A stretch of 64,000 nt of DNA from an uncultured virus (IMG/VR IMGVR_UViG_3300008113_011532) (taxonomy: Duplodnaviria; Heunggongvirae; Uroviricota; Caudoviricetes): the IMG/VR virus record IMGVR_UViG_3300008113_011532, one strand, 5' to 3'. Position 1 is the stretch's first letter; the number at the start of each line of letters is the position of its first letter. The translations under genes were made by a program, and so were the position numbers. Below are positions 1 through 64,000 of this stretch, in pieces. The notes under the pieces were generated by a model, which made no database searches, had not been told where the DNA came from, and was given only the letters and a program-made list of their open reading frames with translations.

Positions 1-1530
1 GTGAAGGCAGTCGAGCCAGAGAAAACTGAAGGACCGCCAGACAGCACGCCGAAGGTAGAGGAAACGCCAGCACCAAGCCCGGTCGTCGAGACGCCAACAT
101 CCGCACAAATAGTCAGGGTCAGGGGCGAGTACAAACTAGAGGTCGTAAAACCCCTTCAGGACACTTCCAAGGTCAACAAAGACGAACCGAAGAACGGACC
201 AGACGACAAAAAGGACGCAAAGGACGCAGCACAACAGGACACGAACAAAGAGACAACCAAGCAGACGACCGAGTCGCAGAACGGAACCAAGGTGGCGGAA
301 ACAAAGGACGTCAACACAAAGACCACGACGTCACAACCAGGCGATCCTATGGTGGACAGCAACGGAAAACCAGTAAACTGGGACGAAGAAAAACCCGTCG
401 AGGAGTCTCAAAACTTACAAGCAGTACTAAAGGTGGTCGGACCAAACGGAAATCTGGTACTCTTCCCGGATGGGACAAGAAGGGACATCGGCGATCTCAC
501 GGTCGTAAAGAAGGAGAATCCGTACGATCCTGAGATACTAAAAATCCTCAACGAGGAGTACCCGATAGATCCTTCAGAGCAGCTCGACGAGGAGTTCGTC
601 GAGGTAGAGTTCACGGGAGCAGAGGAGGCCGAGGTCGAGGCTGCAGCTCTGGCGTCTATGATCGCCGCAGAGGACCAAAAGGACTACGCAGAGTTCGACA
701 AAATCTGGATGGACTTCAAAAGCGGCGCTGGTGGCGGAGGAGGCGGAGGAGGCGGTGGCGTCACCGACGGTGGCGGAGGTGTAAGCTTTGGCGCAGGCGG
801 AGGCTCGGTTTCAGGATCTTTGAACTTCGCACCTCACAAAAGCAAGAGCGGAAGGGGCTGCATCGGCAAGAACAACAGATCCAAGGACGATCTCGTCAGA
901 ATAATGTTCGACTACGTAGAGGGTGGCTACTACCATCCTATAATCGGATGGACCAAGTTCAGCGCAGGTGACAGGAAACTCTACGGATCGAGTGGCGAGA
1001 CCATGTGGGGCCTCGACAGGTACGCAGGTCAGACCGAGAAAAACGCGAAAGGAGCCTACTTCTGGGCCGAGATAGACAAAATATCAGGAAACGGCGAGTA
1101 CGGAAGATCGGGCCTGGCGAGGAAGACGCCAACAAGAAACTGGAACATCGGCCAGAACCCGGCCAAGTCTGGAGCATGGAAATGGGGCTACCAACCGAAC
1201 ACGACCAAAGGCTCCGAACTTCTGAAGGCGGCAATCGAATACGCAAAGGCTAGGTACGCAGAGAGCCTAAAGGCGAACTTCGGCACCGGAGAGCTTGCCA
1301 AGATAATAGAGAGCGACAACAGGCTTCAGTTCATGTACTTCAGAGCCACGTGGAACGGGGCGGGCTGGTATCAGAAATACGCAAATAACCTCAAGAAAGT
1401 CTTCGCAAAGGTCGGCAACGATCCGGACAAGCTGATAATAAGCGATCTCAACTTCAGGCACAGTTTCTCAAGCTCACTCATAAAGCACGACGCTGCGGTA
1501 ATAGCAAGGTTGATCGGTGCGAATAAATAA
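1..1530 (+). CDS. Virion/tail-associated protein (probably 5'-partial) with low-complexity and poly-Gly linker and a C-terminal lysozyme-like domain
   Basis: 509 aa ORF open at the window edge; EGGYY...GETMWGLDR resembles a lysozyme-fold catalytic region; lies in the baseplate cluster. Confidence 0.5.
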   Translation: MKAVEPEKTEGPPDSTPKVEETPAPSPVVETPTSAQIVRVRGEYKLEVVKPLQDTSKVNKDEPKNGPDDKKDAKDAAQQDTNKETTKQTTESQNGTKVAETKDVNTKTTTSQPGDPMVDSNGKPVNWDEEKPVEESQNLQAVLKVVGPNGNLVLFPDGTRRDIGDLTVVKKENPYDPEILKILNEEYPIDPSEQLDEEFVEVEFTGAEEAEVEAAALASMIAAEDQKDYAEFDKIWMDFKSGAGGGGGGGGGGVTDGGGGVSFGAGGGSVSGSLNFAPHKSKSGRGCIGKNNRSKDDLVRIMFDYVEGGYYHPIIGWTKFSAGDRKLYGSSGETMWGLDRYAGQTEKNAKGAYFWAEIDKISGNGEYGRSGLARKTPTRNWNIGQNPAKSGAWKWGYQPNTTKGSELLKAAIEYAKARYAESLKANFGTGELAKIIESDNRLQFMYFRATWNGAGWYQKYANNLKKVFAKVGNDPDKLIISDLNFRHSFSSSLIKHDAAVIARLIGANK

Positions 1531-1540
1531 TATATAGAGA

Positions 1541-3682
1541 ATGGCAGATAGCAAGGCGAAGAGGAAGTTCTGGAAGAAACCAATCGGCATAAGCAAAGAT
1601 AGAGTAGAGTTGGGCATAGGGGATATGCTCAAACTAAACGTCACCGGAATCAAAAGAACCGACTCATACGGCAATCCAGTCGCCATAGTTGACAAATCCG
1701 GACAGAGGTTCGAACCAGGTTTCACACCGGACAGCGTCTACGCGGTAGAGGAAAGCTCGGACAACCTGGCACCCAACGGCTGGTACGGCCACCTCATCGA
1801 CGCACACTTCGACAGCGAGAACTTCGCCAAGATGAAGAAGATAAGCGCACAGAAGAAGTACAACGACAAAAGAGACACCCTTCAACAGTTCGGCGACTGG
1901 AGGACAGACTACTTCCTACACGACAACCAGATAAACCAGAACTCACCGATACTGATGACCGACGGTCTCAGGAACGCCCCGTACACGATGTTCTCGAACC
2001 CAAGCAAGTACCACACTTCTTACGAGAACCAGGATCCGGTCATCTACGCATTCGACATAATCATAGACGCACTAAGCTCGCCGCTTCTGAACGGATCGAT
2101 AAGCGACTTCCTTGCACTCTACCCGAACGTGAGCGAACTGCAGTCGCGAAGGATAGTGTACCACGACTTCAAGAAGCAGTTCGAGAAGATCTTCAAAACG
2201 AAGGGCACGATACACTACGAACCAGGGTACAACCCGGGCCCTTTGATGTCCGACAGACAGAACGGAAGCCTTCTAAGCGGGCAGGCCGAGGCGGCGGCGA
2301 CAGGGCAAAGGCTCACACGAGGAAAGAAGGCCTACCTCGGACACTACCTGTACAAGATAGAGGGACTTGACAAACTTGTCGAGGCAAACACGGGCGCAGA
2401 GAACAACTACCTTGTAGACTACGGCAAAGATCTAATAAAGCTCACATTCACCGAAGACGTGACCGGTACTCTGTCGGCACTGGCACACATGTACAAGCTA
2501 CTGTACTGGTCAAGACCGAACGGAAAAGGCCTCGTGCCGGAAAACCTACTCAGGTTCAACTGCGACATAGTGGTCTACGAGATGAGGAACTTCAACAGGA
2601 TTAGGCCGGCCATGGCGTCTGACGGGAACTCGACAGGAAAGCTCGAGACGCTACGCGACAACGTATCGAGGTACATCTACTCACTCAAGGAGTGCCAGTT
2701 CTACTTCGACAAGATGGCACACGACTCGATAATCGACATGGGGGGCACTCCGAAGACATTCGACGCGTTCGACGTCAGCTTCGACTTCAAGTACTCAACA
2801 CTGAAGTACGAGAAGTGGGTGTCAGACCCTAACCTATTCGGCAAGTACGTAGGATACAACAACGGCGCGATCTGGAAGGTGGGTAACAAAGGCGCCAGGC
2901 TCTCCCAGAACTTCACAGTCGGGCGAGAAGACAACACGACGGACCAGACAGTGGCAGGAAACACAGGTACCGTAAGGGACTCATCCGTGCCGGTATTCTA
3001 CACTTCAGACACTAACAGCCTCGGCGAGCCAGGCGTAAAGGAAATCGAGAGGATAAAGACTTACATCAACGATCCTGTCAAAGAAGAACTGACGAAGAAG
3101 AAGGACACGGCACCTGCGGACACCAAGGCGAAAGACGTTGACCAGACCGTATCGGCACCAACAACCGTTGCGGCAAGCAACGAGGACGGACAGGGAAAGA
3201 CACAGGACAACGGCGAGAAGGAAGAGTCATTCTTCGACAAGTTCAAGGAGAAGTCGAAGAAAGGCGCAGCCAAACTCGCCAAGAAGACCGCCAACTTCTT
3301 CATCGACGAAGTCAACAACCAGATAAACATACGCGTACAGATAATAAACAACACGATAAACAACATCAGGAACGCAGTTGGCCTATCCGGTCTAGCAACC
3401 GAGCCAAGGAACGTCTACCCTAAGCCATACGTACCTTACAGCTTCGGAATATTCTTCGACGTCAGAAACGAGCTCTACAACTTCGCAGGCGAGGGAATAT
3501 CCAGTGCACTCGCCGGCTTCGGCAACGTTCTCGATCCGTACCAGGATCCGATGAACCCGAGCCTCAACCCGTTCGGCTCAATAGTTCAGAAATTCAGCAG
3601 CACACCTACGGTTCTAAAAAACAACGCGATGGCAGGACCTCAGACACTGCAAGCAATAATCAAGAAGTACGGCGGTAAGTAG
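1541..3682 (+). CDS. Putative tail/baseplate structural protein
   Basis: 713 aa ORF behind a TATATA motif, next to the gp5-like gene. Confidence 0.45.
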   Translation: MADSKAKRKFWKKPIGISKDRVELGIGDMLKLNVTGIKRTDSYGNPVAIVDKSGQRFEPGFTPDSVYAVEESSDNLAPNGWYGHLIDAHFDSENFAKMKKISAQKKYNDKRDTLQQFGDWRTDYFLHDNQINQNSPILMTDGLRNAPYTMFSNPSKYHTSYENQDPVIYAFDIIIDALSSPLLNGSISDFLALYPNVSELQSRRIVYHDFKKQFEKIFKTKGTIHYEPGYNPGPLMSDRQNGSLLSGQAEAAATGQRLTRGKKAYLGHYLYKIEGLDKLVEANTGAENNYLVDYGKDLIKLTFTEDVTGTLSALAHMYKLLYWSRPNGKGLVPENLLRFNCDIVVYEMRNFNRIRPAMASDGNSTGKLETLRDNVSRYIYSLKECQFYFDKMAHDSIIDMGGTPKTFDAFDVSFDFKYSTLKYEKWVSDPNLFGKYVGYNNGAIWKVGNKGARLSQNFTVGREDNTTDQTVAGNTGTVRDSSVPVFYTSDTNSLGEPGVKEIERIKTYINDPVKEELTKKKDTAPADTKAKDVDQTVSAPTTVAASNEDGQGKTQDNGEKEESFFDKFKEKSKKGAAKLAKKTANFFIDEVNNQINIRVQIINNTINNIRNAVGLSGLATEPRNVYPKPYVPYSFGIFFDVRNELYNFAGEGISSALAGFGNVLDPYQDPMNPSLNPFGSIVQKFSSTPTVLKNNAMAGPQTLQAIIKKYGGK

Positions 3683-3703
3683 GCACATCCTTATATATAG
3701 TTT

Positions 3704-5926
3704 ATGCCAAGAAAAGAGATATCCATAGTCGAGTCAGGTAAGACCTACTTGGGAGTTGTCGAGGACAACAAGGATCCAGAGAGACAATGCCGGTGCAAGA
3801 TACGTGTAGTAAACGTTCACGATGGTCAGAACAAAGACGGCAAGTACGAGATAGAGACAAAGAACCTGCCTTGGGCGAAGCCCTGGAAGGACCTAAACGG
3901 CAACGCGTCGAACGTTCCTGACCTGGGCAAGGTGGTCGTCGTCGTTTTCGAGAAGGCCAAGACCAACAGCCCAGAGTACATCTATTCCAACCACTACAAC
4001 GTAAACCTGGAGAAGAAGATGGCGGCGATTACAGAGGCCGACTACCTTTCGATGAAGTCTCTCCTTTTCGACCACAAGACACAGATTTACGTCAACGACA
4101 CCGAGGGCCTGAAGATGGACCACAAGTTCAACAACATAAACATCACCGAGAAGGCCATAGACGTCAACCTGAAGGACAACTTCGGAAAGCTAAGCCTCGG
4201 AACACCAAACGCGACACAGCGCGCGATACTCGGCGACAACTTCATGCAGTGGTTCGACGCATTCCTCGACCTGTTCGTGCAGCAGGGTGCTCTGATAGGC
4301 AACTTCGGCGCTCCGGTTATAAGCTCACCACAGCTACTCTCTCATATAATGCTCTACCAACAGCTAAAGGAACCAAAACTGCTTTCAAAGAACGTGTACA
4401 TTGTCGACAACGACTACGTCAAAAAGCAGACAAGGGTGGCCGACGCCACCGTCGGTGACAACTGGGAGTCCACCGTCACGAACAACGAGCTGACAAAGCA
4501 GGAGCCGGTGACCTACAACTCGGTCGCAGGCGCATCGTCGACGACCTTCGACAAGCCAGCGGATACACAACCTAAGGCAGACGGAACAACGCAGACATCG
4601 GATACCAAGCCACAGACGACCGAGACGCCACCTAAGAAGGACGTGAACCCTGACGCCAGGACAATTATACAGCTGATGAAGGACAAATCCTACACGTTGT
4701 ACAACGAACAGCTAAAGCTAAACATAGTGGCAGTCAGAAACCAGTGCCTGAAAAGCGGAGACAGGTACACGGACTCATTCTCCGACGACCTCTACGTCAT
4801 GTGGCTCAACGAATCAGCCGAGTGGGAGGTCTCAAAGTTCAAGTTCTCGACCGTACCTGGACTCGAGTTCACACTGACCAGGTCGATGATGCAAAACGGC
4901 ATGGATGCACTAGGAAGACGTACAAAGATACCAAACACGTTCGATAAATTCATCAACAAAAAGGTATACTCAAAGATGATAATGAGCGCAATAGACAGCG
5001 ACGAGAACTCAAAAGTCCTCACACCATCACAATACCTCGACACGTTCCAGCTGACAAACAAGGAACTTACGACCAAATCCGGCGCGTCGTTCCTGTTCTA
5101 CGAGGACGACAACGTAAACTCACCAAGCTTCACACCGAGAAACCTTGCAAAACCGAAGACAATGCCTTACAACGTAGTGATAGGCAGAGGATTTCCGGGC
5201 GGTAAGAACGTAGGTTTCTGGGGAATGTTCGCACGACAGTGCTTCTCGACCGAACCGGAACTCAGCGAGTTCTTATCACTCTGCCAAAAGCACGTCGAAA
5301 AGCACGGAAACAGCATAACATACACGCTCGTAACTAAGAACGACTGGACCAAGGCAACACAGAACGCCACAGTCAACAAAAACGATCCTGGCACGGATCC
5401 AGAGACCGCGGCAAACCCACCGGAAGAGAAGGCCGCCGCCGAGGTCAAAGACAAGCCAGCAGGAAAACCTGCCGAACTGAAGAATTCGACCGACGTGAAA
5501 GCATTCCAAATACTCGCAAACAAAAGCGGCGAGAAAGTGAAAGAGGACGGCAGCTGGGGACCAGAGTCTAACGCAGCATGGGAGAAACTGAAAGAGGCAT
5601 ACTTGAAAAAAATAGGATTTGTGAGCAACTCAACTATAAGACTCTGCGCATCGAGGCTTTATCCATACGGCAAGGTCGTGAAGCAGCCAGACGGAACTTA
5701 CATCTACCAGTCGCCATTCAACAACAACAAGTACACAATAACACTTTACTCGAACGAAAGGTTCATGTTCTACGACAACCTGCTACAGAAGTCAATCGGA
5801 ATGGGATCGTTCAGTGACGCGTGCCTCGAGATGAGCGCGACCGTAAACGGAAGCAAATTCGTACAGAAAGGACCCAACGCCTGGGACAACATCAGGAAGA
5901 TGCTGACGAAGGTAAAGAACGCCTAA
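3704..5926 (+). CDS. T4 gp5-like baseplate hub/spike protein (N-terminal OB-fold) with long C-terminal extension
   Basis: YLGVVEDNKDPERQCRCKIRV...LPWA...VPDLGKVVVVVF matches the gp5/VgrG OB-domain pattern. Confidence 0.75.
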   Translation: MPRKEISIVESGKTYLGVVEDNKDPERQCRCKIRVVNVHDGQNKDGKYEIETKNLPWAKPWKDLNGNASNVPDLGKVVVVVFEKAKTNSPEYIYSNHYNVNLEKKMAAITEADYLSMKSLLFDHKTQIYVNDTEGLKMDHKFNNINITEKAIDVNLKDNFGKLSLGTPNATQRAILGDNFMQWFDAFLDLFVQQGALIGNFGAPVISSPQLLSHIMLYQQLKEPKLLSKNVYIVDNDYVKKQTRVADATVGDNWESTVTNNELTKQEPVTYNSVAGASSTTFDKPADTQPKADGTTQTSDTKPQTTETPPKKDVNPDARTIIQLMKDKSYTLYNEQLKLNIVAVRNQCLKSGDRYTDSFSDDLYVMWLNESAEWEVSKFKFSTVPGLEFTLTRSMMQNGMDALGRRTKIPNTFDKFINKKVYSKMIMSAIDSDENSKVLTPSQYLDTFQLTNKELTTKSGASFLFYEDDNVNSPSFTPRNLAKPKTMPYNVVIGRGFPGGKNVGFWGMFARQCFSTEPELSEFLSLCQKHVEKHGNSITYTLVTKNDWTKATQNATVNKNDPGTDPETAANPPEEKAAAEVKDKPAGKPAELKNSTDVKAFQILANKSGEKVKEDGSWGPESNAAWEKLKEAYLKKIGFVSNSTIRLCASRLYPYGKVVKQPDGTYIYQSPFNNNKYTITLYSNERFMFYDNLLQKSIGMGSFSDACLEMSATVNGSKFVQKGPNAWDNIRKMLTKVKNA

Positions 5927-7758
5927 GCAGAACCGTTAAGGAACTCGTCTATAATCTTGATTTCCTTTATTTTGTACTGATAGATAATCTTGGTTATGTA
6001 CTTAGTTGTCTCCATCTCACACACCTGCCTTCCTTCGCCAGTAGAGTTGTTCGACACAAGAACACAACCGAGAGAGTCCTTCTTACTACCACCGGCGTGT
6101 ATCCTGATACCGGACTGGCCAGGAACACTATTGATCCTCGGAAGTACCCCGTTCCTCTCAACGGCCTTCTCAGAATCAGGGAACTTGACGTAGTGCTTGG
6201 CGAGCCAGCTCTTGCTAGTAGAGTCGAGCGAAAGCGGATAAGTGCCGTGCTCGATACACCTCGAGTTCTCGTTCTCCTTAGTACCCGTGTGCGGCTTCTC
6301 CTTAGCACTTATGTAAGGATGCTCGCAGGTGACCGCGATCGCCTTATTGTTGAAGTACAAGGTTCCGGTGGTACCCTTACTGGAAGTCTTCTCACGAATG
6401 AGCGTAAGCTGGTGGTATGACTTTATCTGCTTCTCGGATGATGCAGACAGCTTGGTCATGCTCCTGGCGATGACAGGTGTCTTGATGTCGTTGATAGTCG
6501 TACCGGCGGTGTCGATACCTGAAGCATCGTCGGAGCTAGTCGGAACACCCGGCGGCTTCCAGTTCTTATACTCGTCAGGTTCGTCAGGCATTTTGAGGTA
6601 CTCCTCCGGGAACTCAGGCACGTTATCCGGCTCTCCAACGTAGGCACCCTCCGTGTACTCTGGATCCAGCGTGTCGTAATCGGATATGCCGTCACCCTCT
6701 AACTGCTCTTCTCCGATGAACACGAAGAACTCAGGCAGATCCGTTTTTGCGGTTATGCTTATCTTAGAATCCGCTATCGATATACGTATTGGCAATTTAG
6801 TAACTTCTTGCGTCACGCCGGAGACCTCAGAAGGCTTCGTATCTTCATTGACTGGCGTGACCTGACTGGTGTCCGTCTTCGTGGGATCCTTGTACGGCAC
6901 GTCAGTGACGTTGGGCTTGTCGACGAGCGCGACCTTCTTACCGTCGGTGTAAAGCTTGTTCCAAACACTGAGCACATAATCTATTATAGTAAGGTCGCTG
7001 AACTTATCAGCGCTTCTCGCACTCGTGCCGTAGAAAGATGCCTGTGCAGGATTGACGGTGAAGAAAAGATTCTGTTCACTGAACCCCGAAACAAACTTAT
7101 CGCCTTTGGCGAACGTTATCAGTCCCTTACCGTCAGGCGGTATAACGTCGACGGATTTGAGGAAGTCATAGACCGACTTGTCATAATCGTCATTCACGTC
7201 AACCTCTCTTCCCCAGTTGTCGCTATAACGCGTACCACCCTCAGTGTAGCTTTTCCTCTGCCACTTGACCTGAATTTTCGCACCGTTGTTGAGGTAGTAT
7301 TCGTCGAACCCATAGTTACGCAACTTCGGCGAGTACCCCGGAGTGTAGTTGTCCTCAACAATCTCGAAGTAGGGATAGCCATCGAACTTTCGCTGCTTAG
7401 CGAGCACTTTGTCCATCTCACCGACCGCCGAGTAACCCTTCGTGCCGAGGCCGTCCATGAAATTGAGGTCAGTGTATAAGTAACCCCAATTAGTCTCATT
7501 CTCCGGCGTCTCAAGCTGCTTTATTATGAATAGCAGGAAGTCCAACAGAATTCCGTCGTCCCCCGGCATCAGAGGATTATCCAATCCGTCGTAAACCTTC
7601 TGCTTCTCAGTAACAGCGACGTAGCCCTCATCAATCTTTACGAGCCTCTTCTTTCCCAAGAAACCGGTCTCGTAAATTGATATCTTAAGGTCTACGCCGA
7701 AGTTCTTGTCGTACTTCCTTGGTCTAACCCTAATCGCTTTTATGAACTTGTCGGCCAT
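5923..7758 (-). CDS. Protein with C-terminal DUF5675 (L,D-transpeptidase-like) domain
   Basis: LIRE..TTGTLY..TCE..CIEHGTY..VPGQSGIRIHAGG...DSLGCVLV motif. Confidence 0.7.
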   Translation of the reverse strand: MADKFIKAIRVRPRKYDKNFGVDLKISIYETGFLGKKRLVKIDEGYVAVTEKQKVYDGLDNPLMPGDDGILLDFLLFIIKQLETPENETNWGYLYTDLNFMDGLGTKGYSAVGEMDKVLAKQRKFDGYPYFEIVEDNYTPGYSPKLRNYGFDEYYLNNGAKIQVKWQRKSYTEGGTRYSDNWGREVDVNDDYDKSVYDFLKSVDVIPPDGKGLITFAKGDKFVSGFSEQNLFFTVNPAQASFYGTSARSADKFSDLTIIDYVLSVWNKLYTDGKKVALVDKPNVTDVPYKDPTKTDTSQVTPVNEDTKPSEVSGVTQEVTKLPIRISIADSKISITAKTDLPEFFVFIGEEQLEGDGISDYDTLDPEYTEGAYVGEPDNVPEFPEEYLKMPDEPDEYKNWKPPGVPTSSDDASGIDTAGTTINDIKTPVIARSMTKLSASSEKQIKSYHQLTLIREKTSSKGTTGTLYFNNKAIAVTCEHPYISAKEKPHTGTKENENSRCIEHGTYPLSLDSTSKSWLAKHYVKFPDSEKAVERNGVLPRINSVPGQSGIRIHAGGSKKDSLGCVLVSNNSTGEGRQVCEMETTKYITKIIYQYKIKEIKIIDEFLNGSA

Positions 7759-7771
7759 AGTTTTTCAGTAT

Positions 7772-8296
7772 TTATATACCACCTATTATTATCTTGCCTT
7801 CCTCTACCGATACCGGCGGCCTCGTGCCCCTGTTTACCGTCGGCGGTACCGAAACGTTGTTGCTTAGGAACTTCTTCCTGTTAGGGTCAACCGTAGACGT
7901 TTTGTTCGGATAGGTTATCTTAGATGCGACCCTGTCTACTGAGTACCCAGTGTTCGACTCCTCGTTCGGCCTCCACCTGAAGCTATCGAGGTTGTCCTTC
8001 CTCGGGTAAAGTATCTCCGTGCCGCTAAGAATACCTATAGGGTTGTCTATGTTGTTTATATAAAGAATCACGTCGATGTCCGCATAAAGGTAATTGTCAG
8101 GTCCGTAGATATCCTGCATTATGAGGTCAATCCTGCCCTCAAGCCCAGGCTCGACCTTGTACTTGAAAAGGTCAAACTCGCCACTGAACGCCATCGATGG
8201 TGTGAAAAGATCCACAAGCGCCTGATCACCCCTGTACACGACGAGCGCCTCCGCAAGTGACTTTATGTTCATTTCCTCCATAATTACTATACTCAA
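7772..8296 (-). CDS. gp53-like/LysM-type baseplate wedge protein
   Basis: YKV..EGRIDLIMQDIYG...ILYINNIDNP pattern. Confidence 0.65.
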   Translation of the reverse strand: MSIVIMEEMNIKSLAEALVVYRGDQALVDLFTPSMAFSGEFDLFKYKVEPGLEGRIDLIMQDIYGPDNYLYADIDVILYINNIDNPIGILSGTEILYPRKDNLDSFRWRPNEESNTGYSVDRVASKITYPNKTSTVDPNRKKFLSNNVSVPPTVNRGTRPPVSVEEGKIIIGGI

Positions 8297-8306
8297 TAAA
8301 TTTTAT

Positions 8307-10316
8307 CTACTTCTTGGCACCTTTGGCCTTCTTTCCGTTTACGGCCTTGGTCTTCTTGCCACCATCGGTCTTAGAAGTCCCCTTCTTGTCCTCGACCGTC
8401 TTAGAAGTGTCCGCGTTGACTCCTGAAGAACCGTTACTACCTTTTATTCCAGATGATGCGTTCGTACCAGCCGAACCGTTTACGCCAAGCGAACCGCTGA
8501 CGCCACCAGAAGTTGGGTTATTACCATTCAAACCGCTGGATCCACTCGAAAGAGTCGCAGGATCCACGTAAACACCTTCCCAGGAGAAACCACCGATCGG
8601 CTCCACGTTACCCAGCTGGTCTATCTCGACCTCGAAGAACGACTTCTCCGCGTCGAGCGTCCTGAGATAGCCCGAGTTGAACTTCGCCATTATCTCCTGA
8701 AGACCCCACGGCCTTGCGTTGGTCAGAGTAAAACCGGCTTTTATCGATGCAGGTAGGTCGTTGAACGCCAGCGTAGGGCCGAGAGTTATCGTTACGGCCT
8801 GAGTGTACATATCACCGGCACAGAAAACCGGCCTGAGCGGATTGCCTATGGTGATGTGCCAAGGCGTGGAAGCCGCACCAGATAGCGCGTTGACGACACC
8901 CATAATCTCAATCTTGTACTTGGCAGCGAGTGTCTTGAGACCATCTTTTAGGAATCTTCCTATGAAACTCAAAACTTTACCACCCATCGCTGCAAACTTC
9001 TGTATCATCTTTTTCTCCTTATTATCCAACTTCTCCTGGTCTGCCGCCTCCCTTTCTGCCTCGGCTTCCTCTCTGTCTTCCTCATCCTCGATTTCGTCAA
9101 TCTCGGAGTCCGCGTCCCTTTCCGCCTTCCTTGCCTCAATAGCTGCCAAACCTTCCTGAACGAACTTGTTGACAGCCTTCGCAATCTTGCTGGCGATCAT
9201 AGATAGACCTGCCTTTATAGCCTTTATGGCATCAGTGACCATAGACATAGGGTCGCTGAGCCATTTGTTTATTTTCGCGGCAAGGTTCCCGGACAGACCG
9301 TAGAAAGAACTAGGCGAAGTTCCGAAACGAGCAATCATACCGATTATATCCATCCAGACTATTGTCGGGTCTATACCGGATATGAACTTCTGCTCGTACT
9401 CGCAGTTCATCTCTATGTCGACCTTGCAGTTGAGACCGGATCCTGCCTGCTCCTTAGGAACGGTCTTCCTTCTCTTGGCCTCCTTTATAAGGTTCGGGTT
9501 ACCCGATGGTATGTTGTCGGCACCCTCGATGAAACCCATCTTCTCGAGCATACGTCTCTGAAATAGCTCGGTGAAACCAGGTAGCGGTATGACGTTACCT
9601 AGCTTACCCATAACGTCACCCATCTTACCACCCATAACGTCGGCACCAATCTTGTTGAATATCTCTTTGAAGTCGCCGTCTGCGTCCGTCCATTCCTCAC
9701 CGAAAGTTATCTTCAGGTAGTCAGTGTTCTCAGGTACCCAGCTGATGAGAGTGGCCTGCGCGCCCGACTCGACGAACTTACCACTCGCGGACTTCTTCCT
9801 CGGAGTTATTATGTTGTCAGTGACCGCGGTGGCGTATTTCCTGGCAATCATAAGCCTGTTGTTCGGTAGAACACCCACGTCCTTCAGATAGGCGAAATCC
9901 GCCATCTTGAGCGATCCTCTCGTGGTCGAGAGGTGCTCTATAATATTCAGAATACTTACGTCGTAGACGTCGTTGTTGTGAAGCGACTTCCTCTGACGGT
10001 ACTTACCCTGCGGTGTCGCGTCCTGTGTGCCCTCCTTCCGCGCCTTCTTTATAGCCTTGTCGTCAATCGAGGAATCACCCGTACCCGGCTGGGAGCTTCG
10101 CTTTTCGTCGTTGAAAGCAGAAGCGTTCGGCCACGCCCTCACGACCCTTGAGCCGCTGAACAGAGAGTTACCCCTCAGACCGGCGTTCCAAGCGCCGGAG
10201 TTGTAAGCTGCGACGGACACACCTCTCGTGTTACCGTCGTTGAATGTCGACCTGCCGTTGTTAGGGATAGATCTCACGTTTATTAGACCCAACGGCGAAC
10301 CACCTAGAATTGCCAT
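8307..10316 (-). CDS. Putative baseplate/tail-tube-associated structural protein
   Basis: 669 aa ORF co-oriented with the gp53-like gene; TATATA motif upstream. Confidence 0.45.
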   Translation of the reverse strand: MAILGGSPLGLINVRSIPNNGRSTFNDGNTRGVSVAAYNSGAWNAGLRGNSLFSGSRVVRAWPNASAFNDEKRSSQPGTGDSSIDDKAIKKARKEGTQDATPQGKYRQRKSLHNNDVYDVSILNIIEHLSTTRGSLKMADFAYLKDVGVLPNNRLMIARKYATAVTDNIITPRKKSASGKFVESGAQATLISWVPENTDYLKITFGEEWTDADGDFKEIFNKIGADVMGGKMGDVMGKLGNVIPLPGFTELFQRRMLEKMGFIEGADNIPSGNPNLIKEAKRRKTVPKEQAGSGLNCKVDIEMNCEYEQKFISGIDPTIVWMDIIGMIARFGTSPSSFYGLSGNLAAKINKWLSDPMSMVTDAIKAIKAGLSMIASKIAKAVNKFVQEGLAAIEARKAERDADSEIDEIEDEEDREEAEAEREAADQEKLDNKEKKMIQKFAAMGGKVLSFIGRFLKDGLKTLAAKYKIEIMGVVNALSGAASTPWHITIGNPLRPVFCAGDMYTQAVTITLGPTLAFNDLPASIKAGFTLTNARPWGLQEIMAKFNSGYLRTLDAEKSFFEVEIDQLGNVEPIGGFSWEGVYVDPATLSSGSSGLNGNNPTSGGVSGSLGVNGSAGTNASSGIKGSNGSSGVNADTSKTVEDKKGTSKTDGGKKTKAVNGKKAKGAKK

Positions 10317-10358
10317 AGTAATTTGTTTTTTATAGAGTATATATTAATAAGCGTGGCG

Positions 10359-10748
10359 TCAGTAGTCCCTTATTATCTGTGAGTTGCTGAACTTTGAAAG
10401 ATTCTCGAAAAGATCGTCGAGCACCTCAGGACTTTTCCTGAACTCGTTGTAGAAAACAAGCACGTTGAAAGGATTATCGCCTAATATCTTCTTCAGGTTC
10501 AACAACTTCTCAATCGAGAACTCGTTCTCGAAGTCCGGTATGTAATAGATGTCCTTGCCTTTGTCTATGGCCTGCTGTATTTTGTTGAAGACTACAATCT
10601 TCAGATAGGTCCGGTCCTCCTCGTGAGTCAGCTCCTCCTCTTCCATTATCTTCTTTATGTCGATGACGTACTTGTTCTTGACCCTGTTGACCTTGATATA
10701 CTTATCAATCTTCTTCCTAGTCTTTACGTACACGCAGAAAAAATTCAT
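10359..10748 (-). CDS. Hypothetical protein
   Basis: ORF with phage-like codon usage; likely start MNFFCVY. Confidence 0.6.
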   Translation of the reverse strand: MNFFCVYVKTRKKIDKYIKVNRVKNKYVIDIKKIMEEEELTHEEDRTYLKIVVFNKIQQAIDKGKDIYYIPDFENEFSIEKLLNLKKILGDNPFNVLVFYNEFRKSPEVLDDLFENLSKFSNSQIIRDY

Positions 10749-10852
10749 CAAATAGCGTTTTCTTTTAGGTCGATTTAAGACCTTCACAGGAGTATATATA
10801 AGTTACCTGGCCTTCCACCGATTTCTGAAAAGACGATAATAATATATACTCT

Positions 10853-12232
10853 ATGAAAAAGTACTCAGACAAGTTCCTGAACCAGTCCGCGAAGCTAAAA
10901 AACGCCACGATCGGCTTCGAGTTCGAGTTCTACGTAAAGGACCTATCATTCTACAAAACCCTGGAGATGCTGAACATAGAGCTCGCACCGGTCAAGGTGT
11001 GGGGTTTCAGGAAATACCACTCCGACTTCACTCCCGACAAGGATAACTTCAAGATTGAACCAGACCTCTCCGGTGGATCAAACATGGTCGAGCTGGTAAC
11101 AGGACCGCTGGACTACTACAACGCGAAGTACTACCTTATAAAGATACTGACCTTCATACAGAAGTACGGATACACAAACGACAAGTGCTCGGTACACTTC
11201 AACCTTTCGTTCGACGACGAGGATAAGGACCTAAACGATCTGAACATACTCAAGCTGATACTAAACACCGACGAGGAAGAGATATACAACGCATTCCCGA
11301 CAAGGAAAGGAAACGTGTACGCGAAGTCAGTGAAGAAAATAATACCCTACAAAGACTACGACTTCTTCAACGTGCCGATCGGTGCCGTGAAGAACAACAT
11401 GAGGACACCAAACGACAAATACTACGGCATCAACTTCCTTCACATCAACGACGACAAGGAAAAGCAGAGGCTCGAGTACCGTTACATAGGCGGGAAGGAC
11501 TACGAGAAGAACACCGGGCAGCTGATCTACTTCATGGAAAGGTTCATCGTAGACGTTCACGACTCAATAAACGCCGGCTTCGACTCAGAGGATATGAACA
11601 GACTTGAGGATTACCTGGAGGAGAACATAAAGCTGTTCAAGAACTTCTCTAAGTACGACAACTTCCTGGTAGAGTTTCCGTCGATGGTACTGCAGGTCGA
11701 CCAAAGAAACGAATACGACCTCGTCAGCGCCTACTACGGCAAAATCTATCCGAAACTATACTCAATAGTCGACGCCACAGACGGTCTAAAGGAGTGCATG
11801 ATAAACTACGTGACAGAGAGCCAGACACTGGAGATAGTCGACGCCACACTAAAGGCGACCTCTACCATTTCCAACATCGACCTGATAAACTGCAACCTGG
11901 AAGGTGTGTTCGAAAACTGCAACCTCGTAGGTTGCGACATAATAAACTCACAGCTCTCGAAGTCCAGAGTCACACACTCGGACGTCGACAACTCCAAGGT
12001 ACTATCTTGCAAGGTCGACGGCTCGACGCTGAACAACTGCTACTTCATGGAAGGCTACCTAAACGGCGACATGAACGGCGGCGTCTTCAGGTCAGGCGAT
12101 CTCGGACCGTACGCCTCGCTCGACGCAGAGGTCAAAATCGTGAACGAGACCGAGAACTTCTTCGACACGAAGTACGACGACGAGTCGAAAGGAGACAAGA
12201 AAGGAAAAATACCGGGATTCGGAAAGAAATGA
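10853..12232 (+). CDS. Putative amidoligase (COOH-NH2 ligase type) with C-terminal beta-helix-like repeats
   Basis: GFEFEF, IEPDLS, ELVTGPL, CSVHFN, KYYGIN and RLEYR motifs. Confidence 0.7.
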   Translation: MKKYSDKFLNQSAKLKNATIGFEFEFYVKDLSFYKTLEMLNIELAPVKVWGFRKYHSDFTPDKDNFKIEPDLSGGSNMVELVTGPLDYYNAKYYLIKILTFIQKYGYTNDKCSVHFNLSFDDEDKDLNDLNILKLILNTDEEEIYNAFPTRKGNVYAKSVKKIIPYKDYDFFNVPIGAVKNNMRTPNDKYYGINFLHINDDKEKQRLEYRYIGGKDYEKNTGQLIYFMERFIVDVHDSINAGFDSEDMNRLEDYLEENIKLFKNFSKYDNFLVEFPSMVLQVDQRNEYDLVSAYYGKIYPKLYSIVDATDGLKECMINYVTESQTLEIVDATLKATSTISNIDLINCNLEGVFENCNLVGCDIINSQLSKSRVTHSDVDNSKVLSCKVDGSTLNNCYFMEGYLNGDMNGGVFRSGDLGPYASLDAEVKIVNETENFFDTKYDDESKGDKKGKIPGFGKK

Positions 12233-12660
12233 GACTGAAGAGATACACAGACTACCTGAACGAGTCGATGGAGCTGAACGGCCTGACGAAGACCGACATC
12301 GAGCTCATGCTCGAGGACCTGACGATGGACAGGGATAAGTTCCCAGAGGAGCTCGAGATATCGCTTACGCAAGGAAAGACCGCCAGGCCGTCGAGCGAAG
12401 GCGACGCTGTGTTCTCCTTCTCGTTCGTGTCGAGAATAGAGGTGAAGATAAAGACGGTGAACCCGCCGAGGACCTTCAGGCACTACGGCGAGGACGTCCG
12501 GAGGTTCCTACTAAGACTCATCGGAGAGAAGAGGTTCACCGAGATAATCGACAACTTCAGGGATAGGCTAGAGTACTACGACCTCGCTGTGCAGCAGCCG
12601 GTCGTTCCGCACAACCTCGACTACATACTGCTGGTGATAAGAACCAAAAACGAGAATTAA
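12229..12660 (+). CDS. Hypothetical protein (N-terminal MRLKRYTDYLNES motif)
   Basis: ATG overlaps the upstream stop; shares the N-terminal motif family. Confidence 0.6.
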   Translation: MRLKRYTDYLNESMELNGLTKTDIELMLEDLTMDRDKFPEELEISLTQGKTARPSSEGDAVFSFSFVSRIEVKIKTVNPPRTFRHYGEDVRRFLLRLIGEKRFTEIIDNFRDRLEYYDLAVQQPVVPHNLDYILLVIRTKNEN

Positions 12661-12686
12661 TATATACAAAAAATCCATACAAAAAG

Positions 12687-14189
12687 ATGAGGATAAAAAG
12701 CTTCAACAGCTGGACCCCGATAAACGAGGAAAGAGCACTCAGGACACTACCGACAGACGAGAAGTACTGGAAAGGTAAGGGCAAGAACGGAAAGGACGTA
12801 GCACTCTACACGCACGACGACATGGACGGAATATTCTGCGCGATTGAGATGAAGAAATGGCTAGTCGAGCACGGCTTCAAAATCGTGAAGTACGGCATAG
12901 TAAACTACTCCGAGGGCTGGAAGAACACGACAATCGATCCTAAGCTCATAAACGTTGCACTTGACTTCGCGAACATGCCAGGCGACGAGAGGGACGAGCA
13001 CATAGACTGGTACCTAGACCACCACGGACTTTTCAATCCAGACCAGGACGAGAAGTACAAGGATGCGCCAGTGAAGAAGCTAGCGACATCCTCGGCGTAC
13101 GAGGCACTCTGCATAGTTCTCGGCCTACCAACCGACGAGCTAGTCCTTTCAGTAATCGACATGATCGACGCCGCGAAGTACCAGGACTACGGTGTCAGCT
13201 GGCAGAGACTACTCGACTTCAACCTAGCGGACATCAAGAAGTCGGACAAGAAGAGGCTCGAGTTCGCAGCGGCGTTCAACCAGTTCCTCAAAAGAAGCGA
13301 CCACAGGACGCTCATATCGGTGATCGCGAACTGCAAGGACGCCTCGATCTATGCAATCTTCAACGCGATGAAGGCCGTATATCCAGAGCACAACGCAGAC
13401 AGGTACGGAACCAAGAAGGACTTCGTCGAGGACTCAGAGTGGAGGCTCAAGACGATGCAGAAAAGAACGAGAGGAAACGACACTCAGAAGATAACCATAA
13501 ACTCATTCGACGAGTTCAAGAAGCTCGAGCAGGGCGGACTGGTCAGGACGAGCGGCTACGTTAAAATCGGAGACCTCGTGTTCGTACCGACAGGGACGTG
13601 GGCAAACGCACTGAGGGCAAGAACAATCGTAGAGAAGGACTTCAAAGACGGCTTCCTGGACTCAGAGCCTAAGTTCATACTCCTACAGTACGGAGGCACG
13701 CTACAGGTCTGCGGATACAAGAAGATGAACGAGATGGAACTTCCCGAGACGATCGATGGAAAGCCGATAGACGACCTTGGCCACTACATGACAGGACTTC
13801 TGAAGAACTTTCAGGAGCACCTGGGATACTACAACCCGGACACGAGCATAGGACAGGACGAGATCACGGTATCGGGCGGACACGGCGGAATCGGATCAAT
13901 CTCGAACATATTCGGAACTTGCGACAAGCCTAAGTACGAGGGCCTCAGGTTCATCGACCTTTTCAAGAACAAGATCATAACTGACCTAGCAGGACTCGGA
14001 ATGAGCGCAGACGAGAGAGGCAAGATGCTAAGGTTCAAATGGTCCGAGCCTAAGGAGTACGCGGGCAAGGAGCCGGAGATGGACAACAAGGTACTCGGCG
14101 CAGAGCAAGTAACAAAGCTCGACAAGTACGGAAAGCCACTGCCGAAGAACGAGAGCAGGATATTTAGTTTCAAGAAGTTCAAAAAATAA
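12687..14189 (+). CDS. DHH-family phosphoesterase
   Basis: YTHDDMDG, ALD, LDHH and GGH motifs. Confidence 0.75.
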   Translation: MRIKSFNSWTPINEERALRTLPTDEKYWKGKGKNGKDVALYTHDDMDGIFCAIEMKKWLVEHGFKIVKYGIVNYSEGWKNTTIDPKLINVALDFANMPGDERDEHIDWYLDHHGLFNPDQDEKYKDAPVKKLATSSAYEALCIVLGLPTDELVLSVIDMIDAAKYQDYGVSWQRLLDFNLADIKKSDKKRLEFAAAFNQFLKRSDHRTLISVIANCKDASIYAIFNAMKAVYPEHNADRYGTKKDFVEDSEWRLKTMQKRTRGNDTQKITINSFDEFKKLEQGGLVRTSGYVKIGDLVFVPTGTWANALRARTIVEKDFKDGFLDSEPKFILLQYGGTLQVCGYKKMNEMELPETIDGKPIDDLGHYMTGLLKNFQEHLGYYNPDTSIGQDEITVSGGHGGIGSISNIFGTCDKPKYEGLRFIDLFKNKIITDLAGLGMSADERGKMLRFKWSEPKEYAGKEPEMDNKVLGAEQVTKLDKYGKPLPKNESRIFSFKKFKK

Positions 14190-14192
14190 AAA

Positions 14193-14216
14193 AAACCCGC
14201 CATGTGCGGGTTTTTC
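14193..14216 (+). terminator. Intrinsic terminator
   Basis: aaacccgc-catgt-gcgggttttt hairpin plus U-tract. Confidence 0.7.
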
Positions 14217-14263
14217 TAATCAAATGACAACCATAATTATATAACAAAGAAAAAGTTTTAAAG

Positions 14264-14680
14264 ATGATTACAAGCGGAATGACGGTGACCGTCAACTACA
14301 CAGGAAAAATCGACGACGGCCAAGTCTTCGACACAACACAGGGAAGAGATCCATTCAAATTCGTTTTAGGTGTCGATCCACTTATCCTAGGCTTCCAAGA
14401 GGCTATAGTCGGAAGACAGATTGGCGACAAGTTCACGGTGAACATCCCAGTCGAAAAAGCATACGGCGAATCCTCAGAGGAAAAGATTGTCAGGATACCA
14501 AAAACGGAAATGCCAGGTGAGGTTGAGGTAGACCAAATACTCGTGGCTAAAGGAACGAACGAACAAGAGGTCAGAGTTATTGTCAAAGAGGTGCACGATG
14601 ACCACGTGGTCATCGACGGAAACCACCCGTTGGCAGGCAAGGATCTTATTTTCGAAATCGAGATTATTGAAGCAGTATAA
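14264..14680 (+). CDS. slyD: FKBP-type peptidyl-prolyl isomerase (SlyD-like)
   Basis: VNYTG..DGQVFDTT, AYG and DGNHPLAGKDLIFEIEI motifs. Confidence 0.9.
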   Translation: MITSGMTVTVNYTGKIDDGQVFDTTQGRDPFKFVLGVDPLILGFQEAIVGRQIGDKFTVNIPVEKAYGESSEEKIVRIPKTEMPGEVEVDQILVAKGTNEQEVRVIVKEVHDDHVVIDGNHPLAGKDLIFEIEIIEAV

Positions 14681-14681
14681 A

Positions 14682-14706
14682 AAAAAGTGCCGAATGGCAC
14701 TTTTTT
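14682..14706. terminator. Bidirectional intrinsic terminator
   Basis: aaaaagtgcc-gaat-ggcacttttt between convergent genes. Confidence 0.7.
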
Positions 14707-14981
14707 CATTTAAAGTCAATCCTGTCACACGCCAGCCAATGGCAGAGATGATCCGAAAACTCAGAATCTTTGGATATTATCTCATACTCAGACTGTAGAC
14801 GTATCCAGTTGTTCTCCTCATCGCACTTACAACCGTACAAATACTCAGAGGCCACGTCGACGTAGTGTCTTATCTTTATAGACATATCACCGGATGAGTG
14901 GTCAACCAGCTCGTTGCGGCTGTCGAGTATGCGGTAAAGGTGGACCGGTGAATCCACCGTCAGGACTTTCGAAATTTCCAT
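14706..14981 (-). CDS. Hypothetical protein
   Basis: ORF from MEISKVL overlapping the upstream gene end. Confidence 0.55.
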   Translation of the reverse strand: MEISKVLTVDSPVHLYRILDSRNELVDHSSGDMSIKIRHYVDVASEYLYGCKCDEENNWIRLQSEYEIISKDSEFSDHLCHWLACDRIDFK

Positions 14982-15304
14982 AATAAGAATACGTAAAGAT
15001 TGTATGCGAAGAGAGACGCTAAGTAGACCGCAGGAGTGCATAAAATTCCAACACCGAAGTGGCAAGCCAACGCAGACAGCCAGAAGCACAGACAACTCTT
15101 ACAGGACATCAGCTTGGTGAAAAACCCCCTGTGTCGACTTGAAACATATTGCAGGTACGTGACACGAGGATACTTCTCTCTCCAAACGTCCCAATCGTCT
15201 ATGTGAAGGAACTTGGTAAGACGAAGCGCGCGCCCGTAATCCACGAAAGCATCCGTCTCGAACCAGACGTACATAAAAAAGACGACGAAAAGAACCTCAA
15301 TCAT
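14960..15304 (-). CDS. Small membrane protein with CxxC
   Basis: Hydrophobic segments; SCKSCLCFW. Confidence 0.55.
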   Translation of the reverse strand: MIEVLFVVFFMYVWFETDAFVDYGRALRLTKFLHIDDWDVWREKYPRVTYLQYVSSRHRGFFTKLMSCKSCLCFWLSALACHFGVGILCTPAVYLASLFAYNLYVFLLWKFRKS

Positions 15305-15337
15305 AAGGCTTTTACGTCGTCTTTGACAAAAAGTTTA

Positions 15338-15487
15338 CTACCTGCCTTGGCCAGCGTACTTCTTCTTGTAGTTCTTGGCATTCTTTGAGACCGAAGTCTT
15401 CTTCTTCGAGTGAACCCCTGGCCTTTTCTTTCTCGGCCTGGCGACGTGTGTTCTTGAGACAGACGTCTTAGAAGCTTTTGCTGCCAT
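15338..15487 (-). CDS. 49-aa highly basic peptide (MAAKASK...KKRPGVHSKKK...KKKYAGQGR)
   Basis: Read directly from the sequence (below the ORF-track cutoff); TATATA motif upstream. Confidence 0.7.
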   Translation of the reverse strand: MAAKASKTSVSRTHVARPRKKRPGVHSKKKTSVSKNAKNYKKKYAGQGR

Positions 15488-15553
15488 AACATAGTATAGT
15501 TTTTATGCACCGCAAGGCGGCACTAGACTATATATTAGGCCAGGAAAACGATT

Positions 15554-15748
15554 TTACCCCTGAAGCGGAAGCTTGAATATGTCCACGAACGCGTTGGTGT
15601 AACCCTCGTAGAGGTCCTTCTTGGCGAGTGTGCTCCTGCTCACGCCTAACTGTTCCTGGTTATAGCGAGTGTACAGCTTGCCGAGGTTCACGAAAAGCTC
15701 CATGCGCCCGGTCGCCTTCCATCTTATGTAAAGCGCCGTCCTTCTCAT
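15554..15748 (-). CDS. Small hypothetical protein
   Basis: ATG coupled to the stop of the upstream phosphoesterase gene. Confidence 0.5.
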   Translation of the reverse strand: MRRTALYIRWKATGRMELFVNLGKLYTRYNQEQLGVSRSTLAKKDLYEGYTNAFVDIFKLPLQG

Positions 15749-16533
15749 CAGCCGAAGTTCAATTCGTCGAGATCCTCCTCCCAGAGCTCGCCAACTCCAA
15801 GCACACGGTGCTCGCAACCGTCAAGTGACATGCTGTCGCTGAAGTGGAAGTGGCCGTAGTAGTGCTTGGAAGGTGAGTGTCCGTTCAGACGGAGCAGGTG
15901 GAACATCTCGGACATCTGCTGGCGCTCGAACATAAGGTCCGACTTCAGTCGCCCGTCGTAGGCCGCGAAGCTCTCCACCAAAGGGCCGAAGCTGAAGGTG
16001 TTGTCTGGCTGGCACCAGGCAGGCGCGGTGTGCGTGAGCACTATGTCTATGTCCTTCATCGCTGATACCTTCTCGACGTCCAGCTCGAAGACCTCGTCGT
16101 GCCACCAGCTCTCGTTTCCCTTGTACTCGAAACCTGCCCAGCTTCCGTTCTTCTCGAAGACGTCGCCCTGCTTTGACGTAAGTCTAGGCATACGGTCGAC
16201 GCTGACCGCCCCGCCGACGCAGAGTATGCGCTTCCCAAACAGCTCGAGCACCGTGTAGTCAGGTATAAGCTTTATGTTGGTGAACCCGAAAGGATCGTTG
16301 TCGAAGTAAGGCTTGAAGTCGTGGTTCCCTCGGAAAGCCCAGACGGTCACGTTGTTCTTCACCAGCTTGTGGTGGTACATCTCGAGCTCACGCTTCTCCT
16401 TGTGCAATTGCTTGAAACCCACGCCGAAGTCGCCAATCTGCACTATGTGTGCGTCAGATATACCGAATCTGTCGATGTAGTTCGATATCAGATTGAAGTT
16501 GCCGTGTATGTCGCCTAGGTAGAAAAGTCTCAT
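15748..16533 (-). CDS. Calcineurin-like metallophosphoesterase
   Basis: GDIHG, GDFG, RGNHD, THTAP and GHFH motifs. Confidence 0.9.
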   Translation of the reverse strand: MRLFYLGDIHGNFNLISNYIDRFGISDAHIVQIGDFGVGFKQLHKEKRELEMYHHKLVKNNVTVWAFRGNHDFKPYFDNDPFGFTNIKLIPDYTVLELFGKRILCVGGAVSVDRMPRLTSKQGDVFEKNGSWAGFEYKGNESWWHDEVFELDVEKVSAMKDIDIVLTHTAPAWCQPDNTFSFGPLVESFAAYDGRLKSDLMFERQQMSEMFHLLRLNGHSPSKHYYGHFHFSDSMSLDGCEHRVLGVGELWEEDLDELNFG

Positions 16534-16593
16534 AATGTGTAAATTTAGCTATTTTGTACAGAATAACCTAAACTATATAAACAAAACGCGCAT

Positions 16594-16947
16594 TTGTTTG
16601 ATAGAACCGCTATGGACGACGTACACAAACTCACAACCAAGCTTAAGCTACACTTCAAGGAGTTCGTCGCCAACGTCAAGAAGGAGAACGACGAGACCAA
16701 GGCTGCATTTGAGATCCTACTGAAGGCATCAAGGAAGGAACTGGTCGACGACTACGGCAACTGCCGGAAACTCAACGACCACGAGAAGGAGTACATACGC
16801 CAGCAGGCAGGCGACGTGCTGAAGATGGTCGGACTGACTTCGCTGACAATACTTCCAGGCGGAACGCTCGTACTTGTACTCATAAACGTGTTCCGCCTGA
16901 ACGACCACCTGCTACCATCGAGCTTCAAGAAACCCAAAAAGCAATAG
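16594..16947 (+). CDS. LETM1-like small protein
   Basis: DVLKMVG...ILPGGT...LLPSSF pattern. Confidence 0.5.
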   Translation: MFDRTAMDDVHKLTTKLKLHFKEFVANVKKENDETKAAFEILLKASRKELVDDYGNCRKLNDHEKEYIRQQAGDVLKMVGLTSLTILPGGTLVLVLINVFRLNDHLLPSSFKKPKKQ

Positions 16948-16967
16948 CGGTATTTTATATATACCGC

Positions 16968-18173
16968 ATGAAGATCACGAACTACAACGAGTTCCTGCTG
17001 GAGAAGGAGTTCCAGAGGATACTAAAGGCAATCAGGCTCATAAACGAGGCAGACACGTACAACGTCGGAGACACAATCGAGTGGGACCTGGCTAAGGACA
17101 AAGGCACCCCGGACGAGCCGTCACCAGAGATGGAATGGACATTCGATCCGAAGTCCAAGCTGCAGAAGGCCAAGGACAGAATATCGGACTTCACGAGCTG
17201 GCTGAAGAAGGACGACGCCGACATCGACCTCAAGTTCGAGCACCCGATCGTCAACCTCCTCAAAAATTTCGTCGAGAAGGTAAAGAACGAAATCAGAGAT
17301 CCTGAGAAGTTCAAGGCCAAGGTGAAAGAGTACTTCCTCAGGATGCTCGACGAGATTAAGTCGCTACCGGAGAAGATAAAGAGAGACCTGCTAAGCAAGG
17401 CATTCATAGTGCTTGCGGCTTACATACCGCTTTCTAACATAGTCACACCAGACGTGATAGAAAAAGAGCCTATAACCGCCGAGATAAAGGCAGACATCGA
17501 CTCGAGACAGCAACAGAAGCCAGTCAAAACGGTAGTCGCAGAGCCGAAAAAGGAGACAAGCAAGCAAAAGGCGAGCTTCGAGAAGGCGCAGTCGCTCGTG
17601 AAGTCAGTAGAGGCGGGCTATTCCGACGACAGGAACGACACAGGAAACTACATACCGGTTGCCGGAGGCGGGCAGAGGTTCATCGGAACGAACCACGGAA
17701 TATCAGCGCCTATTCTTGCCAAATACTTCAAGGACAAAGGAATAACAAGACTTCTGACGAAACAGGACATGATTGATCTCAAATACGAGACCGCACTTGA
17801 GATATACAAAAAGGACTACTGGGACGCGCAAAGACTCGGCGAGTTCAATAGCCAGTCTATAGCCAACGTGCTCTACGACGGATGCGTGAACCAAGGCGCG
17901 GGCGCAACGCTGACCGTACTCAAGAACTCAATGGAGAACCTCGGACACAATGCAGAGGACATCGGCAGCTGGGACGAGTTCCACGAAAAGCTAACACCGA
18001 CCGTCAACGAGATGGACAACGCCGAGACCGAGAAACTGTTCGAGGAAATCAAAGAAGAGAGAATGATCAAATACAGGAAGTCAGACACCTGGGACGACCA
18101 CGGAAGAGGCTGGACCGACAGGATAAAAGACATGGCCTTCGTCGACGGGCAGACAGACTCGGATCTCACATAA
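16968..18173 (+). CDS. Glycoside hydrolase family 108-like lysozyme with N-terminal extension
   Basis: EAGYSDDRNDTG, GTNHGIS, IYKKDYWD, YDGCVNQG and RGWTDR motifs. Confidence 0.8.
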   Translation: MKITNYNEFLLEKEFQRILKAIRLINEADTYNVGDTIEWDLAKDKGTPDEPSPEMEWTFDPKSKLQKAKDRISDFTSWLKKDDADIDLKFEHPIVNLLKNFVEKVKNEIRDPEKFKAKVKEYFLRMLDEIKSLPEKIKRDLLSKAFIVLAAYIPLSNIVTPDVIEKEPITAEIKADIDSRQQQKPVKTVVAEPKKETSKQKASFEKAQSLVKSVEAGYSDDRNDTGNYIPVAGGGQRFIGTNHGISAPILAKYFKDKGITRLLTKQDMIDLKYETALEIYKKDYWDAQRLGEFNSQSIANVLYDGCVNQGAGATLTVLKNSMENLGHNAEDIGSWDEFHEKLTPTVNEMDNAETEKLFEEIKEERMIKYRKSDTWDDHGRGWTDRIKDMAFVDGQTDSDLT

Positions 18174-18208
18174 TAGAAATAATATATAAGTAAACTAATC
18201 ATAAAGAA

Positions 18209-18730
18209 ATGAACCTAGAAAACTGGCAAAGAAGAGAGCTACTCGGCGCAACGAATAGCGAGGCAGTTGTAAACAGATACTACGCATATTCAACGATCAG
18301 CAACCCAGCAGACACAGACGCAGTCTACTCAATAAGGAAGGTAACCGTTTCAGGCACGGTCGAGACGTCCGCATGGAGTGACAACGCACAGGCCAGCTTC
18401 AACGCCAAATGGTCAGAGAGAGCAGCGAACTTTACAGCACCTACCGGGGCTCTCGGATTCACCTTCAGTGCAGGTGACATAGCAAGCTTCAGCTGGACGA
18501 GGCTCAGTGGCGTCAACACCTACAACATAGTCGTAACAAACCACGAAGGTAAAATCGTCACAAGAACTGGAGACCTCCTACAAAACTCACCGATGACCGT
18601 CACCGAGACCTACATCAACGAGACAAACCACAGCCAGTACTTCAGACTCACCGGTACGTACTCGATAGTTCTACAGGCAGTCAACGCAGCGGGAACACTT
18701 ACGGCGACACACTATTACGTGAAATCATAA
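18209..18730 (+). CDS. Putative virion protein (beta-rich)
   Basis: T/S/N-rich 173 aa ORF behind a TATATA motif. Confidence 0.45.
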   Translation: MNLENWQRRELLGATNSEAVVNRYYAYSTISNPADTDAVYSIRKVTVSGTVETSAWSDNAQASFNAKWSERAANFTAPTGALGFTFSAGDIASFSWTRLSGVNTYNIVVTNHEGKIVTRTGDLLQNSPMTVTETYINETNHSQYFRLTGTYSIVLQAVNAAGTLTATHYYVKS

Positions 18731-18808
18731 AAGAAACACATCAGAAGCCGACACCAGTCGGCTTCATCATTTAATGAAACTTTGCTATATTTGAGAATAT
18801 AATAAAAC

Positions 18809-19342
18809 ATGGTAAATAGTAATAAAATGAGAATCAGTGCCTTGTTGACACTCACATTCTTGGTCACAATGATGGCATCGCTATTCGCAACTGGACTCAG
18901 TAACGGAATCGACAACACGAACAGGTCAAAAATGAAGGCACAATGGTGCGTAATGAAAACACACAAAGTCGATAAAAAAGAGACCTCGCCTAAGAAGAAG
19001 ACGAACGACAAAAAGAAAGTCCAAAAAACGAAAGCGACAGAAACACACAAGGAAGCAACCGTCAGAATCCACGACCCTAACGCACACCACATCGCCACTT
19101 GGTACAGGACCGAAGGTTCTATAGTACACAGGGAACATCCAACCGCGGCATACAACTTCACAGCACTGGGGACGAAACTACTCGTAATTAACGCGGCAAG
19201 CGGCGACTCCTGCATAGTAGAGGTAACCGACAGAATGGGCCACAAAAAGGGAAACCACATAGACCTCAGCCACGCTGCATTCGGCAGGTTGGGAAACCAC
19301 GGCCAGGGTGTGATCAGAGTCCTCGTAAAACTACTGAACTGA
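18809..19342 (+). CDS. RlpA-like (DPBB) lytic transglycosylase with N-terminal membrane anchor
   Basis: ATWY, TAA, GTKLLVIN, VEVTDR and IDLSHAAF motifs. Confidence 0.75.
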   Translation: MVNSNKMRISALLTLTFLVTMMASLFATGLSNGIDNTNRSKMKAQWCVMKTHKVDKKETSPKKKTNDKKKVQKTKATETHKEATVRIHDPNAHHIATWYRTEGSIVHREHPTAAYNFTALGTKLLVINAASGDSCIVEVTDRMGHKKGNHIDLSHAAFGRLGNHGQGVIRVLVKLLN

Positions 19343-19343
19343 T

Positions 19344-19778
19344 ATGAAACTGACGCCAGAGGATCTAGGCAAATACAGGCTCGTGAAAGTTACGTACGAC
19401 CACAGCATCAAAGAGCTCGCCATAATCGAGGAATCGATGCCACCAGCAGACCGAAAACTTTTGCAGACCAACCAAAGCCAAATAAACCTCAGAATAAGGA
19501 GAAGGAACCTTCTCGTTGACTGGATATGGGCAATTCAAGATGATATTTCAGCCTACGAAGTCTGCCTGAAAACAAACGAGGTCAGACACAAAATTGTCGA
19601 CCACACGACTACCTACTACAGAAACCCGGAGAAGCTTGCCGCACTGAGAAACGAAGTCGACGATTTCATAACAAATAACGCGGACACCGATTTCATTCTC
19701 GACCGAATAGGACTTATCGGCATCGAAAACATATCAAAGTTGGAAAAAGAAATACTCGAAAAAGAATCAAAAGTATGA
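19344..19778 (+). CDS. Hypothetical protein with DUF6576-like C-terminus
   Basis: DFILDRIGLIGIENISKLEKEIL. Confidence 0.55.
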   Translation: MKLTPEDLGKYRLVKVTYDHSIKELAIIEESMPPADRKLLQTNQSQINLRIRRRNLLVDWIWAIQDDISAYEVCLKTNEVRHKIVDHTTTYYRNPEKLAALRNEVDDFITNNADTDFILDRIGLIGIENISKLEKEILEKESKV

Positions 19779-20026
19779 CAAGCAAAAAAACGTCCGGAAT
19801 AGGCGTGCTCGGAATTCTACAGATAGTATTCCTGGTGCTCAAACTGACAAATAACATAGACTGGAACTGGCTCTGGGTACTATCCCCGATACTCTTTCCA
19901 ATTTTGCTGTTCCTCGTCTCAGTTGTAACACTCACAGTCGTAATATTCATCGGCGTGGGCCTTGGAATTTGGGATCTTGACAGAATAAACGACAAAATCA
20001 AAAGTAGAGATGCAGGGAAAGAATAA
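19775..20026 (+). CDS. Small membrane protein
   Basis: IVFLVLKLTNNIDWNWLWVLSP, a motif typical of small phage membrane proteins. Confidence 0.7.
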   Translation: MTSKKTSGIGVLGILQIVFLVLKLTNNIDWNWLWVLSPILFPILLFLVSVVTLTVVIFIGVGLGIWDLDRINDKIKSRDAGKE

Positions 20027-20645
20027 ACACATCGGATTCGAGGGCGGCCTAAAGGTCGTCACCACAAAAAAACAGATGGCAAAAGACTTTCCGTTGTCAA
20101 AGAAGTGGACGAAAAGAATCAAGAGCTGGGTGACCGACAAAGAAAGCTTCTCGAAGAAAAACAACGAGTACTTCTACGGATGCACATTTAAAGTACCGAC
20201 CAACCAGGAAGAGCTGGCCGACTACGTCGCCGACGCAGAGTTCTCAACCACACTACCTTTCGAGGAAAGGCTCAACTACGAGCTGTCCAAAGTCAACGTA
20301 TCCGCATTCGTGAAAAACAAAAACTTCGTCATCGGCGACAGAATCACAAACGAATCGCTACCAAGTAGCGTCACAAACATGCTGGCAGAAATAGTAAAGA
20401 TTAAAATGCTCGTTGAGTACGAGATACACGGAGACGACGAAATCAGAAAAACAATACCCGAAATCGACAGCAAGAGAGTGGATCCGAAGGTAGTTCAGAA
20501 AGAGATTGACCAACTAAAACAGCAGATTGACGAAGATACCGAACTGGACCTGGACACAATACTCGACAAGATAAACATGTACGGGATGGGCTCGGTCACA
20601 AAAAAGGAACTCGACTTCCTGAACGAGCAGAGTAGAAAGAGCTAA
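20010..20645 (+). CDS. Hypothetical protein with DUF6576-like C-terminus
   Basis: LDTILDKINMYGMGSVTKKELDFL. Confidence 0.55.
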   Translation: MQGKNKHIGFEGGLKVVTTKKQMAKDFPLSKKWTKRIKSWVTDKESFSKKNNEYFYGCTFKVPTNQEELADYVADAEFSTTLPFEERLNYELSKVNVSAFVKNKNFVIGDRITNESLPSSVTNMLAEIVKIKMLVEYEIHGDDEIRKTIPEIDSKRVDPKVVQKEIDQLKQQIDEDTELDLDTILDKINMYGMGSVTKKELDFLNEQSRKS

Positions 20646-21535
20646 GAGACAGACTTCAGAACACTCTTAACAATTGCCATCTTACGTCTTCCCTGGTCCG
20701 TATCGAAATCACCCACAATACCCAGCACAGCGAACGCCAGAAAATCCGCAAAATCTTCCCTTGGGTTCCGACTGGAATACTTCCTGCAGAACGTCGAACC
20801 CTTCTTCGAAATCCAATCAGACTTCTTCTCGCCTGCCTTCTGCCTACCGGGTCTGGTCTCGACGTATCTGAAGTAGCCTTCAGGAACAGCCTCGTCTCTA
20901 CCACACTTCTTCCAACCGGAAATAGACCTCCACTCTCTACCAAACGATACACGCTTCAGGTAGTCTATGCAGTGGCAAATCTCGTGCGTGATACAGAACT
21001 CAATGTAAGGTATGTCCTTGCCACCGGCATTGAACCTCTTCTTGAACTCGAACACACGAGTGTTCAGCCTGAACAGGCGATCCTCATTTCGCCACTGTGC
21101 ACGCACACCGCCGAGGTCCTTGAAAAGTATCCTCCTTATCTTACCCTTTATGAACTTACGGTCGAACCTCTCGAAGCATTTCCTTATGACCTCGAGCTGG
21201 TGCTTGGTGACATCCGGGTCCATCTGCGTTCCGAAGTCTTTCTCGAACGACTCGACTTCATCAGCCGACGCGAAGTCAGCAGACTCGTTCACCTCGTCAA
21301 CCACATCTATCTCTGCGTTCTCTAGATCCCTTAGATCACTAACCTGACTCGGATCGCCTTTCTTTCTCTTTCCGGTTGCACCGAGAAACGTCGTTTTGTC
21401 ACCGGAACCGTCTTGTGAGCCGACGCCAGGCACAGAGCCAACGGTGGCGTTCGCTACCGAGCCCATACCGCCAACCGACGCGTTGGCCGCGGCCACGCCG
21501 TCCTCGAAGAACCTAGCGAAAGTCTTTATTCTCAT
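20642..21535 (-). CDS. Zinc metallopeptidase-like protein (HExxH)
   Basis: ITHEICH plus YS..NPREDFAD; start MRIKTFARFFED. Confidence 0.65.
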   Translation of the reverse strand: MRIKTFARFFEDGVAAANASVGGMGSVANATVGSVPGVGSQDGSGDKTTFLGATGKRKKGDPSQVSDLRDLENAEIDVVDEVNESADFASADEVESFEKDFGTQMDPDVTKHQLEVIRKCFERFDRKFIKGKIRRILFKDLGGVRAQWRNEDRLFRLNTRVFEFKKRFNAGGKDIPYIEFCITHEICHCIDYLKRVSFGREWRSISGWKKCGRDEAVPEGYFRYVETRPGRQKAGEKKSDWISKKGSTFCRKYSSRNPREDFADFLAFAVLGIVGDFDTDQGRRKMAIVKSVLKSVS

Positions 21536-21801
21536 CTGTAGTATATGTTTTGCCATAGGTTCGGCGGGCTTTTGAACGTCGAAAATCCACCGGTAGAAAG
21601 CTCGAGATCCTTCGCAACGTGCTCGGCCAGCTCTCGTGAGTACCTTCCCTCGGAATACCACTGCTCTATAAGAGGCCAGTAGAAGTCACGGAGATGCCTT
21701 ATCTGTGCTGGGAAAAGATTGTACTTGCTGAGAAACCTAAAAACCTCGTCAGCGTACTCCTCCACGTCCGTATAGGACTCGAAAGTCTTCAAATAAACCA
21801 T
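21532..21801 (-). CDS. Hypothetical protein (MVYLKTFESY motif)
   Basis: ORF behind a TATATA motif. Confidence 0.6.
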   Translation of the reverse strand: MVYLKTFESYTDVEEYADEVFRFLSKYNLFPAQIRHLRDFYWPLIEQWYSEGRYSRELAEHVAKDLELSTGGFSTFKSPPNLWQNIYYR

Positions 21802-21822
21802 AGGGTATATATAAAAGGCAGA

Positions 21823-22332
21823 CTACAGCAAATCGTCGATGTTTATCTGCCGCCTGAGCGCCTTTATGCACGCGGCCCTGCCAACGTGCGCGTTGTAGTC
21901 GAAGTAGAACTCGTGGGCGAACTCGGAACTGACGAAGTCCTGGAATTCCAACCACTTCTCAGTATGAATGATATTACTGAAGTGATGGCCCGGTGGTATC
22001 CTGAAGAAAGGAAGATAAACCAACTTATTAGATGCAACACATCCAGCAAAGAAACGCCGGGTCGCATCAAGGTCTATTTCCACCAAATCCCCTTTGTCGT
22101 GCAGCCAGAACATGTACTGTTCACGTATGAAAAGGTGCTTCTGCGGTATCCTCGACAGGTCGATCTTTCCGACACTCTTCGTGCAGAATGCAAGACCCTT
22201 AGGCACTTTCTCGGCCCACGAGTGTATCATTACACGCTCGGACCCGAGAAGGCCCTCGAAAAGACCCGAGTGAGGGATGAACCTGTTCGGATCCCAGTAG
22301 CTGTTGACGTCAATCTCTATCCACCTTACCAT
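21823..22332 (-). CDS. Hypothetical protein
   Basis: ORF with the shared C-terminal R..IDDLL motif. Confidence 0.55.
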   Translation of the reverse strand: MVRWIEIDVNSYWDPNRFIPHSGLFEGLLGSERVMIHSWAEKVPKGLAFCTKSVGKIDLSRIPQKHLFIREQYMFWLHDKGDLVEIDLDATRRFFAGCVASNKLVYLPFFRIPPGHHFSNIIHTEKWLEFQDFVSSEFAHEFYFDYNAHVGRAACIKALRRQINIDDLL

Positions 22333-22366
22333 AAAACAAACTTAGCTATAATATTTATAATAAACT

Positions 22367-22690
22367 ATGATGACAGAACAACAACTGATAGACAAAGGAT
22401 ACTCACCGGCACTCGCAAGGATAGTAAACAGAGTTATAAAGGACTTGTGCAAGGTCGACGGGTTCGAGCTAATCAGCGCGAGGCCCTGGAAGTCGAACCT
22501 TCCGGCGGTGATGCCAAGCGTAGGCGGCCGCATCGAGTCTGAGATATTCTCATACATCCAGGGACAGGAGATAACCATCCTCGACCAGAGAAGAAGAGAG
22601 GTGGCCGACGGACTCGAGCAGATCAGGGACGAGTACGGAAACCCTTACATCTCGACCAAGTGGGTAGAGGATAACATCCTAAGAAAATAA
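22367..22690 (+). CDS. Hypothetical protein
   Basis: ORF with phage codon usage. Confidence 0.55.
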   Translation: MMTEQQLIDKGYSPALARIVNRVIKDLCKVDGFELISARPWKSNLPAVMPSVGGRIESEIFSYIQGQEITILDQRRREVADGLEQIRDEYGNPYISTKWVEDNILRK

Positions 22691-22702
22691 AAAACCAAAG
22701 AA

Positions 22703-23014
22703 ATGAAGAAAGTCTGGAAAGTGACAACCGCACTAAACGAACAGGAGAACAAAGATTTCATGACGTCCATGTCAGAGGAAGACCACACCTTGGTCTCTGG
22801 ACTAGAACTTGATCTTTCAGTAGACGTACTAGAGAACGAAAAGATAACCTCTTTCGTGGTCTGCAACGAACTCAACCTCGAAAAACTGAAGTCGCTACTA
22901 ATGAAGCACAACGTAGAGTTCAAAGTTGACGACACGACAGAATTCTTCGTCAACGAAGAAGTGAAGGTAGAGGACCTATCAGACGAGTACATCTACGAGA
23001 AACTAGGCATATAA
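22703..23014 (+). CDS. Hypothetical protein
   Basis: ORF with phage codon usage. Confidence 0.6.
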   Translation: MKKVWKVTTALNEQENKDFMTSMSEEDHTLVSGLELDLSVDVLENEKITSFVVCNELNLEKLKSLLMKHNVEFKVDDTTEFFVNEEVKVEDLSDEYIYEKLGI

Positions 23015-23024
23015 AAACAAGCAT

Positions 23025-24098
23025 ATGAAAAGCAGCAAATTCCTAAAGAAGTACCTGAACGCTTACTCACCGACCGGGCAAGAGTCGGAAGGACAGCAGG
23101 TATGGATCGAATACATGAAGGACTGGAGCGACGAGCAACACACCGATCCATACGGAACGGCGTACTGCCTGGTCAAGAGCGACAGCGACAATTACGGACA
23201 CACGGTCGTAATCGAGGCGCACGCCGACGAAATCGCCTGGATGGTCTCGCAGATCGATTCCGAGGGCTTCCTAAGGGTCAAGAGAAACGGAGGCTCCGAC
23301 AACATGATCGCGCCTTCAAAACAGGTGACCGTAATAACACACGACGGAAAGAAGCACACCGGCGTCTTCGGATACCCTGCGGTTCACGTCAGGGAAAAGT
23401 ACACCGAGATGGGTCTCGACCAGCATGATCTCTGGGTCGACATGGGAACCGACAAGGAAGGCGTAGAGAAGATGGGAATCGAGGTCGGCAACATGGTAGT
23501 ATTCAACGACGAATTCGGCCAGGTTGGAAACTACTACACAGGTAGAGCACTCGACAACAAAATCGGAGGATACATAATCGCAGAGGCGGCGAGAAGAATA
23601 AAGGAGAACAACATCAAGCTACCGTTCGACCTTTACGTGGTCAACTCGGTGCAGGAAGAGGTAGGCCTACACGGCGCCAAGATGATTGCGCAGAGACTAA
23701 AGCCGGACTTCGCACTCGTGCACGACGTGTGCCACAATACAAGCACGCCGAGGATGAACAAGGCGAAGGACTGCGACACCAAAGGTGGAAACGGACCGGT
23801 GATAGAGTACACGGCACAGAACCACAGACTGGCAATAAAACTCATAAGAGAAACCGCGAACCGTAACAACATTCCGGTACAGCTAACAATCGGGTCTTAC
23901 GGCAACGACACGATGGGCTTCTTCCTGGCGAACGCAGGCACGCCCACAGCGATAATATCGACTCCGTTGAAGTATATGCACACAACGGTAGAGATGGCGC
24001 ACGTGGACGACGTGGAGCACGCAATCAACCTCTTCATCGAGACGCTGAAGGAAATCGACCACGACTTCCTTACAGAAATAAAAGGCGGAAGGGCATGA
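23025..24098 (+). CDS. M42-family metallo-aminopeptidase
   Basis: EAHADEI, RALDNK, VQEEVGLHGA and YMHT motifs. Confidence 0.9.
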   Translation: MKSSKFLKKYLNAYSPTGQESEGQQVWIEYMKDWSDEQHTDPYGTAYCLVKSDSDNYGHTVVIEAHADEIAWMVSQIDSEGFLRVKRNGGSDNMIAPSKQVTVITHDGKKHTGVFGYPAVHVREKYTEMGLDQHDLWVDMGTDKEGVEKMGIEVGNMVVFNDEFGQVGNYYTGRALDNKIGGYIIAEAARRIKENNIKLPFDLYVVNSVQEEVGLHGAKMIAQRLKPDFALVHDVCHNTSTPRMNKAKDCDTKGGNGPVIEYTAQNHRLAIKLIRETANRNNIPVQLTIGSYGNDTMGFFLANAGTPTAIISTPLKYMHTTVEMAHVDDVEHAINLFIETLKEIDHDFLTEIKGGRA

Positions 24099-24211
24099 TA
24101 CCGATGTCACTGATAGTCATCGGCATAATCGCCGCACTAATGGACAAAGAGTTCATAGAAAAGCACATCGTTATGGAACTCGACCCTGACGACGAAAATT
24201 TTTAGAAACGA

Positions 24212-24874
24212 ATGAAGTTCTTCATCGACACGGCGGACCTGAAGCAAATAAAGGCCGCAGCACATATGGGAATCCTGGACGGGGTGACCACAAACCCATC
24301 GCTGATGGCGAAGGTAGGCATCAAAGGCCACGACCAGATAATGAACCACTACGCAGAGATATGCAAGATCGTGGACGGCCCGGTCTCGGCAGAGGTGCTT
24401 TCGACCGAGTACGAGGAGATGGTACAGGAAGGAAAGGCTCTAAGCGAGCTTCACCCAAACATCGTGGTCAAGCTGCCTATGACACACGACGGCGTCAGGG
24501 CGATAAGCCACCTGAGCTCAATCGGCATAAAGACGAACTGCACGCTGGTCTTCTCCGTCGGCCAGGCACTCGTAGCGGCGAAGGCAGGCGCAACCTACGT
24601 CTCTCCGTTCGTGGGAAGGCTAGACGACATATCGTCAGACGGCCTGGACCTTATCAGGCAGATAAGGCAGGTCTACGACAACTACCCTAAGCACGAACTC
24701 GACACGAAGATACTCGCGGCTTCCATCAGAAACCCGATGCACATCGTAGACTGTGCGAAAATCGGAGCAGACGTCATAACGGCACCACTCGATGCGATAC
24801 AGTCGCTCATCTCACATCCACTTACGGACAAAGGCATAAACCAGTTCATAGAGGACACGAAGAAGTTCATCTAA
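24212..24874 (+). CDS. talC: Transaldolase / fructose-6-phosphate aldolase family protein
   Basis: FFIDTA, GVTTNPSL, VVKLP, YVSPFVGRLDD and LAASIR motifs. Confidence 0.92.
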   Translation: MKFFIDTADLKQIKAAAHMGILDGVTTNPSLMAKVGIKGHDQIMNHYAEICKIVDGPVSAEVLSTEYEEMVQEGKALSELHPNIVVKLPMTHDGVRAISHLSSIGIKTNCTLVFSVGQALVAAKAGATYVSPFVGRLDDISSDGLDLIRQIRQVYDNYPKHELDTKILAASIRNPMHIVDCAKIGADVITAPLDAIQSLISHPLTDKGINQFIEDTKKFI

Positions 24875-24892
24875 ATATGCAGTAACGACTGC

Positions 24893-24920
24893 AAAATCCG
24901 GCCAATGGCCGGATTTTTTT
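24893..24920 (+). terminator. Intrinsic terminator
   Basis: aaaatccggcc-aat-ggccggatttttt. Confidence 0.7.
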
Positions 24921-24933
24921 ATAACTTTACGAT

Positions 24934-25182
24934 ATGAACGAACTTGACCAGCAGATAATCGAGTGCGCCGTCGCCGACGGATTCACCTACAAGGAAAGTG
25001 ACACACTTGAAGTGATACGCGCGCAGTTCAACAGCGGAAAGGATATGGGCGAGTGGTGGATAAAGGTGAGGGGCACCGGAACGGGAAGTCGAGTTGTCCA
25101 GACTATGCGAAGAGTGACCGACGAAGACCTGAAGCAGTGGAGAAGGAACAAATCGATAGACACAATCCTACCTAACTCTTAG
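24934..25182 (+). CDS. Hypothetical protein
   Basis: ORF with the C-terminal RNKSIDTIL motif. Confidence 0.55.
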   Translation: MNELDQQIIECAVADGFTYKESDTLEVIRAQFNSGKDMGEWWIKVRGTGTGSRVVQTMRRVTDEDLKQWRRNKSIDTILPNS

Positions 25183-26055
25183 CCTCTGGCCTACGAACAA
25201 CCACTTGAGTTCGTCAATGTGGTTGAGACGACAAAGATCCTGCACGCTAGTACCATATACGTGAGCTATTTTATCCAGGCAGTCACCTTTTCTGACATAA
25301 TGATATTTCCTCATATTGGCGGGCACTCTCGTCTCGAACTTACCGGCCATCGGTAGGGCTATCCCCGCCACGAACTCGACAGACTCGAACTCGTCGAGCA
25401 AATCACTCGCAGGAATTCGAGACTTCAGCAACTCAGGCGTAACTGCAAAAGTATGAGAGACGACCTTCCCCGTCCTGAAATCAACCACATCCTCTGGATC
25501 TATAGCCACGTCGTAGAGCCTAATCTCGAAGTGGAGGTGCGCGCCGAATGAATGACCGGTGTTTCCACCCAAGCCTATAGGATGCCCTGCCTTCACGAAC
25601 TGGCCACTCTCGACCTTCACCTTGCTAAGGTGCGCGTAGTACGTCTCCAGGCCGTTCCTGTGCCTTACTATGACTAGGTTACCGTAGCCGCCGCGGTTCA
25701 TCATCGCGTACCTCACGACACCGTCCCATGCGGATCTTACGGTGTCGCCGGTCCTCAAGGCGATGTCGACGCCGGCGTGCATCGCGTTCCACCTAATGCC
25801 GTAGCGAGAGGTCATATATCCGTCGAACGGGACGTGAAACGAATCAATCGCTATATCGAACCGGCTCTGTACGAATCTGACCATATCCAGGTTCTTCTGC
25901 GATCTCGTTATTCGGGGCGTCCAGTTCTGGAGGCCGGAAACGCCGTTGCTCAGGAAGATTTGCCTATGTACGCTGTCGACCGCGACGTCGACCGTGTCCT
26001 GCGAGATCGCAAGATTGAGTATTGAAATGAAAAGTATCGATAATATTAGCCTCAT
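25168..26055 (-). CDS. M23 peptidase with signal peptide and C-terminal LysM
   Basis: HAGVD, YYAHL, GNTG.SFGAHLHFE; YVRKGDCL..IA..YG..L..LN. Confidence 0.9.
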   Translation of the reverse strand: MRLILSILFISILNLAISQDTVDVAVDSVHRQIFLSNGVSGLQNWTPRITRSQKNLDMVRFVQSRFDIAIDSFHVPFDGYMTSRYGIRWNAMHAGVDIALRTGDTVRSAWDGVVRYAMMNRGGYGNLVIVRHRNGLETYYAHLSKVKVESGQFVKAGHPIGLGGNTGHSFGAHLHFEIRLYDVAIDPEDVVDFRTGKVVSHTFAVTPELLKSRIPASDLLDEFESVEFVAGIALPMAGKFETRVPANMRKYHYVRKGDCLDKIAHVYGTSVQDLCRLNHIDELKWLFVGQRLRVR

Positions 26056-26118
26056 ATTGTTGTCATTTTGTGAAAAAGAAAAACCCGGTCTCCCGGGTTT
26101 TTATACAGTGCCAAAGCA

Positions 26119-26448
26119 CTAAAGTCCAAAGTCGTGGTGCGAGTGCGACGTGTGTGCGTGTTCCTCCTGCGAGTAATATTTGAACGCCGCCTTGTACTGG
26201 TCCTCGTTCTCAATATTGTCGAACATCTCTACCTGCGCGTAGTCGTTGTCGTCCTGCGGATACGGATCGAAAGATCCGTGGAAAGTCTTTCCAGGGTTTA
26301 TCTTCTCCTTCAGCCAAGCCTCGAACTCCTCCACCTCGTCAACTTCCGTTCCGAACATCCTGGCTATGTCGCCGTAAGTCCTTCCGTCTAGGTAGGCAGA
26401 CTTCGTGTCGCCCATAACGAACTCGAGAAACATCTTCAACCTTCTCAT
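26119..26448 (-). CDS. Hypothetical protein (MRRLKMFLEF motif; His-rich tail)
   Basis: ORF behind a TATATA motif. Confidence 0.55.
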   Translation of the reverse strand: MRRLKMFLEFVMGDTKSAYLDGRTYGDIARMFGTEVDEVEEFEAWLKEKINPGKTFHGSFDPYPQDDNDYAQVEMFDNIENEDQYKAAFKYYSQEEHAHTSHSHHDFGL

Positions 26449-26496
26449 ATTATAAACTGTATTTTCGTTATATATTAAGATTGAGATGCCGTTTTT

Positions 26497-26733
26497 TCAC
26501 CGACCGAGTACCTCGTCTATCCTAAGGTTCCTTAGGTCGACCTGGACCTTCTGCCAGTAGTTGTCGTGTATCGAGAAAGTGAGCGTCCCGTCGTCGTTCA
26601 CGATGCAAATAAACCAGGTGTCGCCAATCAGCTCCTGCCTCAGTACCTCCATTCCATCGAAGAAGCTTATGTAGACCTCCTCGATCTCGCCAAATACTCC
26701 TATCCTGTACTTTTCCATATAAAAACCTTTCAC
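26497..26733 (-). CDS. Hypothetical protein
   Basis: C-terminal RNLRIDEVLG motif. Confidence 0.55.
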   Translation of the reverse strand: MKGFYMEKYRIGVFGEIEEVYISFFDGMEVLRQELIGDTWFICIVNDDGTLTFSIHDNYWQKVQVDLRNLRIDEVLGR

Positions 26734-26750
26734 TTTTTATATATAGTGGT

Positions 26751-28412
26751 ATGAAAAGACTAATGACCCGCGAACAGTTCCTGAACGAGGCACACATCTA
26801 CTTCGACGATTACCTGGTAGACACACTGAGTGAGATAGACAATCCAATAGCAAAGAGGCTTCTCGACCTACACAAGAAACAACAGGACACCGACATCGCC
26901 TTCGCCATGCAGGGAAAGAAGGGAAAGGTCAACATAATAACGTACAAAAAGGCAGCAGAGACGCTACGTAAGAAGGAAGACGACGTGTTCATAAACGATG
27001 TGGCAGATGACGTAGAAGCAGACAAGCCACTCGACGACGACTGGCAGAAGAAATCATTCAACTTCCTCAGGGACAACAAGGCGATGACCGCAACAAAAAT
27101 CTCCAGGCTCGTGAACACATTGTTCCCGAAGGAGTACGAGGACGCCGAGGGGCAGAAGACGCTCAGAGACCTGATAGACAAGTACGGCGCGCTCACCGAC
27201 GACACGATGACACTGGAGATTGTAAGAGGCGAGGAGATAAAGAAATGGTACCTCGAGGACAACTACGGCGACAAAAGAGGAGAGCTCGCGTCCAGCTGCA
27301 TGAGGCACGACCGTTGCCAGACCTACTTCGACATTTACACCAAGAACCCCGACGTGGTAAGCATGCTCATCTGCACCAACGCAAAAGGACTGCTGATCGG
27401 AAGAGCACTCATATGGGAGCTCGCGGGCAGCAAGGAGCCGTCGCAGCTTATGGACAGGATCTACTTCAGAAACGAGAGGGTAAAAGAGAAGTTCATAAGC
27501 TACGCAGAGGAGAACGACATGGCCTACAAGGCCGGAAGAGGCCTTACAAACATAGTGTGGCGCGGTGAGAGGTTCAAGAGGTCGCCTAAGGTGCAGCTCG
27601 ACGAGTGGGAGTTCGACGAATACCCGTACATGGACACCTTCGCGAAGCTGGACATCGAGGACGGGACGCTCTACAACTCCGAGGACAAGGCTGAGGGCTT
27701 CTACATACTCACGTCGACCGACGGCGGATACTTCGAGAGGGAAGAAGTCTTTTCAAATTACGAGGACCAGTTCATAGAGGAGGACGAGGCCGATTGGAGC
27801 GAGCCGCTGCAGGACTGGATAAGCAAGAGCAACTCAGTCTACGTAAGCAGCGACTACGACAGTACGACCGGGATCTACCCGAAGGACCATCCGGACATCA
27901 AGCTGATAGAAGGGCAAGGATATTTCCACATCAACGACACGCTTTACAGCGAGGCGATGGATCAGTACATACTCTACTCCGACGCGATAGAAATAGTAGG
28001 TCACATCGACGATATGGAGGCAGACTCGTTTGGACACGAGATTGATTATGTCGATAGATCGAAAAAACTCGTAATCTGGCGGGATATGCTCTGTGCGAAC
28101 TGGCTGAGGCACCTAATAGACAATGACATTTGGGAAGAGAAGCCGTTACTCGACGACGATGTGGTGAAGGCAGAGAACGGAAAGTACTACCTGGTCGACT
28201 GGTCGATAGTCGCGTACGAGACAGAGAAGGGCCCGCTCTCGTTCAAACACTGCCAGACGCTAGGGATTGACAACGCAGGACTCAAGGAGCTGATGACCGA
28301 CACGCCGAGCTACTACTGGGGATTGAAGCCGGAGATAAAAAAGGAGCTAATCGAGAAACTCAAAGAAAAGGACCCCAAGGAGTTAAAGAAAATCGAGTCC
28401 TGGTCGCACTAA
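26751..28412 (+). CDS. Large hypothetical protein (SCM, GRALIW, MDRIY and YPYMDT motifs)
   Basis: 553 aa ORF; N-terminal EQFLNEA motif. Confidence 0.65.
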   Translation: MKRLMTREQFLNEAHIYFDDYLVDTLSEIDNPIAKRLLDLHKKQQDTDIAFAMQGKKGKVNIITYKKAAETLRKKEDDVFINDVADDVEADKPLDDDWQKKSFNFLRDNKAMTATKISRLVNTLFPKEYEDAEGQKTLRDLIDKYGALTDDTMTLEIVRGEEIKKWYLEDNYGDKRGELASSCMRHDRCQTYFDIYTKNPDVVSMLICTNAKGLLIGRALIWELAGSKEPSQLMDRIYFRNERVKEKFISYAEENDMAYKAGRGLTNIVWRGERFKRSPKVQLDEWEFDEYPYMDTFAKLDIEDGTLYNSEDKAEGFYILTSTDGGYFEREEVFSNYEDQFIEEDEADWSEPLQDWISKSNSVYVSSDYDSTTGIYPKDHPDIKLIEGQGYFHINDTLYSEAMDQYILYSDAIEIVGHIDDMEADSFGHEIDYVDRSKKLVIWRDMLCANWLRHLIDNDIWEEKPLLDDDVVKAENGKYYLVDWSIVAYETEKGPLSFKHCQTLGIDNAGLKELMTDTPSYYWGLKPEIKKELIEKLKEKDPKELKKIESWSH

Positions 28413-28458
28413 AAGACGGTAAACATACGGAAAACAATCCGTATAAACTAAAAACTTA

Positions 28459-28776
28459 GTGAAACAAATGGCATCAACCAGATTCGACAAAGAGTTCAGC
28501 AACAACTTCAAGGTAGGAAAGCACTACTCGTGCGAGCTCACGCCCTACGACCCAATCTACAGGGTACAGGTGCTCGAAATAACCGATAAGTGCCTGGTGC
28601 TGGACATAAACGGCCAACTTCCGAACTTCTGGCGCGACGAGATCGCAACCAAAGAGCTCACGAAGGGTGACCAGCCAGGAACGTACTGGCTCGACAAAGG
28701 CCTGCTAGACACGTTCTTCTTCGAGGATCACGAGACAAACAGAGACCAGGCACTAGAAAAACTCGGCATAAAGTAA
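28459..28776 (+). CDS. Hypothetical protein
   Basis: C-terminal RDQALEKLGI motif. Confidence 0.55.
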   Translation: MKQMASTRFDKEFSNNFKVGKHYSCELTPYDPIYRVQVLEITDKCLVLDINGQLPNFWRDEIATKELTKGDQPGTYWLDKGLLDTFFFEDHETNRDQALEKLGIK

Positions 28777-28806
28777 AAAAAGAGTAGGTTATTCGAAACT
28801 TAGCCG

Positions 28807-28856
28807 TATATTTGTCTTATAAAACAAAAAGGGAAGTAAAAAAACTTTATATATAC
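28807..28856 (+). promoter_or_regulatory. Tandem Bacteroidota-type -7 box (TATATTTG) and phage TATATA motif upstream of leader 1
   Basis: tatatttg at 28807-28814; ttatatatac just before the ATG. Confidence 0.6.
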
Positions 28857-28862
28857 AACACA

Positions 28863-28973
28863 ATGAAAGCAACAACACTAAATATGGCAATCGTGAGAAA
28901 CTTGATGGTGAATATTACATTATGTAATATTAGACCAGACGAGGGTTCCAGCCTATTTGTGGATGTCGCATAA
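28863..28973 (+). CDS. Attenuator leader peptide 1 (MKATTLNMAIVRNLMVNITLCNIRPDEGSSLFVDVA)
   Basis: 36 codons; the L M V N I T L C N I R block matches the downstream tRNA set; contains gacgagggttc complementary to the terminator 5' arm. Confidence 0.85.
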   Translation: MKATTLNMAIVRNLMVNITLCNIRPDEGSSLFVDVA

Positions 28974-28994
28974 GCATTCGTGAAAAGAAACTCG

Positions 28995-29030
28995 AACCCT
29001 CAGTCAAAAAACTGAGGGTTTTTTGTTTTT
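28995..29030 (+). terminator. Attenuator terminator 1
   Basis: aaccctcagt-caaaaa-actgagggtt plus U-tract. Confidence 0.85.
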
Positions 29031-29035
29031 ATAAA

Positions 29036-29116
29036 AGATTGAAAAAGGAAGTTGATAAATGTATTTTAGTTTGTGCTAACTGCCATAGAGAAATACACGA
29101 TGAAATTTCCAAATAA
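29036..29116 (+). pseudogene. C-terminal remnant of an HNH endonuclease
   Basis: Translates RLKKEVDKCILVCANCHREIHDEISK* with no start codon. Confidence 0.65.
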
Positions 29117-29121
29117 CATAC

Positions 29122-29193
29122 GGACGGGTAGCTCAGAGGCAGAGCAAAACCCTGTTAAGGTTGAGGTCGAGATATCGTAATTCTCCCCGTCCG
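29122..29193 (+). tRNA. tRNA-Asn(GTT)
   Basis: Cloverleaf, anticodon loop ctGTTaa; atypical T-loop. Confidence 0.8.
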
Positions 29194-29203
29194 CTAGTAA
29201 AAT

Positions 29204-29290
29204 GGACTTGTAGCTGATAAGGTTTAGCTGGTGACTGTTAATCACTGAATGAAAAATGAAATAAAGTAGGTTCGAATCCTACCTGGTCCG
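29204..29290 (+). tRNA. tRNA-Asn(GTT) with an expanded A-rich variable region
   Basis: ggtga-ctGTTaa-tcact; ~19 nt unpaired variable region. Confidence 0.65.
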
Positions 29291-29302
29291 CAAAAAACAA
29301 CA

Positions 29303-29386
29303 CGGTAGGTACCCGAGCGGTCCCAGGGACTAGTCTGATACACTAGGCGCGAAAGCGCGACGTGGGTTCAAATCCCACCCTACCGA
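29303..29386 (+). tRNA. tRNA with Ile anticodon (GAT) and a class II long variable arm
   Basis: ctagt-ctGATac-actag; V-arm gcgc-gaaa-gcgc. Confidence 0.75.
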
Positions 29387-29391
29387 CAAAC

Positions 29392-29466
29392 AGTCCCGTC
29401 GTCCAATGGAAAGGACGTCGGTCTTCTAAACCGAAGATGTGGGTTCGACTCCCGCCGGGACTACCA
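29392..29466 (+). tRNA. tRNA-Arg(TCT)
   Basis: tcggt-ctTCTaa-accga; encoded CCA. Confidence 0.9.
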
Positions 29467-29470
29467 AGAC

Positions 29471-29544
29471 TGGAATATAGCTCAGTTGGTTAGAGCATTC
29501 GCCTGATACGCGAAAGGTCGCTGGTTCGAATCCAGCTATTCCAA
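29471..29544 (+). tRNA. tRNA-Ile(GAT)
   Basis: ttcgc-ctGATac-gcgaa. Confidence 0.9.
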
Positions 29545-29556
29545 CAAAAAATACAA

Positions 29557-29630
29557 GCACCGGTGGTCGAGCGGCTTTAGGCGCTGGCCTGCAAAGCCAG
29601 ATTACGTGGGTTCGAATCCCTCCCGGTGCT
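29557..29630 (+). tRNA. tRNA-Cys(GCA)
   Basis: ctggc-ctGCAaa-gccag. Confidence 0.9.
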
Positions 29631-29636
29631 CAAAAT

Positions 29637-29709
29637 GCCTTTGTAGCTCAGCTGGTAGAGCGCTTCACTTGTAATGAAGATGTCGCAGGTTCGACCCCTG
29701 TCAAAGGCT
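29637..29709 (+). tRNA. tRNA-Thr(TGT)
   Basis: cttca-ctTGTaa-tgaag. Confidence 0.9.
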
Positions 29710-29713
29710 CAAA

Positions 29714-29761
29714 TGATGCTCAAAGCGATGCTGTAAGTGATGCTGTAAATGATGCTCAAAA
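29714..29761. repeat. Four tandem ~12-bp repeats ((t/c)gatgct core)
   Basis: tgatgctcaaag cgatgctgtaag tgatgctgtaaa tgatgctcaaaa. Confidence 0.8.
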
Positions 29762-29762
29762 C

Positions 29763-29832
29763 GCCGCGGCTTAGTGGAAAAGAACCGTCTCTCATAAGGA
29801 CGGAAAAGTGAGTTCGAACCTCATACGCGGCA
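29763..29832 (+). tRNA. tRNA-Met(CAT), atypical short D-arm
   Basis: ccgtct-ctCATaa-ggacgg; T-arm gtgag-ttcgaac-ctcat. Confidence 0.65.
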
Positions 29833-29852
29833 CTAACTAAAAAAAGAAAGAC

Positions 29853-30011
29853 ATGAAATTCGAAGACTACTTCAAAAGCAAGTTTCCTTTCCTGAAGGAA
29901 AGCCAGGAAAGCCACACGATCGACATCGACTCGGACACGCTCATATACCTGGTGCAGGACTTCATCGACAAAGAAAGGAGCAGAGAAGACCAATCGAAGG
30001 CATTCGAGTAA
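29853..30011 (+). CDS. 52-aa hypothetical protein inside the tRNA cassette
   Basis: MKFEDYFKSKFPFLKES...; phage-like codon usage. Confidence 0.55.
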   Translation: MKFEDYFKSKFPFLKESQESHTIDIDSDTLIYLVQDFIDKERSREDQSKAFE

Positions 30012-30018
30012 CAGAAAC

Positions 30019-30091
30019 AGGGAATTAGCTCAATCGGGAGAGCACCAGTCTTACATACTGGAGGTAGCGGGATCGTAACCCGCATTCCCTA
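30019..30091 (+). tRNA. tRNA-Val(TAC)
   Basis: ccagt-ctTACat-actgg. Confidence 0.85.
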
Positions 30092-30093
30092 CT

Positions 30094-30198
30094 AGGCAGT
30101 GGCAACCGAAAGGGCTACTTCGTAAATGGTTTACAATTTGACTTCAAATCAAACTCCGCGGTTCAATTCCGCAAAACCCTACGGGACTTACCCTGCCT
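30094..30198 (+). ncRNA. tRNA-like RNA with UCA anticodon and an irregular, extended acceptor helix
   Basis: D-arm gtaa/ttac, tttga-ctTCAaa-tcaaa, T-arm gcgg-ttcaatt-ccgc; outer helix aggcag/ctgcct. Confidence 0.55.
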
Positions 30199-30202
30199 CT
30201 AC

Positions 30203-30285
30203 GCACCGGTGGTGAAACTGGAGATACACGCTGCGCTTAAACCGCAGTCCTTTATTGGTTGAGGGTTCGAGCCCCTTCCGGTGCA
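30203..30285 (+). tRNA. tRNA-Leu(TAA)
   Basis: ctgcg-ctTAAac-cgcag; long V-arm. Confidence 0.85.
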
Positions 30286-30318
30286 CTTAAATATATATAA
30301 AAGAAAAGTACAAAAAAC

Positions 30319-31089
30319 ATGAGCATAACACTACTCGGTACATGCAGAATAGATTCGATACCAGGACACAATAACCTGAACAATCTAATAAACTACCCAC
30401 ACTCGACGAAAGAAGTCATACAGATGCTCGAATTCATCTCAGGTAAGAAGGATTTGAAGAGTCCGTATAACCTACTTTGTCTAAGAGCGGCAATTATAGA
30501 AACAGTCTATCCGGGATCAATCTCAAGAGAGACCGGTCTACCCGAAAATGTAATCTTCGAAAGGTTCGAATTGACAGAGTCAAACGGTAAAAAACACATA
30601 CTTCAACAAACGTCAATCGTAGAAAAATTCAATCAAACTGAGGTATTTGTTATTGAGATTTCTTCAGTAAAAAATTACACACACAACGGACACTACCTAC
30701 ACCACCTCTGCGTAGACGAAAGATTTCCTGACTACAAAAGCATAACTCCAGTCGAAATACTTGACGAACACACTGTCAACAAACAGAGTGAGGCAGAAAT
30801 CGAGAAAGACATATTGAAAATCGTAGAAATGCTATCACCAAAGAAAATACTTATTGTATCACACTTCAACTACAAAAACGGAACAGAATTCATACCAAGT
30901 AGGAACGATTTAGTACGCACGCTTGAAAGAATATGTGAAAGAAACGGAATCGCCTTCGCAAATCCGGCAGAGCTACTGTCAGAACACGACCAGAACCTGA
31001 CTATGGGTAGCGACAGCGAACACTACACGCCACTCGGTAAAGTACTAATTGGCGAAAAGCTAAGTCAGATGATCGACAAACTGGCCTGA
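30319..31089 (+). CDS. Hypothetical protein, possibly SGNH/GSCFA-like
   Basis: GTCR at the N-terminus, IEISS and DSEHY motifs; AT-richer than neighbouring genes. Confidence 0.45.
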   Translation: MSITLLGTCRIDSIPGHNNLNNLINYPHSTKEVIQMLEFISGKKDLKSPYNLLCLRAAIIETVYPGSISRETGLPENVIFERFELTESNGKKHILQQTSIVEKFNQTEVFVIEISSVKNYTHNGHYLHHLCVDERFPDYKSITPVEILDEHTVNKQSEAEIEKDILKIVEMLSPKKILIVSHFNYKNGTEFIPSRNDLVRTLERICERNGIAFANPAELLSEHDQNLTMGSDSEHYTPLGKVLIGEKLSQMIDKLA

Positions 31090-31135
31090 ATGAAAAAAAA
31101 AATCTAAATAAACTTCCTGGCAAGAAAAAAATACA

Positions 31136-31156
31136 TATATTTGTTCAGTTCTTTGA
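31136..31156 (+). promoter_or_regulatory. TAnnTTTG promoter followed by boxA-like GTTCTTTGA
   Basis: tatatttg 31136-31143; gttctttga 31148-31156. Confidence 0.55.
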
Positions 31157-31175
31157 GAGAAAGCAATAAATAAAA

Positions 31176-31257
31176 GCTCTTGTGGTGGAATTGGTAGACA
31201 CGCTAGACTTAGGATCTAGTGCCGCAAGGTGTGCGAGTTCGAGTCTCGCCAAGAGTA
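31176..31257 (+). tRNA. tRNA-Leu(TAG)
   Basis: ctaga-ctTAGga-tctag. Confidence 0.9.
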
Positions 31258-31280
31258 CAGAAAAAAAAACGCTTCAAAGC

Positions 31281-31343
31281 TTGTCGGAATGGAAATAATG
31301 ACTATCTTTGAAAAACAATAACAGAACAAAGGTTCTTTGACAT
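31281..31343 (+). promoter_or_regulatory. TTG...TATCTTTG promoter followed by boxA-like GTTCTTTGACAT
   Basis: Motifs at 31281, 31303-31310 and 31332-31343. Confidence 0.6.
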
Positions 31344-31364
31344 ACTAAAACAAAAACAATAAAT

Positions 31365-31445
31365 GCTCCGGTGGTGGAATGGTAGACACGCTCGTTTCAG
31401 AGGCGAGTGCCGCAAGGTGTGAGGGTTCAAGTCCCTTCTGGAGTA
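31365..31445 (+). tRNA. tRNA-Leu(CAG)
   Basis: ctcgt-ttCAGag-gcgag. Confidence 0.9.
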
Positions 31446-31451
31446 CAAAAA

Positions 31452-31525
<74 letters not shown>

Positions 31526-31533
31526 CTAAAAAC

Positions 31534-31605
<72 letters not shown>

Positions 31606-31625
31606 CGAAAAAATGTTCTAAAAAG

Positions 31626-31680
31626 TTTGGTGGAACGAAAAGAAACACTAACTTTGTAAAACAAACGAGGTCTTTGACAT
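31626..31680 (+). promoter_or_regulatory. TTTG...TAACTTTG promoter followed by boxA-like GGTCTTTGACAT
   Basis: Motifs at 31626, 31649-31656 and 31669-31680. Confidence 0.6.
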
Positions 31681-31691
31681 AACAAGAAAAC

Positions 31692-31763
31692 GGCGCCATA
31701 GTTCAAGGGATAGAATAGAAGTTTCCTAAACTTTAGATCCAGGTTCGAATCCTGGTGGGGCCA
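31692..31763 (+). tRNA. tRNA-Arg(CCT)
   Basis: gaagt-ttCCTaa-acttt. Confidence 0.88.
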
Positions 31764-31777
31764 CTAAAAAACAAAAC

Positions 31778-31860
31778 GCGCCGATGGCGAAATTGGTAGA
31801 CGCGCCATCCTGAGGGGGTGGTGTCCTATGGATGTGGGGGTTCAAGTCCCCCTCGGCGTA
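31778..31860 (+). tRNA. tRNA-Leu(GAG)
   Basis: ccatc-ctGAGgg-ggtgg. Confidence 0.88.
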
Positions 31861-31873
31861 CAAAAAACACAAC

Positions 31874-31955
31874 GGCCTTGTGTTGGAAATGGTAGACAAG
31901 CACGTTTGAGGGGCGTGTGCCGAAAGGCGTATGGGTTCAAGTCCCATCAAGGTCA
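31874..31955 (+). tRNA. tRNA-Leu(GAG), second copy
   Basis: cacgt-ttGAGgg-gcgtg. Confidence 0.85.
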
Positions 31956-32003
31956 CAAAAGAATGCTCAGGCAACCCCCTGGTGAAAGCATTCGAAAATA
32001 TAT

Positions 32004-32076
<73 letters not shown>

Positions 32077-32090
32077 CTAAAAAAATACAT

Positions 32091-32163
32091 TGCGCGGTGG
32101 AGAAGTAGGTATCTCGTGAGGCTCATAACCTTAAGATCGGCGGTTCGAGTCCGTCCTGCGCTA
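32091..32163 (+). tRNA. tRNA-fMet(CAT), second copy
   Basis: 1:72 mismatch, tgagg-ctCATaa-cctta. Confidence 0.8.
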
Positions 32164-32283
32164 CAAAAACCCAGGCAACCTCCTGGTAGAAACAGAATGC
32201 TCAGGCAACCCCCTGGTAAAAAGCATTCGAGCTCTTTGAAATGTCAAATACTAAAAATAAAGCTCAGGCGTAATTAACCTGCA

Positions 32284-32413
32284 GCCTGGATGGTTCGAAA
32301 CATCCGATTTGATATGGTGTACTGGGCACGACACCCGCCGCTGAGGTTCGAATCCTCAGGTAAGGAATGGCTACCACGGGAGTAAGATTGGGTTCGATTC
32401 CCTTTATCAGGCC
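32284..32413 (+). ncRNA. Putative structured RNA with three T-loop-like hairpins
   Basis: ggatg-gttcgaaa-catcc, ctgagg-ttcgaat-cctcag and ggg-ttcgatt-ccc, closed by gcctg/caggc. Confidence 0.4.
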
Positions 32414-32510
32414 AAAAGACCAGACAACCCTCTGGCAGCAACGCTAACACAGCACAATGCGGGCTCATACCTGCGGCGTAGTGTGACGGTCAGGAGAGAC
32501 TGACAACCTT

Positions 32511-32586
<76 letters not shown>

Positions 32587-32654
32587 ATCAAAGGTCGCTG
32601 CAACGGGCTGCGAGAGCCGAGGATCGAAATGTTTGCAGACATAGACATCTAGGC

Positions 32655-32727
32655 AGTGTGTTCGTATAGGGGACTAGTACGTCGTTCGCGAAGAACGGAA
32701 ACACGGGTTCGAGTCCCGTACACACAA
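32655..32727 (+). tRNA. tRNA-like gene with a Glu-type body and aberrant anticodon loop
   Basis: Acceptor gtgtgt/acacac, T-arm acggg-ttcgagt-cccgt; loop cgcgaag lacks U33. Confidence 0.5.
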
Positions 32728-32737
32728 CAAAAAATAC

Positions 32738-32810
32738 ACGGGTGTAGCTCAGCTGGTAGAGTAGTGGTCTCCAAAACCATTGGTCGTGGGTTCGAATCCT
32801 ACCTCCCGTG
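32738..32810 (+). tRNA. tRNA-Trp(CCA)
   Basis: gtggt-ctCCAaa-accat. Confidence 0.88.
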
Positions 32811-32812
32811 CT

Positions 32813-33020
32813 AGATTAGTAATCGATATGATGGAGGGAATAGCCATCGCGTGAATGGCCCGACCTTTTGCATCACGGATAGTTGCGCAAACAATACGTG
32901 GACTAGGAGGAAAGCTATAACCGGCAAGGATTAGAAATCAAGTCGGAAAGAAGCAAGTACAGAACCCGAACGGACGAACTTACTAAGTCCAAAGGGTAAG
33001 GGTGTCGACAATGCTAATCT
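32813..33020 (+). ncRNA. Putative ~210-nt ncRNA between two tRNAs
   Basis: Closing helix agattagt/gctaatct plus tcgata/tgtcga; no substantial ORF. Confidence 0.45.
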
Positions 33021-33023
33021 TAA

Positions 33024-33097
33024 GGTCTTGTAGCTCAGTTGGTTAGAGCACTGGTCTCATAAACCAGGGGTCCTCGGATCGTGCCCGAGCAGGACCA
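33024..33097 (+). tRNA. tRNA-Met/Ile2(CAT), elongator type
   Basis: ctggt-ctCATaa-accag. Confidence 0.85.
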
Positions 33098-33113
33098 CAC
33101 CAGTATCTGGTAC

Positions 33114-33923
33114 TCACGATTGTTGAGTACCATTTACTTTTAAATACTCAATCAGAGTATCAAATTCCATTTCAACTTTTTCTTTTGAGAATCTACCCAT
33201 ATCTTTGATGATGTATGGTTTATAACCACACCTTTCAATTTCTTTCAATTTTATTCTATCTCTATTCTGTACCTGTGATAAAGAATGACCTTCCCTTATT
33301 TTCTCGTAGTGCCACTTACCATTCCACAAAACAGCCAACTTACAATCGTGTATGATTACATCCGCATCCCAACCATTGAATATAGGTTTGTTATTTTCGA
33401 CATTATTGAAGTAATCAGAGCACTTCTCAAAGAACAGAATCTCATTTTTACTCCTACGAACCTGTGTATTAATAGACTTCTCAACCATTTTTCGTATATT
33501 TTCTCTACCCTCATCAGTTTTACATCTATGTTTACTCGAACACGAAATAGAACAAAATAAATTTCTTTTCCTGGACATAGTAATATCGACACCACATTCC
33601 AAACAACTCTTAGCACTTCTCGGTCTTTTTTCACGAACGGTGCCCAAAACCGAATTTCGAATCTTTTCTCGGGTCTCATCACTACGCTCTCTCTTATTCG
33701 CACAACTACGGGAACAATAAACATCCTTTCTCTCAAAGTGAGTGTACTCAACCATATTATCACAGTGTTTACACTTATCGATGAAATCGAATTTTTCCTT
33801 TAACATCCTTATAGATAGTTTCTTCAGAATCCGTTTCAGTTTATAGATGTTTATACCCAACTCATTCGCCATATCTTGTCTACTATAACCAAGCTCTATC
33901 ATTTCCTCAATATGTTCTTTCAT
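33114..33923 (-). CDS. Putative free-standing homing endonuclease (HTH, Zn-ribbons, PD-(D/E)xK/Vsr-like domain)
   Basis: YCSRSC, FCSISC, DAD, WNGKWHY and QNRDRIK motifs; AT-rich and antisense to the tRNA cluster. Confidence 0.7.
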   Translation of the reverse strand: MKEHIEEMIELGYSRQDMANELGINIYKLKRILKKLSIRMLKEKFDFIDKCKHCDNMVEYTHFERKDVYCSRSCANKRERSDETREKIRNSVLGTVREKRPRSAKSCLECGVDITMSRKRNLFCSISCSSKHRCKTDEGRENIRKMVEKSINTQVRRSKNEILFFEKCSDYFNNVENNKPIFNGWDADVIIHDCKLAVLWNGKWHYEKIREGHSLSQVQNRDRIKLKEIERCGYKPYIIKDMGRFSKEKVEMEFDTLIEYLKVNGTQQS

Positions 33924-34024
33924 AAAAAACTTATTTTTAGTTTATATATAAAACTAGATGACCTATGGTTCGATTTTATTTTGGACTACATTTTTTTAAT
34001 CCAGTTCCACTTTATATATACTCT

Positions 34025-34660
34025 ATGATAAAGAAATGGAATGAGTTCTGCCGAATAATCGAATCCGGCGAATACATGGACGACTACCTCGACGCAATCA
34101 ACGGAAGCGGCCACATATACCCGGACGAGAAGGAGAGGCTCTTCATCGGAAAGTCGTTGGACCTACCGAGGGTAAGGATCCTTGACGAGTTCCAGAGGAG
34201 GCTGGTCGAGCAGTTCCCGGGCATCATCATGTTCACATACGGCGGTTCTGTGCTGATTCCTACTTACATCGACGGCAACACAATCGAAGGCGTCGGCTAC
34301 AAGGACCAGGGCGGCAAGCTAGTCTTCCAACAGTTCAGCAACCGATCTACATCATTCATCAGCGACTACGACTTCCAGGACGACCACGACGAGCTTTACA
34401 TGAGCATCGCCGGGGAGATGGCGGAGAACGACGGAAGACCTTACATCGAGGCGGACCGAGACAACGACGAGATTGATCATGCGAGGACAGAGCAGATTTT
34501 GGCACACCTAAGCAAGATGTCCAACGCGGGGTTCTCGGACTTCACGAGGAGGAACATCCCCGACAAAAGGTACTGGGACTGTAAGAGATCCATCGCGGAC
34601 GTTGCCCAGTACATAATCGATAACGATTTATGGGAAAAAATCAAGGCGGAAATAGGATAA
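34025..34660 (+). CDS. Hypothetical protein (MIKKWNEF motif)
   Basis: ATG just after a TATATA motif. Confidence 0.6.
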   Translation: MIKKWNEFCRIIESGEYMDDYLDAINGSGHIYPDEKERLFIGKSLDLPRVRILDEFQRRLVEQFPGIIMFTYGGSVLIPTYIDGNTIEGVGYKDQGGKLVFQQFSNRSTSFISDYDFQDDHDELYMSIAGEMAENDGRPYIEADRDNDEIDHARTEQILAHLSKMSNAGFSDFTRRNIPDKRYWDCKRSIADVAQYIIDNDLWEKIKAEIG

Positions 34661-34722
34661 ATCGAAAAAAAGTTCCTATCTTTACAAAACAAAGGAAACG
34701 AAAACTTATATATACAATACTT

Positions 34723-34815
34723 ATGAAAACTTTCATCAACATAACAGCTATCTTCCCGCAGGATCAGGATCAACCGAAAAGGTTGTGGACTAGCTGCCTA
34801 TTGTCTGAAAGTTGA
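34723..34815 (+). CDS. Attenuator leader peptide 2 (MKTFINITAIFPQDQDQPKRLWTSCLLSES)
   Basis: PQDQDQP block matches the downstream Gln/Asp/Pro tRNAs; ggactagctg pairs with the terminator 5' arm. Confidence 0.88.
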   Translation: MKTFINITAIFPQDQDQPKRLWTSCLLSES

Positions 34816-34835
34816 TAAAGAACTTGAACGATATG

Positions 34836-34868
34836 AGCCCAGTTAGTCTTTGATTAGCTGGGTTTTTT
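34836..34868 (+). terminator. Attenuator terminator 2
   Basis: agcccagttagtc-ttt-gattagctgggtt plus U-tract. Confidence 0.85.
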
Positions 34869-34879
34869 CGTTTATACAA

Positions 34880-34953
34880 TGTCCCGTGGTGTAATTCGGC
34901 AACACGTCTGATTTTGGCTCAGAAGAGTCCAGGTTCGAGCCCTGGCGGGACAA
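34880..34953 (+). tRNA. tRNA-Gln(TTG)
   Basis: tctga-ttTTGgc-tcaga. Confidence 0.9.
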
Positions 34954-34963
34954 CAAAGAAAAC

Positions 34964-35035
34964 TGTCGAGTCGTCTAGTTGGCAGGACACGGGATTTTGA
35001 CTCCCGAGACACAGGTTCGAAGCCTGTCTCGACAA
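34964..35035 (+). tRNA. tRNA-Gln(TTG), second copy
   Basis: cggga-ttTTGac-tcccg. Confidence 0.88.
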
Positions 35036-35049
35036 CTAAAGCAGGAAAA

Positions 35050-35122
35050 GGTCCTGCAGTCCAGTGGAGTGGACGCCGCCCTGTCACGGCGGAGATCGTG
35101 GGTTCGAATCCCATCAGGACCG
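35050..35122 (+). tRNA. tRNA-Asp(GTC)
   Basis: ccgcc-ctGTCac-ggcgg. Confidence 0.9.
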
Positions 35123-35132
35123 CAAAACAAAA

Positions 35133-35206
35133 CGAGTAGTAGAGGAGTGGTTTATCTCGGGTGCATTGGAAGCATCAGCACGCAGGTTCGAATCCTGCCT
35201 ATTCGA
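35133..35206 (+). tRNA. tRNA-Pro(TGG)
   Basis: ggtgc-atTGGaa-gcatc. Confidence 0.8.
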
Positions 35207-35210
35207 CAAA

Positions 35211-35282
35211 GGTCCTGTCGTCCAATGGTAGGATAACCCGTTGTCTGCGGGATGGTTGCGGGTTCGAGCCCCGTCAGGACCG
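35211..35282 (+). tRNA. tRNA-Asp(GTC), second copy
   Basis: cccg-ttGTCtg-cggg. Confidence 0.8.
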
Positions 35283-35336
35283 CGAATATAACTAGGTGTA
35301 GATCAGTTGGTAGATCGGGTGGTTTGGGACCATCAG

Positions 35337-35540
35337 AAAGACCTTACCATTATCTAATGAAAATACTGCACCGAACACACCGACACCTAAAAACTCTTTA
35401 ATTTTTCCAAACTTGCTTTCAAATTTTTCTACATCAAAGGATTCAATAAACTTATTCATATTGTTTTTAACTTGTTCACTAACAATATGTGATCTCATTA
35501 TCAATGCCTCAAAGCCTTTTCTTAATAAGCTTTTTACCAA
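35337..35540 (-). pseudogene. Truncated kinase-like ORF at the edge of the insertion
   Basis: LGVGVFGAVF Gly-rich loop, cut at the tRNA junction. Confidence 0.45.
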
Positions 35541-35605
35541 TACATCATTATTAGATGTTAATTCGTTAAAAAAATAAATATATACTCTAATAAAAAAACA
35601 ATGAT

Positions 35606-36178
35606 ATGAAATACATTAAAACATTTGAGTCTTTCAAATTAAACGAAACACAGGACATGATGTTCATGCCTGTTGATCCAATTAAAGGTGCAGCTGAAGC
35701 TTATTCAGATATTGCAAGCGCTTTAGGTGGGAAATTCCACGAAGCATTGGATAAAGTAGAAGAAGTTGCTGAAGCAGTAGTTGAAGAAATTGGTGGAAAA
35801 GCTTCTGAAGTATTAAGTTCTGTAGAAAGATTCTTCGGAATTCCTGCAGAAGAACTTACTTATGATGCTATTGTAGCTAAATTAGAAAAATCAAACGAGT
35901 CTTTCGTAGACAAATATGATGAAGCAGATCCATATGATGGACATGGAGAAACTATGACGACTCCTTTAAAAGATATAAAAGGAGGTCCTGTTCAAAAGAT
36001 TCTTTCGATACTTCAAAATGTATTTGCCACCAACATCCTTTCAATTGGAGTATTAGGAACTTTTGTTACTTGGATAGCAGGTATAACTGTAAACTTTGCT
36101 GTGTCTATGCTTGTATCAATCGCTGCATTCGTAGTAATACATATTATAAGAAAACTTGTAACTATGGCTACTGCATAA
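35606..36178 (+). CDS. AT-rich membrane protein with MKYIKTFESFKLNE N-terminus
   Basis: 190 aa ORF with two C-terminal hydrophobic helices; codon usage differs from the rest of the window. Confidence 0.75.
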   Translation: MKYIKTFESFKLNETQDMMFMPVDPIKGAAEAYSDIASALGGKFHEALDKVEEVAEAVVEEIGGKASEVLSSVERFFGIPAEELTYDAIVAKLEKSNESFVDKYDEADPYDGHGETMTTPLKDIKGGPVQKILSILQNVFATNILSIGVLGTFVTWIAGITVNFAVSMLVSIAAFVVIHIIRKLVTMATA

Positions 36179-36307
36179 GAAACAAAATTAAAAGAACCAT
36201 TCATTGGTTCTTTTTTTTATGTATAGAATTTTATATATACAAAAAAGATATATTATTTTGCCGCAGGTTCGAGCCCTGCCACCTAGACAAAACGAGTTGT
36301 CACGCAG

Positions 36308-36340
36308 TTCGGAGCGGGTTCAACTCCCGTCACTTCCGCA
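36308..36340 (+). other. Orphan 3' tRNA/tmRNA-like half
   Basis: ttcggagcgggttcaactcccgtcacttccgca, a T-arm with no matching 5' half nearby. Confidence 0.4.
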
Positions 36341-36367
36341 AAAAGGCCTCGAATAATCGAGGCCTTC

Positions 36368-36685
36368 TTATTTACTATCTTCATCGTTGGTTCCGGAGTT
36401 CTTCGTACCGAAGTAGTAAGAGAATATCATCAGCGTCAGAGTCTTGATAAGCTCGAAAAGCTGCGTACTCAGTTCAGGAGTTAGTAATTGTACTCTGAAC
36501 GCCACCGTCTTATCCACTATGAAGAGTGCGGTCAACGCAGTGAAAATGACCAGGACGAATCGGACGAGTACATCCTTTGTGTTCTTCGCGAACATGTTGT
36601 TGACCCAGTACACGGAACCGGCTATGAAACCGAGGCCTATGAGTATGCCCATAACCATTATCCACGGATTGTTAGAACTGAACAT
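36368..36685 (-). CDS. Small membrane protein (holin-like)
   Basis: Three hydrophobic helices; C-terminal SYYFGTK. Confidence 0.5.
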   Translation of the reverse strand: MFSSNNPWIMVMGILIGLGFIAGSVYWVNNMFAKNTKDVLVRFVLVIFTALTALFIVDKTVAFRVQLLTPELSTQLFELIKTLTLMIFSYYFGTKNSGTNDEDSK

Positions 36686-36697
36686 ATGTCTGTATTT

Positions 36698-37399
36698 TTA
36701 TTCGGACAGGTAGTCGCGTGTCGAGACGATTCTCCTAATGTAGACAGTCTTGTTTTTCCCGATCACGAACTCACTAAGTCCTATGTGTGATTTGTTGCTA
36801 GGATTCCAGTCGTATGTGTAGCCGAGCTGTCCCCAAGGATATTGGTTGTAGAGATCACACTGGTAGTACCTGCTGATCCTGTTGTCGTTTATCCAACTCA
36901 CGTGTTCGTCGTCGGTTCCCAAAGGAAAACAAAGGTCACACTTCGAGTCGTTTATCTCTTTGTCTGGGCACGGTCTGAAAAGGTCTTGCGGCCTGACCCA
37001 GATTTCTACGAAATAGCTGTATTTTGATCCAGGTGGTAGACCTAATAGTTGTATAAGTCTTAGGTTCGTGTCTGCAGGTGCCTCTTTTCTGAACCTGCTC
37101 TTGAGCTCAGGTGATACGGTGACCCAGATTGGATAGTTTCCGGTATTGAACTTGTCGGACTTCTTGTAGAATGATACGTTCTGCTTCCAGGTGCAAACAA
37201 GTATGTACTCCTCCCCGTCTATGTTCTTTCTGTTTATCCATTCATTTTCTGGATTTATTGCGACCAGGCCGTCGTAAATCTTTGAGCTGTCCGGATAGAT
37301 TGAGTTGTGCATAGCGTATTTGTACAAATCCCTATCCGACTGCGACATCGATACGAAGCAAATAAGTATTGCAACTGCAACTGATAATAATTTTCCCAT
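36698..37399 (-). CDS. Secreted hypothetical protein
   Basis: Signal peptide; QLLGLPP, LFRPC and YPWGQLGYTYDW motifs. Confidence 0.65.
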   Translation of the reverse strand: MGKLLSVAVAILICFVSMSQSDRDLYKYAMHNSIYPDSSKIYDGLVAINPENEWINRKNIDGEEYILVCTWKQNVSFYKKSDKFNTGNYPIWVTVSPELKSRFRKEAPADTNLRLIQLLGLPPGSKYSYFVEIWVRPQDLFRPCPDKEINDSKCDLCFPLGTDDEHVSWINDNRISRYYQCDLYNQYPWGQLGYTYDWNPSNKSHIGLSEFVIGKNKTVYIRRIVSTRDYLSE

Positions 37400-37443
37400 T
37401 TGTTTTATAAGTTTCGGTTATATATCACCGAGACGAACGCACA

Positions 37444-38202
37444 TCAGATTCTTATCCATCCATCACAAGCGATGTCTGCCTCTTGACTACCATACCACTT
37501 CCCGGGGTAGACGACCCTTTTATTAGGATTTTTGTTCAGCCAGGCACCCCACCACGAGAATGAACTGTTTGCTATTATGTTATCCCTACAAAGGGACATG
37601 AGCCAAAGGTCTACGACCTCGTCGTTGCCGGTCACCACCGTCATTTTCTCGAACGGAAGGTTTTCTCTACACCAAGAAGGATCGTCCGAGAAGACGAACA
37701 GCTTGTCGTACGCTTCCAGCTCACAGAGCGCGCTCGTATAGTATTCTAGGTCCTGCACTGGATGAAATCCGTTCGAGGTCACGTAGTCGGTCCTGCGTAT
37801 GTGCATGGAAATCGAATCAGGAGTTATACCGAAACGCTCTACCAGATCCGCCGGTGGGGAAAGCGTACGCCTTATCACATCCTCGCTTCCTTTGAAGAAC
37901 CTTTCCTTCTGGAAGTGGTCTACGAGCACGTAATTTTTTTCGGGGTTCAAAGCATCGAGGTTCGTAACATCGGCGACAACATCGAAAGGCCTGGAATTTC
38001 CAACCATCTCATCGGTGAGCTTCTCCGAGAAGTTAGGAAACTTGTTGAGCGAGTAGCTTCTCTTAGTAACACCAGGTATGTAAGAGTTCAGAAAAGACAG
38101 GTCCATATAGAGGTTTCTGTTACCGGTCAGTGAAAGGTGCTTGCCGTAGGCCCACTGGAAAAGTTGGTTACCTAGTCCACCCATGAGTTTTACCACAATC
38201 AT
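37444..38202 (-). CDS. Alpha-1,2-fucosyltransferase (GT11)
   Basis: GGLGNQLFQ, HIRRTDY, FSDD and IIANSSFSWWGAWL motifs. Confidence 0.92.
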   Translation of the reverse strand: MIVVKLMGGLGNQLFQWAYGKHLSLTGNRNLYMDLSFLNSYIPGVTKRSYSLNKFPNFSEKLTDEMVGNSRPFDVVADVTNLDALNPEKNYVLVDHFQKERFFKGSEDVIRRTLSPPADLVERFGITPDSISMHIRRTDYVTSNGFHPVQDLEYYTSALCELEAYDKLFVFSDDPSWCRENLPFEKMTVVTGNDEVVDLWLMSLCRDNIIANSSFSWWGAWLNKNPNKRVVYPGKWYGSQEADIACDGWIRI

Positions 38203-38206
38203 AAGG

Positions 38207-38533
38207 TCAGTTTCTTTTTTTTAATATATCGTCGATCCTCGACTCTCTAACAATCGCCTTCAGGTCGCCGTAGGTCGTGAACTCATCAATCAGCCTGCCG
38301 TTGTAGTATATGTCGAACTCGTCGAACGAGCAGCTCTCTTCGTCCTGGCGTGGCAGCTCTCCGTTGTACCCGTTGTAACTCTCGTAGGTCCAACCCTGAA
38401 AGAATCCCCAACCATTCTCGAGCACCATCGAGTCGTACCAGTTTGTGCAGTCCGAATCCAACGTGGCCTCTCCTACGAACCAGGTTTCCTTTTTGGCGAT
38501 GAAGCTGAAACCGCTCGTGAAATCTATCTTCAT
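38207..38533 (-). CDS. Hypothetical protein
   Basis: C-terminal RESRIDDIL motif. Confidence 0.55.
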   Translation of the reverse strand: MKIDFTSGFSFIAKKETWFVGEATLDSDCTNWYDSMVLENGWGFFQGWTYESYNGYNGELPRQDEESCSFDEFDIYYNGRLIDEFTTYGDLKAIVRESRIDDILKKRN

Positions 38534-38592
38534 AAAGATTATACGGATGATAACAAACAAAGGCCTCAACGATATATAAAAAAACACAAAAT

Positions 38593-38868
38593 ATGACTAT
38601 GGAAAACAGGATAATAGTAAACGAGCTACTCTTCACCGAGATTTGCAAAAAAGGTTTTTTATCGACCAGAGACGCACTTGGCAACATAGACGTACACTTC
38701 AGCAAGCAAGACATAAAGGACCTCTGTGCAGGAAAGATATTGGAGAAGGAGCAGTTCGAACCCAAGACTCTCTTCGCACTGGCCAACATCGGCGTTGAGA
38801 TGATGAACATACTCAAAAGGTCGCCGATATACTACGGCCTCTACGAGGAGCTAAACACACCGTCGTGA
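38593..38868 (+). CDS. Hypothetical protein
   Basis: ORF behind a TATATA motif. Confidence 0.55.
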   Translation: MTMENRIIVNELLFTEICKKGFLSTRDALGNIDVHFSKQDIKDLCAGKILEKEQFEPKTLFALANIGVEMMNILKRSPIYYGLYEELNTPS

Positions 38869-39797
38869 ACTGGTCAACAAAACTGATTGGGGACTGGCTC
38901 GAGGATCCGAAGGCGGTCGAGCGCGACATGAAGGTGCTCTACCTGCTCGAGGACGGAGAGAAGCAGATGGTCGAGCCGTACACAAACGTGGAGATGTTCG
39001 GCGAAGCCTACAGGCTCAGGAACCAGCAAGTCGTGCTGAGCCACACCGACGAGGAGCTGCAGGACATCATAAGGAAGAAGACGATGCCCGAGGCTTTGGA
39101 AGGTATACTGAAGGAACCACGTGACTACCAGCACGAGATTCTGAGCGCAATACAGTCGCACAAACTAACAATGTTCACCTGCGCCAGGCAGATCGGCACC
39201 ACGTCCACACTCGCAACATACGTCGCACACTACGTGGCGACCAACTGGGAAAAGAGCATAGGCTTCGTCACGAAGGACGTCTACGCCGCGACCAGGAACA
39301 TACTCAAGGCAATAGAGCTCTGCCCTTACCACAGGCAAAGCGGCGTGACCGAGGTGGATGAAGTCGAAGGCAACGACGTCCACAGTGACGCGGTGATCTT
39401 AAGGTTCGACAACGGCTGCACGGTAAGGGTCTTCGACATGGAAAAGCTGCTGGTCAGCCCGGACCTGCTCATCGTAGACGGCGTCCAGTTCTACGGCACC
39501 GATCTCTTCTGGGGAATATGGCCAGGGCTAATATCGAGGAACTGCAAGTTGGTACTCGCCGGCCTTCCAGACAGAGACGGTAAGTTCGAGCAGGTGACTA
39601 AGTCGATTGAGGACTTCAAGAAGACGAACCCCGCGTCGGTGCACGTAGCCGCCTACGACTGGAAATGCCACTGGTTCGAGTTCACGAACGAAATAAAAAG
39701 CATGATCACCACCGAGGAGTGGCTGATGGAGTACGAGCTGCTGACGCCCGGGACACAGAAGTGGCGCGATAAGATGTTAGAGACGATACTTAGATGA
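38865..39797 (+). CDS. Degenerate terminase-large-subunit-like ATPase domain
   Basis: RDYQ and ARQIGTT (cf. RQxGKT); no nuclease domain. Confidence 0.55.
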   Translation: MNWSTKLIGDWLEDPKAVERDMKVLYLLEDGEKQMVEPYTNVEMFGEAYRLRNQQVVLSHTDEELQDIIRKKTMPEALEGILKEPRDYQHEILSAIQSHKLTMFTCARQIGTTSTLATYVAHYVATNWEKSIGFVTKDVYAATRNILKAIELCPYHRQSGVTEVDEVEGNDVHSDAVILRFDNGCTVRVFDMEKLLVSPDLLIVDGVQFYGTDLFWGIWPGLISRNCKLVLAGLPDRDGKFEQVTKSIEDFKKTNPASVHVAAYDWKCHWFEFTNEIKSMITTEEWLMEYELLTPGTQKWRDKMLETILR

Positions 39798-40332
39798 CCA
39801 TATGTAGCGTCATGCTGTAGCCGTCCGAAGTTGTCCAATCGGTCTCGTCTATGTAGTAAGCGCCACCAAAGTACTGCCTGAACCTCTCGCCGTACATGCG
39901 GCTGAACTCGGCGACCTGCTCGTCGTGGTCCTCGTCAAGGCCGGTCACTCTTACCTCAATCATCGGAATAAAGCTCTCGCTCGGGCCTGAAGCCTTCAAA
40001 CGCTCGATGTACTCCTCAGAGGACTGCGGCCGCAGCCCAGGCAGAGCATAGAAAGGCTGTTCATAAACATCGTCGACGCGCAACCTTTCGCGGTCCTGCA
40101 CGAAACACGCACGGAAATGCCTGCTTCCGAACGACGGAAGGCCGGGCGCTCGCTTGACCTCTACGGTCTCCAGTACCGCGTAGAATATCTCGTATCCGGC
40201 TATGACGTCGAGGCCGGTCTCCTCAAGGCACGAAAGAACCAGACGAATGTTGTCCTCAGGGTCTATCCCCCATAGGTCCTTCACCGTCTGCCCGTCGGAG
40301 AAGCTCTCGAAAATCTTCAAATATCTCATCAA
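39790..40332 (-). CDS. Hypothetical protein (MRYLKIFESF motif)
   Basis: ORF behind a TATATA motif. Confidence 0.6.
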   Translation of the reverse strand: MMRYLKIFESFSDGQTVKDLWGIDPEDNIRLVLSCLEETGLDVIAGYEIFYAVLETVEVKRAPGLPSFGSRHFRACFVQDRERLRVDDVYEQPFYALPGLRPQSSEEYIERLKASGPSESFIPMIEVRVTGLDEDHDEQVAEFSRMYGERFRQYFGGAYYIDETDWTTSDGYSMTLHMVI

Positions 40333-40361
40333 CTATATATAAAAATCCGTATATTAGTACC

Positions 40362-41171
40362 ATGAAATACACAAGGAAAAAGTACCCTGACGGCGGAATA
40401 TACGCCGAGGTGCACGACTTCAACAGCCCAAAGATAGTTGAGAGGATTAACTCCTACGAGGACCTCTTCTTCATAAAGTCAATCAAGGACGTCTGCGACT
40501 ACAACAACGTCACGGACGTCGAGCTTTTCATACCGTGCATGTTCCAGCAGCAGCACGACCGCAGGTTCCACGACAACGAGTCGTTCGAGCTCAAACTGGT
40601 CGCGGACTTCATCAACTCGTGCAACTTCAGCAAGGTCACGATCTTCCACCCGCACTCCGACTCAACGGGTATGGGCGTAAGAAACGCCAGGCTGATCGAC
40701 AACAGCGCGTTCATAACGAAGGTGCTCGAGGACCTAGGCCAAGAGCCGGTGATACTCTCCACCGACGCCGGATCCTTCAAGTGGATCAACAAACTGGCAG
40801 ACAAGATAAAGTTCGAGGGCGAGGTCTACTCAGCAAGCAAGTCACGTGACCTGGTCACACACAAGCTGACGCAGGTGATCGAGAACGAGGACTTCGAGGG
40901 CAAGGACATCCTTGTAATCGACGACCTTTGCGTCTTCGGTGGAACCTTCATCGGCCTGGCTAAGCTACTGAAGGAAAGAAACGCGGGCAAGCTCTACCTG
41001 GCAGTTTCGCATATGACCGTGCAGAACCCGAACCCGGAGCTGGAGCAGCACTACGAAAGGATATTCACGACCAACTCAAAGTTTGGGTACTACGAGCTCA
41101 ACAACCTTACCACATACGACCTGGTTTACCTATTAGAGGGAACGGTCTTCAACAAACCACAGACAGCATAA
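40362..41171 (+). CDS. Ribose-phosphate pyrophosphokinase-like protein (candidate ADPR-PP synthetase)
   Basis: KYPDG, QQHDRR, HPHS and LVIDDLCVFGGTF (PRPP-binding loop) motifs. Confidence 0.85.
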   Translation: MKYTRKKYPDGGIYAEVHDFNSPKIVERINSYEDLFFIKSIKDVCDYNNVTDVELFIPCMFQQQHDRRFHDNESFELKLVADFINSCNFSKVTIFHPHSDSTGMGVRNARLIDNSAFITKVLEDLGQEPVILSTDAGSFKWINKLADKIKFEGEVYSASKSRDLVTHKLTQVIENEDFEGKDILVIDDLCVFGGTFIGLAKLLKERNAGKLYLAVSHMTVQNPNPELEQHYERIFTTNSKFGYYELNNLTTYDLVYLLEGTVFNKPQTA

Positions 41172-41590
41172 TGGAATACGGAGTCATATACACGAAGATT
41201 TGCCCGAAGGACGGTGTGCCGGGAGCATGGATAAAGTACTGTCACTTCCTATCGGAGACGCCGAAGTCATTCCAGGACGGCGTCGCGTTAATCGCGACGG
41301 ACATAAACTCTAAGTTCGCGGACGACATAGTAATACCGATGGACGAGGACGTGCACCCTGGCTGCACCACCAAGCCGGAGGCGGTAAGGCAGGTCGCGGA
41401 GGAGATGCACAGAAGGTACTCCGAGCTCTGCGAGATGCAGGGAATACCGAACTCCGTAAGGACGGCGTTCACAACCGGAGAGATAGAGAACGTGAACAAG
41501 CCGTCGACACACGAGCTTGTAAGCCAGACTATGGTAAAACTAGGACATTTCCTCGACGAGTCTGACGAGCCAGGAATATACGAAGTATGA
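41171..41590 (+). CDS. Hypothetical protein
   Basis: Translationally coupled ORF. Confidence 0.55.
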   Translation: MEYGVIYTKICPKDGVPGAWIKYCHFLSETPKSFQDGVALIATDINSKFADDIVIPMDEDVHPGCTTKPEAVRQVAEEMHRRYSELCEMQGIPNSVRTAFTTGEIENVNKPSTHELVSQTMVKLGHFLDESDEPGIYEV

Positions 41591-41778
41591 GAAAAGCAAT
41601 GAACATATTAGGCACAATACTGAGAATACTCGGGATGTTATTCACAATTCCTTCTTTTCTCCTTTCACTACCGGGAATGTTACTAATATTGATAGGCGAG
41701 GCAATCGAGGAAGAGTCAGTCGAAAACGAGAAGCTCGCCAGAGGAATAGAGGAAGAACACAACAACAGACAGATATGA
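41587..41778 (+). CDS. Small membrane protein
   Basis: Hydrophobic 63 aa ORF with overlapping start and stop. Confidence 0.55.
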   Translation: MRKAMNILGTILRILGMLFTIPSFLLSLPGMLLILIGEAIEEESVENEKLARGIEEEHNNRQI

Positions 41779-42206
41779 ACAAGGAAAACCCAGCAATCAG
41801 GTACGTAGACCGCCTCGAGTCCGAGTGGGACCAGCACGGCAAGATCATCATCGGCGTCGACTACGACGACACAATCTCACCATGGCGCGAGCACGACTTC
41901 AACTTCGACTCGGTGATAAAGACACTGAAGGTCGCGAAGGAGACCGGAGCCTACATCGTCATATTCACGTCGTGCCACGAGGACAGGTATTCAGAGATTA
42001 CGACGTACTGCCATTCAAAAGGCCTCGAAATCGACAGGATAAACGAGACACCAATACAGCTCGAGTACGGCAACACGACAAAGATATACGCGAACATATT
42101 CATCGACGACCGCGCCGGCCTTCACGAGGCACTCGACATACTCGAGACCGCGATGTACAGAATAAGGGGCAAGCGCGCCAGCAAATACAACGACTCATGG
42201 AGATAA
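41775..42206 (+). CDS. HAD-superfamily phosphatase-like protein
   Basis: GVDYDDT, IFTSC and KIYANIFIDDR motifs. Confidence 0.75.
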   Translation: MNKENPAIRYVDRLESEWDQHGKIIIGVDYDDTISPWREHDFNFDSVIKTLKVAKETGAYIVIFTSCHEDRYSEITTYCHSKGLEIDRINETPIQLEYGNTTKIYANIFIDDRAGLHEALDILETAMYRIRGKRASKYNDSWR

Positions 42207-42853
42207 AGACAATACTTGCGGCACTGATAATATCTTTGCCGTTTTTCGGCCTCGCCCAGACCGACACGACCAAGACCGAAGAGGACACCGTGGACTACGA
42301 GTTTGTGGACTACACGGAGTACTACCACGTGACCAAAAACTCTGTAGACGCCTACCCGGAGGACGGCACGTTCGAGGATGACGTGCTCGACACGATTGCC
42401 TTCCACATCAGGACAGGAAGCCTAATCACTACCAACAAGGACGTCAACCTCAACGTAGCAATACTCGCCAGGGAATGGAGGCAGAAAGAGCTCAGAAAAA
42501 TCGGAAGCGCGGACACCATAGGAATGCCAATCAGCGACGACATAAACAACACAAGATCCATCAACTCGCTGTTCGACTTCAGATACCCGGCGTACGAGTA
42601 CATCGGCAAGCCCTTCGTTTTGCACATATTCGACCAGACAGAGAGCTGCGAGTGCTCGAAGTCAATATTCCAGGAAATAACAGGGAATAAGTACATAACT
42701 GAGGCACTGGCAGATCCGAGGCTGAAATGGATGACGTTCAGCTACTTCCAACACACCACAGAGCACGGCTTCGACGAGGAGTTCATCTTCGTCAGGTGGA
42801 AGAGGAAATGGGGCCTGCTCACCAGAGAGTATATGATTATATTAGGAGATTAA
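42197..42853 (+). CDS. Secreted hypothetical protein
   Basis: Signal peptide MEIKTILAALIISLPFFGLA. Confidence 0.6.
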   Translation: MEIKTILAALIISLPFFGLAQTDTTKTEEDTVDYEFVDYTEYYHVTKNSVDAYPEDGTFEDDVLDTIAFHIRTGSLITTNKDVNLNVAILAREWRQKELRKIGSADTIGMPISDDINNTRSINSLFDFRYPAYEYIGKPFVLHIFDQTESCECSKSIFQEITGNKYITEALADPRLKWMTFSYFQHTTEHGFDEEFIFVRWKRKWGLLTREYMIILGD

Positions 42854-42876
42854 CAACAAAAATAAAACCAAACAAA

Positions 42877-44409
42877 ATGTTTAGACCAACATCACTTTAC
42901 TACACAGACGGATACAAAATCGGGCACAAGGCGATGCTCGCGGACGGAACTGACTTCCTATACGGAACCTGGATCCCGCGCTCGACAAAACACGCACCTA
43001 AGGGCATCAGCAAGATTGTGTCGTTCGGGCAGCAACTGACGTGGCGATGGATCCACGACGAGTTCACGGAGAACTTCTTCAACCAACCAATCGAGAAGGC
43101 AGAGAAGTTCGTGAAGGACATGATCAACTACCTCGGAATGGACTACAACGGAGACCACTTCATCGAGCTACACAAGCTAGGCTACCTACCTGTAAGGGTG
43201 AAGGCACTCCCTGAGGGAATCGAGACCAGGCCGAACGTACCACACATGACGTTCATCAACACAAAGAAAGGTTACGCTTGGCTCACTCTTTTCTTAGAGA
43301 CAATCGTTTCATCATTGGCGTGGAAACCTGCGACATCCGCGACCATCGCGCTCAAATACAACAGAAACCTGTACGAGTGGGTACTGAAGACAGACCCTGC
43401 CAACGCTTGGCTTATCCCATTCCTGGCACACGACTTCTCTGCACGCGGAATCGATCCCTGGACTATGGTTTCTTCCGGACTTGGTCACGCGACTTCGTTC
43501 AGAGGATCGGACACACTCGTGGTAATCGAGGCGGCAAGGTACTTCTACCTGGAGCCTGAGGACGAGGTGGCAATCAACTCGGTGAACGCTTCTGAGCACT
43601 CCGTATCAACTACGAAAATATTCACTGTTGGAGAGAAGCAGATGCTGATTGACTGGATGAACAAATTCGACAAAGGCATCTTATCGGTGGTAATGGACAC
43701 GTTCGACATCACCAAGGTCGCCAAGCCAGGCGAGGACGGATACTGCTTCGATTTGAAGGACCAAATCATGGGACGCGACGGTAAGCTCGTAATCAGACCT
43801 GACTCAGGAGACCCGGTAGAGATTATCTGCGGACACGGAAGAACAGAGCTTACGGAAAACGAGAAAAGAGCGTTCTACCCTGAGTTCTACACGAAAGGAC
43901 TCATCGAGTGCCTATGGGACATCTTCGGCGGAACTATCAACGAGCAAGGCTACAAGGTACTCGACACACACATCGGCGCAATCTACGGCGACTCCATCAC
44001 TACAGACCGCCAGGTAGAAATCTACGAGAGACTCGCCGAGAAAGGCTTCGCAGCGACTAACATCGTGCTAGGTGTTGGATCGTACACGTACCAGTACAAC
44101 ACCCGCGACACCTTCGGTTTCGCAGCGAAAGGCGCCTGGTTCGAGGCGAACGGCGTGGCGCACGACATCTACAAGGATCCAATCTCGGACGACGGAACCA
44201 AGAAGTCGCTGAAAGGGCTCATCGCGGTGCACGAAACCGAGGACGGAGACCACTCTGTCGGTGTACAGTGCAAACTGGACGAGGAGAAAGAGGGAATCCT
44301 ACAGGTAATCTACCAGGACGGCAAGTTCTACAACGAGACGTCGCTGACAGAGATCAGGGGCAAAATCGAGGCTCTCGCGAAGAGCGGAACTCAGCTGCAA
44401 CTAGCATAA
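42877..44409 (+). CDS. Nicotinamide phosphoribosyltransferase-family protein (candidate Namat)
   Basis: TDGYKIGH, HDFSARG, ASEHS, IRPDSGDP, IYGDSIT and KKSLKG motifs. Confidence 0.92.
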   Translation: MFRPTSLYYTDGYKIGHKAMLADGTDFLYGTWIPRSTKHAPKGISKIVSFGQQLTWRWIHDEFTENFFNQPIEKAEKFVKDMINYLGMDYNGDHFIELHKLGYLPVRVKALPEGIETRPNVPHMTFINTKKGYAWLTLFLETIVSSLAWKPATSATIALKYNRNLYEWVLKTDPANAWLIPFLAHDFSARGIDPWTMVSSGLGHATSFRGSDTLVVIEAARYFYLEPEDEVAINSVNASEHSVSTTKIFTVGEKQMLIDWMNKFDKGILSVVMDTFDITKVAKPGEDGYCFDLKDQIMGRDGKLVIRPDSGDPVEIICGHGRTELTENEKRAFYPEFYTKGLIECLWDIFGGTINEQGYKVLDTHIGAIYGDSITTDRQVEIYERLAEKGFAATNIVLGVGSYTYQYNTRDTFGFAAKGAWFEANGVAHDIYKDPISDDGTKKSLKGLIAVHETEDGDHSVGVQCKLDEEKEGILQVIYQDGKFYNETSLTEIRGKIEALAKSGTQLQLA

Positions 44410-44473
44410 AAAAGATGCCACCTAAGGGTGGCATTTTCATTTAAAACGATTACATTTGTAAAAACTACTCATA

Positions 44474-46267
44474 ATGGAAATGGAAGAGCAAATCGAAATG
44501 CAAGATAAAGCGCCGGTAATCGGCAAGTTCAAAACTAAAGGAAAGTTCATCAGCTTCATGTCCGCGACGCAGGGCAAGGTTAGGCTTTTCCGCGAGACCG
44601 CGTACATCGACGGAATCCAGCTGTCCGGGCTTTTCGACAAGTCGAAGTTCAAGATGACAATCTGCGACGAGGGAACCGTAGACTTCGAGGAAATCGGCAC
44701 AGAAATCGCCGACGAGGCAATGCTTAAGCGTCTTATCGCACAGATCGAGGATTACGAAGTGACAGGGTATGCACACAAGTTCGTGAAGTCAGGATTGACG
44801 TTCAAAGACGAGGACGGGCACGTTTGCTATTTAGAGGTCGAGCACCAAAAGCCAATCGACAGACTTCGCTCGCTCTTCGACGACGAGCCAGAAATCTCAG
44901 AGAAAGGGCTTAGCGCACTGGATCTTTTATTCGGCGGCGACGACGAGGACACGCTCGAACTTTCCGAAGACGACGCAGAGATTATCGCCGAGGAAATCGA
45001 GAATCCATCAGAGCCGAATGAGAAGCTGAAAACATCAGCGGAAAGCTACATCGAGGAGTCGTTCCGCAAGATGAACGAGCAAAAGGTAAACGAGCTGAAA
45101 GAACGTATCGAGAAGGCAGAGAGGGAACTGACAAAGACCAACTTCGAGCTGAAGACAGCTGAGGATAAGGCTAAGAAGACCCAAGAGGAACTGAAGGTCT
45201 TGAACACGAGACTGGAGACTATGACACCGGCAGAAGAGCCTAACGGTATAGTTTTCCAAGTGTCCGAGGAGAAGAAGCACGAGACCGGACTTGACGAGAG
45301 CACGAGACACGTTGCTGACAAAATCGCAGACTTACTGAAGCTGAACAAAGAGGCTCTTTTCACGCAGCTTACATCAGGCTTCTACGAAATCAGAATAACC
45401 GACAAGAGAGATGACTACTCGGTCGAGGACAAAGAGAAAGAGATTGAGATAAACAAGATTATAAAGGACGTGAAGTCAATCGATCCGGCAGGAAAGTTCG
45501 AGATTGCACCAGAAGATGGAGTGATTGTCATCACATACTCAGGCGAACTGAACTGGCACGAGATTACAGCTAAGCTTCTACGCAAGGGCTTCGAGCAGGA
45601 CGAGGAGTTCGACAAGTTCGTGAACTCGAACTCGTACACCAGCAAGTTCACCGAGAGAGGCGAGGAGACTGAAGACGAGGATGACGACATCGAGAACCTT
45701 TTAGGATACCCTAAATCGTTATTGTCACCGGATGACGAGGATGACGAGGACGAAGAAAGAACACCAGGCGCGGACTACCACACGAAGGAATTGATGAACT
45801 TCGACGAGCCGACCGACCTAGTAATCTGGACAGAGCCGTCAATCGGAGACTACGGAGACGCGGACATCACGCTGACCGACGACTACGCGACGCTCGGACT
45901 GAGAATAAAAGGAAACTACGTGCTCGACATGGAGACCGCAGGCTTCGCGTCAATCACGACATTCGAGAAGTACAAGAAGTTCCTAGACGAGGAAGGTGAA
46001 GAAGGCAGATTCGGACTCGAGGCGACAGACGCGGTGCTGATACCCGACTTCAAAGGATCAATCAGCGTCGGCGTCGAGCTAGACAAAGGAGGCTACGCGA
46101 TCGAGTTCGACACAAACGAGGAACTGATGTACATCTCAGAGGGATCCGGCGCACCTTTCCTGGACTTTCCGGAGGGCACCGAGATGGTCTTCATCGAGGA
46201 CCACGACCTGAACAACCTGAAAGGCTTCGTGAGAGACAAGAAGTTGCAGGAGCTCGGAATAAAATAG
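44474..46267 (+). CDS. Large acidic coiled-coil hypothetical protein
   Basis: 597 aa; C-terminal RDKKLQELGI motif. Confidence 0.65.
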   Translation: MEMEEQIEMQDKAPVIGKFKTKGKFISFMSATQGKVRLFRETAYIDGIQLSGLFDKSKFKMTICDEGTVDFEEIGTEIADEAMLKRLIAQIEDYEVTGYAHKFVKSGLTFKDEDGHVCYLEVEHQKPIDRLRSLFDDEPEISEKGLSALDLLFGGDDEDTLELSEDDAEIIAEEIENPSEPNEKLKTSAESYIEESFRKMNEQKVNELKERIEKAERELTKTNFELKTAEDKAKKTQEELKVLNTRLETMTPAEEPNGIVFQVSEEKKHETGLDESTRHVADKIADLLKLNKEALFTQLTSGFYEIRITDKRDDYSVEDKEKEIEINKIIKDVKSIDPAGKFEIAPEDGVIVITYSGELNWHEITAKLLRKGFEQDEEFDKFVNSNSYTSKFTERGEETEDEDDDIENLLGYPKSLLSPDDEDDEDEERTPGADYHTKELMNFDEPTDLVIWTEPSIGDYGDADITLTDDYATLGLRIKGNYVLDMETAGFASITTFEKYKKFLDEEGEEGRFGLEATDAVLIPDFKGSISVGVELDKGGYAIEFDTNEELMYISEGSGAPFLDFPEGTEMVFIEDHDLNNLKGFVRDKKLQELGIK

Positions 46268-46334
46268 CAGAAAGGCGGAAACATTTCCGCCTTTCTTCAA
46301 TTAATGTTTTAAAATATATACCTATATTAGTCTT

Positions 46335-46853
46335 ATGAAGGCACTATACATACACGGATTCCAATCCTCGCCACTACCAGTGAAGGTAAAGGCACTCGAA
46401 GAGATCTTCGGTGAGACAATCGCACCGCACATCGACTGGGAGGACGAAACGAGAAGGCAAGGACTTTTCCAGGAGCTGGACAACGTGATCAAAACCGAGG
46501 GCGTGACGCACGTAATCGGATCATCTATGGGAGGACAGATGGCCTTCTACCTCGCGACGAGGAACAACCTGGACGCACTGTGCTTCAATCCGGCATTCGG
46601 CGTCGGATACGACGACTTCGGCTACGAGCTCAACAAAGACTTCGACTCAAACATACTCATAGTGCTCGGCAAGAACGACGACGTGGTGGATCCAGAGAGA
46701 TCACACGAGTTCCTGCGAAGCAACGGCATCTACAACAAGGTCCAGCTGGCGATAGAGGACATCGGCCACCAAATATCGCTTCCGGTATTCATAAAACACT
46801 CTATGTTCACGAAGAAGTGGACATTGGCGGAACAAAAAAACAAAAGCATATGA
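46335..46853 (+). CDS. YqiA-like alpha/beta hydrolase (esterase)
   Basis: HGFQSS, GSSMGG, NPA, DDVV and GH motifs. Confidence 0.85.
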   Translation: MKALYIHGFQSSPLPVKVKALEEIFGETIAPHIDWEDETRRQGLFQELDNVIKTEGVTHVIGSSMGGQMAFYLATRNNLDALCFNPAFGVGYDDFGYELNKDFDSNILIVLGKNDDVVDPERSHEFLRSNGIYNKVQLAIEDIGHQISLPVFIKHSMFTKKWTLAEQKNKSI

Positions 46854-47152
46854 TAGACTGGTATTCCTACAAGCCCGGCCAGGCGCTGGAACTTAAGATC
46901 GCAGAGGACGGTAAAGTCTACACGCTCGGCACCGTAATCGAGGACTACGAGTGGTCGCACCACCGGAAGCCATACCTGGCAATCATAACACTGACGGAGA
47001 ACTCCGAGGACGGCAAGTGGTGCAAAGGCGACAAGATAAAGCTGCCGCTTATCTGGGACGACAAGGAGGAGCACGCGGTACTGGTCTGCCAGCACTGCCA
47101 GGACAACTCAATAAGGGAAATAGCTAGAAACACAATAATCTCACTAAACTGA
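46850..47152 (+). CDS. Hypothetical protein
   Basis: Coupled ORF starting MIDWYSY. Confidence 0.5.
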   Translation: MIDWYSYKPGQALELKIAEDGKVYTLGTVIEDYEWSHHRKPYLAIITLTENSEDGKWCKGDKIKLPLIWDDKEEHAVLVCQHCQDNSIREIARNTIISLN

Positions 47153-47158
47153 AACAAT

Positions 47159-47416
47159 ATGTTCGAAAGGATGATGGAAGACTGGATGAAATTCCAGCAA
47201 AAGATGATGCCCGACATGCCACAGGCATTCAAAAACGTGAAAGACGCAGCCGACGCGTTCAAGTCGATGCCCAACCCAATGGCAGACGCCGAGAAGTGGG
47301 CCAAGTTCATGGAGAACTCAATCAAGTTCCAGAGGGCGTACGTGGTGCAGCAGCAGGCGATGCTAGAGATGATGGAGGCTATGACCGAGAACGCTAAGAT
47401 ACTCTCAAACAAATAA
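47159..47416 (+). CDS. Met-rich small helical protein
   Basis: 85 aa ORF. Confidence 0.55.
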   Translation: MFERMMEDWMKFQQKMMPDMPQAFKNVKDAADAFKSMPNPMADAEKWAKFMENSIKFQRAYVVQQQAMLEMMEAMTENAKILSNK

Positions 47417-47420
47417 GACC

Positions 47421-47792
47421 ATGAAGACACTACTAACGGCGATTGCAACGACAATCTGCCTTGCAGCGCTATGCCAGCAAGCAACACCTAAGGACTACGA
47501 GGTGAGGTACTACGAGCACCACAATCCGAAATGGATGCAGACGACACCAGGCACGCAGATACGCAAGGCATCAATCAGCACCATAACCGGCACAATCGTA
47601 TCGATGATGGGCACCTACCTTTATACTAAATCGGTCGGTGATACTGACATTCCAGAGGTGATGCCCAAGATAGGCATCGCTGGCATCTGCATCGGAGCCC
47701 TACTGGCACTGAAAGGACAGGTTCACGTATACCGTGCCGGAATACTTCTCGACTCGAGAGGAATAGGCGTAACAATACCAATAGGCAAATAA
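47421..47792 (+). CDS. Membrane/secreted hypothetical protein
   Basis: Signal peptide plus hydrophobic segments. Confidence 0.55.
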   Translation: MKTLLTAIATTICLAALCQQATPKDYEVRYYEHHNPKWMQTTPGTQIRKASISTITGTIVSMMGTYLYTKSVGDTDIPEVMPKIGIAGICIGALLALKGQVHVYRAGILLDSRGIGVTIPIGK

Positions 47793-47793
47793 C

Positions 47794-48213
47794 ATGACAA
47801 AGGCAGTATTCTTCGTAGACGGATTTCCGGAGGTTTCCCTGGATTTCGAAAGCACAGAGGCGGCGTTCGACCTCGTGCACACAAACTCATTCGGGCTTAC
47901 CAAAAGGGACTGCGTCGCCCTGTTCAACCAGCACAACGGATTCCTGAGCGCCACTTTTCACACGCCTGCCAAGCTGAAGAACGCGCTAGTAAAGGCAGGC
48001 CTCGACGAGGCGGCGTTCCACCACCAAAGCTACCCGAAGAGGAAATGGATCTTCGCGAACGAGGCGATGATCCTGATACACGGCGAGAAGGCGCCGGACA
48101 TGGACGAGTTCGACGACGAGCTCGTAGGCGAGTCGACTGCGATGGTCGAAAGGGTGTTCGCCTACAGGACCAAACTCACCAGGGAAATAAAAATCGACGA
48201 GCTTGGCATCTGA
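47794..48213 (+). CDS. Hypothetical protein
   Basis: C-terminal REIKIDELGI motif. Confidence 0.55.
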   Translation: MTKAVFFVDGFPEVSLDFESTEAAFDLVHTNSFGLTKRDCVALFNQHNGFLSATFHTPAKLKNALVKAGLDEAAFHHQSYPKRKWIFANEAMILIHGEKAPDMDEFDDELVGESTAMVERVFAYRTKLTREIKIDELGI

Positions 48214-48327
48214 ACCGAATTTTGCATTATATTTGTAAAAAAAGGAAGAAGCCATGACACTTACACAGATTGAAACAACAGCACTAGCGTACGAAGCACA
48301 ATACTACTCACGCAAATTCAACTAACA

Positions 48328-48891
48328 TTGAAGACGATACTCATACTGGCGTCCGGCAACGGGACCAACGCGAGAAACATAATAAGCCACTTCACTGAAA
48401 ACCAAGAGGTTGGCATCATCGGCGTGATTTCGAGCAGCGAGAACGCAGGCGTGGTCGAGGTAGCCAGGTCTCTCAACACCAAATGCCTCGTAGTCGACAA
48501 GGAAGAGCTGAACTCCGGAAGGTTCGTCAGCTTCCTAAGGAAAGCCAACCCAACGCTTATCGTGCTGGCGGGCTTCCTGCTGATGGTCCCGAAGGAGATA
48601 ACCGAGATGTTCCGGGTCGTGAACATACACCCGTCGCTTCTACCGAGACACGGAGGAAAGGGAATGCACGGGATGAACGTACACAGGGCAGTAATCGAGG
48701 CAGGAGACGAGGAGAGCGGCATAACGATACACTGGGCCGACGCGGAGTACGACAGAGGCGAGATAATCGAGCAGCACCGCTGTAAGGTACTGCCAGGCGA
48801 CACGCCGGAGACGCTGTGCCAGAGGGTCCGACAGCTCGAGAGCGCATACCCGGAGGCGATTGAACGAATACTCACACTAGACATAGACTGA
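48328..48891 (+). CDS. purN: Phosphoribosylglycinamide formyltransferase
   Basis: ASGNGTN, LAGF, NIHPSLLP, SGITIH and YDRG motifs; TTG start. Confidence 0.9.
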   Translation: MKTILILASGNGTNARNIISHFTENQEVGIIGVISSSENAGVVEVARSLNTKCLVVDKEELNSGRFVSFLRKANPTLIVLAGFLLMVPKEITEMFRVVNIHPSLLPRHGGKGMHGMNVHRAVIEAGDEESGITIHWADAEYDRGEIIEQHRCKVLPGDTPETLCQRVRQLESAYPEAIERILTLDID

Positions 48892-48892
48892 C

Positions 48893-49207
48893 ATGAAAAG
48901 CATAATCGACGCACTACTGAAGAAGGGCGAGAAGCCAGAGCCGAAGAAGACATTCCCGCCGCAGGATATAATCTTCAACGTCGGAAACTTCAACATCTGG
49001 TTCAACAGCCCGGACAACGGCGCCACTTACGCCAATCCCGGGATATTCAAGAGAGCGGACAAGCTCTCCGAGTCGCACGTCGACGAGTACCTGAAGAACT
49101 GCTACGGGCTTGAGAACGGCGCGTTCCTTTTCTCGAAGCCTTTCGTCGAGATGAAGTCGGACTTCCTGAAAGAGATAAAGCAAGACTGGTCAAACCAAAA
49201 CAAATAG
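48893..49207 (+). CDS. Hypothetical protein
   Basis: ORF in operon. Confidence 0.5.
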   Translation: MKSIIDALLKKGEKPEPKKTFPPQDIIFNVGNFNIWFNSPDNGATYANPGIFKRADKLSESHVDEYLKNCYGLENGAFLFSKPFVEMKSDFLKEIKQDWSNQNK

Positions 49208-49209
49208 AC

Positions 49210-49572
49210 ATGTACTGCATCTGCTGCAAGCAAGACAAAGTCACACCGCACGACGCTCTCCTGGACGGGCAACTCGACGAAAGATCCGAGGAGGACATGC
49301 TGTGGAGGGAGGAGCACCGAAACGGGAAGACGCTCACAGTCGACAACGAGATGGTCAACGGCGGCATCGTGCAGATACTGCACGCAGGCTTCGGCTCCGC
49401 ACACGACACAGACAGCTTCATCATCGCCATATGCGACAGCTGCATAGCCGAGAACCTAGAGGACGCGACGCTGCTGCTGTTCAGGAGCGGGCACTGGAAC
49501 GAGCCGGAGAAGCACGTAAACGAGTCAAAGAAGAAGTACAGAAGAAGAAAGAACCTAGACCGACTAATATGA
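49210..49572 (+). CDS. Hypothetical Zn-binding protein
   Basis: CICC ... CDSC; C-terminal RKNLDRLI. Confidence 0.55.
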   Translation: MYCICCKQDKVTPHDALLDGQLDERSEEDMLWREEHRNGKTLTVDNEMVNGGIVQILHAGFGSAHDTDSFIIAICDSCIAENLEDATLLLFRSGHWNEPEKHVNESKKKYRRRKNLDRLI

Positions 49573-49895
49573 AAGTAATACCGCTGAAAAACGTAACCCT
49601 TTTCGTTCTCGAGACGGTCGAGCCGATAGGTCGAGAGAATATGTCGATTGAAATCTGCAGGACATGCGGCCAGGAGATAGTCGTCTACGCAAAATTCTAC
49701 GCAGACGGCAAAGGACAGATCTTCACCGAGGAGCAACTAGACGACTTCATAGACCAGCCGGAAATACCGAGCTGGTGGCTGAACACCTATAACTCCATGG
49801 TAAATGCAAGGAAAGAGATGCAGAAGCACCTCAGGGAAAAAAGAATCGACAACCTGCTGAAAAAAGACGATCCGGAGGAGTTCATGTGGGCCTAG
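49569..49895 (+). CDS. Hypothetical protein
   Basis: Coupled start MKVIPL; REKRIDNLL motif. Confidence 0.55.
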   Translation: MKVIPLKNVTLFVLETVEPIGRENMSIEICRTCGQEIVVYAKFYADGKGQIFTEEQLDDFIDQPEIPSWWLNTYNSMVNARKEMQKHLREKRIDNLLKKDDPEEFMWA

Positions 49896-50698
49896 CCCTT
49901 CGCGGCGGCGAACATTCTAGCCAGCCTCTTCCTTGACTCGAAGCCTAGCCTGTGATCGTCGCAGAAACTCTTGAAGTCCGAAATCACCGACTTTGGAACA
50001 ACCGCGTCGAAGTCTTCCGAAACCACCTTCACACCAACCTTGAACAGGAAGGTTATCCTCCTAAGTCTTATGAATTTAGCGGTAGCATTCGGTATGAACT
50101 TCTTCCACTTCTGGTAAATCGGGTCTGTCGAGGTCAGGATAAGCTTTTTAGGAGTGGCCCTTCCTGCCGACATTGACGCCGAAGGCTTGGAGTAGTAGCT
50201 ATCGAACTCGAGCACGGCCACTCCGTCGGCAACGGTCTCTATATTCTCGACGTGCTCGAGAATCTCACCGATCTGCTCCGTTGTAAGATCCGGCGATTTT
50301 CGCTGCCACCAATCAATTGCAGCCCTATTATTGCCACTACCAACCAACATATCGTAGTCCACGACAAGCTCGACCTCCTTCTGCGAGGAAAGCCTCTGTA
50401 TCTTTCTGTCCAGACTCTCGGCCACTCTATCGTTGACCTTGGCACTCAACTCTATCGAGGTGTACGAAACCCCGCCCCTGTTGGTGAAGATCCAACCTTC
50501 GTGCTCCTCATCAAGAAAGTACAGCGACAAATAAGGCTTCACTGTGTGCGTCATGTCGAAGATCTCGTACATCAGCTGGTTCGCGGTCGCAACCTCGTCA
50601 AGCGACTTGTAGTGCTCGAGCAGCTCGGCGGCCTTGTCTGCCACCGCCTTAGCCTGTTCTGCCGAGTATGCCTCAAACATTCTATTGATATGCCTCAT
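49892..50698 (-). CDS. Hypothetical protein (MRHINRMFEAY motif)
   Basis: ORF behind a TATATA motif. Confidence 0.55.
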   Translation of the reverse strand: MRHINRMFEAYSAEQAKAVADKAAELLEHYKSLDEVATANQLMYEIFDMTHTVKPYLSLYFLDEEHEGWIFTNRGGVSYTSIELSAKVNDRVAESLDRKIQRLSSQKEVELVVDYDMLVGSGNNRAAIDWWQRKSPDLTTEQIGEILEHVENIETVADGVAVLEFDSYYSKPSASMSAGRATPKKLILTSTDPIYQKWKKFIPNATAKFIRLRRITFLFKVGVKVVSEDFDAVVPKSVISDFKSFCDDHRLGFESRKRLARMFAAAKG

Positions 50699-50843
50699 AC
50701 TCCTATATATAAAAAACAAAAATCTTTTAGAGGCATATAAAAAACATGAGAAGCATAGGACGTATATTCGGCAGGATTGCCAGGTTCTTCAGCGAGGTGA
50801 ACCGCGCACTAAGAGAGATCAACGAAAAAGGAATGGGACCGAA

Positions 50844-51338
50844 ATGAAGAAGAAGAATGAGAAGAAGATCGCGAAGGCGGTCGTAAAGCAAATGAAAAAC
50901 TACGCGGGTAAAGTGGACACTCAGTTAAAAAAAGCCGAGGTCGTCACCTTCAGGGCTCCACACGACGAGGAGTCCAGCAAGTCGATACTGTCATTCATCA
51001 GCCGGATTGCGGAACAGCCGGGAGTGCTCATTGACGTAAGGGACGAGAGAATATACTTCTCGTGCAGGGACGTGAAGAACATCAAGACCGGCCAGAACTC
51101 CGGATACAACGACGACAGGTACATGGAAATCGAGATAGACGAAGAGGGCTTCTGCATTACGTACGGGCACACGGGAAGGCACTACTTCGAGGACAAATCT
51201 ATGCTCGGCACCGTGATGAAGCAGCTCGAGCAGACAATCAACCAGAAGAACAAGTCATACCTGTCGGACACGATAGATAAAATCTACAGCGAGTCGGGCC
51301 TCATCAGGGAAAACAACCTCGACGAGCTTTTCAAATAA
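50844..51338 (+). CDS. Hypothetical protein
   Basis: C-terminal RENNLDELF motif. Confidence 0.55.
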   Translation: MKKKNEKKIAKAVVKQMKNYAGKVDTQLKKAEVVTFRAPHDEESSKSILSFISRIAEQPGVLIDVRDERIYFSCRDVKNIKTGQNSGYNDDRYMEIEIDEEGFCITYGHTGRHYFEDKSMLGTVMKQLEQTINQKNKSYLSDTIDKIYSESGLIRENNLDELFK

Positions 51339-51348
51339 AAAAAGTAAG

Positions 51349-51567
51349 ATGGAAAAGAAACCATTGAGAAACGGTGGCATAATCACCAAAAACGAGTACG
51401 TTGGAAAGACGTACGAAGACGCTAGAACATACGCCGAAGAGGGCGGATTCACGACCAGGATAGTCGAGGAAGACGGGAAAACCTTCATGCTGGAGTACAG
51501 CGTAAACGCAAGGAGGCTGAACTTCAGGATCTCGAACAACATCGTGACCGACGTCTTCGGCGGATAA
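51349..51567 (+). CDS. Small protein resembling the I78/potato-inhibitor fold
   Basis: YVGKTYEDA ... MLEYSVNARRLNFRISNNIVTDVFGG. Confidence 0.5.
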   Translation: MEKKPLRNGGIITKNEYVGKTYEDARTYAEEGGFTTRIVEEDGKTFMLEYSVNARRLNFRISNNIVTDVFGG

Positions 51568-51580
51568 AAATCAGTAAATA

Positions 51581-52426
51581 ATGAGCAAGAAAAACTCAAA
51601 CAACAAAAACACTCTGACCGACGTTGAGGTGGCGAAGAAGCTGATCAACATCTACCAGAGCGCGCAGGACAGGAAGCTGGACTTCAACCTGGGCTTTGAC
51701 TACGTCAAGAAGCTCCTGGAGTTCAAGCAGTGCTACTACACCGGAACGCCCTTCACCGAGGACGGCGTGAACGCCAGGTCCTTCGACCGCATAGACTCCG
51801 ACAAAGGATACGTCGAGGGCAACGTGGTGGCGTGCACCGTCGACATAAACGGGAAGAAGTCGAACCTCTCCTTCTCGGAGATCGACTGCCTGCACTCTAA
51901 GCTAGCAAAGCTCAACGCCAACAGGAAGAAGAAGATGCCGAAGATACTCATAATAGGTAACGCAAGGCACGGAAAGGACACGTTGGCTGAGCTGTTCAAC
52001 AAGCACTTCGGGATGACCTTCAAGTCCTCCTCGCACGCGGCGAACGAGCTGTTCATCTTCGACGAGCTGAAGGCCGAGTTCGGCTACAAGACGCTCGAGC
52101 AGTGCTTCGAGGACAGAGTCAACCACAGGGAGAAGTGGTACCATATGGTGCGCGACTTCAACGATCCGGACAGGGCAAGGCTAGCGAAGGAGATAACGGC
52201 GATGGCGGACTGCTACGTCGGAATGAGGGACCACGACGAGTTCATGGCGTCTAAGGACCTTTTCGACCTGATCATCTACGTAGACGCGAGCGACAGGGAG
52301 GCCAAAGAGGTCGGATCCTTCAACATCGAGAAGGACGAGGCGGACCTAATCATCACGAACAACACCAACCTTCAGGACTTCGAGAGCAAGGCGATAAAGC
52401 TAGGAAAGCTGCTCTTCAACTTCTAG
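51581..52426 (+). CDS. Fusion of an HNH/endonuclease-VII-like domain and a dNMP kinase-like P-loop domain
   Basis: CYYTG..SFDRIDSDKGYVEGNVVAC..IN.KK followed by IIGNARHGKDT. Confidence 0.7.
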   Translation: MSKKNSNNKNTLTDVEVAKKLINIYQSAQDRKLDFNLGFDYVKKLLEFKQCYYTGTPFTEDGVNARSFDRIDSDKGYVEGNVVACTVDINGKKSNLSFSEIDCLHSKLAKLNANRKKKMPKILIIGNARHGKDTLAELFNKHFGMTFKSSSHAANELFIFDELKAEFGYKTLEQCFEDRVNHREKWYHMVRDFNDPDRARLAKEITAMADCYVGMRDHDEFMASKDLFDLIIYVDASDREAKEVGSFNIEKDEADLIITNNTNLQDFESKAIKLGKLLFNF

Positions 52427-52487
52427 CAAACAAAAGGACCGGCCAAAAAAGCCGGTTTTTTTTTCACCGTATTTTATATATACGGGC

Positions 52488-54278
52488 ATGAGTTCGAAAT
52501 TCTGCAACAAAACACTTCTCAACATAGTAATGACCTTGTCGTTCTCGTTCGTGTTCGCACTGACGAAATTCGTCGTTATGACAGACACCGTAAGTGAAGG
52601 GCCTATTACGAAGACGATCGAGATCACCAGCTTCATAATGATGCTTCCGTTCTTCTACAGGATGGTGAGGCAGTACCTCAGGAGAACTGACGAGATAAAC
52701 CTGCTCAACGCATACACGACAAAGCTCAACAAAACGCTTATTGACCAGTCACACAACCCGTTGTTCTACGAGGGCGACCTGGAGGAAGGCGCCAGGATAC
52801 TCACAAGGGACGTAGTCGAGAACCTTAGAATCGACAGGTGCAGCATATGGCTCTTCAACGACGACGGCGACGCGATAGACCTCGAGATGCTCTACGAGGA
52901 CTCGACGCGTAGGTGGTCCACTGGAGGCAGACTCGACTACAATACACACCCCAACTACTTCATAGAGATACGAAAGAACCCAGTCGTCGTAGCAAACGAC
53001 GCAGAGTCGCACCCCGCGACGGCGTGCTTCACAGAGTCTTATCTCAGGCCAATCGGCATAAAGTCGATGCTCGACGTTCCGATCCTCTTCAGAGGAGTGA
53101 CAATAGGCGTAATCTGCATTGAGAGCCTGACAAAAAGAGAATGGATAGACGCCGAGATAAACTTCGCACAGGTGCTATCATCGCTTTACTCATTCGCGTG
53201 GTCAATCGCCGACGGCAACGACATAAAGAAGAACCTGCTCGAGATTGAGAACTTCATGGACACCGCGGTGCTCGTTTCCAAGACCGACGAGTACGGAAGG
53301 ATCGTGTACGTGAACGACAAGTTCACCGCGGTATCCGGCTGGACAGTACAGGAGGCCATAGGTCAGGACCACCGAATACTAAACTCCGGCGTGCACAGCA
53401 AGGACTTCTGGAAGGAGATGTACGACGTGACCATAAACAAAAGACAGATATGGAACGCCGTCATCACCAACAAAAACAAGAACGGCAAAATCTACTACGT
53501 AGACACATACATAAAAGCAGACTTCGATCCAGAGACCGGAGTACACAAAGGACACACGTCAATAAGGCAAGACGTGACAAAGATCATAGAGGCATCGATC
53601 GAGATAGAGAAGAAGAACACCTACCTCGAGCACGCCGCCAAGATACTGAGACACGACATGCACTCCGGAATAAACACTTACATACCGAAAGGAGTTTCAA
53701 TGCTCACGAAGATGCTGCCACCTGAAATAGTGAAGCAGTACAAGCTCGAGTCAGGCGTTAAACTCATCACCGAGGGGCTCAGGCACACACAGAAGGTCTA
53801 CAAAGGCGTCTACGAGTTCACGAACCTCGTAAAGAAGGACAGAGTGCTCGAGAAACAGAGCCACAGCGTACACGACATACTCAAAAACTACCTTCAGTCC
53901 ACAATCTACAACGACGCGGTCGACATATCCAACGAACTTCCGACCATAGAGGTCAACGAGTCGCTCTTCTGCACGGCGATAGACAACCTGATAAGGAACG
54001 GCCTGAAGTACAACGACAGCGCCAAGAGGATCGTGAAGATATACCACGACGGCGGCGACACCATAGTCGTGCAGGACAACGGCCGCGGCCTCACACAGCA
54101 GGAATTCGAACTATACTCAAAACCATACACGCGAAAGGCGGACCAGAAGGAATCGGGCACGGGCCTGGGCCTCAACATCTGCATAGCGATACTAAAGGAA
54201 CACGACTTCACGGTAACGTGCGAGAAAGCTGAAGAAGGCGGTACCAAGATAAAAATTAAGTACAAGGGAAATGATTGA
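52488..54278 (+). CDS. Membrane sensor histidine kinase (TM-GAF-PAS-HisKA-HATPase)
   Basis: GAF (SMLDVPI..GVIC), PAS (YVNDKF..SG), LRHD, NLIRNG, DNGRG and GTGLGL motifs. Confidence 0.9.
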   Translation: MSSKFCNKTLLNIVMTLSFSFVFALTKFVVMTDTVSEGPITKTIEITSFIMMLPFFYRMVRQYLRRTDEINLLNAYTTKLNKTLIDQSHNPLFYEGDLEEGARILTRDVVENLRIDRCSIWLFNDDGDAIDLEMLYEDSTRRWSTGGRLDYNTHPNYFIEIRKNPVVVANDAESHPATACFTESYLRPIGIKSMLDVPILFRGVTIGVICIESLTKREWIDAEINFAQVLSSLYSFAWSIADGNDIKKNLLEIENFMDTAVLVSKTDEYGRIVYVNDKFTAVSGWTVQEAIGQDHRILNSGVHSKDFWKEMYDVTINKRQIWNAVITNKNKNGKIYYVDTYIKADFDPETGVHKGHTSIRQDVTKIIEASIEIEKKNTYLEHAAKILRHDMHSGINTYIPKGVSMLTKMLPPEIVKQYKLESGVKLITEGLRHTQKVYKGVYEFTNLVKKDRVLEKQSHSVHDILKNYLQSTIYNDAVDISNELPTIEVNESLFCTAIDNLIRNGLKYNDSAKRIVKIYHDGGDTIVVQDNGRGLTQQEFELYSKPYTRKADQKESGTGLGLNICIAILKEHDFTVTCEKAEEGGTKIKIKYKGND

Positions 54279-54702
54279 TTCAATTCTACTGGTGGACGAC
54301 GAGTCCCTATTCCAGGTGGTATTCGACTACTCCTGCAGCCTACTGGACATATCACTCACGCTCGAGTGCATATCGAGCTCAGACGAGGCAGCTGACAGGT
54401 TCGCGGAGTGGATGAAGAACCCGGCAGGAAGGCCTGTCTGCGTCTTCGTCGACCTGAACATCGTCGGCTCGACGTTCGACGGCATAGAGCTAGTGAGGAA
54501 GATCAACGAGGACTACGGAAACCACGTCGTCATCGGAATAGTATCATCGTCAAACGAGCCGGCAGAGCAACAAAGGGCCATGGAGGCAGGCGCGCAGTTC
54601 TGGATTATAAAGAGCGACGACATCGAGCCGAGGCTTCTGGAGTTCAAGAACGACTACGAGGGCTACGTAGACAGGACGCTACCGTTCAAGATATATAAGT
54701 AA
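54271..54702 (+). CDS. Single-domain response regulator (receiver)
   Basis: ILLVDD, FVDLN, DG, VSSS and GAQFWIIK motifs. Confidence 0.9.
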   Translation: MIDSILLVDDESLFQVVFDYSCSLLDISLTLECISSSDEAADRFAEWMKNPAGRPVCVFVDLNIVGSTFDGIELVRKINEDYGNHVVIGIVSSSNEPAEQQRAMEAGAQFWIIKSDDIEPRLLEFKNDYEGYVDRTLPFKIYK

Positions 54703-55379
54703 TGAAACCCTGCACCGATACCAAGAAGGACCTGATAAGGCTAGCTAACGAGAAGAAGATATACCTCGAGGGCAGCATACTTAAGCTGCTGGACGCGGGC
54801 GACGACGCCGAATTCGCGGAGTACCTCAAAACTGCAAACGAGAAAGACAAGGAGAAGCGAAGGAGAGGCCTTGAGATAACCAAGGAGTTTCAGAGGAAGA
54901 ACCTTGAGCTCGAGGCGGCGGCGAAGGAGAACGAGAGGCTGATGGAGGAGGTTAGGACATCTCTACAGGAGACAGAGAACGACAGGCTGAAGATAGAGGC
55001 GCAGAACACAGAGCTTCTTAGCTGGAAGGAGGAGAACGAGAGGATAAGCGAGGAGCTACAAGACGCACTCGACGAGGCAGAGAGGGCCAGAAAGGACGCG
55101 GTCAACGCGAAGGAGGCAGCGGAGAACGACCTGGACCTTCTGCAGAAGAAGACGCAGTTCGAGCTCATCGGCTCGATAGTAAGAGTGGCACTTTGGATAA
55201 TAATGGGCGTTGGCGTCGCGACGACGCTGCTCTACATCGGCGCGATATTCTTCGGAAAGGACACACACATCATAGGGCCGGCGTGGTCCAACCTGATAAG
55301 CATACTACTCACCAACGCCTTCTCGATAGTCGGAACGATTATGGGCGTAAAGTACGCGACAGAGCGTGAAAAAAAGTGA
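54702..55379 (+). CDS. Coiled-coil protein with two C-terminal TM helices, coupled to the two-component genes
   Basis: Overlapping start; heptad-rich region; hydrophobic C-terminus. Confidence 0.7.
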   Translation: MKPCTDTKKDLIRLANEKKIYLEGSILKLLDAGDDAEFAEYLKTANEKDKEKRRRGLEITKEFQRKNLELEAAAKENERLMEEVRTSLQETENDRLKIEAQNTELLSWKEENERISEELQDALDEAERARKDAVNAKEAAENDLDLLQKKTQFELIGSIVRVALWIIMGVGVATTLLYIGAIFFGKDTHIIGPAWSNLISILLTNAFSIVGTIMGVKYATEREKK

Positions 55380-55420
55380 GAACCGAAAGGTAATATATAC
55401 AAAAAAAAAAGTTTTCGAAT

Positions 55421-56317
55421 ATGAACGACGAACAAAATGAAAATATTGGTTCAAACCCATTAAGTAGATTGAGTCAGTTGTTAAGTGATGTACCAACGCT
55501 TTTAGATGAGATAATAACATTCGCATCTACAGAAGAAGGTAGAAAAACACTTAAATCCGGACTGGAAGACGCAGGCGGTCCAGATGACGATAAAGTAGAC
55601 ATCGACACAAATTGTACGGCAACGAAAGTCATAAAAACTCTACAGGCAACACAAAACGTAGTTTATATAGGAAACACGACAAAGATTGCAATACAGGGAT
55701 CAGAAGGTGACAAATTCGACGGACCACTTTACGATGGTGCCAAAAACGGAAAAGTTAGTGCGAACATATGGGTTGCCGGAAAAAGCGAACCAACACACAT
55801 CATCGATGGACACCACAGATGGAGCGCGATTTCTATGCTGAATCCTGATACAGAGATTACAGGGATGATTTGGATAAAACTGGAACCAAACGTGGCACTT
55901 GCATTTTTGACAGCCGCACTTAGAGCTAGAGAATCAAAAGATCAAGGACAAGGCGCACCTACTGGCAACGTAACGCCAGTAAAAGGAAACTGCAAACCCG
56001 ATGTAATACTTCAAGAGTTGAACAAGTTAGGAGAAGATAGAGCCAGTGCCTTCATCAACAAATACAAATCAGACTTCAACGTAGAAGGTGAGGTTGTAGA
56101 AAAACTAGCATCAAACCTAGCAACAATCCAGGGAAATATACCTGCAAATGCACCAAAAAGAGAGCTAATGCCACAATTAGGATTCCATAAGACTGATTTG
56201 AACCTCGAAGACGAGACTATCGACATGCTAACTAAAGGGGAGGTTGACGTTAGAGAACCATTTGCAGAGAACACGAAGTGGATCAAGACCTACGAGCAGT
56301 TCAGGAACAAAAAATAA
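55421..56317 (+). CDS. ParB/Srx-like domain protein
   Basis: TQ and IIDGHHRW motifs; C-terminal WIKTYEQF motif. Confidence 0.6.
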   Translation: MNDEQNENIGSNPLSRLSQLLSDVPTLLDEIITFASTEEGRKTLKSGLEDAGGPDDDKVDIDTNCTATKVIKTLQATQNVVYIGNTTKIAIQGSEGDKFDGPLYDGAKNGKVSANIWVAGKSEPTHIIDGHHRWSAISMLNPDTEITGMIWIKLEPNVALAFLTAALRARESKDQGQGAPTGNVTPVKGNCKPDVILQELNKLGEDRASAFINKYKSDFNVEGEVVEKLASNLATIQGNIPANAPKRELMPQLGFHKTDLNLEDETIDMLTKGEVDVREPFAENTKWIKTYEQFRNKK

Positions 56318-56411
56318 AAAAAAGAGGAAAATCTTTCACGGAATACAAAACTTAGCTATATTTGTATCGTAAAAGAAAAAACGAAAGACAACAACTCTAA
56401 TATATACAACA

Positions 56412-56531
56412 ATGACAACGAACAGCAAACATAAGCATTTTAGTAAATCAAGCAAGTGGTTTAGCAAAAAACCCGAACTTGGTACTGGCAAAGTATTGCG
56501 TTTGTTCTCAGAGGATCTTACGACCATATAG
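56412..56531 (+). CDS. Attenuator leader peptide 3 (MTTNSKHKHFSKSSKWFSKKPELGTGKVLRLFSEDLTTI)
   Basis: K/H/F/W block matches the downstream His/Phe/Lys/Trp tRNAs; gaacttgg pairs with the terminator arm ccaagttc. Confidence 0.85.
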   Translation: MTTNSKHKHFSKSSKWFSKKPELGTGKVLRLFSEDLTTI

Positions 56532-56550
56532 ACAAAACAATAAAAGACAG

Positions 56551-56586
56551 AAACCCAAGTTCACGAGACTTGGGTTTTTTTGTTTT
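56551..56586 (+). terminator. Attenuator terminator 3
   Basis: aaacccaagtt-cacga-gacttgggttt plus U-tract. Confidence 0.85.
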
Positions 56587-56592
56587 ACACAT

Positions 56593-56665
56593 GGTGTGTG
56601 TAGCTCAGAGGCAGAGCGCTGGTTTGTGAAGCCAGAGGCCGGGATTTCGAAACTCCTCACGCACC
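56593..56665 (+). tRNA. tRNA-His(GTG)
   Basis: ctggt-ttGTGaa-gccag; G-1 and C73. Confidence 0.85.
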
Positions 56666-56676
56666 CAACATAACAA

Positions 56677-56752
56677 GGAGCTGTGGCAGATGTGGTCATT
56701 GCGCTGGACTGAAAATTCAGAGGAACGGGATCGTAACCCGTCGGCTCCACCA
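56677..56752 (+). tRNA. tRNA-Phe(GAA)
   Basis: ctgga-ctGAAaa-ttcag; encoded CCA. Confidence 0.85.
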
Positions 56753-56756
56753 AAAT

Positions 56757-56828
56757 TGCCTTGTAGCTGAGCGGTAAAGCACCTGACTCTTAATCAGGGG
56801 ATCGCAGGTTCAATCCCTGCCGGGGCAA
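56757..56828 (+). tRNA. tRNA-Lys(CTT)
   Basis: cctga-ctCTTaa-tcagg. Confidence 0.9.
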
Positions 56829-56840
56829 CAAAAAATACAA

Positions 56841-56913
56841 GCGTCGTTGGTGTAACGGCTTAGCATCTCTGGCTCCAACCCAGAGGGTCAGGGTTCGAAT
56901 CCTTGGCGGCGCG
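56841..56913 (+). tRNA. tRNA-Trp(CCA)
   Basis: tctgg-ctCCAac-ccaga. Confidence 0.88.
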
Positions 56914-56921
56914 CAAAATAT

Positions 56922-56996
56922 GACTTCGTAGCTCAGTTGGTTCAGAGCACTCCACTTTTAATGGAGGGGTCGTGGGTTCGAGCCCCACCGGGGTCA
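56922..56996 (+). tRNA. tRNA-Lys(TTT)
   Basis: ctcca-ctTTTaa-tggag. Confidence 0.9.
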
Positions 56997-56998
56997 CT

Positions 56999-57072
56999 GT
57001 GTCGGTAGCTCAGTCGGTCAGAGCGCTGGTTTGTGGAACCAGAGGTCGCGGGTTCAAGTCCCGTTCGACACC
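56999..57072 (+). tRNA. tRNA-His(GTG), second copy
   Basis: ctggt-ttGTGga-accag. Confidence 0.85.
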
Positions 57073-57077
57073 GAAAC

Positions 57078-57114
57078 GTGGATGTAGCTCAGCAGTTAGT
57101 GCACGAGATTGAAA
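57078..57114 (+). pseudogene. 5' half of a tRNA-Phe(GAA), truncated at the anticodon
   Basis: gtggatg-ta-gctc..gtgc-a-cgaga-ttGAAa followed by A-rich sequence. Confidence 0.55.
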
Positions 57115-57163
57115 TAAAAACAAAGAAGCACATAAAGCGTATAAAACAAAAAAAGAACGACAT

Positions 57164-57784
57164 ATGCTAATAAGGTTTCAAGACATAGTAAACAAATACG
57201 GGAAACCGAAAGGAATAATACACATAGGCGCACACCTAATGGAAGAAAGGACCGACTATATATCCTACGGACTATTCAACACCATCTGGGTAGAGGCAAA
57301 TCCGAGAGTCTTCGAATCAATAAGCTATGTCAACAACTTCGACTCGGAGGAAAAGGCTTTCAATTTCGCAATCTCGGACAAAGACGGCGAGACCGTGAAA
57401 CTGAACGTCACCAACAACGGCCAATCATCTTCAATACTCGAGTTGGAAAAGCACAAAATCCACCATCCGACAATCTTTGTAAGCGACGTGATTGAAGTAA
57501 AGACCAAAAGAATGGAAACTCTAATACAGGAAAACGGAATTAAAATTGAAAACTACGACTTCCTGAACATAGACATACAGGGTGCAGAACTTCTGGCACT
57601 CAAAGGCTTCGGCGAAATGCTGAATAGCATTTCGAGGATATACATAGAAATCAACACCAACGAACTGTACAAAGGATGTCCACTCGTTGGCGAGATTGAC
57701 GAATACCTAAGCAAATTTGGATTCCACAGGGCAGAAACCGCACTTACCGAGTTCGAATGGGGAGATGCTCTTTACATAAAGTGA
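57164..57784 (+). CDS. FkbM-family methyltransferase
   Basis: HIGAH, VEANP, SSSIL and NIDIQGAELLALKG motifs. Confidence 0.9.
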   Translation: MLIRFQDIVNKYGKPKGIIHIGAHLMEERTDYISYGLFNTIWVEANPRVFESISYVNNFDSEEKAFNFAISDKDGETVKLNVTNNGQSSSILELEKHKIHHPTIFVSDVIEVKTKRMETLIQENGIKIENYDFLNIDIQGAELLALKGFGEMLNSISRIYIEINTNELYKGCPLVGEIDEYLSKFGFHRAETALTEFEWGDALYIK

Positions 57785-58005
57785 TGAACCGGATCGACCT
57801 GCACGGAACAAAACACACCGAAGTACAGCAGAGACTCGACCAGTTCTACTGGGAGGCAATGCAACGCGGGCACTTCGAAGTCGAAGTCGTTACCGGTATA
57901 AGCGCCAGGATGAAGGAAATAGTGAGGAATGTTTCAAAGGACTACAACTTCAATGTCGAGGAAATACCACTGAATCCAGGATCGCTAATCGTTAGAATAA
58001 AATGA
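57784..58005 (+). CDS. Stand-alone Smr-domain protein
   Basis: IDLHG...EVVTG...NPGSLIV. Confidence 0.7.
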   Translation: MNRIDLHGTKHTEVQQRLDQFYWEAMQRGHFEVEVVTGISARMKEIVRNVSKDYNFNVEEIPLNPGSLIVRIK

Positions 58006-58184
58006 TGGAAATACTTAAGATAGAGGATTACAAATACTCGATAATCTACACAATGAACGAGGGTAAAGCCGAAGTACACAAACGAAAAGATGACGGCACC
58101 TGGCAGTCACTCAGAAACGGTAAGTGGATCGAAACAAAGGACTTTGCGGACATCGAGAAGGCACTTAAAACCAATAAAAAATAA
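58002..58184 (+). CDS. Small hypothetical protein
   Basis: Coupled 60 aa ORF. Confidence 0.5.
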   Translation: MMEILKIEDYKYSIIYTMNEGKAEVHKRKDDGTWQSLRNGKWIETKDFADIEKALKTNKK

Positions 58185-58190
58185 GAAAAG

Positions 58191-58318
58191 TAGGGAGTAG
58201 CTCAGCTGGTAGAGCACGTACAATACTCGTTTATGACTTTGCCTCGCAAGAGTGCCGAATAGAAGAGTTACTTCGGCTGTTAACCGCGTGGTCGCAGGTT
58301 CGAATCCTGTCTCCCTAC
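58191..58318 (+). ncRNA. tRNA-Asn(GTT)-like RNA with a 55-nt insertion in the anticodon stem (possible permuted Y/YrlA-like RNA)
   Basis: Acceptor tagggag/ctcccta with canonical D and T arms; removing 58219-58273 gives cgcgg-ctGTTaa-ccgcg. Confidence 0.7.
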
Positions 58319-58367
58319 CGAAATGTAAACATACGTTGATTGTAGAGATACAATAGTAAAATATAAA

Positions 58368-59999
58368 TTGATAATGTTCCAAAAAACAATCGCAATCTAT
58401 GGCTCACACGACTCGTCGTTCACATTCATAGACAATTCCGGTCAGCTAAGAATATTCGAGGTCGAAAGATTCACAAAGCAGAGGTATTCTTCGTTCTCCA
58501 AAAGGTTCGACACTCAATCAACCGGAATAAACGATCAGCTTAGGGAAGACTTCATAAACATGTTGAAGGAAAGACTTTTCGACAAAGACATCACAACAGT
58601 ACTTTACGAGGAAGTCTTCGAGGACGACTTCATCTTTCTGAGAAAACACTTCCCAAACGCAAACTTCGTTAAGTGGGACGACCACCACAAATCACACGCA
58701 TACTCAGCAATACAAAACTCCGGTTTCGAAGACTCAATCATATTGTCAATCGACGGAAGTGGGATCAATTCAGGTTCAACAAAGGTATTCGACTACCAGG
58801 ATAAAAAACTCTCACTGATAGACAACCATATGGTGAATCTCGGGCAGGCCTATACAATAAGCACACTACCACTCGTGGATATAACACATCAAAATCCGAA
58901 AGCCGAACTTCTATCCGCAGCTGGTAAATTCATGGGCATATGCGCTTACGGTGATGTCATCGAAGACTGGATTGCGCCTTTCCATGATTTTTATCTCAAT
59001 TTCATAAACTCTTCCTTCGAGGATTCATTGAGGAAGCTAACCCAACGACTAAAGCTGGAAGAGATAAATTTCGACCGAATTTACGAGAACGAGTCTTTCA
59101 ACCTGACAGGTGTCAAAGTGCTCACAGGTAAGAAAGCATACGACTTCGCAGCAACCTCTCAATTCGTGTTCGAAAAAATCGTTCTAAGTCTGGTAGAATT
59201 TTTTGTAGACAAATACAACAAGAACGTAATACTAACAGGAGGTTGCGCACTCAACGTTCTTGCTAACCAAAAGATTTTCGAGTATCTCAACAAAAGAGGA
59301 CTCTCACTCTACGTGCCACCGAATCCTTCAGACTGTGGTATCTCTTACGGAATGTGGATGTCCTACTTCACAGATTTCGAAAGTGGCGAGACTTGCTTTT
59401 CCGGTATTGAAATACTCGACGAAGACAAAATCGAAGTTTACGAAAACAACCACGCATACGAACCACTCACCTACGAATCGGTAGTCGGACACCTCAAGGC
59501 CGGTAAAATAATCGGCATCATCGACGGCAACTCAGAGGTCGGACCAAGAGCCCTCGGCAACCGAAGTATAATTTGCGATCCGTCATACGAGGGAATGAAA
59601 GACATACTGAATAGTAAAGTAAAGTTCCGAGAGTGGTTCAGGCCCTTTGCGCCTGTATGCACAGATGAGTACATGGAAACATACTTCGAAAACGCGTTCA
59701 GTTCAAAGTACATGACTTACGCACCTAAAGTCAAAGAAGAGTTTCGAAAACTATTACCTTCAATCACACACGCGGACGGTACCTCAAGGCTACAGACCGT
59801 TCACAGCGACGGAAGTCATTTCCATAGCATACTGACAGAGCTGAAAAGGCAAGGGCACATACCAGTAATACTCAACACATCATTCAACATAAAAGGAAGA
59901 CCGATACTTACGTCTTTGGAAGACGCATTTTACGTACTCGACAACACGCAACTGGATCTTCTAATACATAACGGTAAAATATATTCGAAGAAAGATTAG
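58368..59999 (+). CDS. Carbamoyltransferase (NodU/CmcH family)
   Basis: HDSS, EVERF, HHKSHA, GKFMG, GGCALN, EVGPRALGNRS, REWFRPFAP and LNTSFN motifs. Confidence 0.92.
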   Translation: MIMFQKTIAIYGSHDSSFTFIDNSGQLRIFEVERFTKQRYSSFSKRFDTQSTGINDQLREDFINMLKERLFDKDITTVLYEEVFEDDFIFLRKHFPNANFVKWDDHHKSHAYSAIQNSGFEDSIILSIDGSGINSGSTKVFDYQDKKLSLIDNHMVNLGQAYTISTLPLVDITHQNPKAELLSAAGKFMGICAYGDVIEDWIAPFHDFYLNFINSSFEDSLRKLTQRLKLEEINFDRIYENESFNLTGVKVLTGKKAYDFAATSQFVFEKIVLSLVEFFVDKYNKNVILTGGCALNVLANQKIFEYLNKRGLSLYVPPNPSDCGISYGMWMSYFTDFESGETCFSGIEILDEDKIEVYENNHAYEPLTYESVVGHLKAGKIIGIIDGNSEVGPRALGNRSIICDPSYEGMKDILNSKVKFREWFRPFAPVCTDEYMETYFENAFSSKYMTYAPKVKEEFRKLLPSITHADGTSRLQTVHSDGSHFHSILTELKRQGHIPVILNTSFNIKGRPILTSLEDAFYVLDNTQLDLLIHNGKIYSKKD

Positions 60000-60049
60000 T
60001 AATAATCGAAAACAAACGTTACATTTGTAATATATAAACAAAGACAACT

Positions 60050-60121
60050 ATGAAAGCATCTGTAAACATATCAAGCTCATCAAGTCGCTCATCAGCGGCC
60101 GAGGTCCGATTGTGTTTATAG
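60050..60121 (+). CDS. Attenuator leader peptide 4 (MKASVNISSSSSRSSAAEVRLCL)
   Basis: SSSSSRSS block matches the downstream Arg(ACG) and four Ser tRNAs; ccgagg pairs with the terminator arm cctcgg. Confidence 0.88.
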   Translation: MKASVNISSSSSRSSAAEVRLCL

Positions 60122-60144
60122 CTGTCGCATAACGATATTGTATG

Positions 60145-60175
60145 AACCCTCGGAAGAAACGCCGAGGGTTTTTTT
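60145..60175 (+). terminator. Attenuator terminator 4
   Basis: aaccctcgg-aagaaacg-ccgagggtt plus U-tract. Confidence 0.85.
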
Positions 60176-60179
60176 ATTT

Positions 60180-60251
60180 GGTTCCATCGTCCAACGGAAA
60201 GGACAGGTCGCTACGAACGATCAGATGGGGGTTCGAATCCCTCTGGGACTA
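60180..60251 (+). tRNA. tRNA-Arg(ACG)
   Basis: ggtcg-ctACGaa-cgatc. Confidence 0.9.
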
Positions 60252-60256
60252 CAAAA

Positions 60257-60347
60257 GGAGAAATAAGAGCAGTGTGGACTAAGCTCGGCGCACTTGAAAT
60301 GCGTAGGCCCTCGAGGTGTCTGGGTTCGAGCCCCAGTTTCTCCGCCA
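60257..60347 (+). tRNA. tRNA-Ser(TGA)
   Basis: gcgca-ctTGAaa-tgcgt; long V-arm, G73, CCA. Confidence 0.85.
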
Positions 60348-60361
60348 AAAAGTTAAATTAT

Positions 60362-60447
60362 GGAGAGCAAACCAGGGAGGTCCCTGGCACCGCCTGCTAA
60401 GCGAGTGGCCCGTTTTTTCGGGTGGGCTTCGACTGCTCTGCTCTCCG
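60362..60447 (+). tRNA. tRNA-Ser(GCT), 8/4 fold
   Basis: 8-bp acceptor ggagagca/tgctctcc; 4-bp T-stem gggc/gctc. Confidence 0.8.
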
Positions 60448-60453
60448 CAACAT

Positions 60454-60537
60454 GGAAGATGAACTGCAGCGGCCTGCAGCCCTGTCTCGAAAACAGCGGG
60501 TACCTCCGGGTATTGGGATCGACACCTACTTCTTCCG
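60454..60537 (+). tRNA. tRNA-Ser(CGA), 8/4 fold
   Basis: ctgt-ctCGAaa-acag; 8-position acceptor and 4-bp T-stem. Confidence 0.75.
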
Positions 60538-60542
60538 CAACT

Positions 60543-60626
60543 GGAAAGCTATCCCTGATGGTGATGGGGTCCGCCTGGAAAGCGCGACGTACCGCGAGGT
60601 ATACGGTTCGATTCCGTAGTTTTCCG
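60543..60626 (+). tRNA. tRNA-Ser(GGA), 8/4 fold
   Basis: Acceptor ggaaagct/agttttcc; T-stem acgg/ccgt. Confidence 0.8.
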
Positions 60627-60672
60627 CAAACAAAAGACGCATAAGTCCGTATAAAACAAAAAAATACAGTCT

Positions 60673-61065
60673 ATGCGAAAACTCATATTGGCCGTTCTAG
60701 CCATAACTTCGCTCCTGGCAACATCATGCCGTAGGTGCGAGGATCCGAAAGCACTCAACTACAGTTTAGATGCGATGGGCCGTGAGGACAACACGATCTG
60801 CAAGTACTCGAAGGCGATATTCTACGTATCCGGGCCGGCGAACTATCCACCACTCACACTCTACGTCAACGGATCTTCCGAGGGGACAATCTCAGGGTTC
60901 TATCCGTACGGACCTGGCAACTGCAGCGCCACAGGTTGCGCGGTATACCAGTTCACATCCGGCAACAGCATCGACTGGGAAGTCAGAGACGCCGTAGGAA
61001 ACGTAGTGAACGGAACATCCGAGCCGAGCCAGTACCAAGAGTGCATAAAAATAAGAGTATACTGA
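60673..61065 (+). CDS. Lipoprotein
   Basis: Signal peptide with lipobox-like LATSC; CEDPKALNY motif. Confidence 0.7.
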   Translation: MRKLILAVLAITSLLATSCRRCEDPKALNYSLDAMGREDNTICKYSKAIFYVSGPANYPPLTLYVNGSSEGTISGFYPYGPGNCSATGCAVYQFTSGNSIDWEVRDAVGNVVNGTSEPSQYQECIKIRVY

Positions 61066-61382
61066 TGATAAAAAAACTGATATACACGATTGCCGCCATA
61101 GTAACACTTTTCTTAGCAGAACCTACACAGGCTCAGAGCGGTTGGCAGGCAGGGCAATACTACCAATACGAGGGCCAAAGAACAATAGACTGCGATCCTT
61201 TCTGGGTCAAGGCCACACCATTCGGCATCGAAAGAAGATGCAGAATACTACAATGGGAAAAGCAATACTATACAGGAAACATACAAGTCTGGAACGGTTG
61301 GCAGTGGGTTTCACAATGGCAGACTACCTGGGCATGGTACTGTTGGTGGGGACCGTGGTACTTCCAGTACTCAGCACGATAG
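61065..61382 (+). CDS. Secreted Trp/Gln-rich small protein
   Basis: Signal peptide MIKKLIYTIAAIVTLFLA; many Trp residues in the C-terminal half. Confidence 0.65.
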   Translation: MIKKLIYTIAAIVTLFLAEPTQAQSGWQAGQYYQYEGQRTIDCDPFWVKATPFGIERRCRILQWEKQYYTGNIQVWNGWQWVSQWQTTWAWYCWWGPWYFQYSAR

Positions 61383-61500
61383 TTTTTTTACTTATTTTCA
61401 ATAAAATACAAAAAGAGAGAAAAAAACTTTTATATATAATCAACAAGTAAAGGAAAAACACCTATATTTGTAGAGTAAACAAAGACTAAAAACTGAAACA

Positions 61501-61587
61501 ATGAAAGCAACATTCAAAATAGAGGCCATAGGGTATGCGTATGAGGCGGGACGCCACATATCCGGACTGACTTTGTCTTTTGAGTAG
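61501..61587 (+). CDS. Attenuator leader peptide 5 (MKATFKIEAIGYAYEAGRHISGLTLSFE)
   Basis: IEAIGYAYEAG block matches the downstream Glu/Tyr/Ile(TAT)/Gly/Ala tRNAs; cggactg pairs with cagtctg. Confidence 0.88.
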   Translation: MKATFKIEAIGYAYEAGRHISGLTLSFE

Positions 61588-61608
61588 TTGATATATTACG
61601 ATATTGAG

Positions 61609-61640
61609 AAGCCCAGTCTGAGAAACAGACTGGGCTTTTT
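61609..61640 (+). terminator. Attenuator terminator 5
   Basis: aagcccagtctg-agaaa-cagactgggctt plus U-tract. Confidence 0.88.
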
Positions 61641-61647
61641 CGTTTAT

Positions 61648-61721
61648 GGTCCGTTCGTCTAGCGGTTTAGGACATCTTCCTTTCACGAAGAAGATCACGG
61701 GTTCGAATCCCGTACGGATCA
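61648..61721 (+). tRNA. tRNA-Glu(TTC)
   Basis: tcttc-ctTTCac-gaaga. Confidence 0.9.
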
Positions 61722-61744
61722 CAAAAAAAAAAAATGAAAAATAC

Positions 61745-61827
61745 TGGAAGGTGGCCGAGTGGTTAAAGGCGGCAGACTGTAAATCTGCTCTCGAAAGAGT
61801 ACGGGGGTTCGAATCCCTCCCTTCCAA
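61745..61827 (+). tRNA. tRNA-Tyr(GTA)
   Basis: gcaga-ctGTAaa-tctgc; long V-arm. Confidence 0.9.
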
Positions 61828-61833
61828 CAACAT

Positions 61834-61907
61834 GGTCCGTTAGTGAAGCGGCTTAACACGTCTCCCTTTCACGGAGAAGATCACGGGTTCGAATCCCGTA
61901 CGGACTA
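61834..61907 (+). tRNA. tRNA-Glu(TTC), second copy
   Basis: tctcc-ctTTCac-ggaga. Confidence 0.9.
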
Positions 61908-61914
61908 CAGAAAC

Positions 61915-61988
61915 TGGTAAGTAGCTTAGACGGTAGAAGCACGTGTCTTATACACACGAGATAGTGGGTTCGATACCCACCTTACCAA
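61915..61988 (+). tRNA. tRNA-Ile(TAT)
   Basis: cgtgt-ctTATac-acacg. Confidence 0.85.
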
Positions 61989-61995
61989 CAGAAAA

Positions 61996-62067
61996 GCAGG
62001 TATCGTACAACGGTTAGTACAGGGCACTTCCAATGCTCAGATGTCGGTTCGATTCCGGTTACCTGCA
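61996..62067 (+). tRNA. tRNA-Gly(TCC)
   Basis: gggca-ctTCCaa-tgctc. Confidence 0.88.
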
Positions 62068-62127
62068 CAAAAAGACTTAAAAGTCCTGCGTACACAGGAC
62101 GCGAGAAGGTTAGTCTTCCTTCTATCC

Positions 62128-62201
62128 GGGGCAGCATGTACCAAGGCAGGCGAGGAACACTTGCAATGTTCCTGTGGTGGGTTCGATTTCCACCTGCTCC
62201 A
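62128..62201 (+). tRNA. tRNA-Ala(TGC)
   Basis: gaaca-ctTGCaa-tgttc; G3:U70; atypical D-arm. Confidence 0.75.
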
Positions 62202-62226
62202 CGGAAACAAAAAATAAAAAGAAGAT

Positions 62227-62370
62227 ATGAAGAAAAGGACAGTTATCGAGGGCACAATGAGATCCAGCAGGGAAACGATGAGAAGAGAAGTAGAAACCAA
62301 CATCTCAATACTGGAGGCGATAAAAAAAATTGTGAGAAGGATTAAACAAAAGAGAAACGTAGAGATATAA
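62227..62370 (+). CDS. 47-aa basic hypothetical peptide inside the tRNA cassette
   Basis: [11 protein letters not shown]... read directly from the sequence. Confidence 0.4.
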
Positions 62371-62381
62371 ACTTTACAAAC

Positions 62382-62454
62382 GCGAGAATAGCTCAGTTGG
62401 TAGAGCGCCACCTTGCCAAGGTGGAGGTCGCGGGTTCGAATCCCGTTTCTCGCT
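62382..62454 (+). tRNA. tRNA-Gly(GCC)
   Basis: ccacc-ttGCCaa-ggtgg. Confidence 0.92.
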
Positions 62455-62563
62455 CTAAGCCCCGAAAGGGGCTTTCTCGTTTAGTAGCGTTTTGATAATG
62501 CGGAAAATTTACTATTCGATTACCGGAAAAAATACATACATTTGTAAAAAAGAAACAAACCAA

Positions 62564-62926
62564 ATGAAGAGCAGAAGAAAAGCAACGAAGGCAGAACTCA
62601 TAAGAGAGAGCAAAGATCACCCAGGATACTTCAAATACAAAGTGACCATAGAGGAAGTCGACGGAACAATCCACGACGTCCCAGCGTACGGAAAAGACAT
62701 GCAGGACGCAATCGAAAGACTCGTCTGGTCCGAGAGAATAGAGAAGGTGACGAACAAAAAAGGAATAATGCCGGTGTTCGCCGCACTGCTATTAGGTGTC
62801 GTTGCGGTATCGGGCATGATTGGCGTCATAAAGAACAACCCGTTGTGGGTCTTAGGCGGTCTCGGCGTGGCCGGAGTCGCGATGGCCATAAGCAACCACG
62901 TGAACAGCTACCTACACAAAGAATGA
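62564..62926 (+). CDS. Membrane hypothetical protein
   Basis: PAYGKDMQDA motif; two C-terminal TM helices. Confidence 0.6.
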   Translation: MKSRRKATKAELIRESKDHPGYFKYKVTIEEVDGTIHDVPAYGKDMQDAIERLVWSERIEKVTNKKGIMPVFAALLLGVVAVSGMIGVIKNNPLWVLGGLGVAGVAMAISNHVNSYLHKE

Positions 62927-63549
62927 GACTAATACTAACATATCTATCAGTAATGCTCTGCTTGACATCGTTCGGGCAGGGCATTTCTGCACGCCTGTTC
63001 CAGCCGTACGACGACACCGTGTTCGAAGGCCACCTTTACAAACTGGTGAGGATTGGAAACGTACACTACGAGAGCAATGGTTCGATGAACATACACTGGA
63101 AAATCTGGTTCCTGAACGACCTGAAACCCTACGAGAGGAACAACCTACTCGATATGAAGACGCAGAGAGACATGCCGGGCGTAGGTTTGTTCATCAATCC
63201 GAACTTCGACAGCATCTACTTCAACCCGACGGGCGCTATGAAGGCATGCCCAAACGGATGGAGAGTTCCAAGGATCAGTGAGTGGGACACGCTGTTCGAC
63301 CAGCTGAACATCGACATGAAGATGTACATGTTCAGAGAGTTACCAGGCTACATAAGCTACAACATAGTGAAGAGCGACACCGTGGCAATCAGGAAGGTCG
63401 AGAGACTGCACGGCGGCATTTGGTGGTCTTCCAACATAGACGGCGAAAGATGCGAGGGGATAGAGCTCGACAACAGCAGGAACAAGAACAAAGGCAAGGG
63501 ATCACTACACGACCGAGCCGCCGTTAGGTGCGTAAGGGACGAAGAATGA
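62923..63549 (+). CDS. FISUMP (Fib_succ_major)-domain secreted protein
   Basis: ACPNGWRVP..EW, WWSS and AVRCVRD motifs; signal peptide. Confidence 0.75.
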   Translation: MRLILTYLSVMLCLTSFGQGISARLFQPYDDTVFEGHLYKLVRIGNVHYESNGSMNIHWKIWFLNDLKPYERNNLLDMKTQRDMPGVGLFINPNFDSIYFNPTGAMKACPNGWRVPRISEWDTLFDQLNIDMKMYMFRELPGYISYNIVKSDTVAIRKVERLHGGIWWSSNIDGERCEGIELDNSRNKNKGKGSLHDRAAVRCVRDEE

Positions 63550-63577
63550 GAAAAGGCACCCGTTTGGGTGCCTTTCT

Positions 63578-64000
63578 CTATTTCCTAAGGTGCCACTTCC
63601 TGGTGTCAGGAAGAGCGTCCCATGTCTCTGGTTCGTACTTCTGAGCCAACTCTATAAGCTTCATCGCCGTCTTCTTGTTGTCGTCCGACGTCCTCTTACG
63701 GGTCATCGCCATCCAGCAGTAAGCACCGACGTATCCTTGCTTAGCGTCCATATCGTTCTCTACGAAGTCAATTAGGTCAAGCCTTCCGTATTCGGCAGCC
63801 CACTTCAATATCCAGAAGTTGCCCTGCTCGTCACACATGCTCGCTCCGTACTCGAGAGCGATTTTGAATGAGTCCCAATAAACCTCGCCTGGCTCAGTGG
63901 CGCTCTTGTACGAGCCCTTACACGAAGCCCTAAGCGGAAGAGAGTTCTCGAAGTTAGGATCAAGACCGGACTTCAAGCAGAACTCGACGGTATTCTTGTC
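63578..64000 (-). CDS. Ankyrin-repeat-like protein (probably 5'-partial)
   Basis: GLDPNFENSLPLRASC and LKWAAEYG motifs; frame open to the window edge. Confidence 0.45.
   Translation of the reverse strand, partial: DKNTVEFCLKSGLDPNFENSLPLRASCKGSYKSATEPGEVYWDSFKIALEYGASMCDEQGNFWILKWAAEYGRLDLIDFVENDMDAKQGYVGAYCWMAMTRKRTSDDNKKTAMKLIELAQKYEPETWDALPDTRKWHLRK

Follow-up and report, generated by a model that had tools for sequence, protein, structure and literature searches.

A candidate leader-peptide attenuator with serine and arginine codons upstream of an Arg/Ser tRNA cassette in an uncultured phage

We analyzed a 64,000-nucleotide stretch of viral DNA (the window) and concluded that a phage tRNA cassette within it, comprising tRNA-Arg(ACG) and four tRNA-Ser genes, is probably controlled by a ribosome-mediated (leader-peptide) transcription attenuator. 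This prediction is based upon sequence anatomy, conservation, covariation, and the match between the codons of the leader and the tRNAs of the cassette. An attenuator had been proposed here in a first-pass annotation, and the comparative data support that reading: the sequence-level features are all present, their conservation in 31 loci is backed by covariation, and the leader codons correspond to the cassette. Positions given below are those of the window, and all of the features described lie on the plus strand.

The presumptive leader is an ORF of 23 codons plus a TAG stop (60050-60121; ATG at 60050, TAG at 60119-60121), with the product MKASVNISSSSSRSSAAEVRLCL. A composition-blind rule yields it as the sole ATG ORF upstream of the terminator, and the interval between a promoter-like box and the tRNA cassette holds this ORF, with its start and stop, and no further gene. 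Codons 8-15 (60071-60094) are, in order, TCA AGC TCA TCA AGT CGC TCA TCA, that is, seven Ser codons (five TCA, one AGC, and one AGT) and one Arg codon, exactly at the coordinates and in the order claimed for them earlier. The tRNAs of the cassette read all eight of these codons, against a background fraction of 0.072 for such codons among the 11,337 codons of 27 long ORFs of the window (binomial p = 7e-10, before correction for the choice of this segment within 22 codons). An alternative genetic code is not supported, as table 11 gives ORFs that tile the window; in the case of read-through of the TAG, the leader would end at the TGA at 60143-60145.

The upstream gene stops at 59999, and a promoter-like −7 box of the TAnnTTTG type, TACATTTG (60020-60027), sits between that stop and the leader ORF. 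We take TAnnTTTG to be the Bacteroidota −7 consensus. The box was read from the sequence, and a sigma-70 scan reported no plus-strand site at its position (60020-60027). It also precedes the leader in the related loci W01, W02, L102, and others (alignment A2). There is no Shine-Dalgarno sequence before the leader ORF, and we assume that the leader is translated, on the basis of its A-rich context and a presumed Bacteroidota host. This host is taken from a study of phages larger than 634 kb (PMC7162821), and is only presumed for the window. The source of the window is a huge lake phage.

The predicted intrinsic terminator (60144-60176) consists of a GC-rich 10-bp stem (GAACCCTCGG / CCGAGGGTTT), an 8-nt loop, and a T run, and ends (60171) 8 nt before the start of tRNA-Arg (60180). 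Its left arm contains cctcgg (60148-60153) and its right arm ccgaggg (60162-60168). A strand in the 3′ part of the leader (segment 2, 60099-60109), made up of CCGAGG and a conserved core, GAGGTCCGA, covaries with the left arm of the terminator and can pair with it (60148-60154), in a structure that is mutually exclusive with the terminator. The pairing put forward in the first-pass annotation was ccgagg (60099-60104) with cctcgg (60148-60153); both motifs are correctly placed, and RNAduplex returned ccgagg:cctcgg as the best pairing between the leader 3′ part and the terminator left arm (−11.7 kcal/mol, 60098-60105). The register itself is refined by our comparison. The ccgagg register is possible in the window, but it is the overlapping conserved core (60101-60109) that pairs with TCGGA (60150-60154). 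Both registers are feasible in the window, and either would sequester the terminator left arm. When compared with dinucleotide shuffles, the ccgagg:cctcgg duplex shows a modest excess for the Ser/Arg unit alone (p = 0.043). Over the region 55000-64000, we found 13 terminator-like hairpins, compared with 9.1 expected in shuffles.

Two further structures are predicted on the 5′ side. A protector hairpin (60084-60099), in which GUCGCU, containing the Arg codon and its flanks, pairs with AGCGGC, adjoins the antiterminator strand. In the minimum free energy (MFE) structures, an outer 1:2 helix (60056-60125, pairing 60056-60073 with 60108-60125) encloses both the protector hairpin and the stop codon, and an analogous outer helix is predicted in W01 and W02. 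The leader RNA as a whole folds at −41.4 kcal/mol (z −3.9), a value matched by none of 200 shuffles. At −11.7 kcal/mol, the antiterminator is weaker than the terminator (−16.5 kcal/mol), and the switch must therefore be kinetic. When a ribosome was masked over the regulatory codons of a transcript truncated ahead of the right arm, the left arm paired upstream; with a ribosome masked at the stop codon, the terminator formed. The footprint sizes in these simulations are assumptions.

The general mechanism of leader-peptide attenuation is summarized in PMC1183508. Applied to this locus, transcription would start a few bases past the TACATTTG box and a ribosome would translate the 23-codon leader as RNA polymerase advances. 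If aminoacyl-tRNA for Ser (TCA, AGC, AGT) or Arg (CGC) were scarce, the ribosome would stall at 60071-60094, melting the Arg-codon hairpin (60084-60099) and leaving the strand at 60099-60109 free to pair with the terminator left arm (60148-60154) while the right arm has yet to be synthesized. With the antiterminator formed, polymerase would read through into tRNA-Arg(ACG) and the four tRNA-Ser genes. Fast decoding, on the other hand, would bring the ribosome to the TAG (60119-60121), where it would cover the antiterminator strand; the terminator would form, and transcripts would end at the T run, at about 60172-60178. Because the circuit makes the same tRNAs by which its test codons are read, it would amount to negative feedback on tRNA supply. 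In this scheme we infer that the leader is translated and that the ribosome stalls, along with the kinetics and the signal sensed in vivo.

Homologous loci were collected with a 21-base search pattern confined to segment 2 and the stop codon. True homologues accounted for 24 of the 55 metagenome matches and all four IMG/VR matches, and two more were drawn from records of huge phages of 634-642 kb, so that, with the window, the set comprises 31 loci. The other 31 metagenome matches, as well as all 14 matches in 185,579 cellular genomes, were rejected as chance hits, since none has a Ser-rich ORF, terminator, or tRNA when judged by eye. Other routes were less productive. A blastn search of the phage collection with the leader alone gave LR745206.1 as the only real match, the remaining matches shown being short chance matches; a scan of IMG/VR with a tRNA-Arg pattern, which proved too generic, gave 48 loci and an attenuator in none of them; and no close relatives were found in IMG/VR via the upstream carbamoyltransferase (58368-59999).

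Features outside the pattern are conserved all the same. Each of the 28 distinct homologues has an intact leader ORF. Among the 24 distinct leaders first aligned, every one contains TCR, AGY, and CGY codons and retains the (Ser)n-Arg-Ser-Ser run, with synonymous turnover of the codons. TCY codons are missing from eight of the 24, although the Ser(GGA) gene is usual, and L100 and L118 have CGT in the leader and Arg(TCG) as the first tRNA, a combination that does not pair by standard wobble. In 23 of the 24 metagenome loci the leader is followed by tRNA-Arg and then Ser tRNAs; the remaining one is truncated after 162 nt. The terminator lies within the MFE structure of 23/24 homologues, and the masking simulations gave the antiterminator on stalling, and the terminator with the ribosome at the stop codon, in 24/24. 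The distance from the Arg codon to the core is 21 nt in 20/24 homologues and 18 nt in the window. All 28 homologues are predicted to form a protector hairpin of 5 bp or more containing the Arg codon (mean z −3.5), and the outer 1:2 helix is less consistent, with the core sequestered in 12/24. As judged from these predicted folds, the conserved protector is the inner hairpin on the Arg codon, and the outer helix is half supported.

Because little of segment 2 was free to vary in the search pattern, covariation with the left arm is readable at only two degenerate positions, and the sequences are related, so the counts (24 sequences) are not independent events. At the first position we observed T:A in 18, C:G in four, T:G in two, and no mispairs; wherever the right arm is paired, it is also complementary to the left arm at this position. 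The second position has G:C in 15, A:T in six, G:T in two, and G:A in one, which is the window itself. Pairing is thus retained in 24/24 and 23/24 sequences, with C:G/T:A and G:C/A:T exchanges. These pairs were read sequence by sequence; the attempt at one consensus structure for alignment A2 was dropped, as MAFFT sets the terminators in different registers.

The cassette has the content that had been listed for it, Arg(ACG) and Ser TGA/GCT/CGA/GGA, with the refinement that three of the four Ser tRNAs are of a non-canonical, 8/4 type. tRNA-Arg(ACG) (60180-60252) was found by ARAGORN and scores 54.6 bits in Rfam. tRNA-Ser(TGA) (60257-60348) is a canonical 7/5 tRNA with an encoded CCA (Rfam 44.1 bits, over 60257-60344; ARAGORN at a relaxed threshold). 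The other three, tRNA-Ser(GCT) (60362-60447), tRNA-Ser(CGA) (60454-60537), and tRNA-Ser(GGA) (60543-60626), fold as 8/4 cloverleaves, a rare form, and score 88.1, 84.7, and 83.1 bits, respectively, to our model R1. The default ARAGORN run missed Ser(TGA) and all three 8/4 tRNAs. Ser(GGA) was recovered at the relaxed threshold, and scores 32.9 bits against the Rfam tRNA-Sec model, under its 47-bit cut-off. Ser(GCT) and Ser(CGA) have no entry in the Rfam tables and were established by unconstrained cloverleaf folds and covariation over nine homologues. In these nine sequences, 96.2% of cells are paired and 22 of 29 pairs have changed on both sides, which none of 500 shuffles equaled. The consensus has helices of 8/6/6/5/4 bp, the 6-bp anticodon stem containing one bulge. 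Their anticodons (GCT, CGA, GGA), together with the long variable arm, suggest that the three 8/4 tRNAs have Ser identity. With an 8-bp acceptor and a 4-bp T stem, forming a 12-bp branch, and a long variable arm, they fall within the definition of the (8/4) tRNA-Ser, or allo-tRNA, group (Mukai et al., Nucleic Acids Res 2016; PMC5389517). The resemblance to that group covers the acceptor, the T stem, the variable arm, and the Ser anticodons, and its members, too, occur in phage tRNA clusters; the difference is that here three 8/4 isoacceptors (GCT, CGA or TGA, GGA) accompany a canonical Ser(TGA) downstream of a putative Ser-codon attenuator.

The Ser/Arg unit is one of five attenuator-like units in the window, and three related huge phages contain 18 more. 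Unit 1 (28863-29021), with a leader beginning MKATTLNMAIVRNLMVNITLCNIRP and a terminator, precedes Asn, Asn, Ile(GAT), Arg(TCT), Ile, Cys, and Thr(TGT). Unit 2 (34723-34865), whose leader contains PQDQDQP, is likewise followed by a terminator and then by Gln, Gln, Asp, Pro, and Asp. In unit 3 (56412-56577), a leader with KHKHFSKSSKWFSKK and a terminator stand before His, Phe, Lys, Trp, Lys, and His, and in unit 5 (61501-61638), a leader with IEAIGYAYEAG and a terminator stand before Glu, Tyr, Glu, Ile(TAT), Gly, Ala, and Gly. The five units have a common layout and similar leader starts (MKA/MKT/MTT).

In all 23 leaders of the four genomes, the codons of the leader's own cassette are the most enriched; the leaders chosen by the composition-blind rule agree in 23/23 cases. 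In a permutation test, the true assignment of leaders to cassettes was the best of 120, 5040, 5040, and 24 possible assignments in the four genomes. The match extends to the isoacceptors. Of the 27 informative codons in the window, 23 match a tRNA of the cassette that their leader precedes, compared with 13.1 expected (z 4.1), and isoacceptors are divided between leaders (ATA versus ATY, AGA versus CGC). The Arg division, AGA in cassette 1 and CGC in the Ser/Arg unit, had been noted before and is borne out, with AGA occurring twice in the leader of cassette 1, which has tRNA Arg(TCT). Leaders also track the splitting and merging of cassettes in relatives: QQIQQQQ is found before three Gln tRNAs and YESYYEE before Glu/Tyr, and in a 735-kb phage a Ser run lies within the His/Phe/Lys/Trp leader, the cassette of which includes Ser tRNAs. 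Antiterminator duplexes have z < 0 relative to dinucleotide shuffles in 23/23 units, with p ≤ 0.05 in 16 and above 0.05 in seven.

These data bear on three other explanations. It is possible, but in our view unlikely, that the same hardware responds to amino acid starvation, i.e., to how fully Ser and Arg tRNAs are charged and not to their amount. A stalled ribosome cannot distinguish a missing tRNA from an uncharged one, and the architecture is that of the trp, his, and thr attenuators; however, starvation would not be relieved by extra tRNA, and a pure amino acid sensor would have no need of codons that track the isoacceptors of their own cassette as closely as they do here. We consider it quite improbable that the units are general sensors of translation rate, or of transcription-translation coupling, in which any slowing of the ribosome (by host shut-off, defense, or infection stage) opens all cassettes and codon identity is secondary. 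The shared layout and leader starts of the five units would suit such a device, but a global sensor does not predict a cassette-specific leader composition in 23/23 units that tracks the rearrangement of cassettes. The idea that there is no regulation, and that an ordinary terminator or insulator, or an element for tRNA-precursor processing or stability, happens to follow a fortuitous ORF or a micropeptide with a function of its own, draws on the abundance of terminator-like hairpins and the ease with which AT-rich spacers yield short ORFs, but is very improbable given the promoter-like box between the upstream stop and the ORF, the retention of the ORF and its Ser/Arg codons in 28 distinct sequences despite synonymous nucleotide change, the covariation of the leader 3′ part with the terminator arm, the 23 peptides that share composition only with their own cassettes, and a terminator-to-tRNA gap of 8 nt that has no room for a separate promoter, so that any expression of the tRNAs needs read-through.

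Enterobacterial leader-peptide attenuators include trpL, hisL, pheL, and leuL, as well as the multivalent thrL and ilvL. The Ser/Arg unit shares with them a promoter, here a promoter-like box, followed by a short ORF that carries a series of regulatory codons; protector, antiterminator, and terminator hairpins that exclude one another; and a stop codon from which a ribosome that has finished would block the antiterminator. Like thrL and ilvL, it has two amino acids in one leader. It differs in that the genes under its predicted control encode tRNAs and not biosynthetic enzymes, which makes the decoder of the test codons itself the output, and in being phage-encoded, with several units per genome, each isoacceptor-matched to its own cassette. 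It has no sequence similarity to the enterobacterial attenuators. Scores for Rfam leader families were all below the gathering cut-off (His_leader RF00514, 20.6 bits versus 49; L10_leader, 23.0 versus 44; trpB motif, 21.9 versus 59), and these sub-threshold scores are driven largely by the terminator.

Components of the translation apparatus are also known to be regulated in this manner: the pheM leader controls the phenylalanyl-tRNA synthetase operon, pheST, by leader-peptide attenuation. The parallel lies in the control of such a component through ribosome stalling at cognate codons; the product of pheST is a synthetase, which raises charging, whereas here it is the tRNA itself. T-box riboswitches similarly report on the state of a specific tRNA by switching between terminator and antiterminator, but they bind uncharged tRNA directly, without translation, and control synthetase and amino acid genes, whereas the unit in the window has a conserved ORF that is presumably translated. 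Rfam scans gave no T-box at gathering score in the whole window, and none at E values up to 10 in 59900-60750. The textbook view of tRNA genes is one of promoter-level control (growth rate, stringent response), and the literature searched contained no account of tRNA genes attenuated by a leader peptide.

A broader reading, which we regard as evenly balanced between right and wrong, is that a distributed, codon-resolved sensor of tRNA demand operates in the huge phages of this lineage. Each cassette would have a leader written in the codons that its tRNAs read, down to the isoacceptor; decoding capacity would be measured per codon family, and only missing tRNAs would be refilled. Such shortages may arise from a mismatched host pool, from host shut-off that depletes it, or from anticodon-nuclease defenses that cleave its tRNAs. 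If true, these would be the first tRNA genes under translational-attenuation feedback, and the phage would have a built-in counter to defenses that deplete tRNA, a concrete link to those that cleave it. Such regulation would be the shortest possible loop from decoding speed at a codon to synthesis of its decoder, would allow phages to tune tRNA supply by codon family, and would explain the small, amino acid-grouped tRNA cassettes of huge phages. At about 130 nt, the parts are compact and could be used for codon-specific or tRNA-specific sensors.

Finally, weak RNA evidence comes from a 275-nt contig of a metatranscriptome library (X20, 94% identical), which spans 60046-60311 and so runs from the leader across the terminator and tRNA-Arg into tRNA-Ser; DNA carry-over is possible, and transcript starts, ends, and levels cannot be read from RNA contigs of this kind. 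Depth in the X20 library is zero over 59819-60025 and 60647-61267, which carries no weight as evidence. The related strain represented there is without 60629-61383, as one contig joins 60628 directly to 61384.

The leader ORF of unit 4 runs from an ATG at 60050 to a TAG at 60119-60121 and encodes MKASVNISSSSSRSSAAEVRLCL; we assume that it is translated without a Shine-Dalgarno sequence. It had been singled out in the first-pass annotation for a run of Ser and Arg codons preceding tRNA genes for these amino acids, and upon re-reading of the window sequence all of the coordinates in that annotation were found to be correct. Codons 8-15 (60071-60094) do read TCA AGC TCA TCA AGT CGC TCA TCA, and the cassette does hold Arg(ACG) plus Ser TGA, GCT, CGA, and GGA tRNAs, as identified with ARAGORN, Rfam, and cloverleaf folds. 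These tRNAs decode 8/8 codons of the run; the background share of such codons is 7.2% (11,337 codons from 27 long ORFs), and the chance of the run is p = 7e-10, prior to correction for window choice.

A terminator (60144-60171), with a 10-bp stem followed by a T run, ends 8 nt 5' of tRNA-Arg(ACG), which starts at 60180. The leader RNA (60034-60178) has a folding energy of -41.4 kcal/mol (z = -3.9), unmatched by any of 200 shuffles. Its default fold combines the terminator with an outer helix (60056-60073 with 60108-60125) and an inner hairpin, in which GUCGCU (60084-60089; the Arg codon and its neighbors) pairs with AGCGGC (60094-60099). When a ribosome on the regulatory codons was represented by masking, and the transcript was stopped 5' of the right arm, 60099-60109 paired with the left arm; with the ribosome on the stop codon, the terminator formed. 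The pairing of ccgagg with cctcgg that had been put forward for the antiterminator emerged as the top RNAduplex duplex (-11.7 kcal/mol, p = 0.043 versus dinucleotide shuffles), and 0/22 left arms of other units pair as well with the strand of unit 4. The antiterminator of unit 4 is less stable than its terminator.

Homologues were sought with a 21-base IUPAC pattern confined to the antiterminator core and stop codon, so that conservation of the codons, tRNAs, terminator, and hairpin described below, which lay outside the pattern, was not imposed by the search. The leaders in two huge phages that carry unit 4 are MKTINNTSKSSSRSSSMSEIRLYS and MKTTIKNTSSRSRSSKSGEVRLYS; downstream of each come a terminator, Arg(ACG), four Ser tRNAs, and Arg(TCG). 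Among metagenome contigs, 24/55 pattern matches were true homologues; the other 31 were discarded, as they had no Ser-rich ORF, terminator, or tRNA. All 4/4 matches in IMG/VR were genuine, one of them on a 385-kb contig, and in cellular genomes (one per species, 185,579 species) 0/14 were. Unit 4 was thus represented by 31 loci, with 28 distinct sequences. All 24 distinct leaders of the first alignment contain TCR, AGY, and CGY codons, and 21 contain TCG; TCY is found in 16/24, and its absence from the remaining eight is a weak point. The Ser positions vary synonymously, also across the two codon boxes. At 23/24 metagenome loci, Ser tRNAs come after a tRNA-Arg (ACG in 21, TCG in 2), and the remaining locus ends after 162 nt; in two relatives, a CGT leader codon is paired with an Arg(TCG) gene.

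The terminator is part of the minimum free energy fold in 23/24 homologues, and the masking folds gave the antiterminator upon stalling, and the terminator with the ribosome at the stop codon, in 24/24. The distance from the Arg codon to the core is 21 nt in 20/24 (18 nt in the window), and in 28/28 homologues the Arg codon forms part of a hairpin with at least 5 bp (mean z -3.5). The outer helix is inconsistent, and the core is sequestered in 12/24.

The consensus of the antiterminator core is GAGRTYCGA. Counted over related sequences with kinship ignored, its Y faces the base 3' of the left-arm TCG as T:A in 18, C:G in 4, and T:G in 2, with no mispairs, and its R faces the left-arm base two further on as G:C in 15, A:T in 6, G:T in 2, and G:A in 1. 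The lone G:A is the window itself, where the left-arm base sits in the loop. The A:T state is seen in two separate groups of sequences, which implies more than one event. The right arm is complementary to the left arm at the Y position in every sequence where that position is paired, and hence the antiterminator strand and the right arm both stay complementary to the left arm. This conserved register (GGTCCGA with TCGGA) lies a few bases 3' of the ccgagg pairing; in the nearest relative, L102, one change makes the latter a wobble and another lengthens the conserved register to 6 bp.

Unit 4 has four sister units in the window: unit 1 (28863-29021) before Asn, Asn, Ile(GAT), Arg(TCT), Ile, Cys, and Thr(TGT); unit 2 (34723-34865) before Gln, Gln, Asp, Pro, and Asp; unit 3 (56412-56577) before His, Phe, Lys, Trp, Lys, and His; and unit 5 (61501-61638) before Glu, Tyr, Glu, Ile(TAT), Gly, Ala, and Gly. 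A further 18 units lie in the tRNA regions of three huge phages. A composition-blind rule, taking the longest ATG ORF that ends just 5' of the terminator, picks the leader analyzed in 23/23 units, and in 22/23 there is no candidate in another frame. In a matrix of enrichment z-scores of leaders by cassettes, its own cassette ranks top for 23/23 leaders, and in each of the four genomes no other permutation scores as well as the true assignment (120, 5040, 5040, and 24 permutations). The antiterminator duplex beats shuffles in 23/23 units, with p <= 0.05 in 16.

Leaders also track cassette rearrangements. Where relatives have split the Gln and Pro/Asp cassettes, the leaders are QQIQQQQ or QQQQQQQ, and PQPQDQDP; where Glu/Tyr and Ile(TAT)/Gly are split, they are YESYYEE and IAVIGNGAGAI. 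LR756501.1 (735 kb) has no Ser unit of its own, and the Ser run sits in its His/Phe/Lys/Trp leader, whose cassette contains Ser(CGA) and 8/4 Ser(GCT) and Ser(GGA). The same genome has a Leu unit (L064, 344-475, reverse strand), in which leader MNNILHINLLNSLCLLGIKLIG, with all six Leu codons, precedes five Leu tRNAs (TAG, GAG, CAA, TAA, TAG). Elsewhere in the window (30019-33098) are three blocks, Val/Leu, Leu/Val/Thr/Arg(CCT)/Met, and Ala/Trp/Met, with promoter-like boxes but neither a leader ORF nor a terminator of their own. In relatives, tRNAs for Leu, Val, Thr, and Met lie behind a unit-1-type leader that itself has Leu, Val, Thr, and Met codons, and the window layout may therefore be a broken-up form of that arrangement.

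Three of the Ser tRNAs of unit 4, GCT (60362-60447), CGA (60454-60537), and GGA (60543-60626), were overlooked by default ARAGORN and adopt a cloverleaf in unconstrained folds, whilst Ser(TGA) (60257-60344) scores 44.1 bits with Rfam. The stems of the three comprise 8 bp (acceptor), 6 bp (D), 6 bp with a bulge (anticodon), 5 bp (variable arm), and 4 bp (T), a rare cloverleaf shared with the (8/4) tRNA-Ser form already known from phages, as described in the available text of PMC5389517. When the three were aligned with six homologues from two relatives, 96.2% of cells were paired, both sides were altered in 22/29 pairs, and 0/500 shuffles scored as high. Such Ser tRNAs also occur at L001 3273-3633 and L002 3327-3733, two stretches from relatives, and at most homologous loci of unit 4. 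As default ARAGORN overlooks them, tRNA counts of such phages are too low; the window has at least 44 tRNA genes, with 41 found by ARAGORN, 41 by Rfam, and further ones overlooked by both.

Codons whose isoacceptors sit in different cassettes bear on whether such leaders would respond to amino acids or to tRNA supply. As had been proposed, Arg is split by codon box, with AGA in the unit 1 leader and CGC in that of unit 4. The Ile codons are ATY in unit 1 (3/3; cassette Ile GAT) and ATA in unit 5 (3/3; cassette Ile TAT). Of the informative codons of the window, 23/27 match their own cassette, whereas codon usage predicts 13.1 (z 4.1); in four genomes 59/78 match, where 36.8 would be expected if window codon usage is applied to all four. 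Seven of the misses stem from Ser tRNAs overlooked by ARAGORN, and five of these seven codons are read once 8/4 Ser(GCT) and Ser(GGA) are counted. Because leader codons match the isoacceptors of their own cassette, we favor tRNA supply over amino acids as the probable signal.

A 275-nt metatranscriptome contig (library X20), 94% identical to the window, covers 60046-60311 and hence spans, without a break, the leader, terminator, tRNA-Arg, and 5' part of tRNA-Ser. Its differences include AGT in place of AGC in the Ser run, a C-to-T change through which one C:G of ccgagg:cctcgg becomes a wobble, and a change in the terminator loop. Given possible DNA carry-over, and contigs that give neither ends nor levels, it is only a hint.

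The nearest public relatives of the window are the uncultured phage genomes LR745206.1 (634,780 bp), LR756502.1 (642,428 bp), and LR756501.1 (735,411 bp). These are presumably among the five genomes >634 kb which, in the available text of PMC7162821, form the "Mahaphage" clade with Bacteroidetes as predicted hosts, and we assume a Bacteroidota host for the window phage. Neither "attenuat" nor "leader" occurs in that portion of the paper, nor "tRNA gene" or "tRNA operon" in the accessible part of a genome-wide survey of premature terminators (PMC2965389). In full-text literature whose coverage leaves out subscription journals, no account of tRNA genes under leader-peptide attenuation was found. 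Judged from sequence, the mechanism would be of a known kind, and tRNA genes as its target, with the resulting feedback logic, would be new.

Window ORFs mostly lack a Pfam family, with auxiliary genes dispersed among them, and three DNA runs, each from a different study (two labelled freshwater, one "fungus metagenome"), have contigs with pieces identical to the window. An HNH endonuclease gene remnant (29030-29120; blastn matches to jumbo phage HNH genes) sits between the unit 1 terminator and the first tRNA of its cassette, and LR756502.1 (L056) has a small ORF at the equivalent position. At 30111-30182, flanked by tRNA-Val(TAC) and tRNA-Leu(TAA), is a tRNA-like sequence whose anticodon, TCA, would read UGA; it is reported by ARAGORN only at a relaxed threshold and is absent from the Rfam list. 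No tool assigned a name to the repeated hairpins (gctcaggcaaccccctggt with variants) or the isolated T-arm-like pieces (ggttcgaatcc) that occur among tRNA genes at 31966-32510, 32585-32655, and 32820-33020. Two adjoining amber-suppressor-like tRNAs with anticodon CTA are found in LR756501.1 (L069, 586-740), where TAG may be recoded; none was seen in the window. Lastly, a related strain in X20 lacks 60629-61383, one contig joining 60628, the end of the Ser cassette, to 61384 in the promoter region of unit 5; the missing segment includes an ORF (60673-61065) with a lipoprotein-like signal at its start (MRKLILAVLAITSLLATSC).

Follow-up and report, generated by a model that had tools for sequence, protein, structure and literature searches.

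Why large phages have tRNA genes by the dozen, and when they use them, is still debated. The locus analysed here raises this question in a concrete form: what decides whether a block of seven phage tRNA genes is transcribed? It is the fifth of five leader-terminator-tRNA units found in a 64,000-nucleotide stretch of DNA from an uncultured Caudoviricetes phage (IMGVR_UViG_3300008113_011532), the whole of which is called the window below, and its parts follow one another in the order promoter box, short ORF, predicted terminator and first tRNA. A sequence-only reading of the window had taken unit 5 for a codon-matched leader-peptide attenuator, and the layout, the codon match, the conservation of the codons and the isoacceptor match lend that interpretation support at the sequence level. 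We consider it likely that unit 5 is a ribosome-mediated leader-peptide transcription attenuator placed over seven phage tRNA genes, which would make tRNA supply follow demand.

Organization of unit 5

Table 1. Features of unit 5 and of the tRNA cassette behind it, in window coordinates
Feature	Position	Strand	Basis or remark
Promoter-like box TATATTTG	61463-61470	+	Exact motif match, 31 nt 5' of leader ATG
Leader ORF, 28 codons + stop	61501-61587	+	ORF translation MKATFKIEAIGYAYEAGRHISGLTLSFE
Region 1	61508-61524	+	Pairs with 61571-61590 in naked-leader minimum-energy fold
Regulatory run, 11 codons (leader codons 7-17)	61519-61551	+	ATA GAG GCC ATA GGG TAT GCG TAT GAG GCG GGA = I E A I G Y A Y E A G
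Region 2	61563-61590	+	5' part 61563-61577 is the antiterminator upstream arm; 3' part 61571-61590 pairs with region 1; covers last 8 codons and stop
Predicted intrinsic terminator	61606-61645	+	15-bp stem 61606-61620 / 61626-61640, 5-nt loop AGAAA, T-rich tail; 5' arm is region 3, 3' arm is region 4
tRNA-Glu (UUC)	61648-61722	+	ARAGORN and Rfam
tRNA-Tyr (GUA)	61745-61828	+	ARAGORN and Rfam
tRNA-Glu (UUC), second copy	61834-61908	+	ARAGORN and Rfam
tRNA-Ile (UAU), reads AUA	61915-61989	+	ARAGORN and Rfam
tRNA-Gly (UCC)	61996-62068	+	ARAGORN and Rfam
tRNA-Ala (UGC), atypical	62131-62202	+	ARAGORN only
47-aa basic ORF inside cassette	62227-62370	+	ORF translation
tRNA-Gly (GCC)	62382-62455	+	ARAGORN and Rfam
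Terminator-like hairpin closing cassette	62457-62474	+	7 pairs, 5 of them G-C, then TCTCGTTT

We take the box at the head of the unit (Table 1) to match the Bacteroidota -7 consensus TAnnTTTG, and its columns are identical in all 17 aligned sequences. Exact copies stand 23-49 nt upstream of the start codon in four of the five window leaders; over the window as a whole the motif is not enriched (34 found, 30 expected). It has no exact match in 61471-62536, and hence none within the cassette. The predicted terminator ends 8 nt 5' of the tRNA-Glu at 61648, and the space between the two is too small for a second promoter. No Shine-Dalgarno sequence is evident at the leader.

The leader as a whole folds at -50.1 kcal/mol, compared with -34.2 +/- 4.1 kcal/mol for shuffled sequences (z -3.9; none of 200 shuffles equalled it). 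The region 1 pairing has 84% of its cells paired in the alignment of relatives, and the pair 61518:61579 is C-G in 11 sequences, A-U in five and unpaired in one; the observed covariation score was reached by none of 500 shuffles. Seven of the 15 pairs in the terminator stem are G-C, with a computed energy of about -24 kcal/mol (-24.1 / -24.6). In 17 sequences, 95.9% of the cells of this hairpin are paired, and one pair shows compensatory changes (A-U in nine, G-C in four and G-U in four). Two inner hairpins, 61531-61537/61557-61563 and 61545-61548/61552-61555, were also considered; with only 76-81% of cells paired in relatives, they were not counted as parts of the unit.

The cassette (61648-62455) contains seven tRNAs called by ARAGORN, six of which were confirmed by the Rfam tRNA model at its gathering score. 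The remaining one, tRNA-Ala(UGC), had no match to that model even at E<=1, and Ala(tgc) was called by ARAGORN in 14 of 17 rows of relatives. A G3:U70 pair can be seen by eye in this tRNA. The 47-aa ORF gave tblastn matches in the loci of nine relatives, eight of them spanning 44-47 residues at 50-96% identity and one spanning 19 residues at 79%. Thus, the genes downstream of leader 5 are seven tRNA genes and one small ORF, with no amino-acid biosynthesis or synthetase genes among them.

Contigs assembled from four public runs mostly matched as tRNA look-alikes of other organisms. One contig from an RNA library spans 61525-61621 and joins to 61832; as a contig it cannot show transcription, transcript ends or read-through, and it supports neither side.

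Codon matching in the window

All 11 codons at 61519-61551 had been claimed to encode amino acids of the cassette, and both the coordinates and the sequence proved correct; under simple wobble rules, 10 of the 11 are read by cassette tRNAs. The exception is the GCC at 61525, which a UGC anticodon would not read. The composition of 43 long window ORFs gives a chance expectation of 2.2e-6 per position for an 11-residue run made up solely of A, E, G, I and Y, and such runs were observed at two of 13,885 in-frame positions of those ORFs. The match does not extend over the whole leader: beyond the start codon, cassette tRNAs read just 14 of its 27 codons by the same rules, and leader 5 contains no GGY codon for tRNA-Gly(GCC).

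The same correspondence holds for the other units. In a matrix of the five window leaders against the tRNA clusters, the maximum lies on the diagonal for every leader, and the identity assignment ranks first of 120. It had further been noted that leader 5 encodes Ile as ATA only and that leader 1 uses ATT/ATC with Ile(GAT) tRNAs; we find ATA at three of three Ile codons in leader 5, and ATC, ATT and ATT in leader 1 (28863-28973), with two Ile(gat) tRNAs behind it. Since ATA makes up 48% of the Ile codons in the genes of the phage, this evidence is modest in the window alone, and the design at the level of isoacceptors that had been read from it is borne out by the wider comparison below.

The five window leaders contain 17 codons read by G34 tRNAs, and T is the last base of 14 of these, where codon usage in the genes of the phage would predict 3.3 (p 4e-8). 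In PMC1183508 it is argued that sensitive attenuators use synonymous codons of low usage, and the choice of T-ending, low-usage codons in the window leaders fits that argument.

Conservation among close relatives

Codon-level comparison was based on 16 sequences, the window and 15 relatives, retrieved by a pattern lying outside the run. A 17-sequence alignment additionally includes L043, whose frame is broken by a 1-nt deletion. Other routes to relatives yielded little: blastn of 61400-62500 against GenBank phages matched through tRNA genes only, with one match pointing to LR745206.1; the carbamoyltransferase at 58374-59996, used as a query, found no relative in IMG/VR; and a scan of genome contigs with the run pattern gave no matches. 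A scan with a terminator pattern returned 16 loci, 13 of which had no tRNAs and were left out.

The leader ATG and TAG do not vary among the 16 intact frames. Fourteen of these sequences keep the run, and the other two carry Thr (ACA) at one Ala, with no Thr tRNA called behind. Within the run, variation is found at the third position of six of the 11 codons and at one of the 22 first or second positions (Fisher p 0.0025). The flanking leader codons 2-6 and 18-21 have no such third-position bias and change freely. Both ATA codons and both TAT codons of the run are invariant in 16 of 16 sequences. This pattern of substitution indicates that the run is conserved as codons, and neither as a peptide nor as plain RNA.

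Leader content also follows the partition of the tRNA genes. In four relatives (G001, G002, G003 and W01), the Glu and Tyr tRNAs are separated from the Ile, Gly and Ala tRNAs, and these split units have two leaders, one of the AYYYEGE type and one of the ISIAIIGGGAGA type. In the lineage of the window, the two sets are joined in one unit under one mixed leader. Not every leader codon finds a partner, as 17 of 44 Ser codons in related units are AGY, which is served by no tRNA called in those clusters.

Leaders and tRNA clusters in distant huge-phage genomes

Seven distant huge-phage genomes carry tRNA cassettes of other make-up behind leaders that match them. Four Gln tRNAs are preceded by a leader with seven Gln codons in a row, a Leu-rich leader precedes five Leu tRNAs, MIIRMRIIR precedes Arg, Ile and Met tRNAs, and KKKK precedes three Lys tRNAs. 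The assignment of leaders to their own clusters ranked 15/40,320, 2/5,040, 1/24 and 1/5,040 in four of these genomes and 1/5,040, 1/6 and 1/5,040 in the three others. In eight genomes, therefore, leaders match their own tRNA clusters better than the other clusters of the same genome. The fit is not uniform: in W02-W04, three of 17 units match poorly, with own fractions of 0.02-0.09.

Isoacceptor matching is clear on this scale. Across 47 units, clusters with Ile(UAU) only have leaders with 15 AUA and four AUY codons, and clusters with Ile(GAU) only have leaders with three AUA and 12 AUY codons (p 0.0014); the choice between AGR and CGN codons for Arg likewise tracks the isoacceptor present (p 6e-5), although these pooled p-values overstate independence because units of different genomes have common ancestry.

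Antiterminator pairing and proposed mechanism

An attenuator of this kind would need an alternative partner for the terminator 5' arm. The pairing of cggactg (61563-61569) with cagtctg (61614-61620), proposed earlier from sequence, was recovered with seven pairs including one G-U, and it is present in the minimum-energy fold whenever the terminator 3' arm is omitted. In each of three stalled-ribosome scenarios, the minimum-energy fold is the longer candidate antiterminator (61563-61577 with 61606-61620). In relatives, 89.9% of its cells are paired. All 17 sequences retain the pairing of the core at 61564-61569, which is invariant in alignment A2 partly because the search pattern required it. 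Compensatory changes in the antiterminator were absent across the 17 sequences. Scored alone it has -8.9 kcal/mol, against about -24 for the terminator, and its comparison with shuffled sequences gave -10.5 versus -9.7 +/- 2.4 kcal/mol (z -0.3, p 0.33). The specificity of the pairing is better seen across units: in five genomes, the 3' parts of leaders pair best with the 5' arm of their own terminator (identity ranks 1/120, 7/5,040, 22/5,040, 1/24 and 14/5,040), the own arm of unit 5 being ahead of the next best by 0.4 kcal/mol only.

These parts suggest the following sequence of events. Transcription would begin at the 61463-61470 box, and a ribosome would start on the 28-codon leader. If charged matching tRNAs were scarce, slow decoding of the AUA, GAR, GCN, GGR and UAU codons at 61519-61551 would stall the ribosome on or before region 1; 61563-61577 would be free to pair with 61606-61620, no terminator would form, and RNA polymerase would enter the tRNA genes. 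If decoding were fast, the ribosome would cover region 2 and the stop codon, 61606-61620 would pair with 61626-61640, and transcription would end 8 nt before tRNA-Glu. The tRNA product would relieve the stalling signal, and the circuit would therefore be one of negative feedback, delivering tRNA on demand. Here we infer that the leader is translated, that the hairpin terminates transcription and that the response has this direction. The mechanism would depend on sufficiently close coupling of transcription and translation in the host. The phage would have five units of this type, unit 5 among them, and each would be tuned to the tRNAs that it precedes.

More tentatively, and as a possibility that we do not favour at present, the clade as a whole may run a codon-resolved sensor bank. 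Isoacceptor-matched leaders would detect which host tRNAs become limiting in infection, be it through the codon demand of the phage, host shut-off or tRNA-cutting defences, and would replace exactly those.

Alternative explanations

The direction of the response could be the reverse of the one proposed. A fast ribosome reaching the stop codon might block the terminator hairpin and allow read-through, and a lagging ribosome would then lead to termination, so that the unit would act as a competence check with positive feedback. The leader stop (61585-61587) lies 18 nt before the extended terminator stem and 21 nt before the stem core, and the spacing from stop to stem is 17-35 nt in 30 units. 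According to PMC4824070, the ribosome partly or fully represses E. coli terminators located less than about 30 bp after a stop codon; termination efficiency was about 0.12 in one series with 17 bp and about 0.8 in another with 18 bp. These E. coli data suggest that at a distance of 18-21 nt a terminator could be repressed by a ribosome on the stop codon, and the sign of the response would then be reversed. The weakness of the unit 5 antiterminator taken alone also fits such an occlusion switch. However, occlusion needs no complementarity between leader and terminator, and complementarity specific to the own terminator was found in the five genomes above. In addition, the leader ORF ends before the hairpin, unlike that of pyrBI, and it is hard to see what positive feedback would achieve when tRNAs are scarce. 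We regard a response of this sign as unlikely.

A role after transcription was also considered. Pausing on the matched codons might affect how the tRNA precursor is processed or how stable it is, for instance through RNase access to its 5' leader, with the hairpin acting as a stabiliser or leaky terminator and without any switch. This would account for a run under clear codon-level selection and for a terminator located 8 nt away from the point at which RNase P must cut to form the mature 5' end of tRNA-Glu, and it is compatible with the absence of covariation in the antiterminator. We know of no precedent for leader pausing of this kind. Against it, the hairpin has all the features of an intrinsic terminator and is kept paired in relatives to the extent given above, and the complementarity of leaders to their own terminator arm would be left unexplained. 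Such a role seems to us quite improbable.

Finally, the locus might be without regulation, a small or chance ORF followed by a hairpin that ends a small transcript, with the tRNAs expressed by constitutive leak-through and the codon match being coincidental or compositional; phage intergenic DNA often contains short ORFs and terminators, and 13 of the 27 leader 5 codons have no match, but we disfavour this explanation as scarcely credible, given an identity assignment that is first or near first in eight of eight genomes, a run kept as codons when the remaining peptide is not, and leader content that shifts with cassette content down to matching isoacceptor boxes.

Implications

A literature search, in which subscription journals and older work were scarcely represented, found no description of leader-peptide attenuation of tRNA genes. 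The huge-phage paper PMC7162821 counts tRNAs, and the words attenuat*, leader and terminator do not occur in it.

If attenuation by the leader is what operates at unit 5, the phage would adjust tRNA supply separately for every cassette, according to how fast the codons served by that cassette are decoded. Phage tRNAs would then have a direct and testable link to tRNA shortage in the host, and a textbook mechanism would reach a new kind of target gene as well as Bacteroidota-type hosts. The leaders would provide small, naturally occurring sensors of how specific codons are decoded. They would also be self-annotating, in that the leader sequence would reveal which codons the phage treats as limiting. 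Should the sensor-bank proposal hold, it would be the first known case of transcription attenuation of tRNA genes, and a regulated counter to tRNA depletion.

Comparison with known systems

In the pyrBI attenuator, the leader ORF runs into the terminator hairpin. It resembles unit 5 in having a leader ORF beside an intrinsic terminator, with the position of the ribosome deciding the outcome (on ribosome repression of terminators, see PMC4824070). In unit 5, by contrast, the ORF ends before the hairpin, at the spacing given above, and a separate antiterminator complementarity is present.

The E. coli tRNA-Phe genes were examined as a precedent for attenuated tRNA genes and set aside: in K-12, pheV is immediately preceded by a plain promoter, and there is no ORF-plus-terminator unit. 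Aminoacyl-tRNA synthetase genes are controlled by the pheST attenuator and by T-boxes, the latter binding uncharged tRNA directly. The likeness to both is that translation machinery is regulated by the state of a specific tRNA. Where pheST controls a synthetase, unit 5 would control tRNA genes, and Rfam searches matched no T-box, whether over the whole window with the gathering score as cutoff or over 61380-61660 with E<=10.

Multivalent attenuators are known from the ilvGMEDA leader, which responds to Leu, Val and Ile, and from the thr leader, which responds to Thr and Ile; any one of the amino acids is a sufficient trigger. Unit 5 is similar in mixing codons of several amino acids in one leader. 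It differs in that five amino acids are mixed and in that the mix follows the cassette, being rewritten when cassettes merge or split.

The closest likeness is to the class I leader-peptide attenuators (trpL, hisL, pheL and leuL), described in PMC1183508 as a promoter, a short ORF with regulatory codons and mutually exclusive antiterminator and terminator structures between which ribosome position decides; in unit 5 the antiterminator is a candidate. The use of rarely used synonymous codons as sensors is a further similarity. No Rfam leader family matches unit 5, and the unit differs from the class I attenuators in its Bacteroidota-like host type and in lacking an evident Shine-Dalgarno sequence. 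A difference lies also in what is controlled. The class I attenuators act on biosynthetic enzymes, whereas unit 5 would act on tRNA genes, and its product would therefore directly relieve the decoding-speed signal to which the leader responds.

Anatomy of unit 5

Unit 5 is one of five units in the window (leader start codons at 28863, 34723, 56412, 60050 and 61501), each with tRNA genes behind its leader. Its features are listed in the table below. Because the terminator lies only 8 nt from the first tRNA and no promoter box was found inside the cassette, the unit 5 tRNAs are reachable by read-through only. The sequence-only reading had described a leader-peptide attenuator here, and its coordinates and codons agree with the + strand, as does the 7-bp pairing that it gave between 61563–61569 and 61614–61620. 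Codons 7–17 of the leader (61519–61551, hereafter the run) translate as I E A I G Y A Y E A G; that all 11 encode cassette amino acids, as it had claimed, is borne out by leader translation and the tRNA calls.

Features of unit 5 in the window
Feature	Position	Strand	Source
TATATTTG box	61463–61470	+	motif search
Leader ORF, 28 codons	61501–61587	+	ORF listing
Intrinsic terminator, 15 pairs then T run	61606–61640	+	hairpin search
tRNA-Glu, starting 8 nt 3′ of the terminator, then Tyr, Glu, Ile(UAU), Gly(UCC), Ala(UGC)		+	ARAGORN
tRNA-Ala(UGC)	62131–62202	+	ARAGORN only
47-aa ORF, very basic, between tRNA-Ala and tRNA-Gly(GCC)	62227–62370	+	
tRNA-Gly(GCC), last cassette tRNA, 3′ of the 47-aa ORF		+	ARAGORN
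Second terminator-like hairpin, after tRNA-Gly(GCC)	62457–62474	+	

The 47-aa ORF had tblastn matches in nine loci of relatives, eight of them over 44–47 residues with 50–96% identity, and is thus regarded as a genuine small gene that is transcribed together with the tRNAs. With thresholds relaxed to E ≤ 1, the Rfam tRNA model still gave no match to the tRNA-Ala. Inspection by eye shows a G3:U70 pair, a normal T arm and an odd D region, and the gene is kept in relatives; it may be an unusual tRNA.

The motif CTTTATATATAC is present in three exact copies in the window against 0.04 expected (28845–28856, 34010–34021 and, on the minus strand, 26468–26479). Variants recognized by eye, near 34703, 56398 and 61428, lie just 5′ of leaders, and in the GenBank relative LR745206.1, one lies directly 5′ of a leaderless tRNA-Met. 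This motif is a candidate phage-specific promoter beside the host-type TAnnTTTG box.

Leader codons match the tRNAs behind them

For a run of 11 residues drawn from the five cassette amino acids, the expected frequency is 2.2e-6 per position; such runs were found at 2 of 13,885 in-frame positions in the 43 long ORFs of the window. Each of the five window leaders is rich in codons that correspond to its own cluster, i.e. the tRNA genes behind it: PQDQDQP sits 5′ of Gln, Gln, Asp, Pro and Asp tRNAs, and KHKHF.K..KWF.KK sits 5′ of His, Phe, Lys, Trp, Lys and His tRNAs. When each leader was scored against each cluster and the assignments were permuted, the true assignment was the best of 120, and the own cluster scored best for all five leaders.

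More distant relatives were collected by searching IMG/VR for terminator arms and listing the tRNAs of the matching records, and tRNA regions were taken from four GenBank records. Following rules of our own, a terminator had to lie within 260 nt 5′ of a tRNA, and the longest ORF of 12–45 codons ending just 5′ of that terminator was taken as the leader. This pipeline first returned 31 units, five of them from the window, and then 17 more. In seven other genomes, the true assignment ranked 15/40,320, 2/5,040, 1/24, 1/5,040, 1/5,040, 1/6 and 1/5,040. Among the initial 31 units, the wrong ORF was chosen in three; by eye, two of these three have Gln-run leaders 5′ of Gln tRNAs. The leader matched its cluster poorly in three of the 17 later units.

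Cassette make-up differs among genomes, and leader make-up changes along with it. The Glu/Tyr tRNAs stand apart from the Ile(UAU)/Gly/Ala tRNAs in the distant relatives G001, G002, G003 and W01, each group behind a promoter–leader–terminator unit of its own, with a Tyr/Glu-rich leader for the former and an Ile/Gly/Ala-rich one for the latter; in the lineage of the window, these tRNAs form a single unit with a single mixed leader. Another relative, W04, has a leader with the run IAIVEIAVIGGAEEGV 5′ of a Glu, Ala, Ile, Val, Gly, Glu cassette. In distant relatives (L003 1545–1640, L013 1535–1635 and L014 1545–1640), the Glu/Tyr terminator is followed, ahead of the first tRNA-Glu, by a conserved, tRNA-like but uncalled stretch of about 100 nt, for which the window has no counterpart.

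Conservation of the run among close relatives

Close relatives were found by a scan with a conserved stretch outside the run, and 14 metagenome and three viral-contig loci were kept. The resulting alignment, A2, has 17 distinct sequences, including the window; L043, with a 1-nt deletion in the leader, was excluded from the codon table, leaving 16. Of these, 14 have IEAIGYAYEAG as the run and the other two have IEAIGYTYEAG. Third positions vary in 6 of the 11 run codons versus 1 of the 22 first and second positions (Fisher p 0.0025), with both ATA and both TAT codons invariant and the third positions of Glu, Ala and Gly codons variable. The flanking codons have no third-position bias (3/5 third versus 5/10 first and second positions in codons 2–6; 2/4 versus 6/8 in codons 18–21). 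Because this pattern of third-position variation is confined to the run, the run is preserved as codons in the leader frame while the remaining peptide drifts. This is the conservation expected of regulatory codons; a peptide with a function, or a motif acting simply as RNA, should be conserved differently.

The invariance of 61565–61590 in A2 was imposed by the search pattern, and this stretch is also conserved in a smaller set retrieved via the run itself. Since retrieval was by patterns, relatives without them stay hidden. One 7,038-bp IMG/VR contig (L038/L039) carries its leader-plus-cassette twice in inverted orientation, which may be an assembly fold-back.

Isoacceptors and codon choice

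The Ile codons of the window leaders are as the sequence-only reading stated: all three are ATA in the leader of the Ile(UAU) cassette, and they are ATC, ATT and ATT in the leader of the Ile(GAU) cluster. The evidence for the isoacceptor-level design that it saw in them is modest in the window alone (odds of about 0.016 by our own arithmetic), because ATA already makes up 48% of Ile codons in the phage genes. The design holds over 47 units: leaders before Ile(UAU)-only clusters have 15 AUA and 4 AUY codons and those before Ile(GAU)-only clusters 3 and 12 (p 0.0014). For Arg, 8 AGR and 0 CGN codons stand against 2 and 14 (p 6e-5). Both p-values are generous because the units share ancestry.

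The five leaders of the window have 17 codons that are read by G34 tRNAs, and T is the last base of 14 of them, where codon usage in the genes predicts 3.3 (p 4e-8); the codons read by U34 tRNAs have no such bias (14 of 29 versus 15.9 expected). Low-usage synonymous codons as sensors are what theory predicts for sensitive attenuators (PMC1183508, accessible part). The codon-level match is incomplete. In Arg/Ser units whose clusters have UCN-reading Ser tRNAs only (e.g. window 60050–60121 and L018 3783–3860), 17 of 44 leader Ser codons are AGY, served by no tRNA called in the cluster.

RNA structure and proposed mechanism

The naked unit 5 leader folds into a helix between regions 1 and 2 (61508–61524/61571–61590) plus the terminator, at −48.7 kcal/mol (z −3.9 against shuffles). 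With a ribosome on the run and without the terminator 3′ arm, the minimum-energy fold contains the 7-bp pairing, extended by 61572–61574/61609–61611 and 61576–61577/61606–61607; this predicted antiterminator consumes the 5′ arm of the terminator. Across the 17 sequences, 95.9% of cells are paired in the terminator, with one compensatory pair, 89.9% in the antiterminator, with none, and 84% in the 1:2 helix with its inner hairpins. One pair of that helix is C-G in 11 sequences, A-U in five and broken in one, and the covariation score was matched by 0 of 500 shuffles. By itself, the unit 5 antiterminator is not better than shuffles. Across units, the best partner for the 3′ part of each leader is the arm of its own terminator (the true assignment ranks 1/120, 7/5,040, 22/5,040, 1/24 and 14/5,040), and the upstream antiterminator arm lies in the last 56 nt of the ORF, 3′ of the run, in 27 of 28 units tested.

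The sequences show which parts are present and in what order, that they are conserved, that the codons match, and that this match varies along with the content of the cassettes. We consider unit 5 to be probably a leader-peptide attenuator in which stalling on the run opens the tRNA cassette. The leader would be translated and the terminator hairpin would end transcription, unless a ribosome stalled on the run left region 2 (61563–61590) free and the antiterminator formed. Scarcity of matching charged tRNAs would open the cassette, and sufficiency would close it. In the main alternative, the same parts would work with the opposite sign, a ribosome at the stop codon itself blocking the terminator: the stop codon is 18–21 nt 5′ of the terminator stem, and ribosome block at such distances has been seen in Escherichia coli (PMC4824070, accessible part). 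The complementarity between each leader and its own terminator arm speaks against this, and we hold it to be improbable.

The source phage and its other tRNA genes

For a 740-aa protein of the window, the only matches among GenBank phages were five records of uncultured phages, 634–735 kb in size, which we take to be those of the huge-phage paper. In the accessible text of that paper, genomes above 634 kb form one clade with predicted Bacteroidetes hosts (PMC7162821). These matches and this placement point to the window being part of the genome of a very large phage, a relative of this clade. Among the proteins encoded in the window are NAPRTase, transaldolase, an M42 peptidase and a carbamoyltransferase. 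Of sampled words of window 61300–62600, 43–74% were present in 14 public DNA runs, which belong to at least 11 coded studies and are labelled as lake, freshwater, riverine, aquaculture and fungus metagenomes, and the public runs X3 and X5 contained pieces identical to this stretch.

ARAGORN called 41 tRNA genes in the window, and Rfam tRNA matches also numbered 41, two of which (60257–60344 and 29763–29832) were missed by ARAGORN. The former, by eye a tRNA-Ser(UGA), would read the TCA codons of the Ser/Arg-rich leader at 60050–60121. The large Leu/Val/Thr/Arg/Met/Ala/Ser/Trp cluster at 31136–33098 has no leader–terminator unit, so some tRNAs of the phage are without attenuation; TAnnTTTG boxes lie directly 5′ of its tRNAs at 31136, 31303 and 31649. 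In LR745206.1, the counterparts of these tRNAs sit in one long run behind an Asn/Ile leader. The stretch 29060–29116, which follows terminator 1 and precedes the tRNAs of cluster 1, resembles, by eye, the C-terminal end of an HNH endonuclease, and an intact HNH-like ORF lies amid the tRNAs of LR745206.1 (L001 2711–3147). Homing endonucleases may be shufflers of tRNA cassettes.

Comparison with known systems

None of the leader families in Rfam matched unit 5, and it does not belong to the T-box riboswitches. Leader-peptide attenuation of tRNA genes was not found described in a full-text literature search, and the words leader, terminator and those beginning with attenuat- are absent from the accessible part of the huge-phage paper (PMC7162821). 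Unit 5 would work like a class I leader-peptide attenuator and has three structural hallmarks of that class, its antiterminator being present as a prediction. It differs from class I in the kind of gene controlled, which here are tRNA genes.
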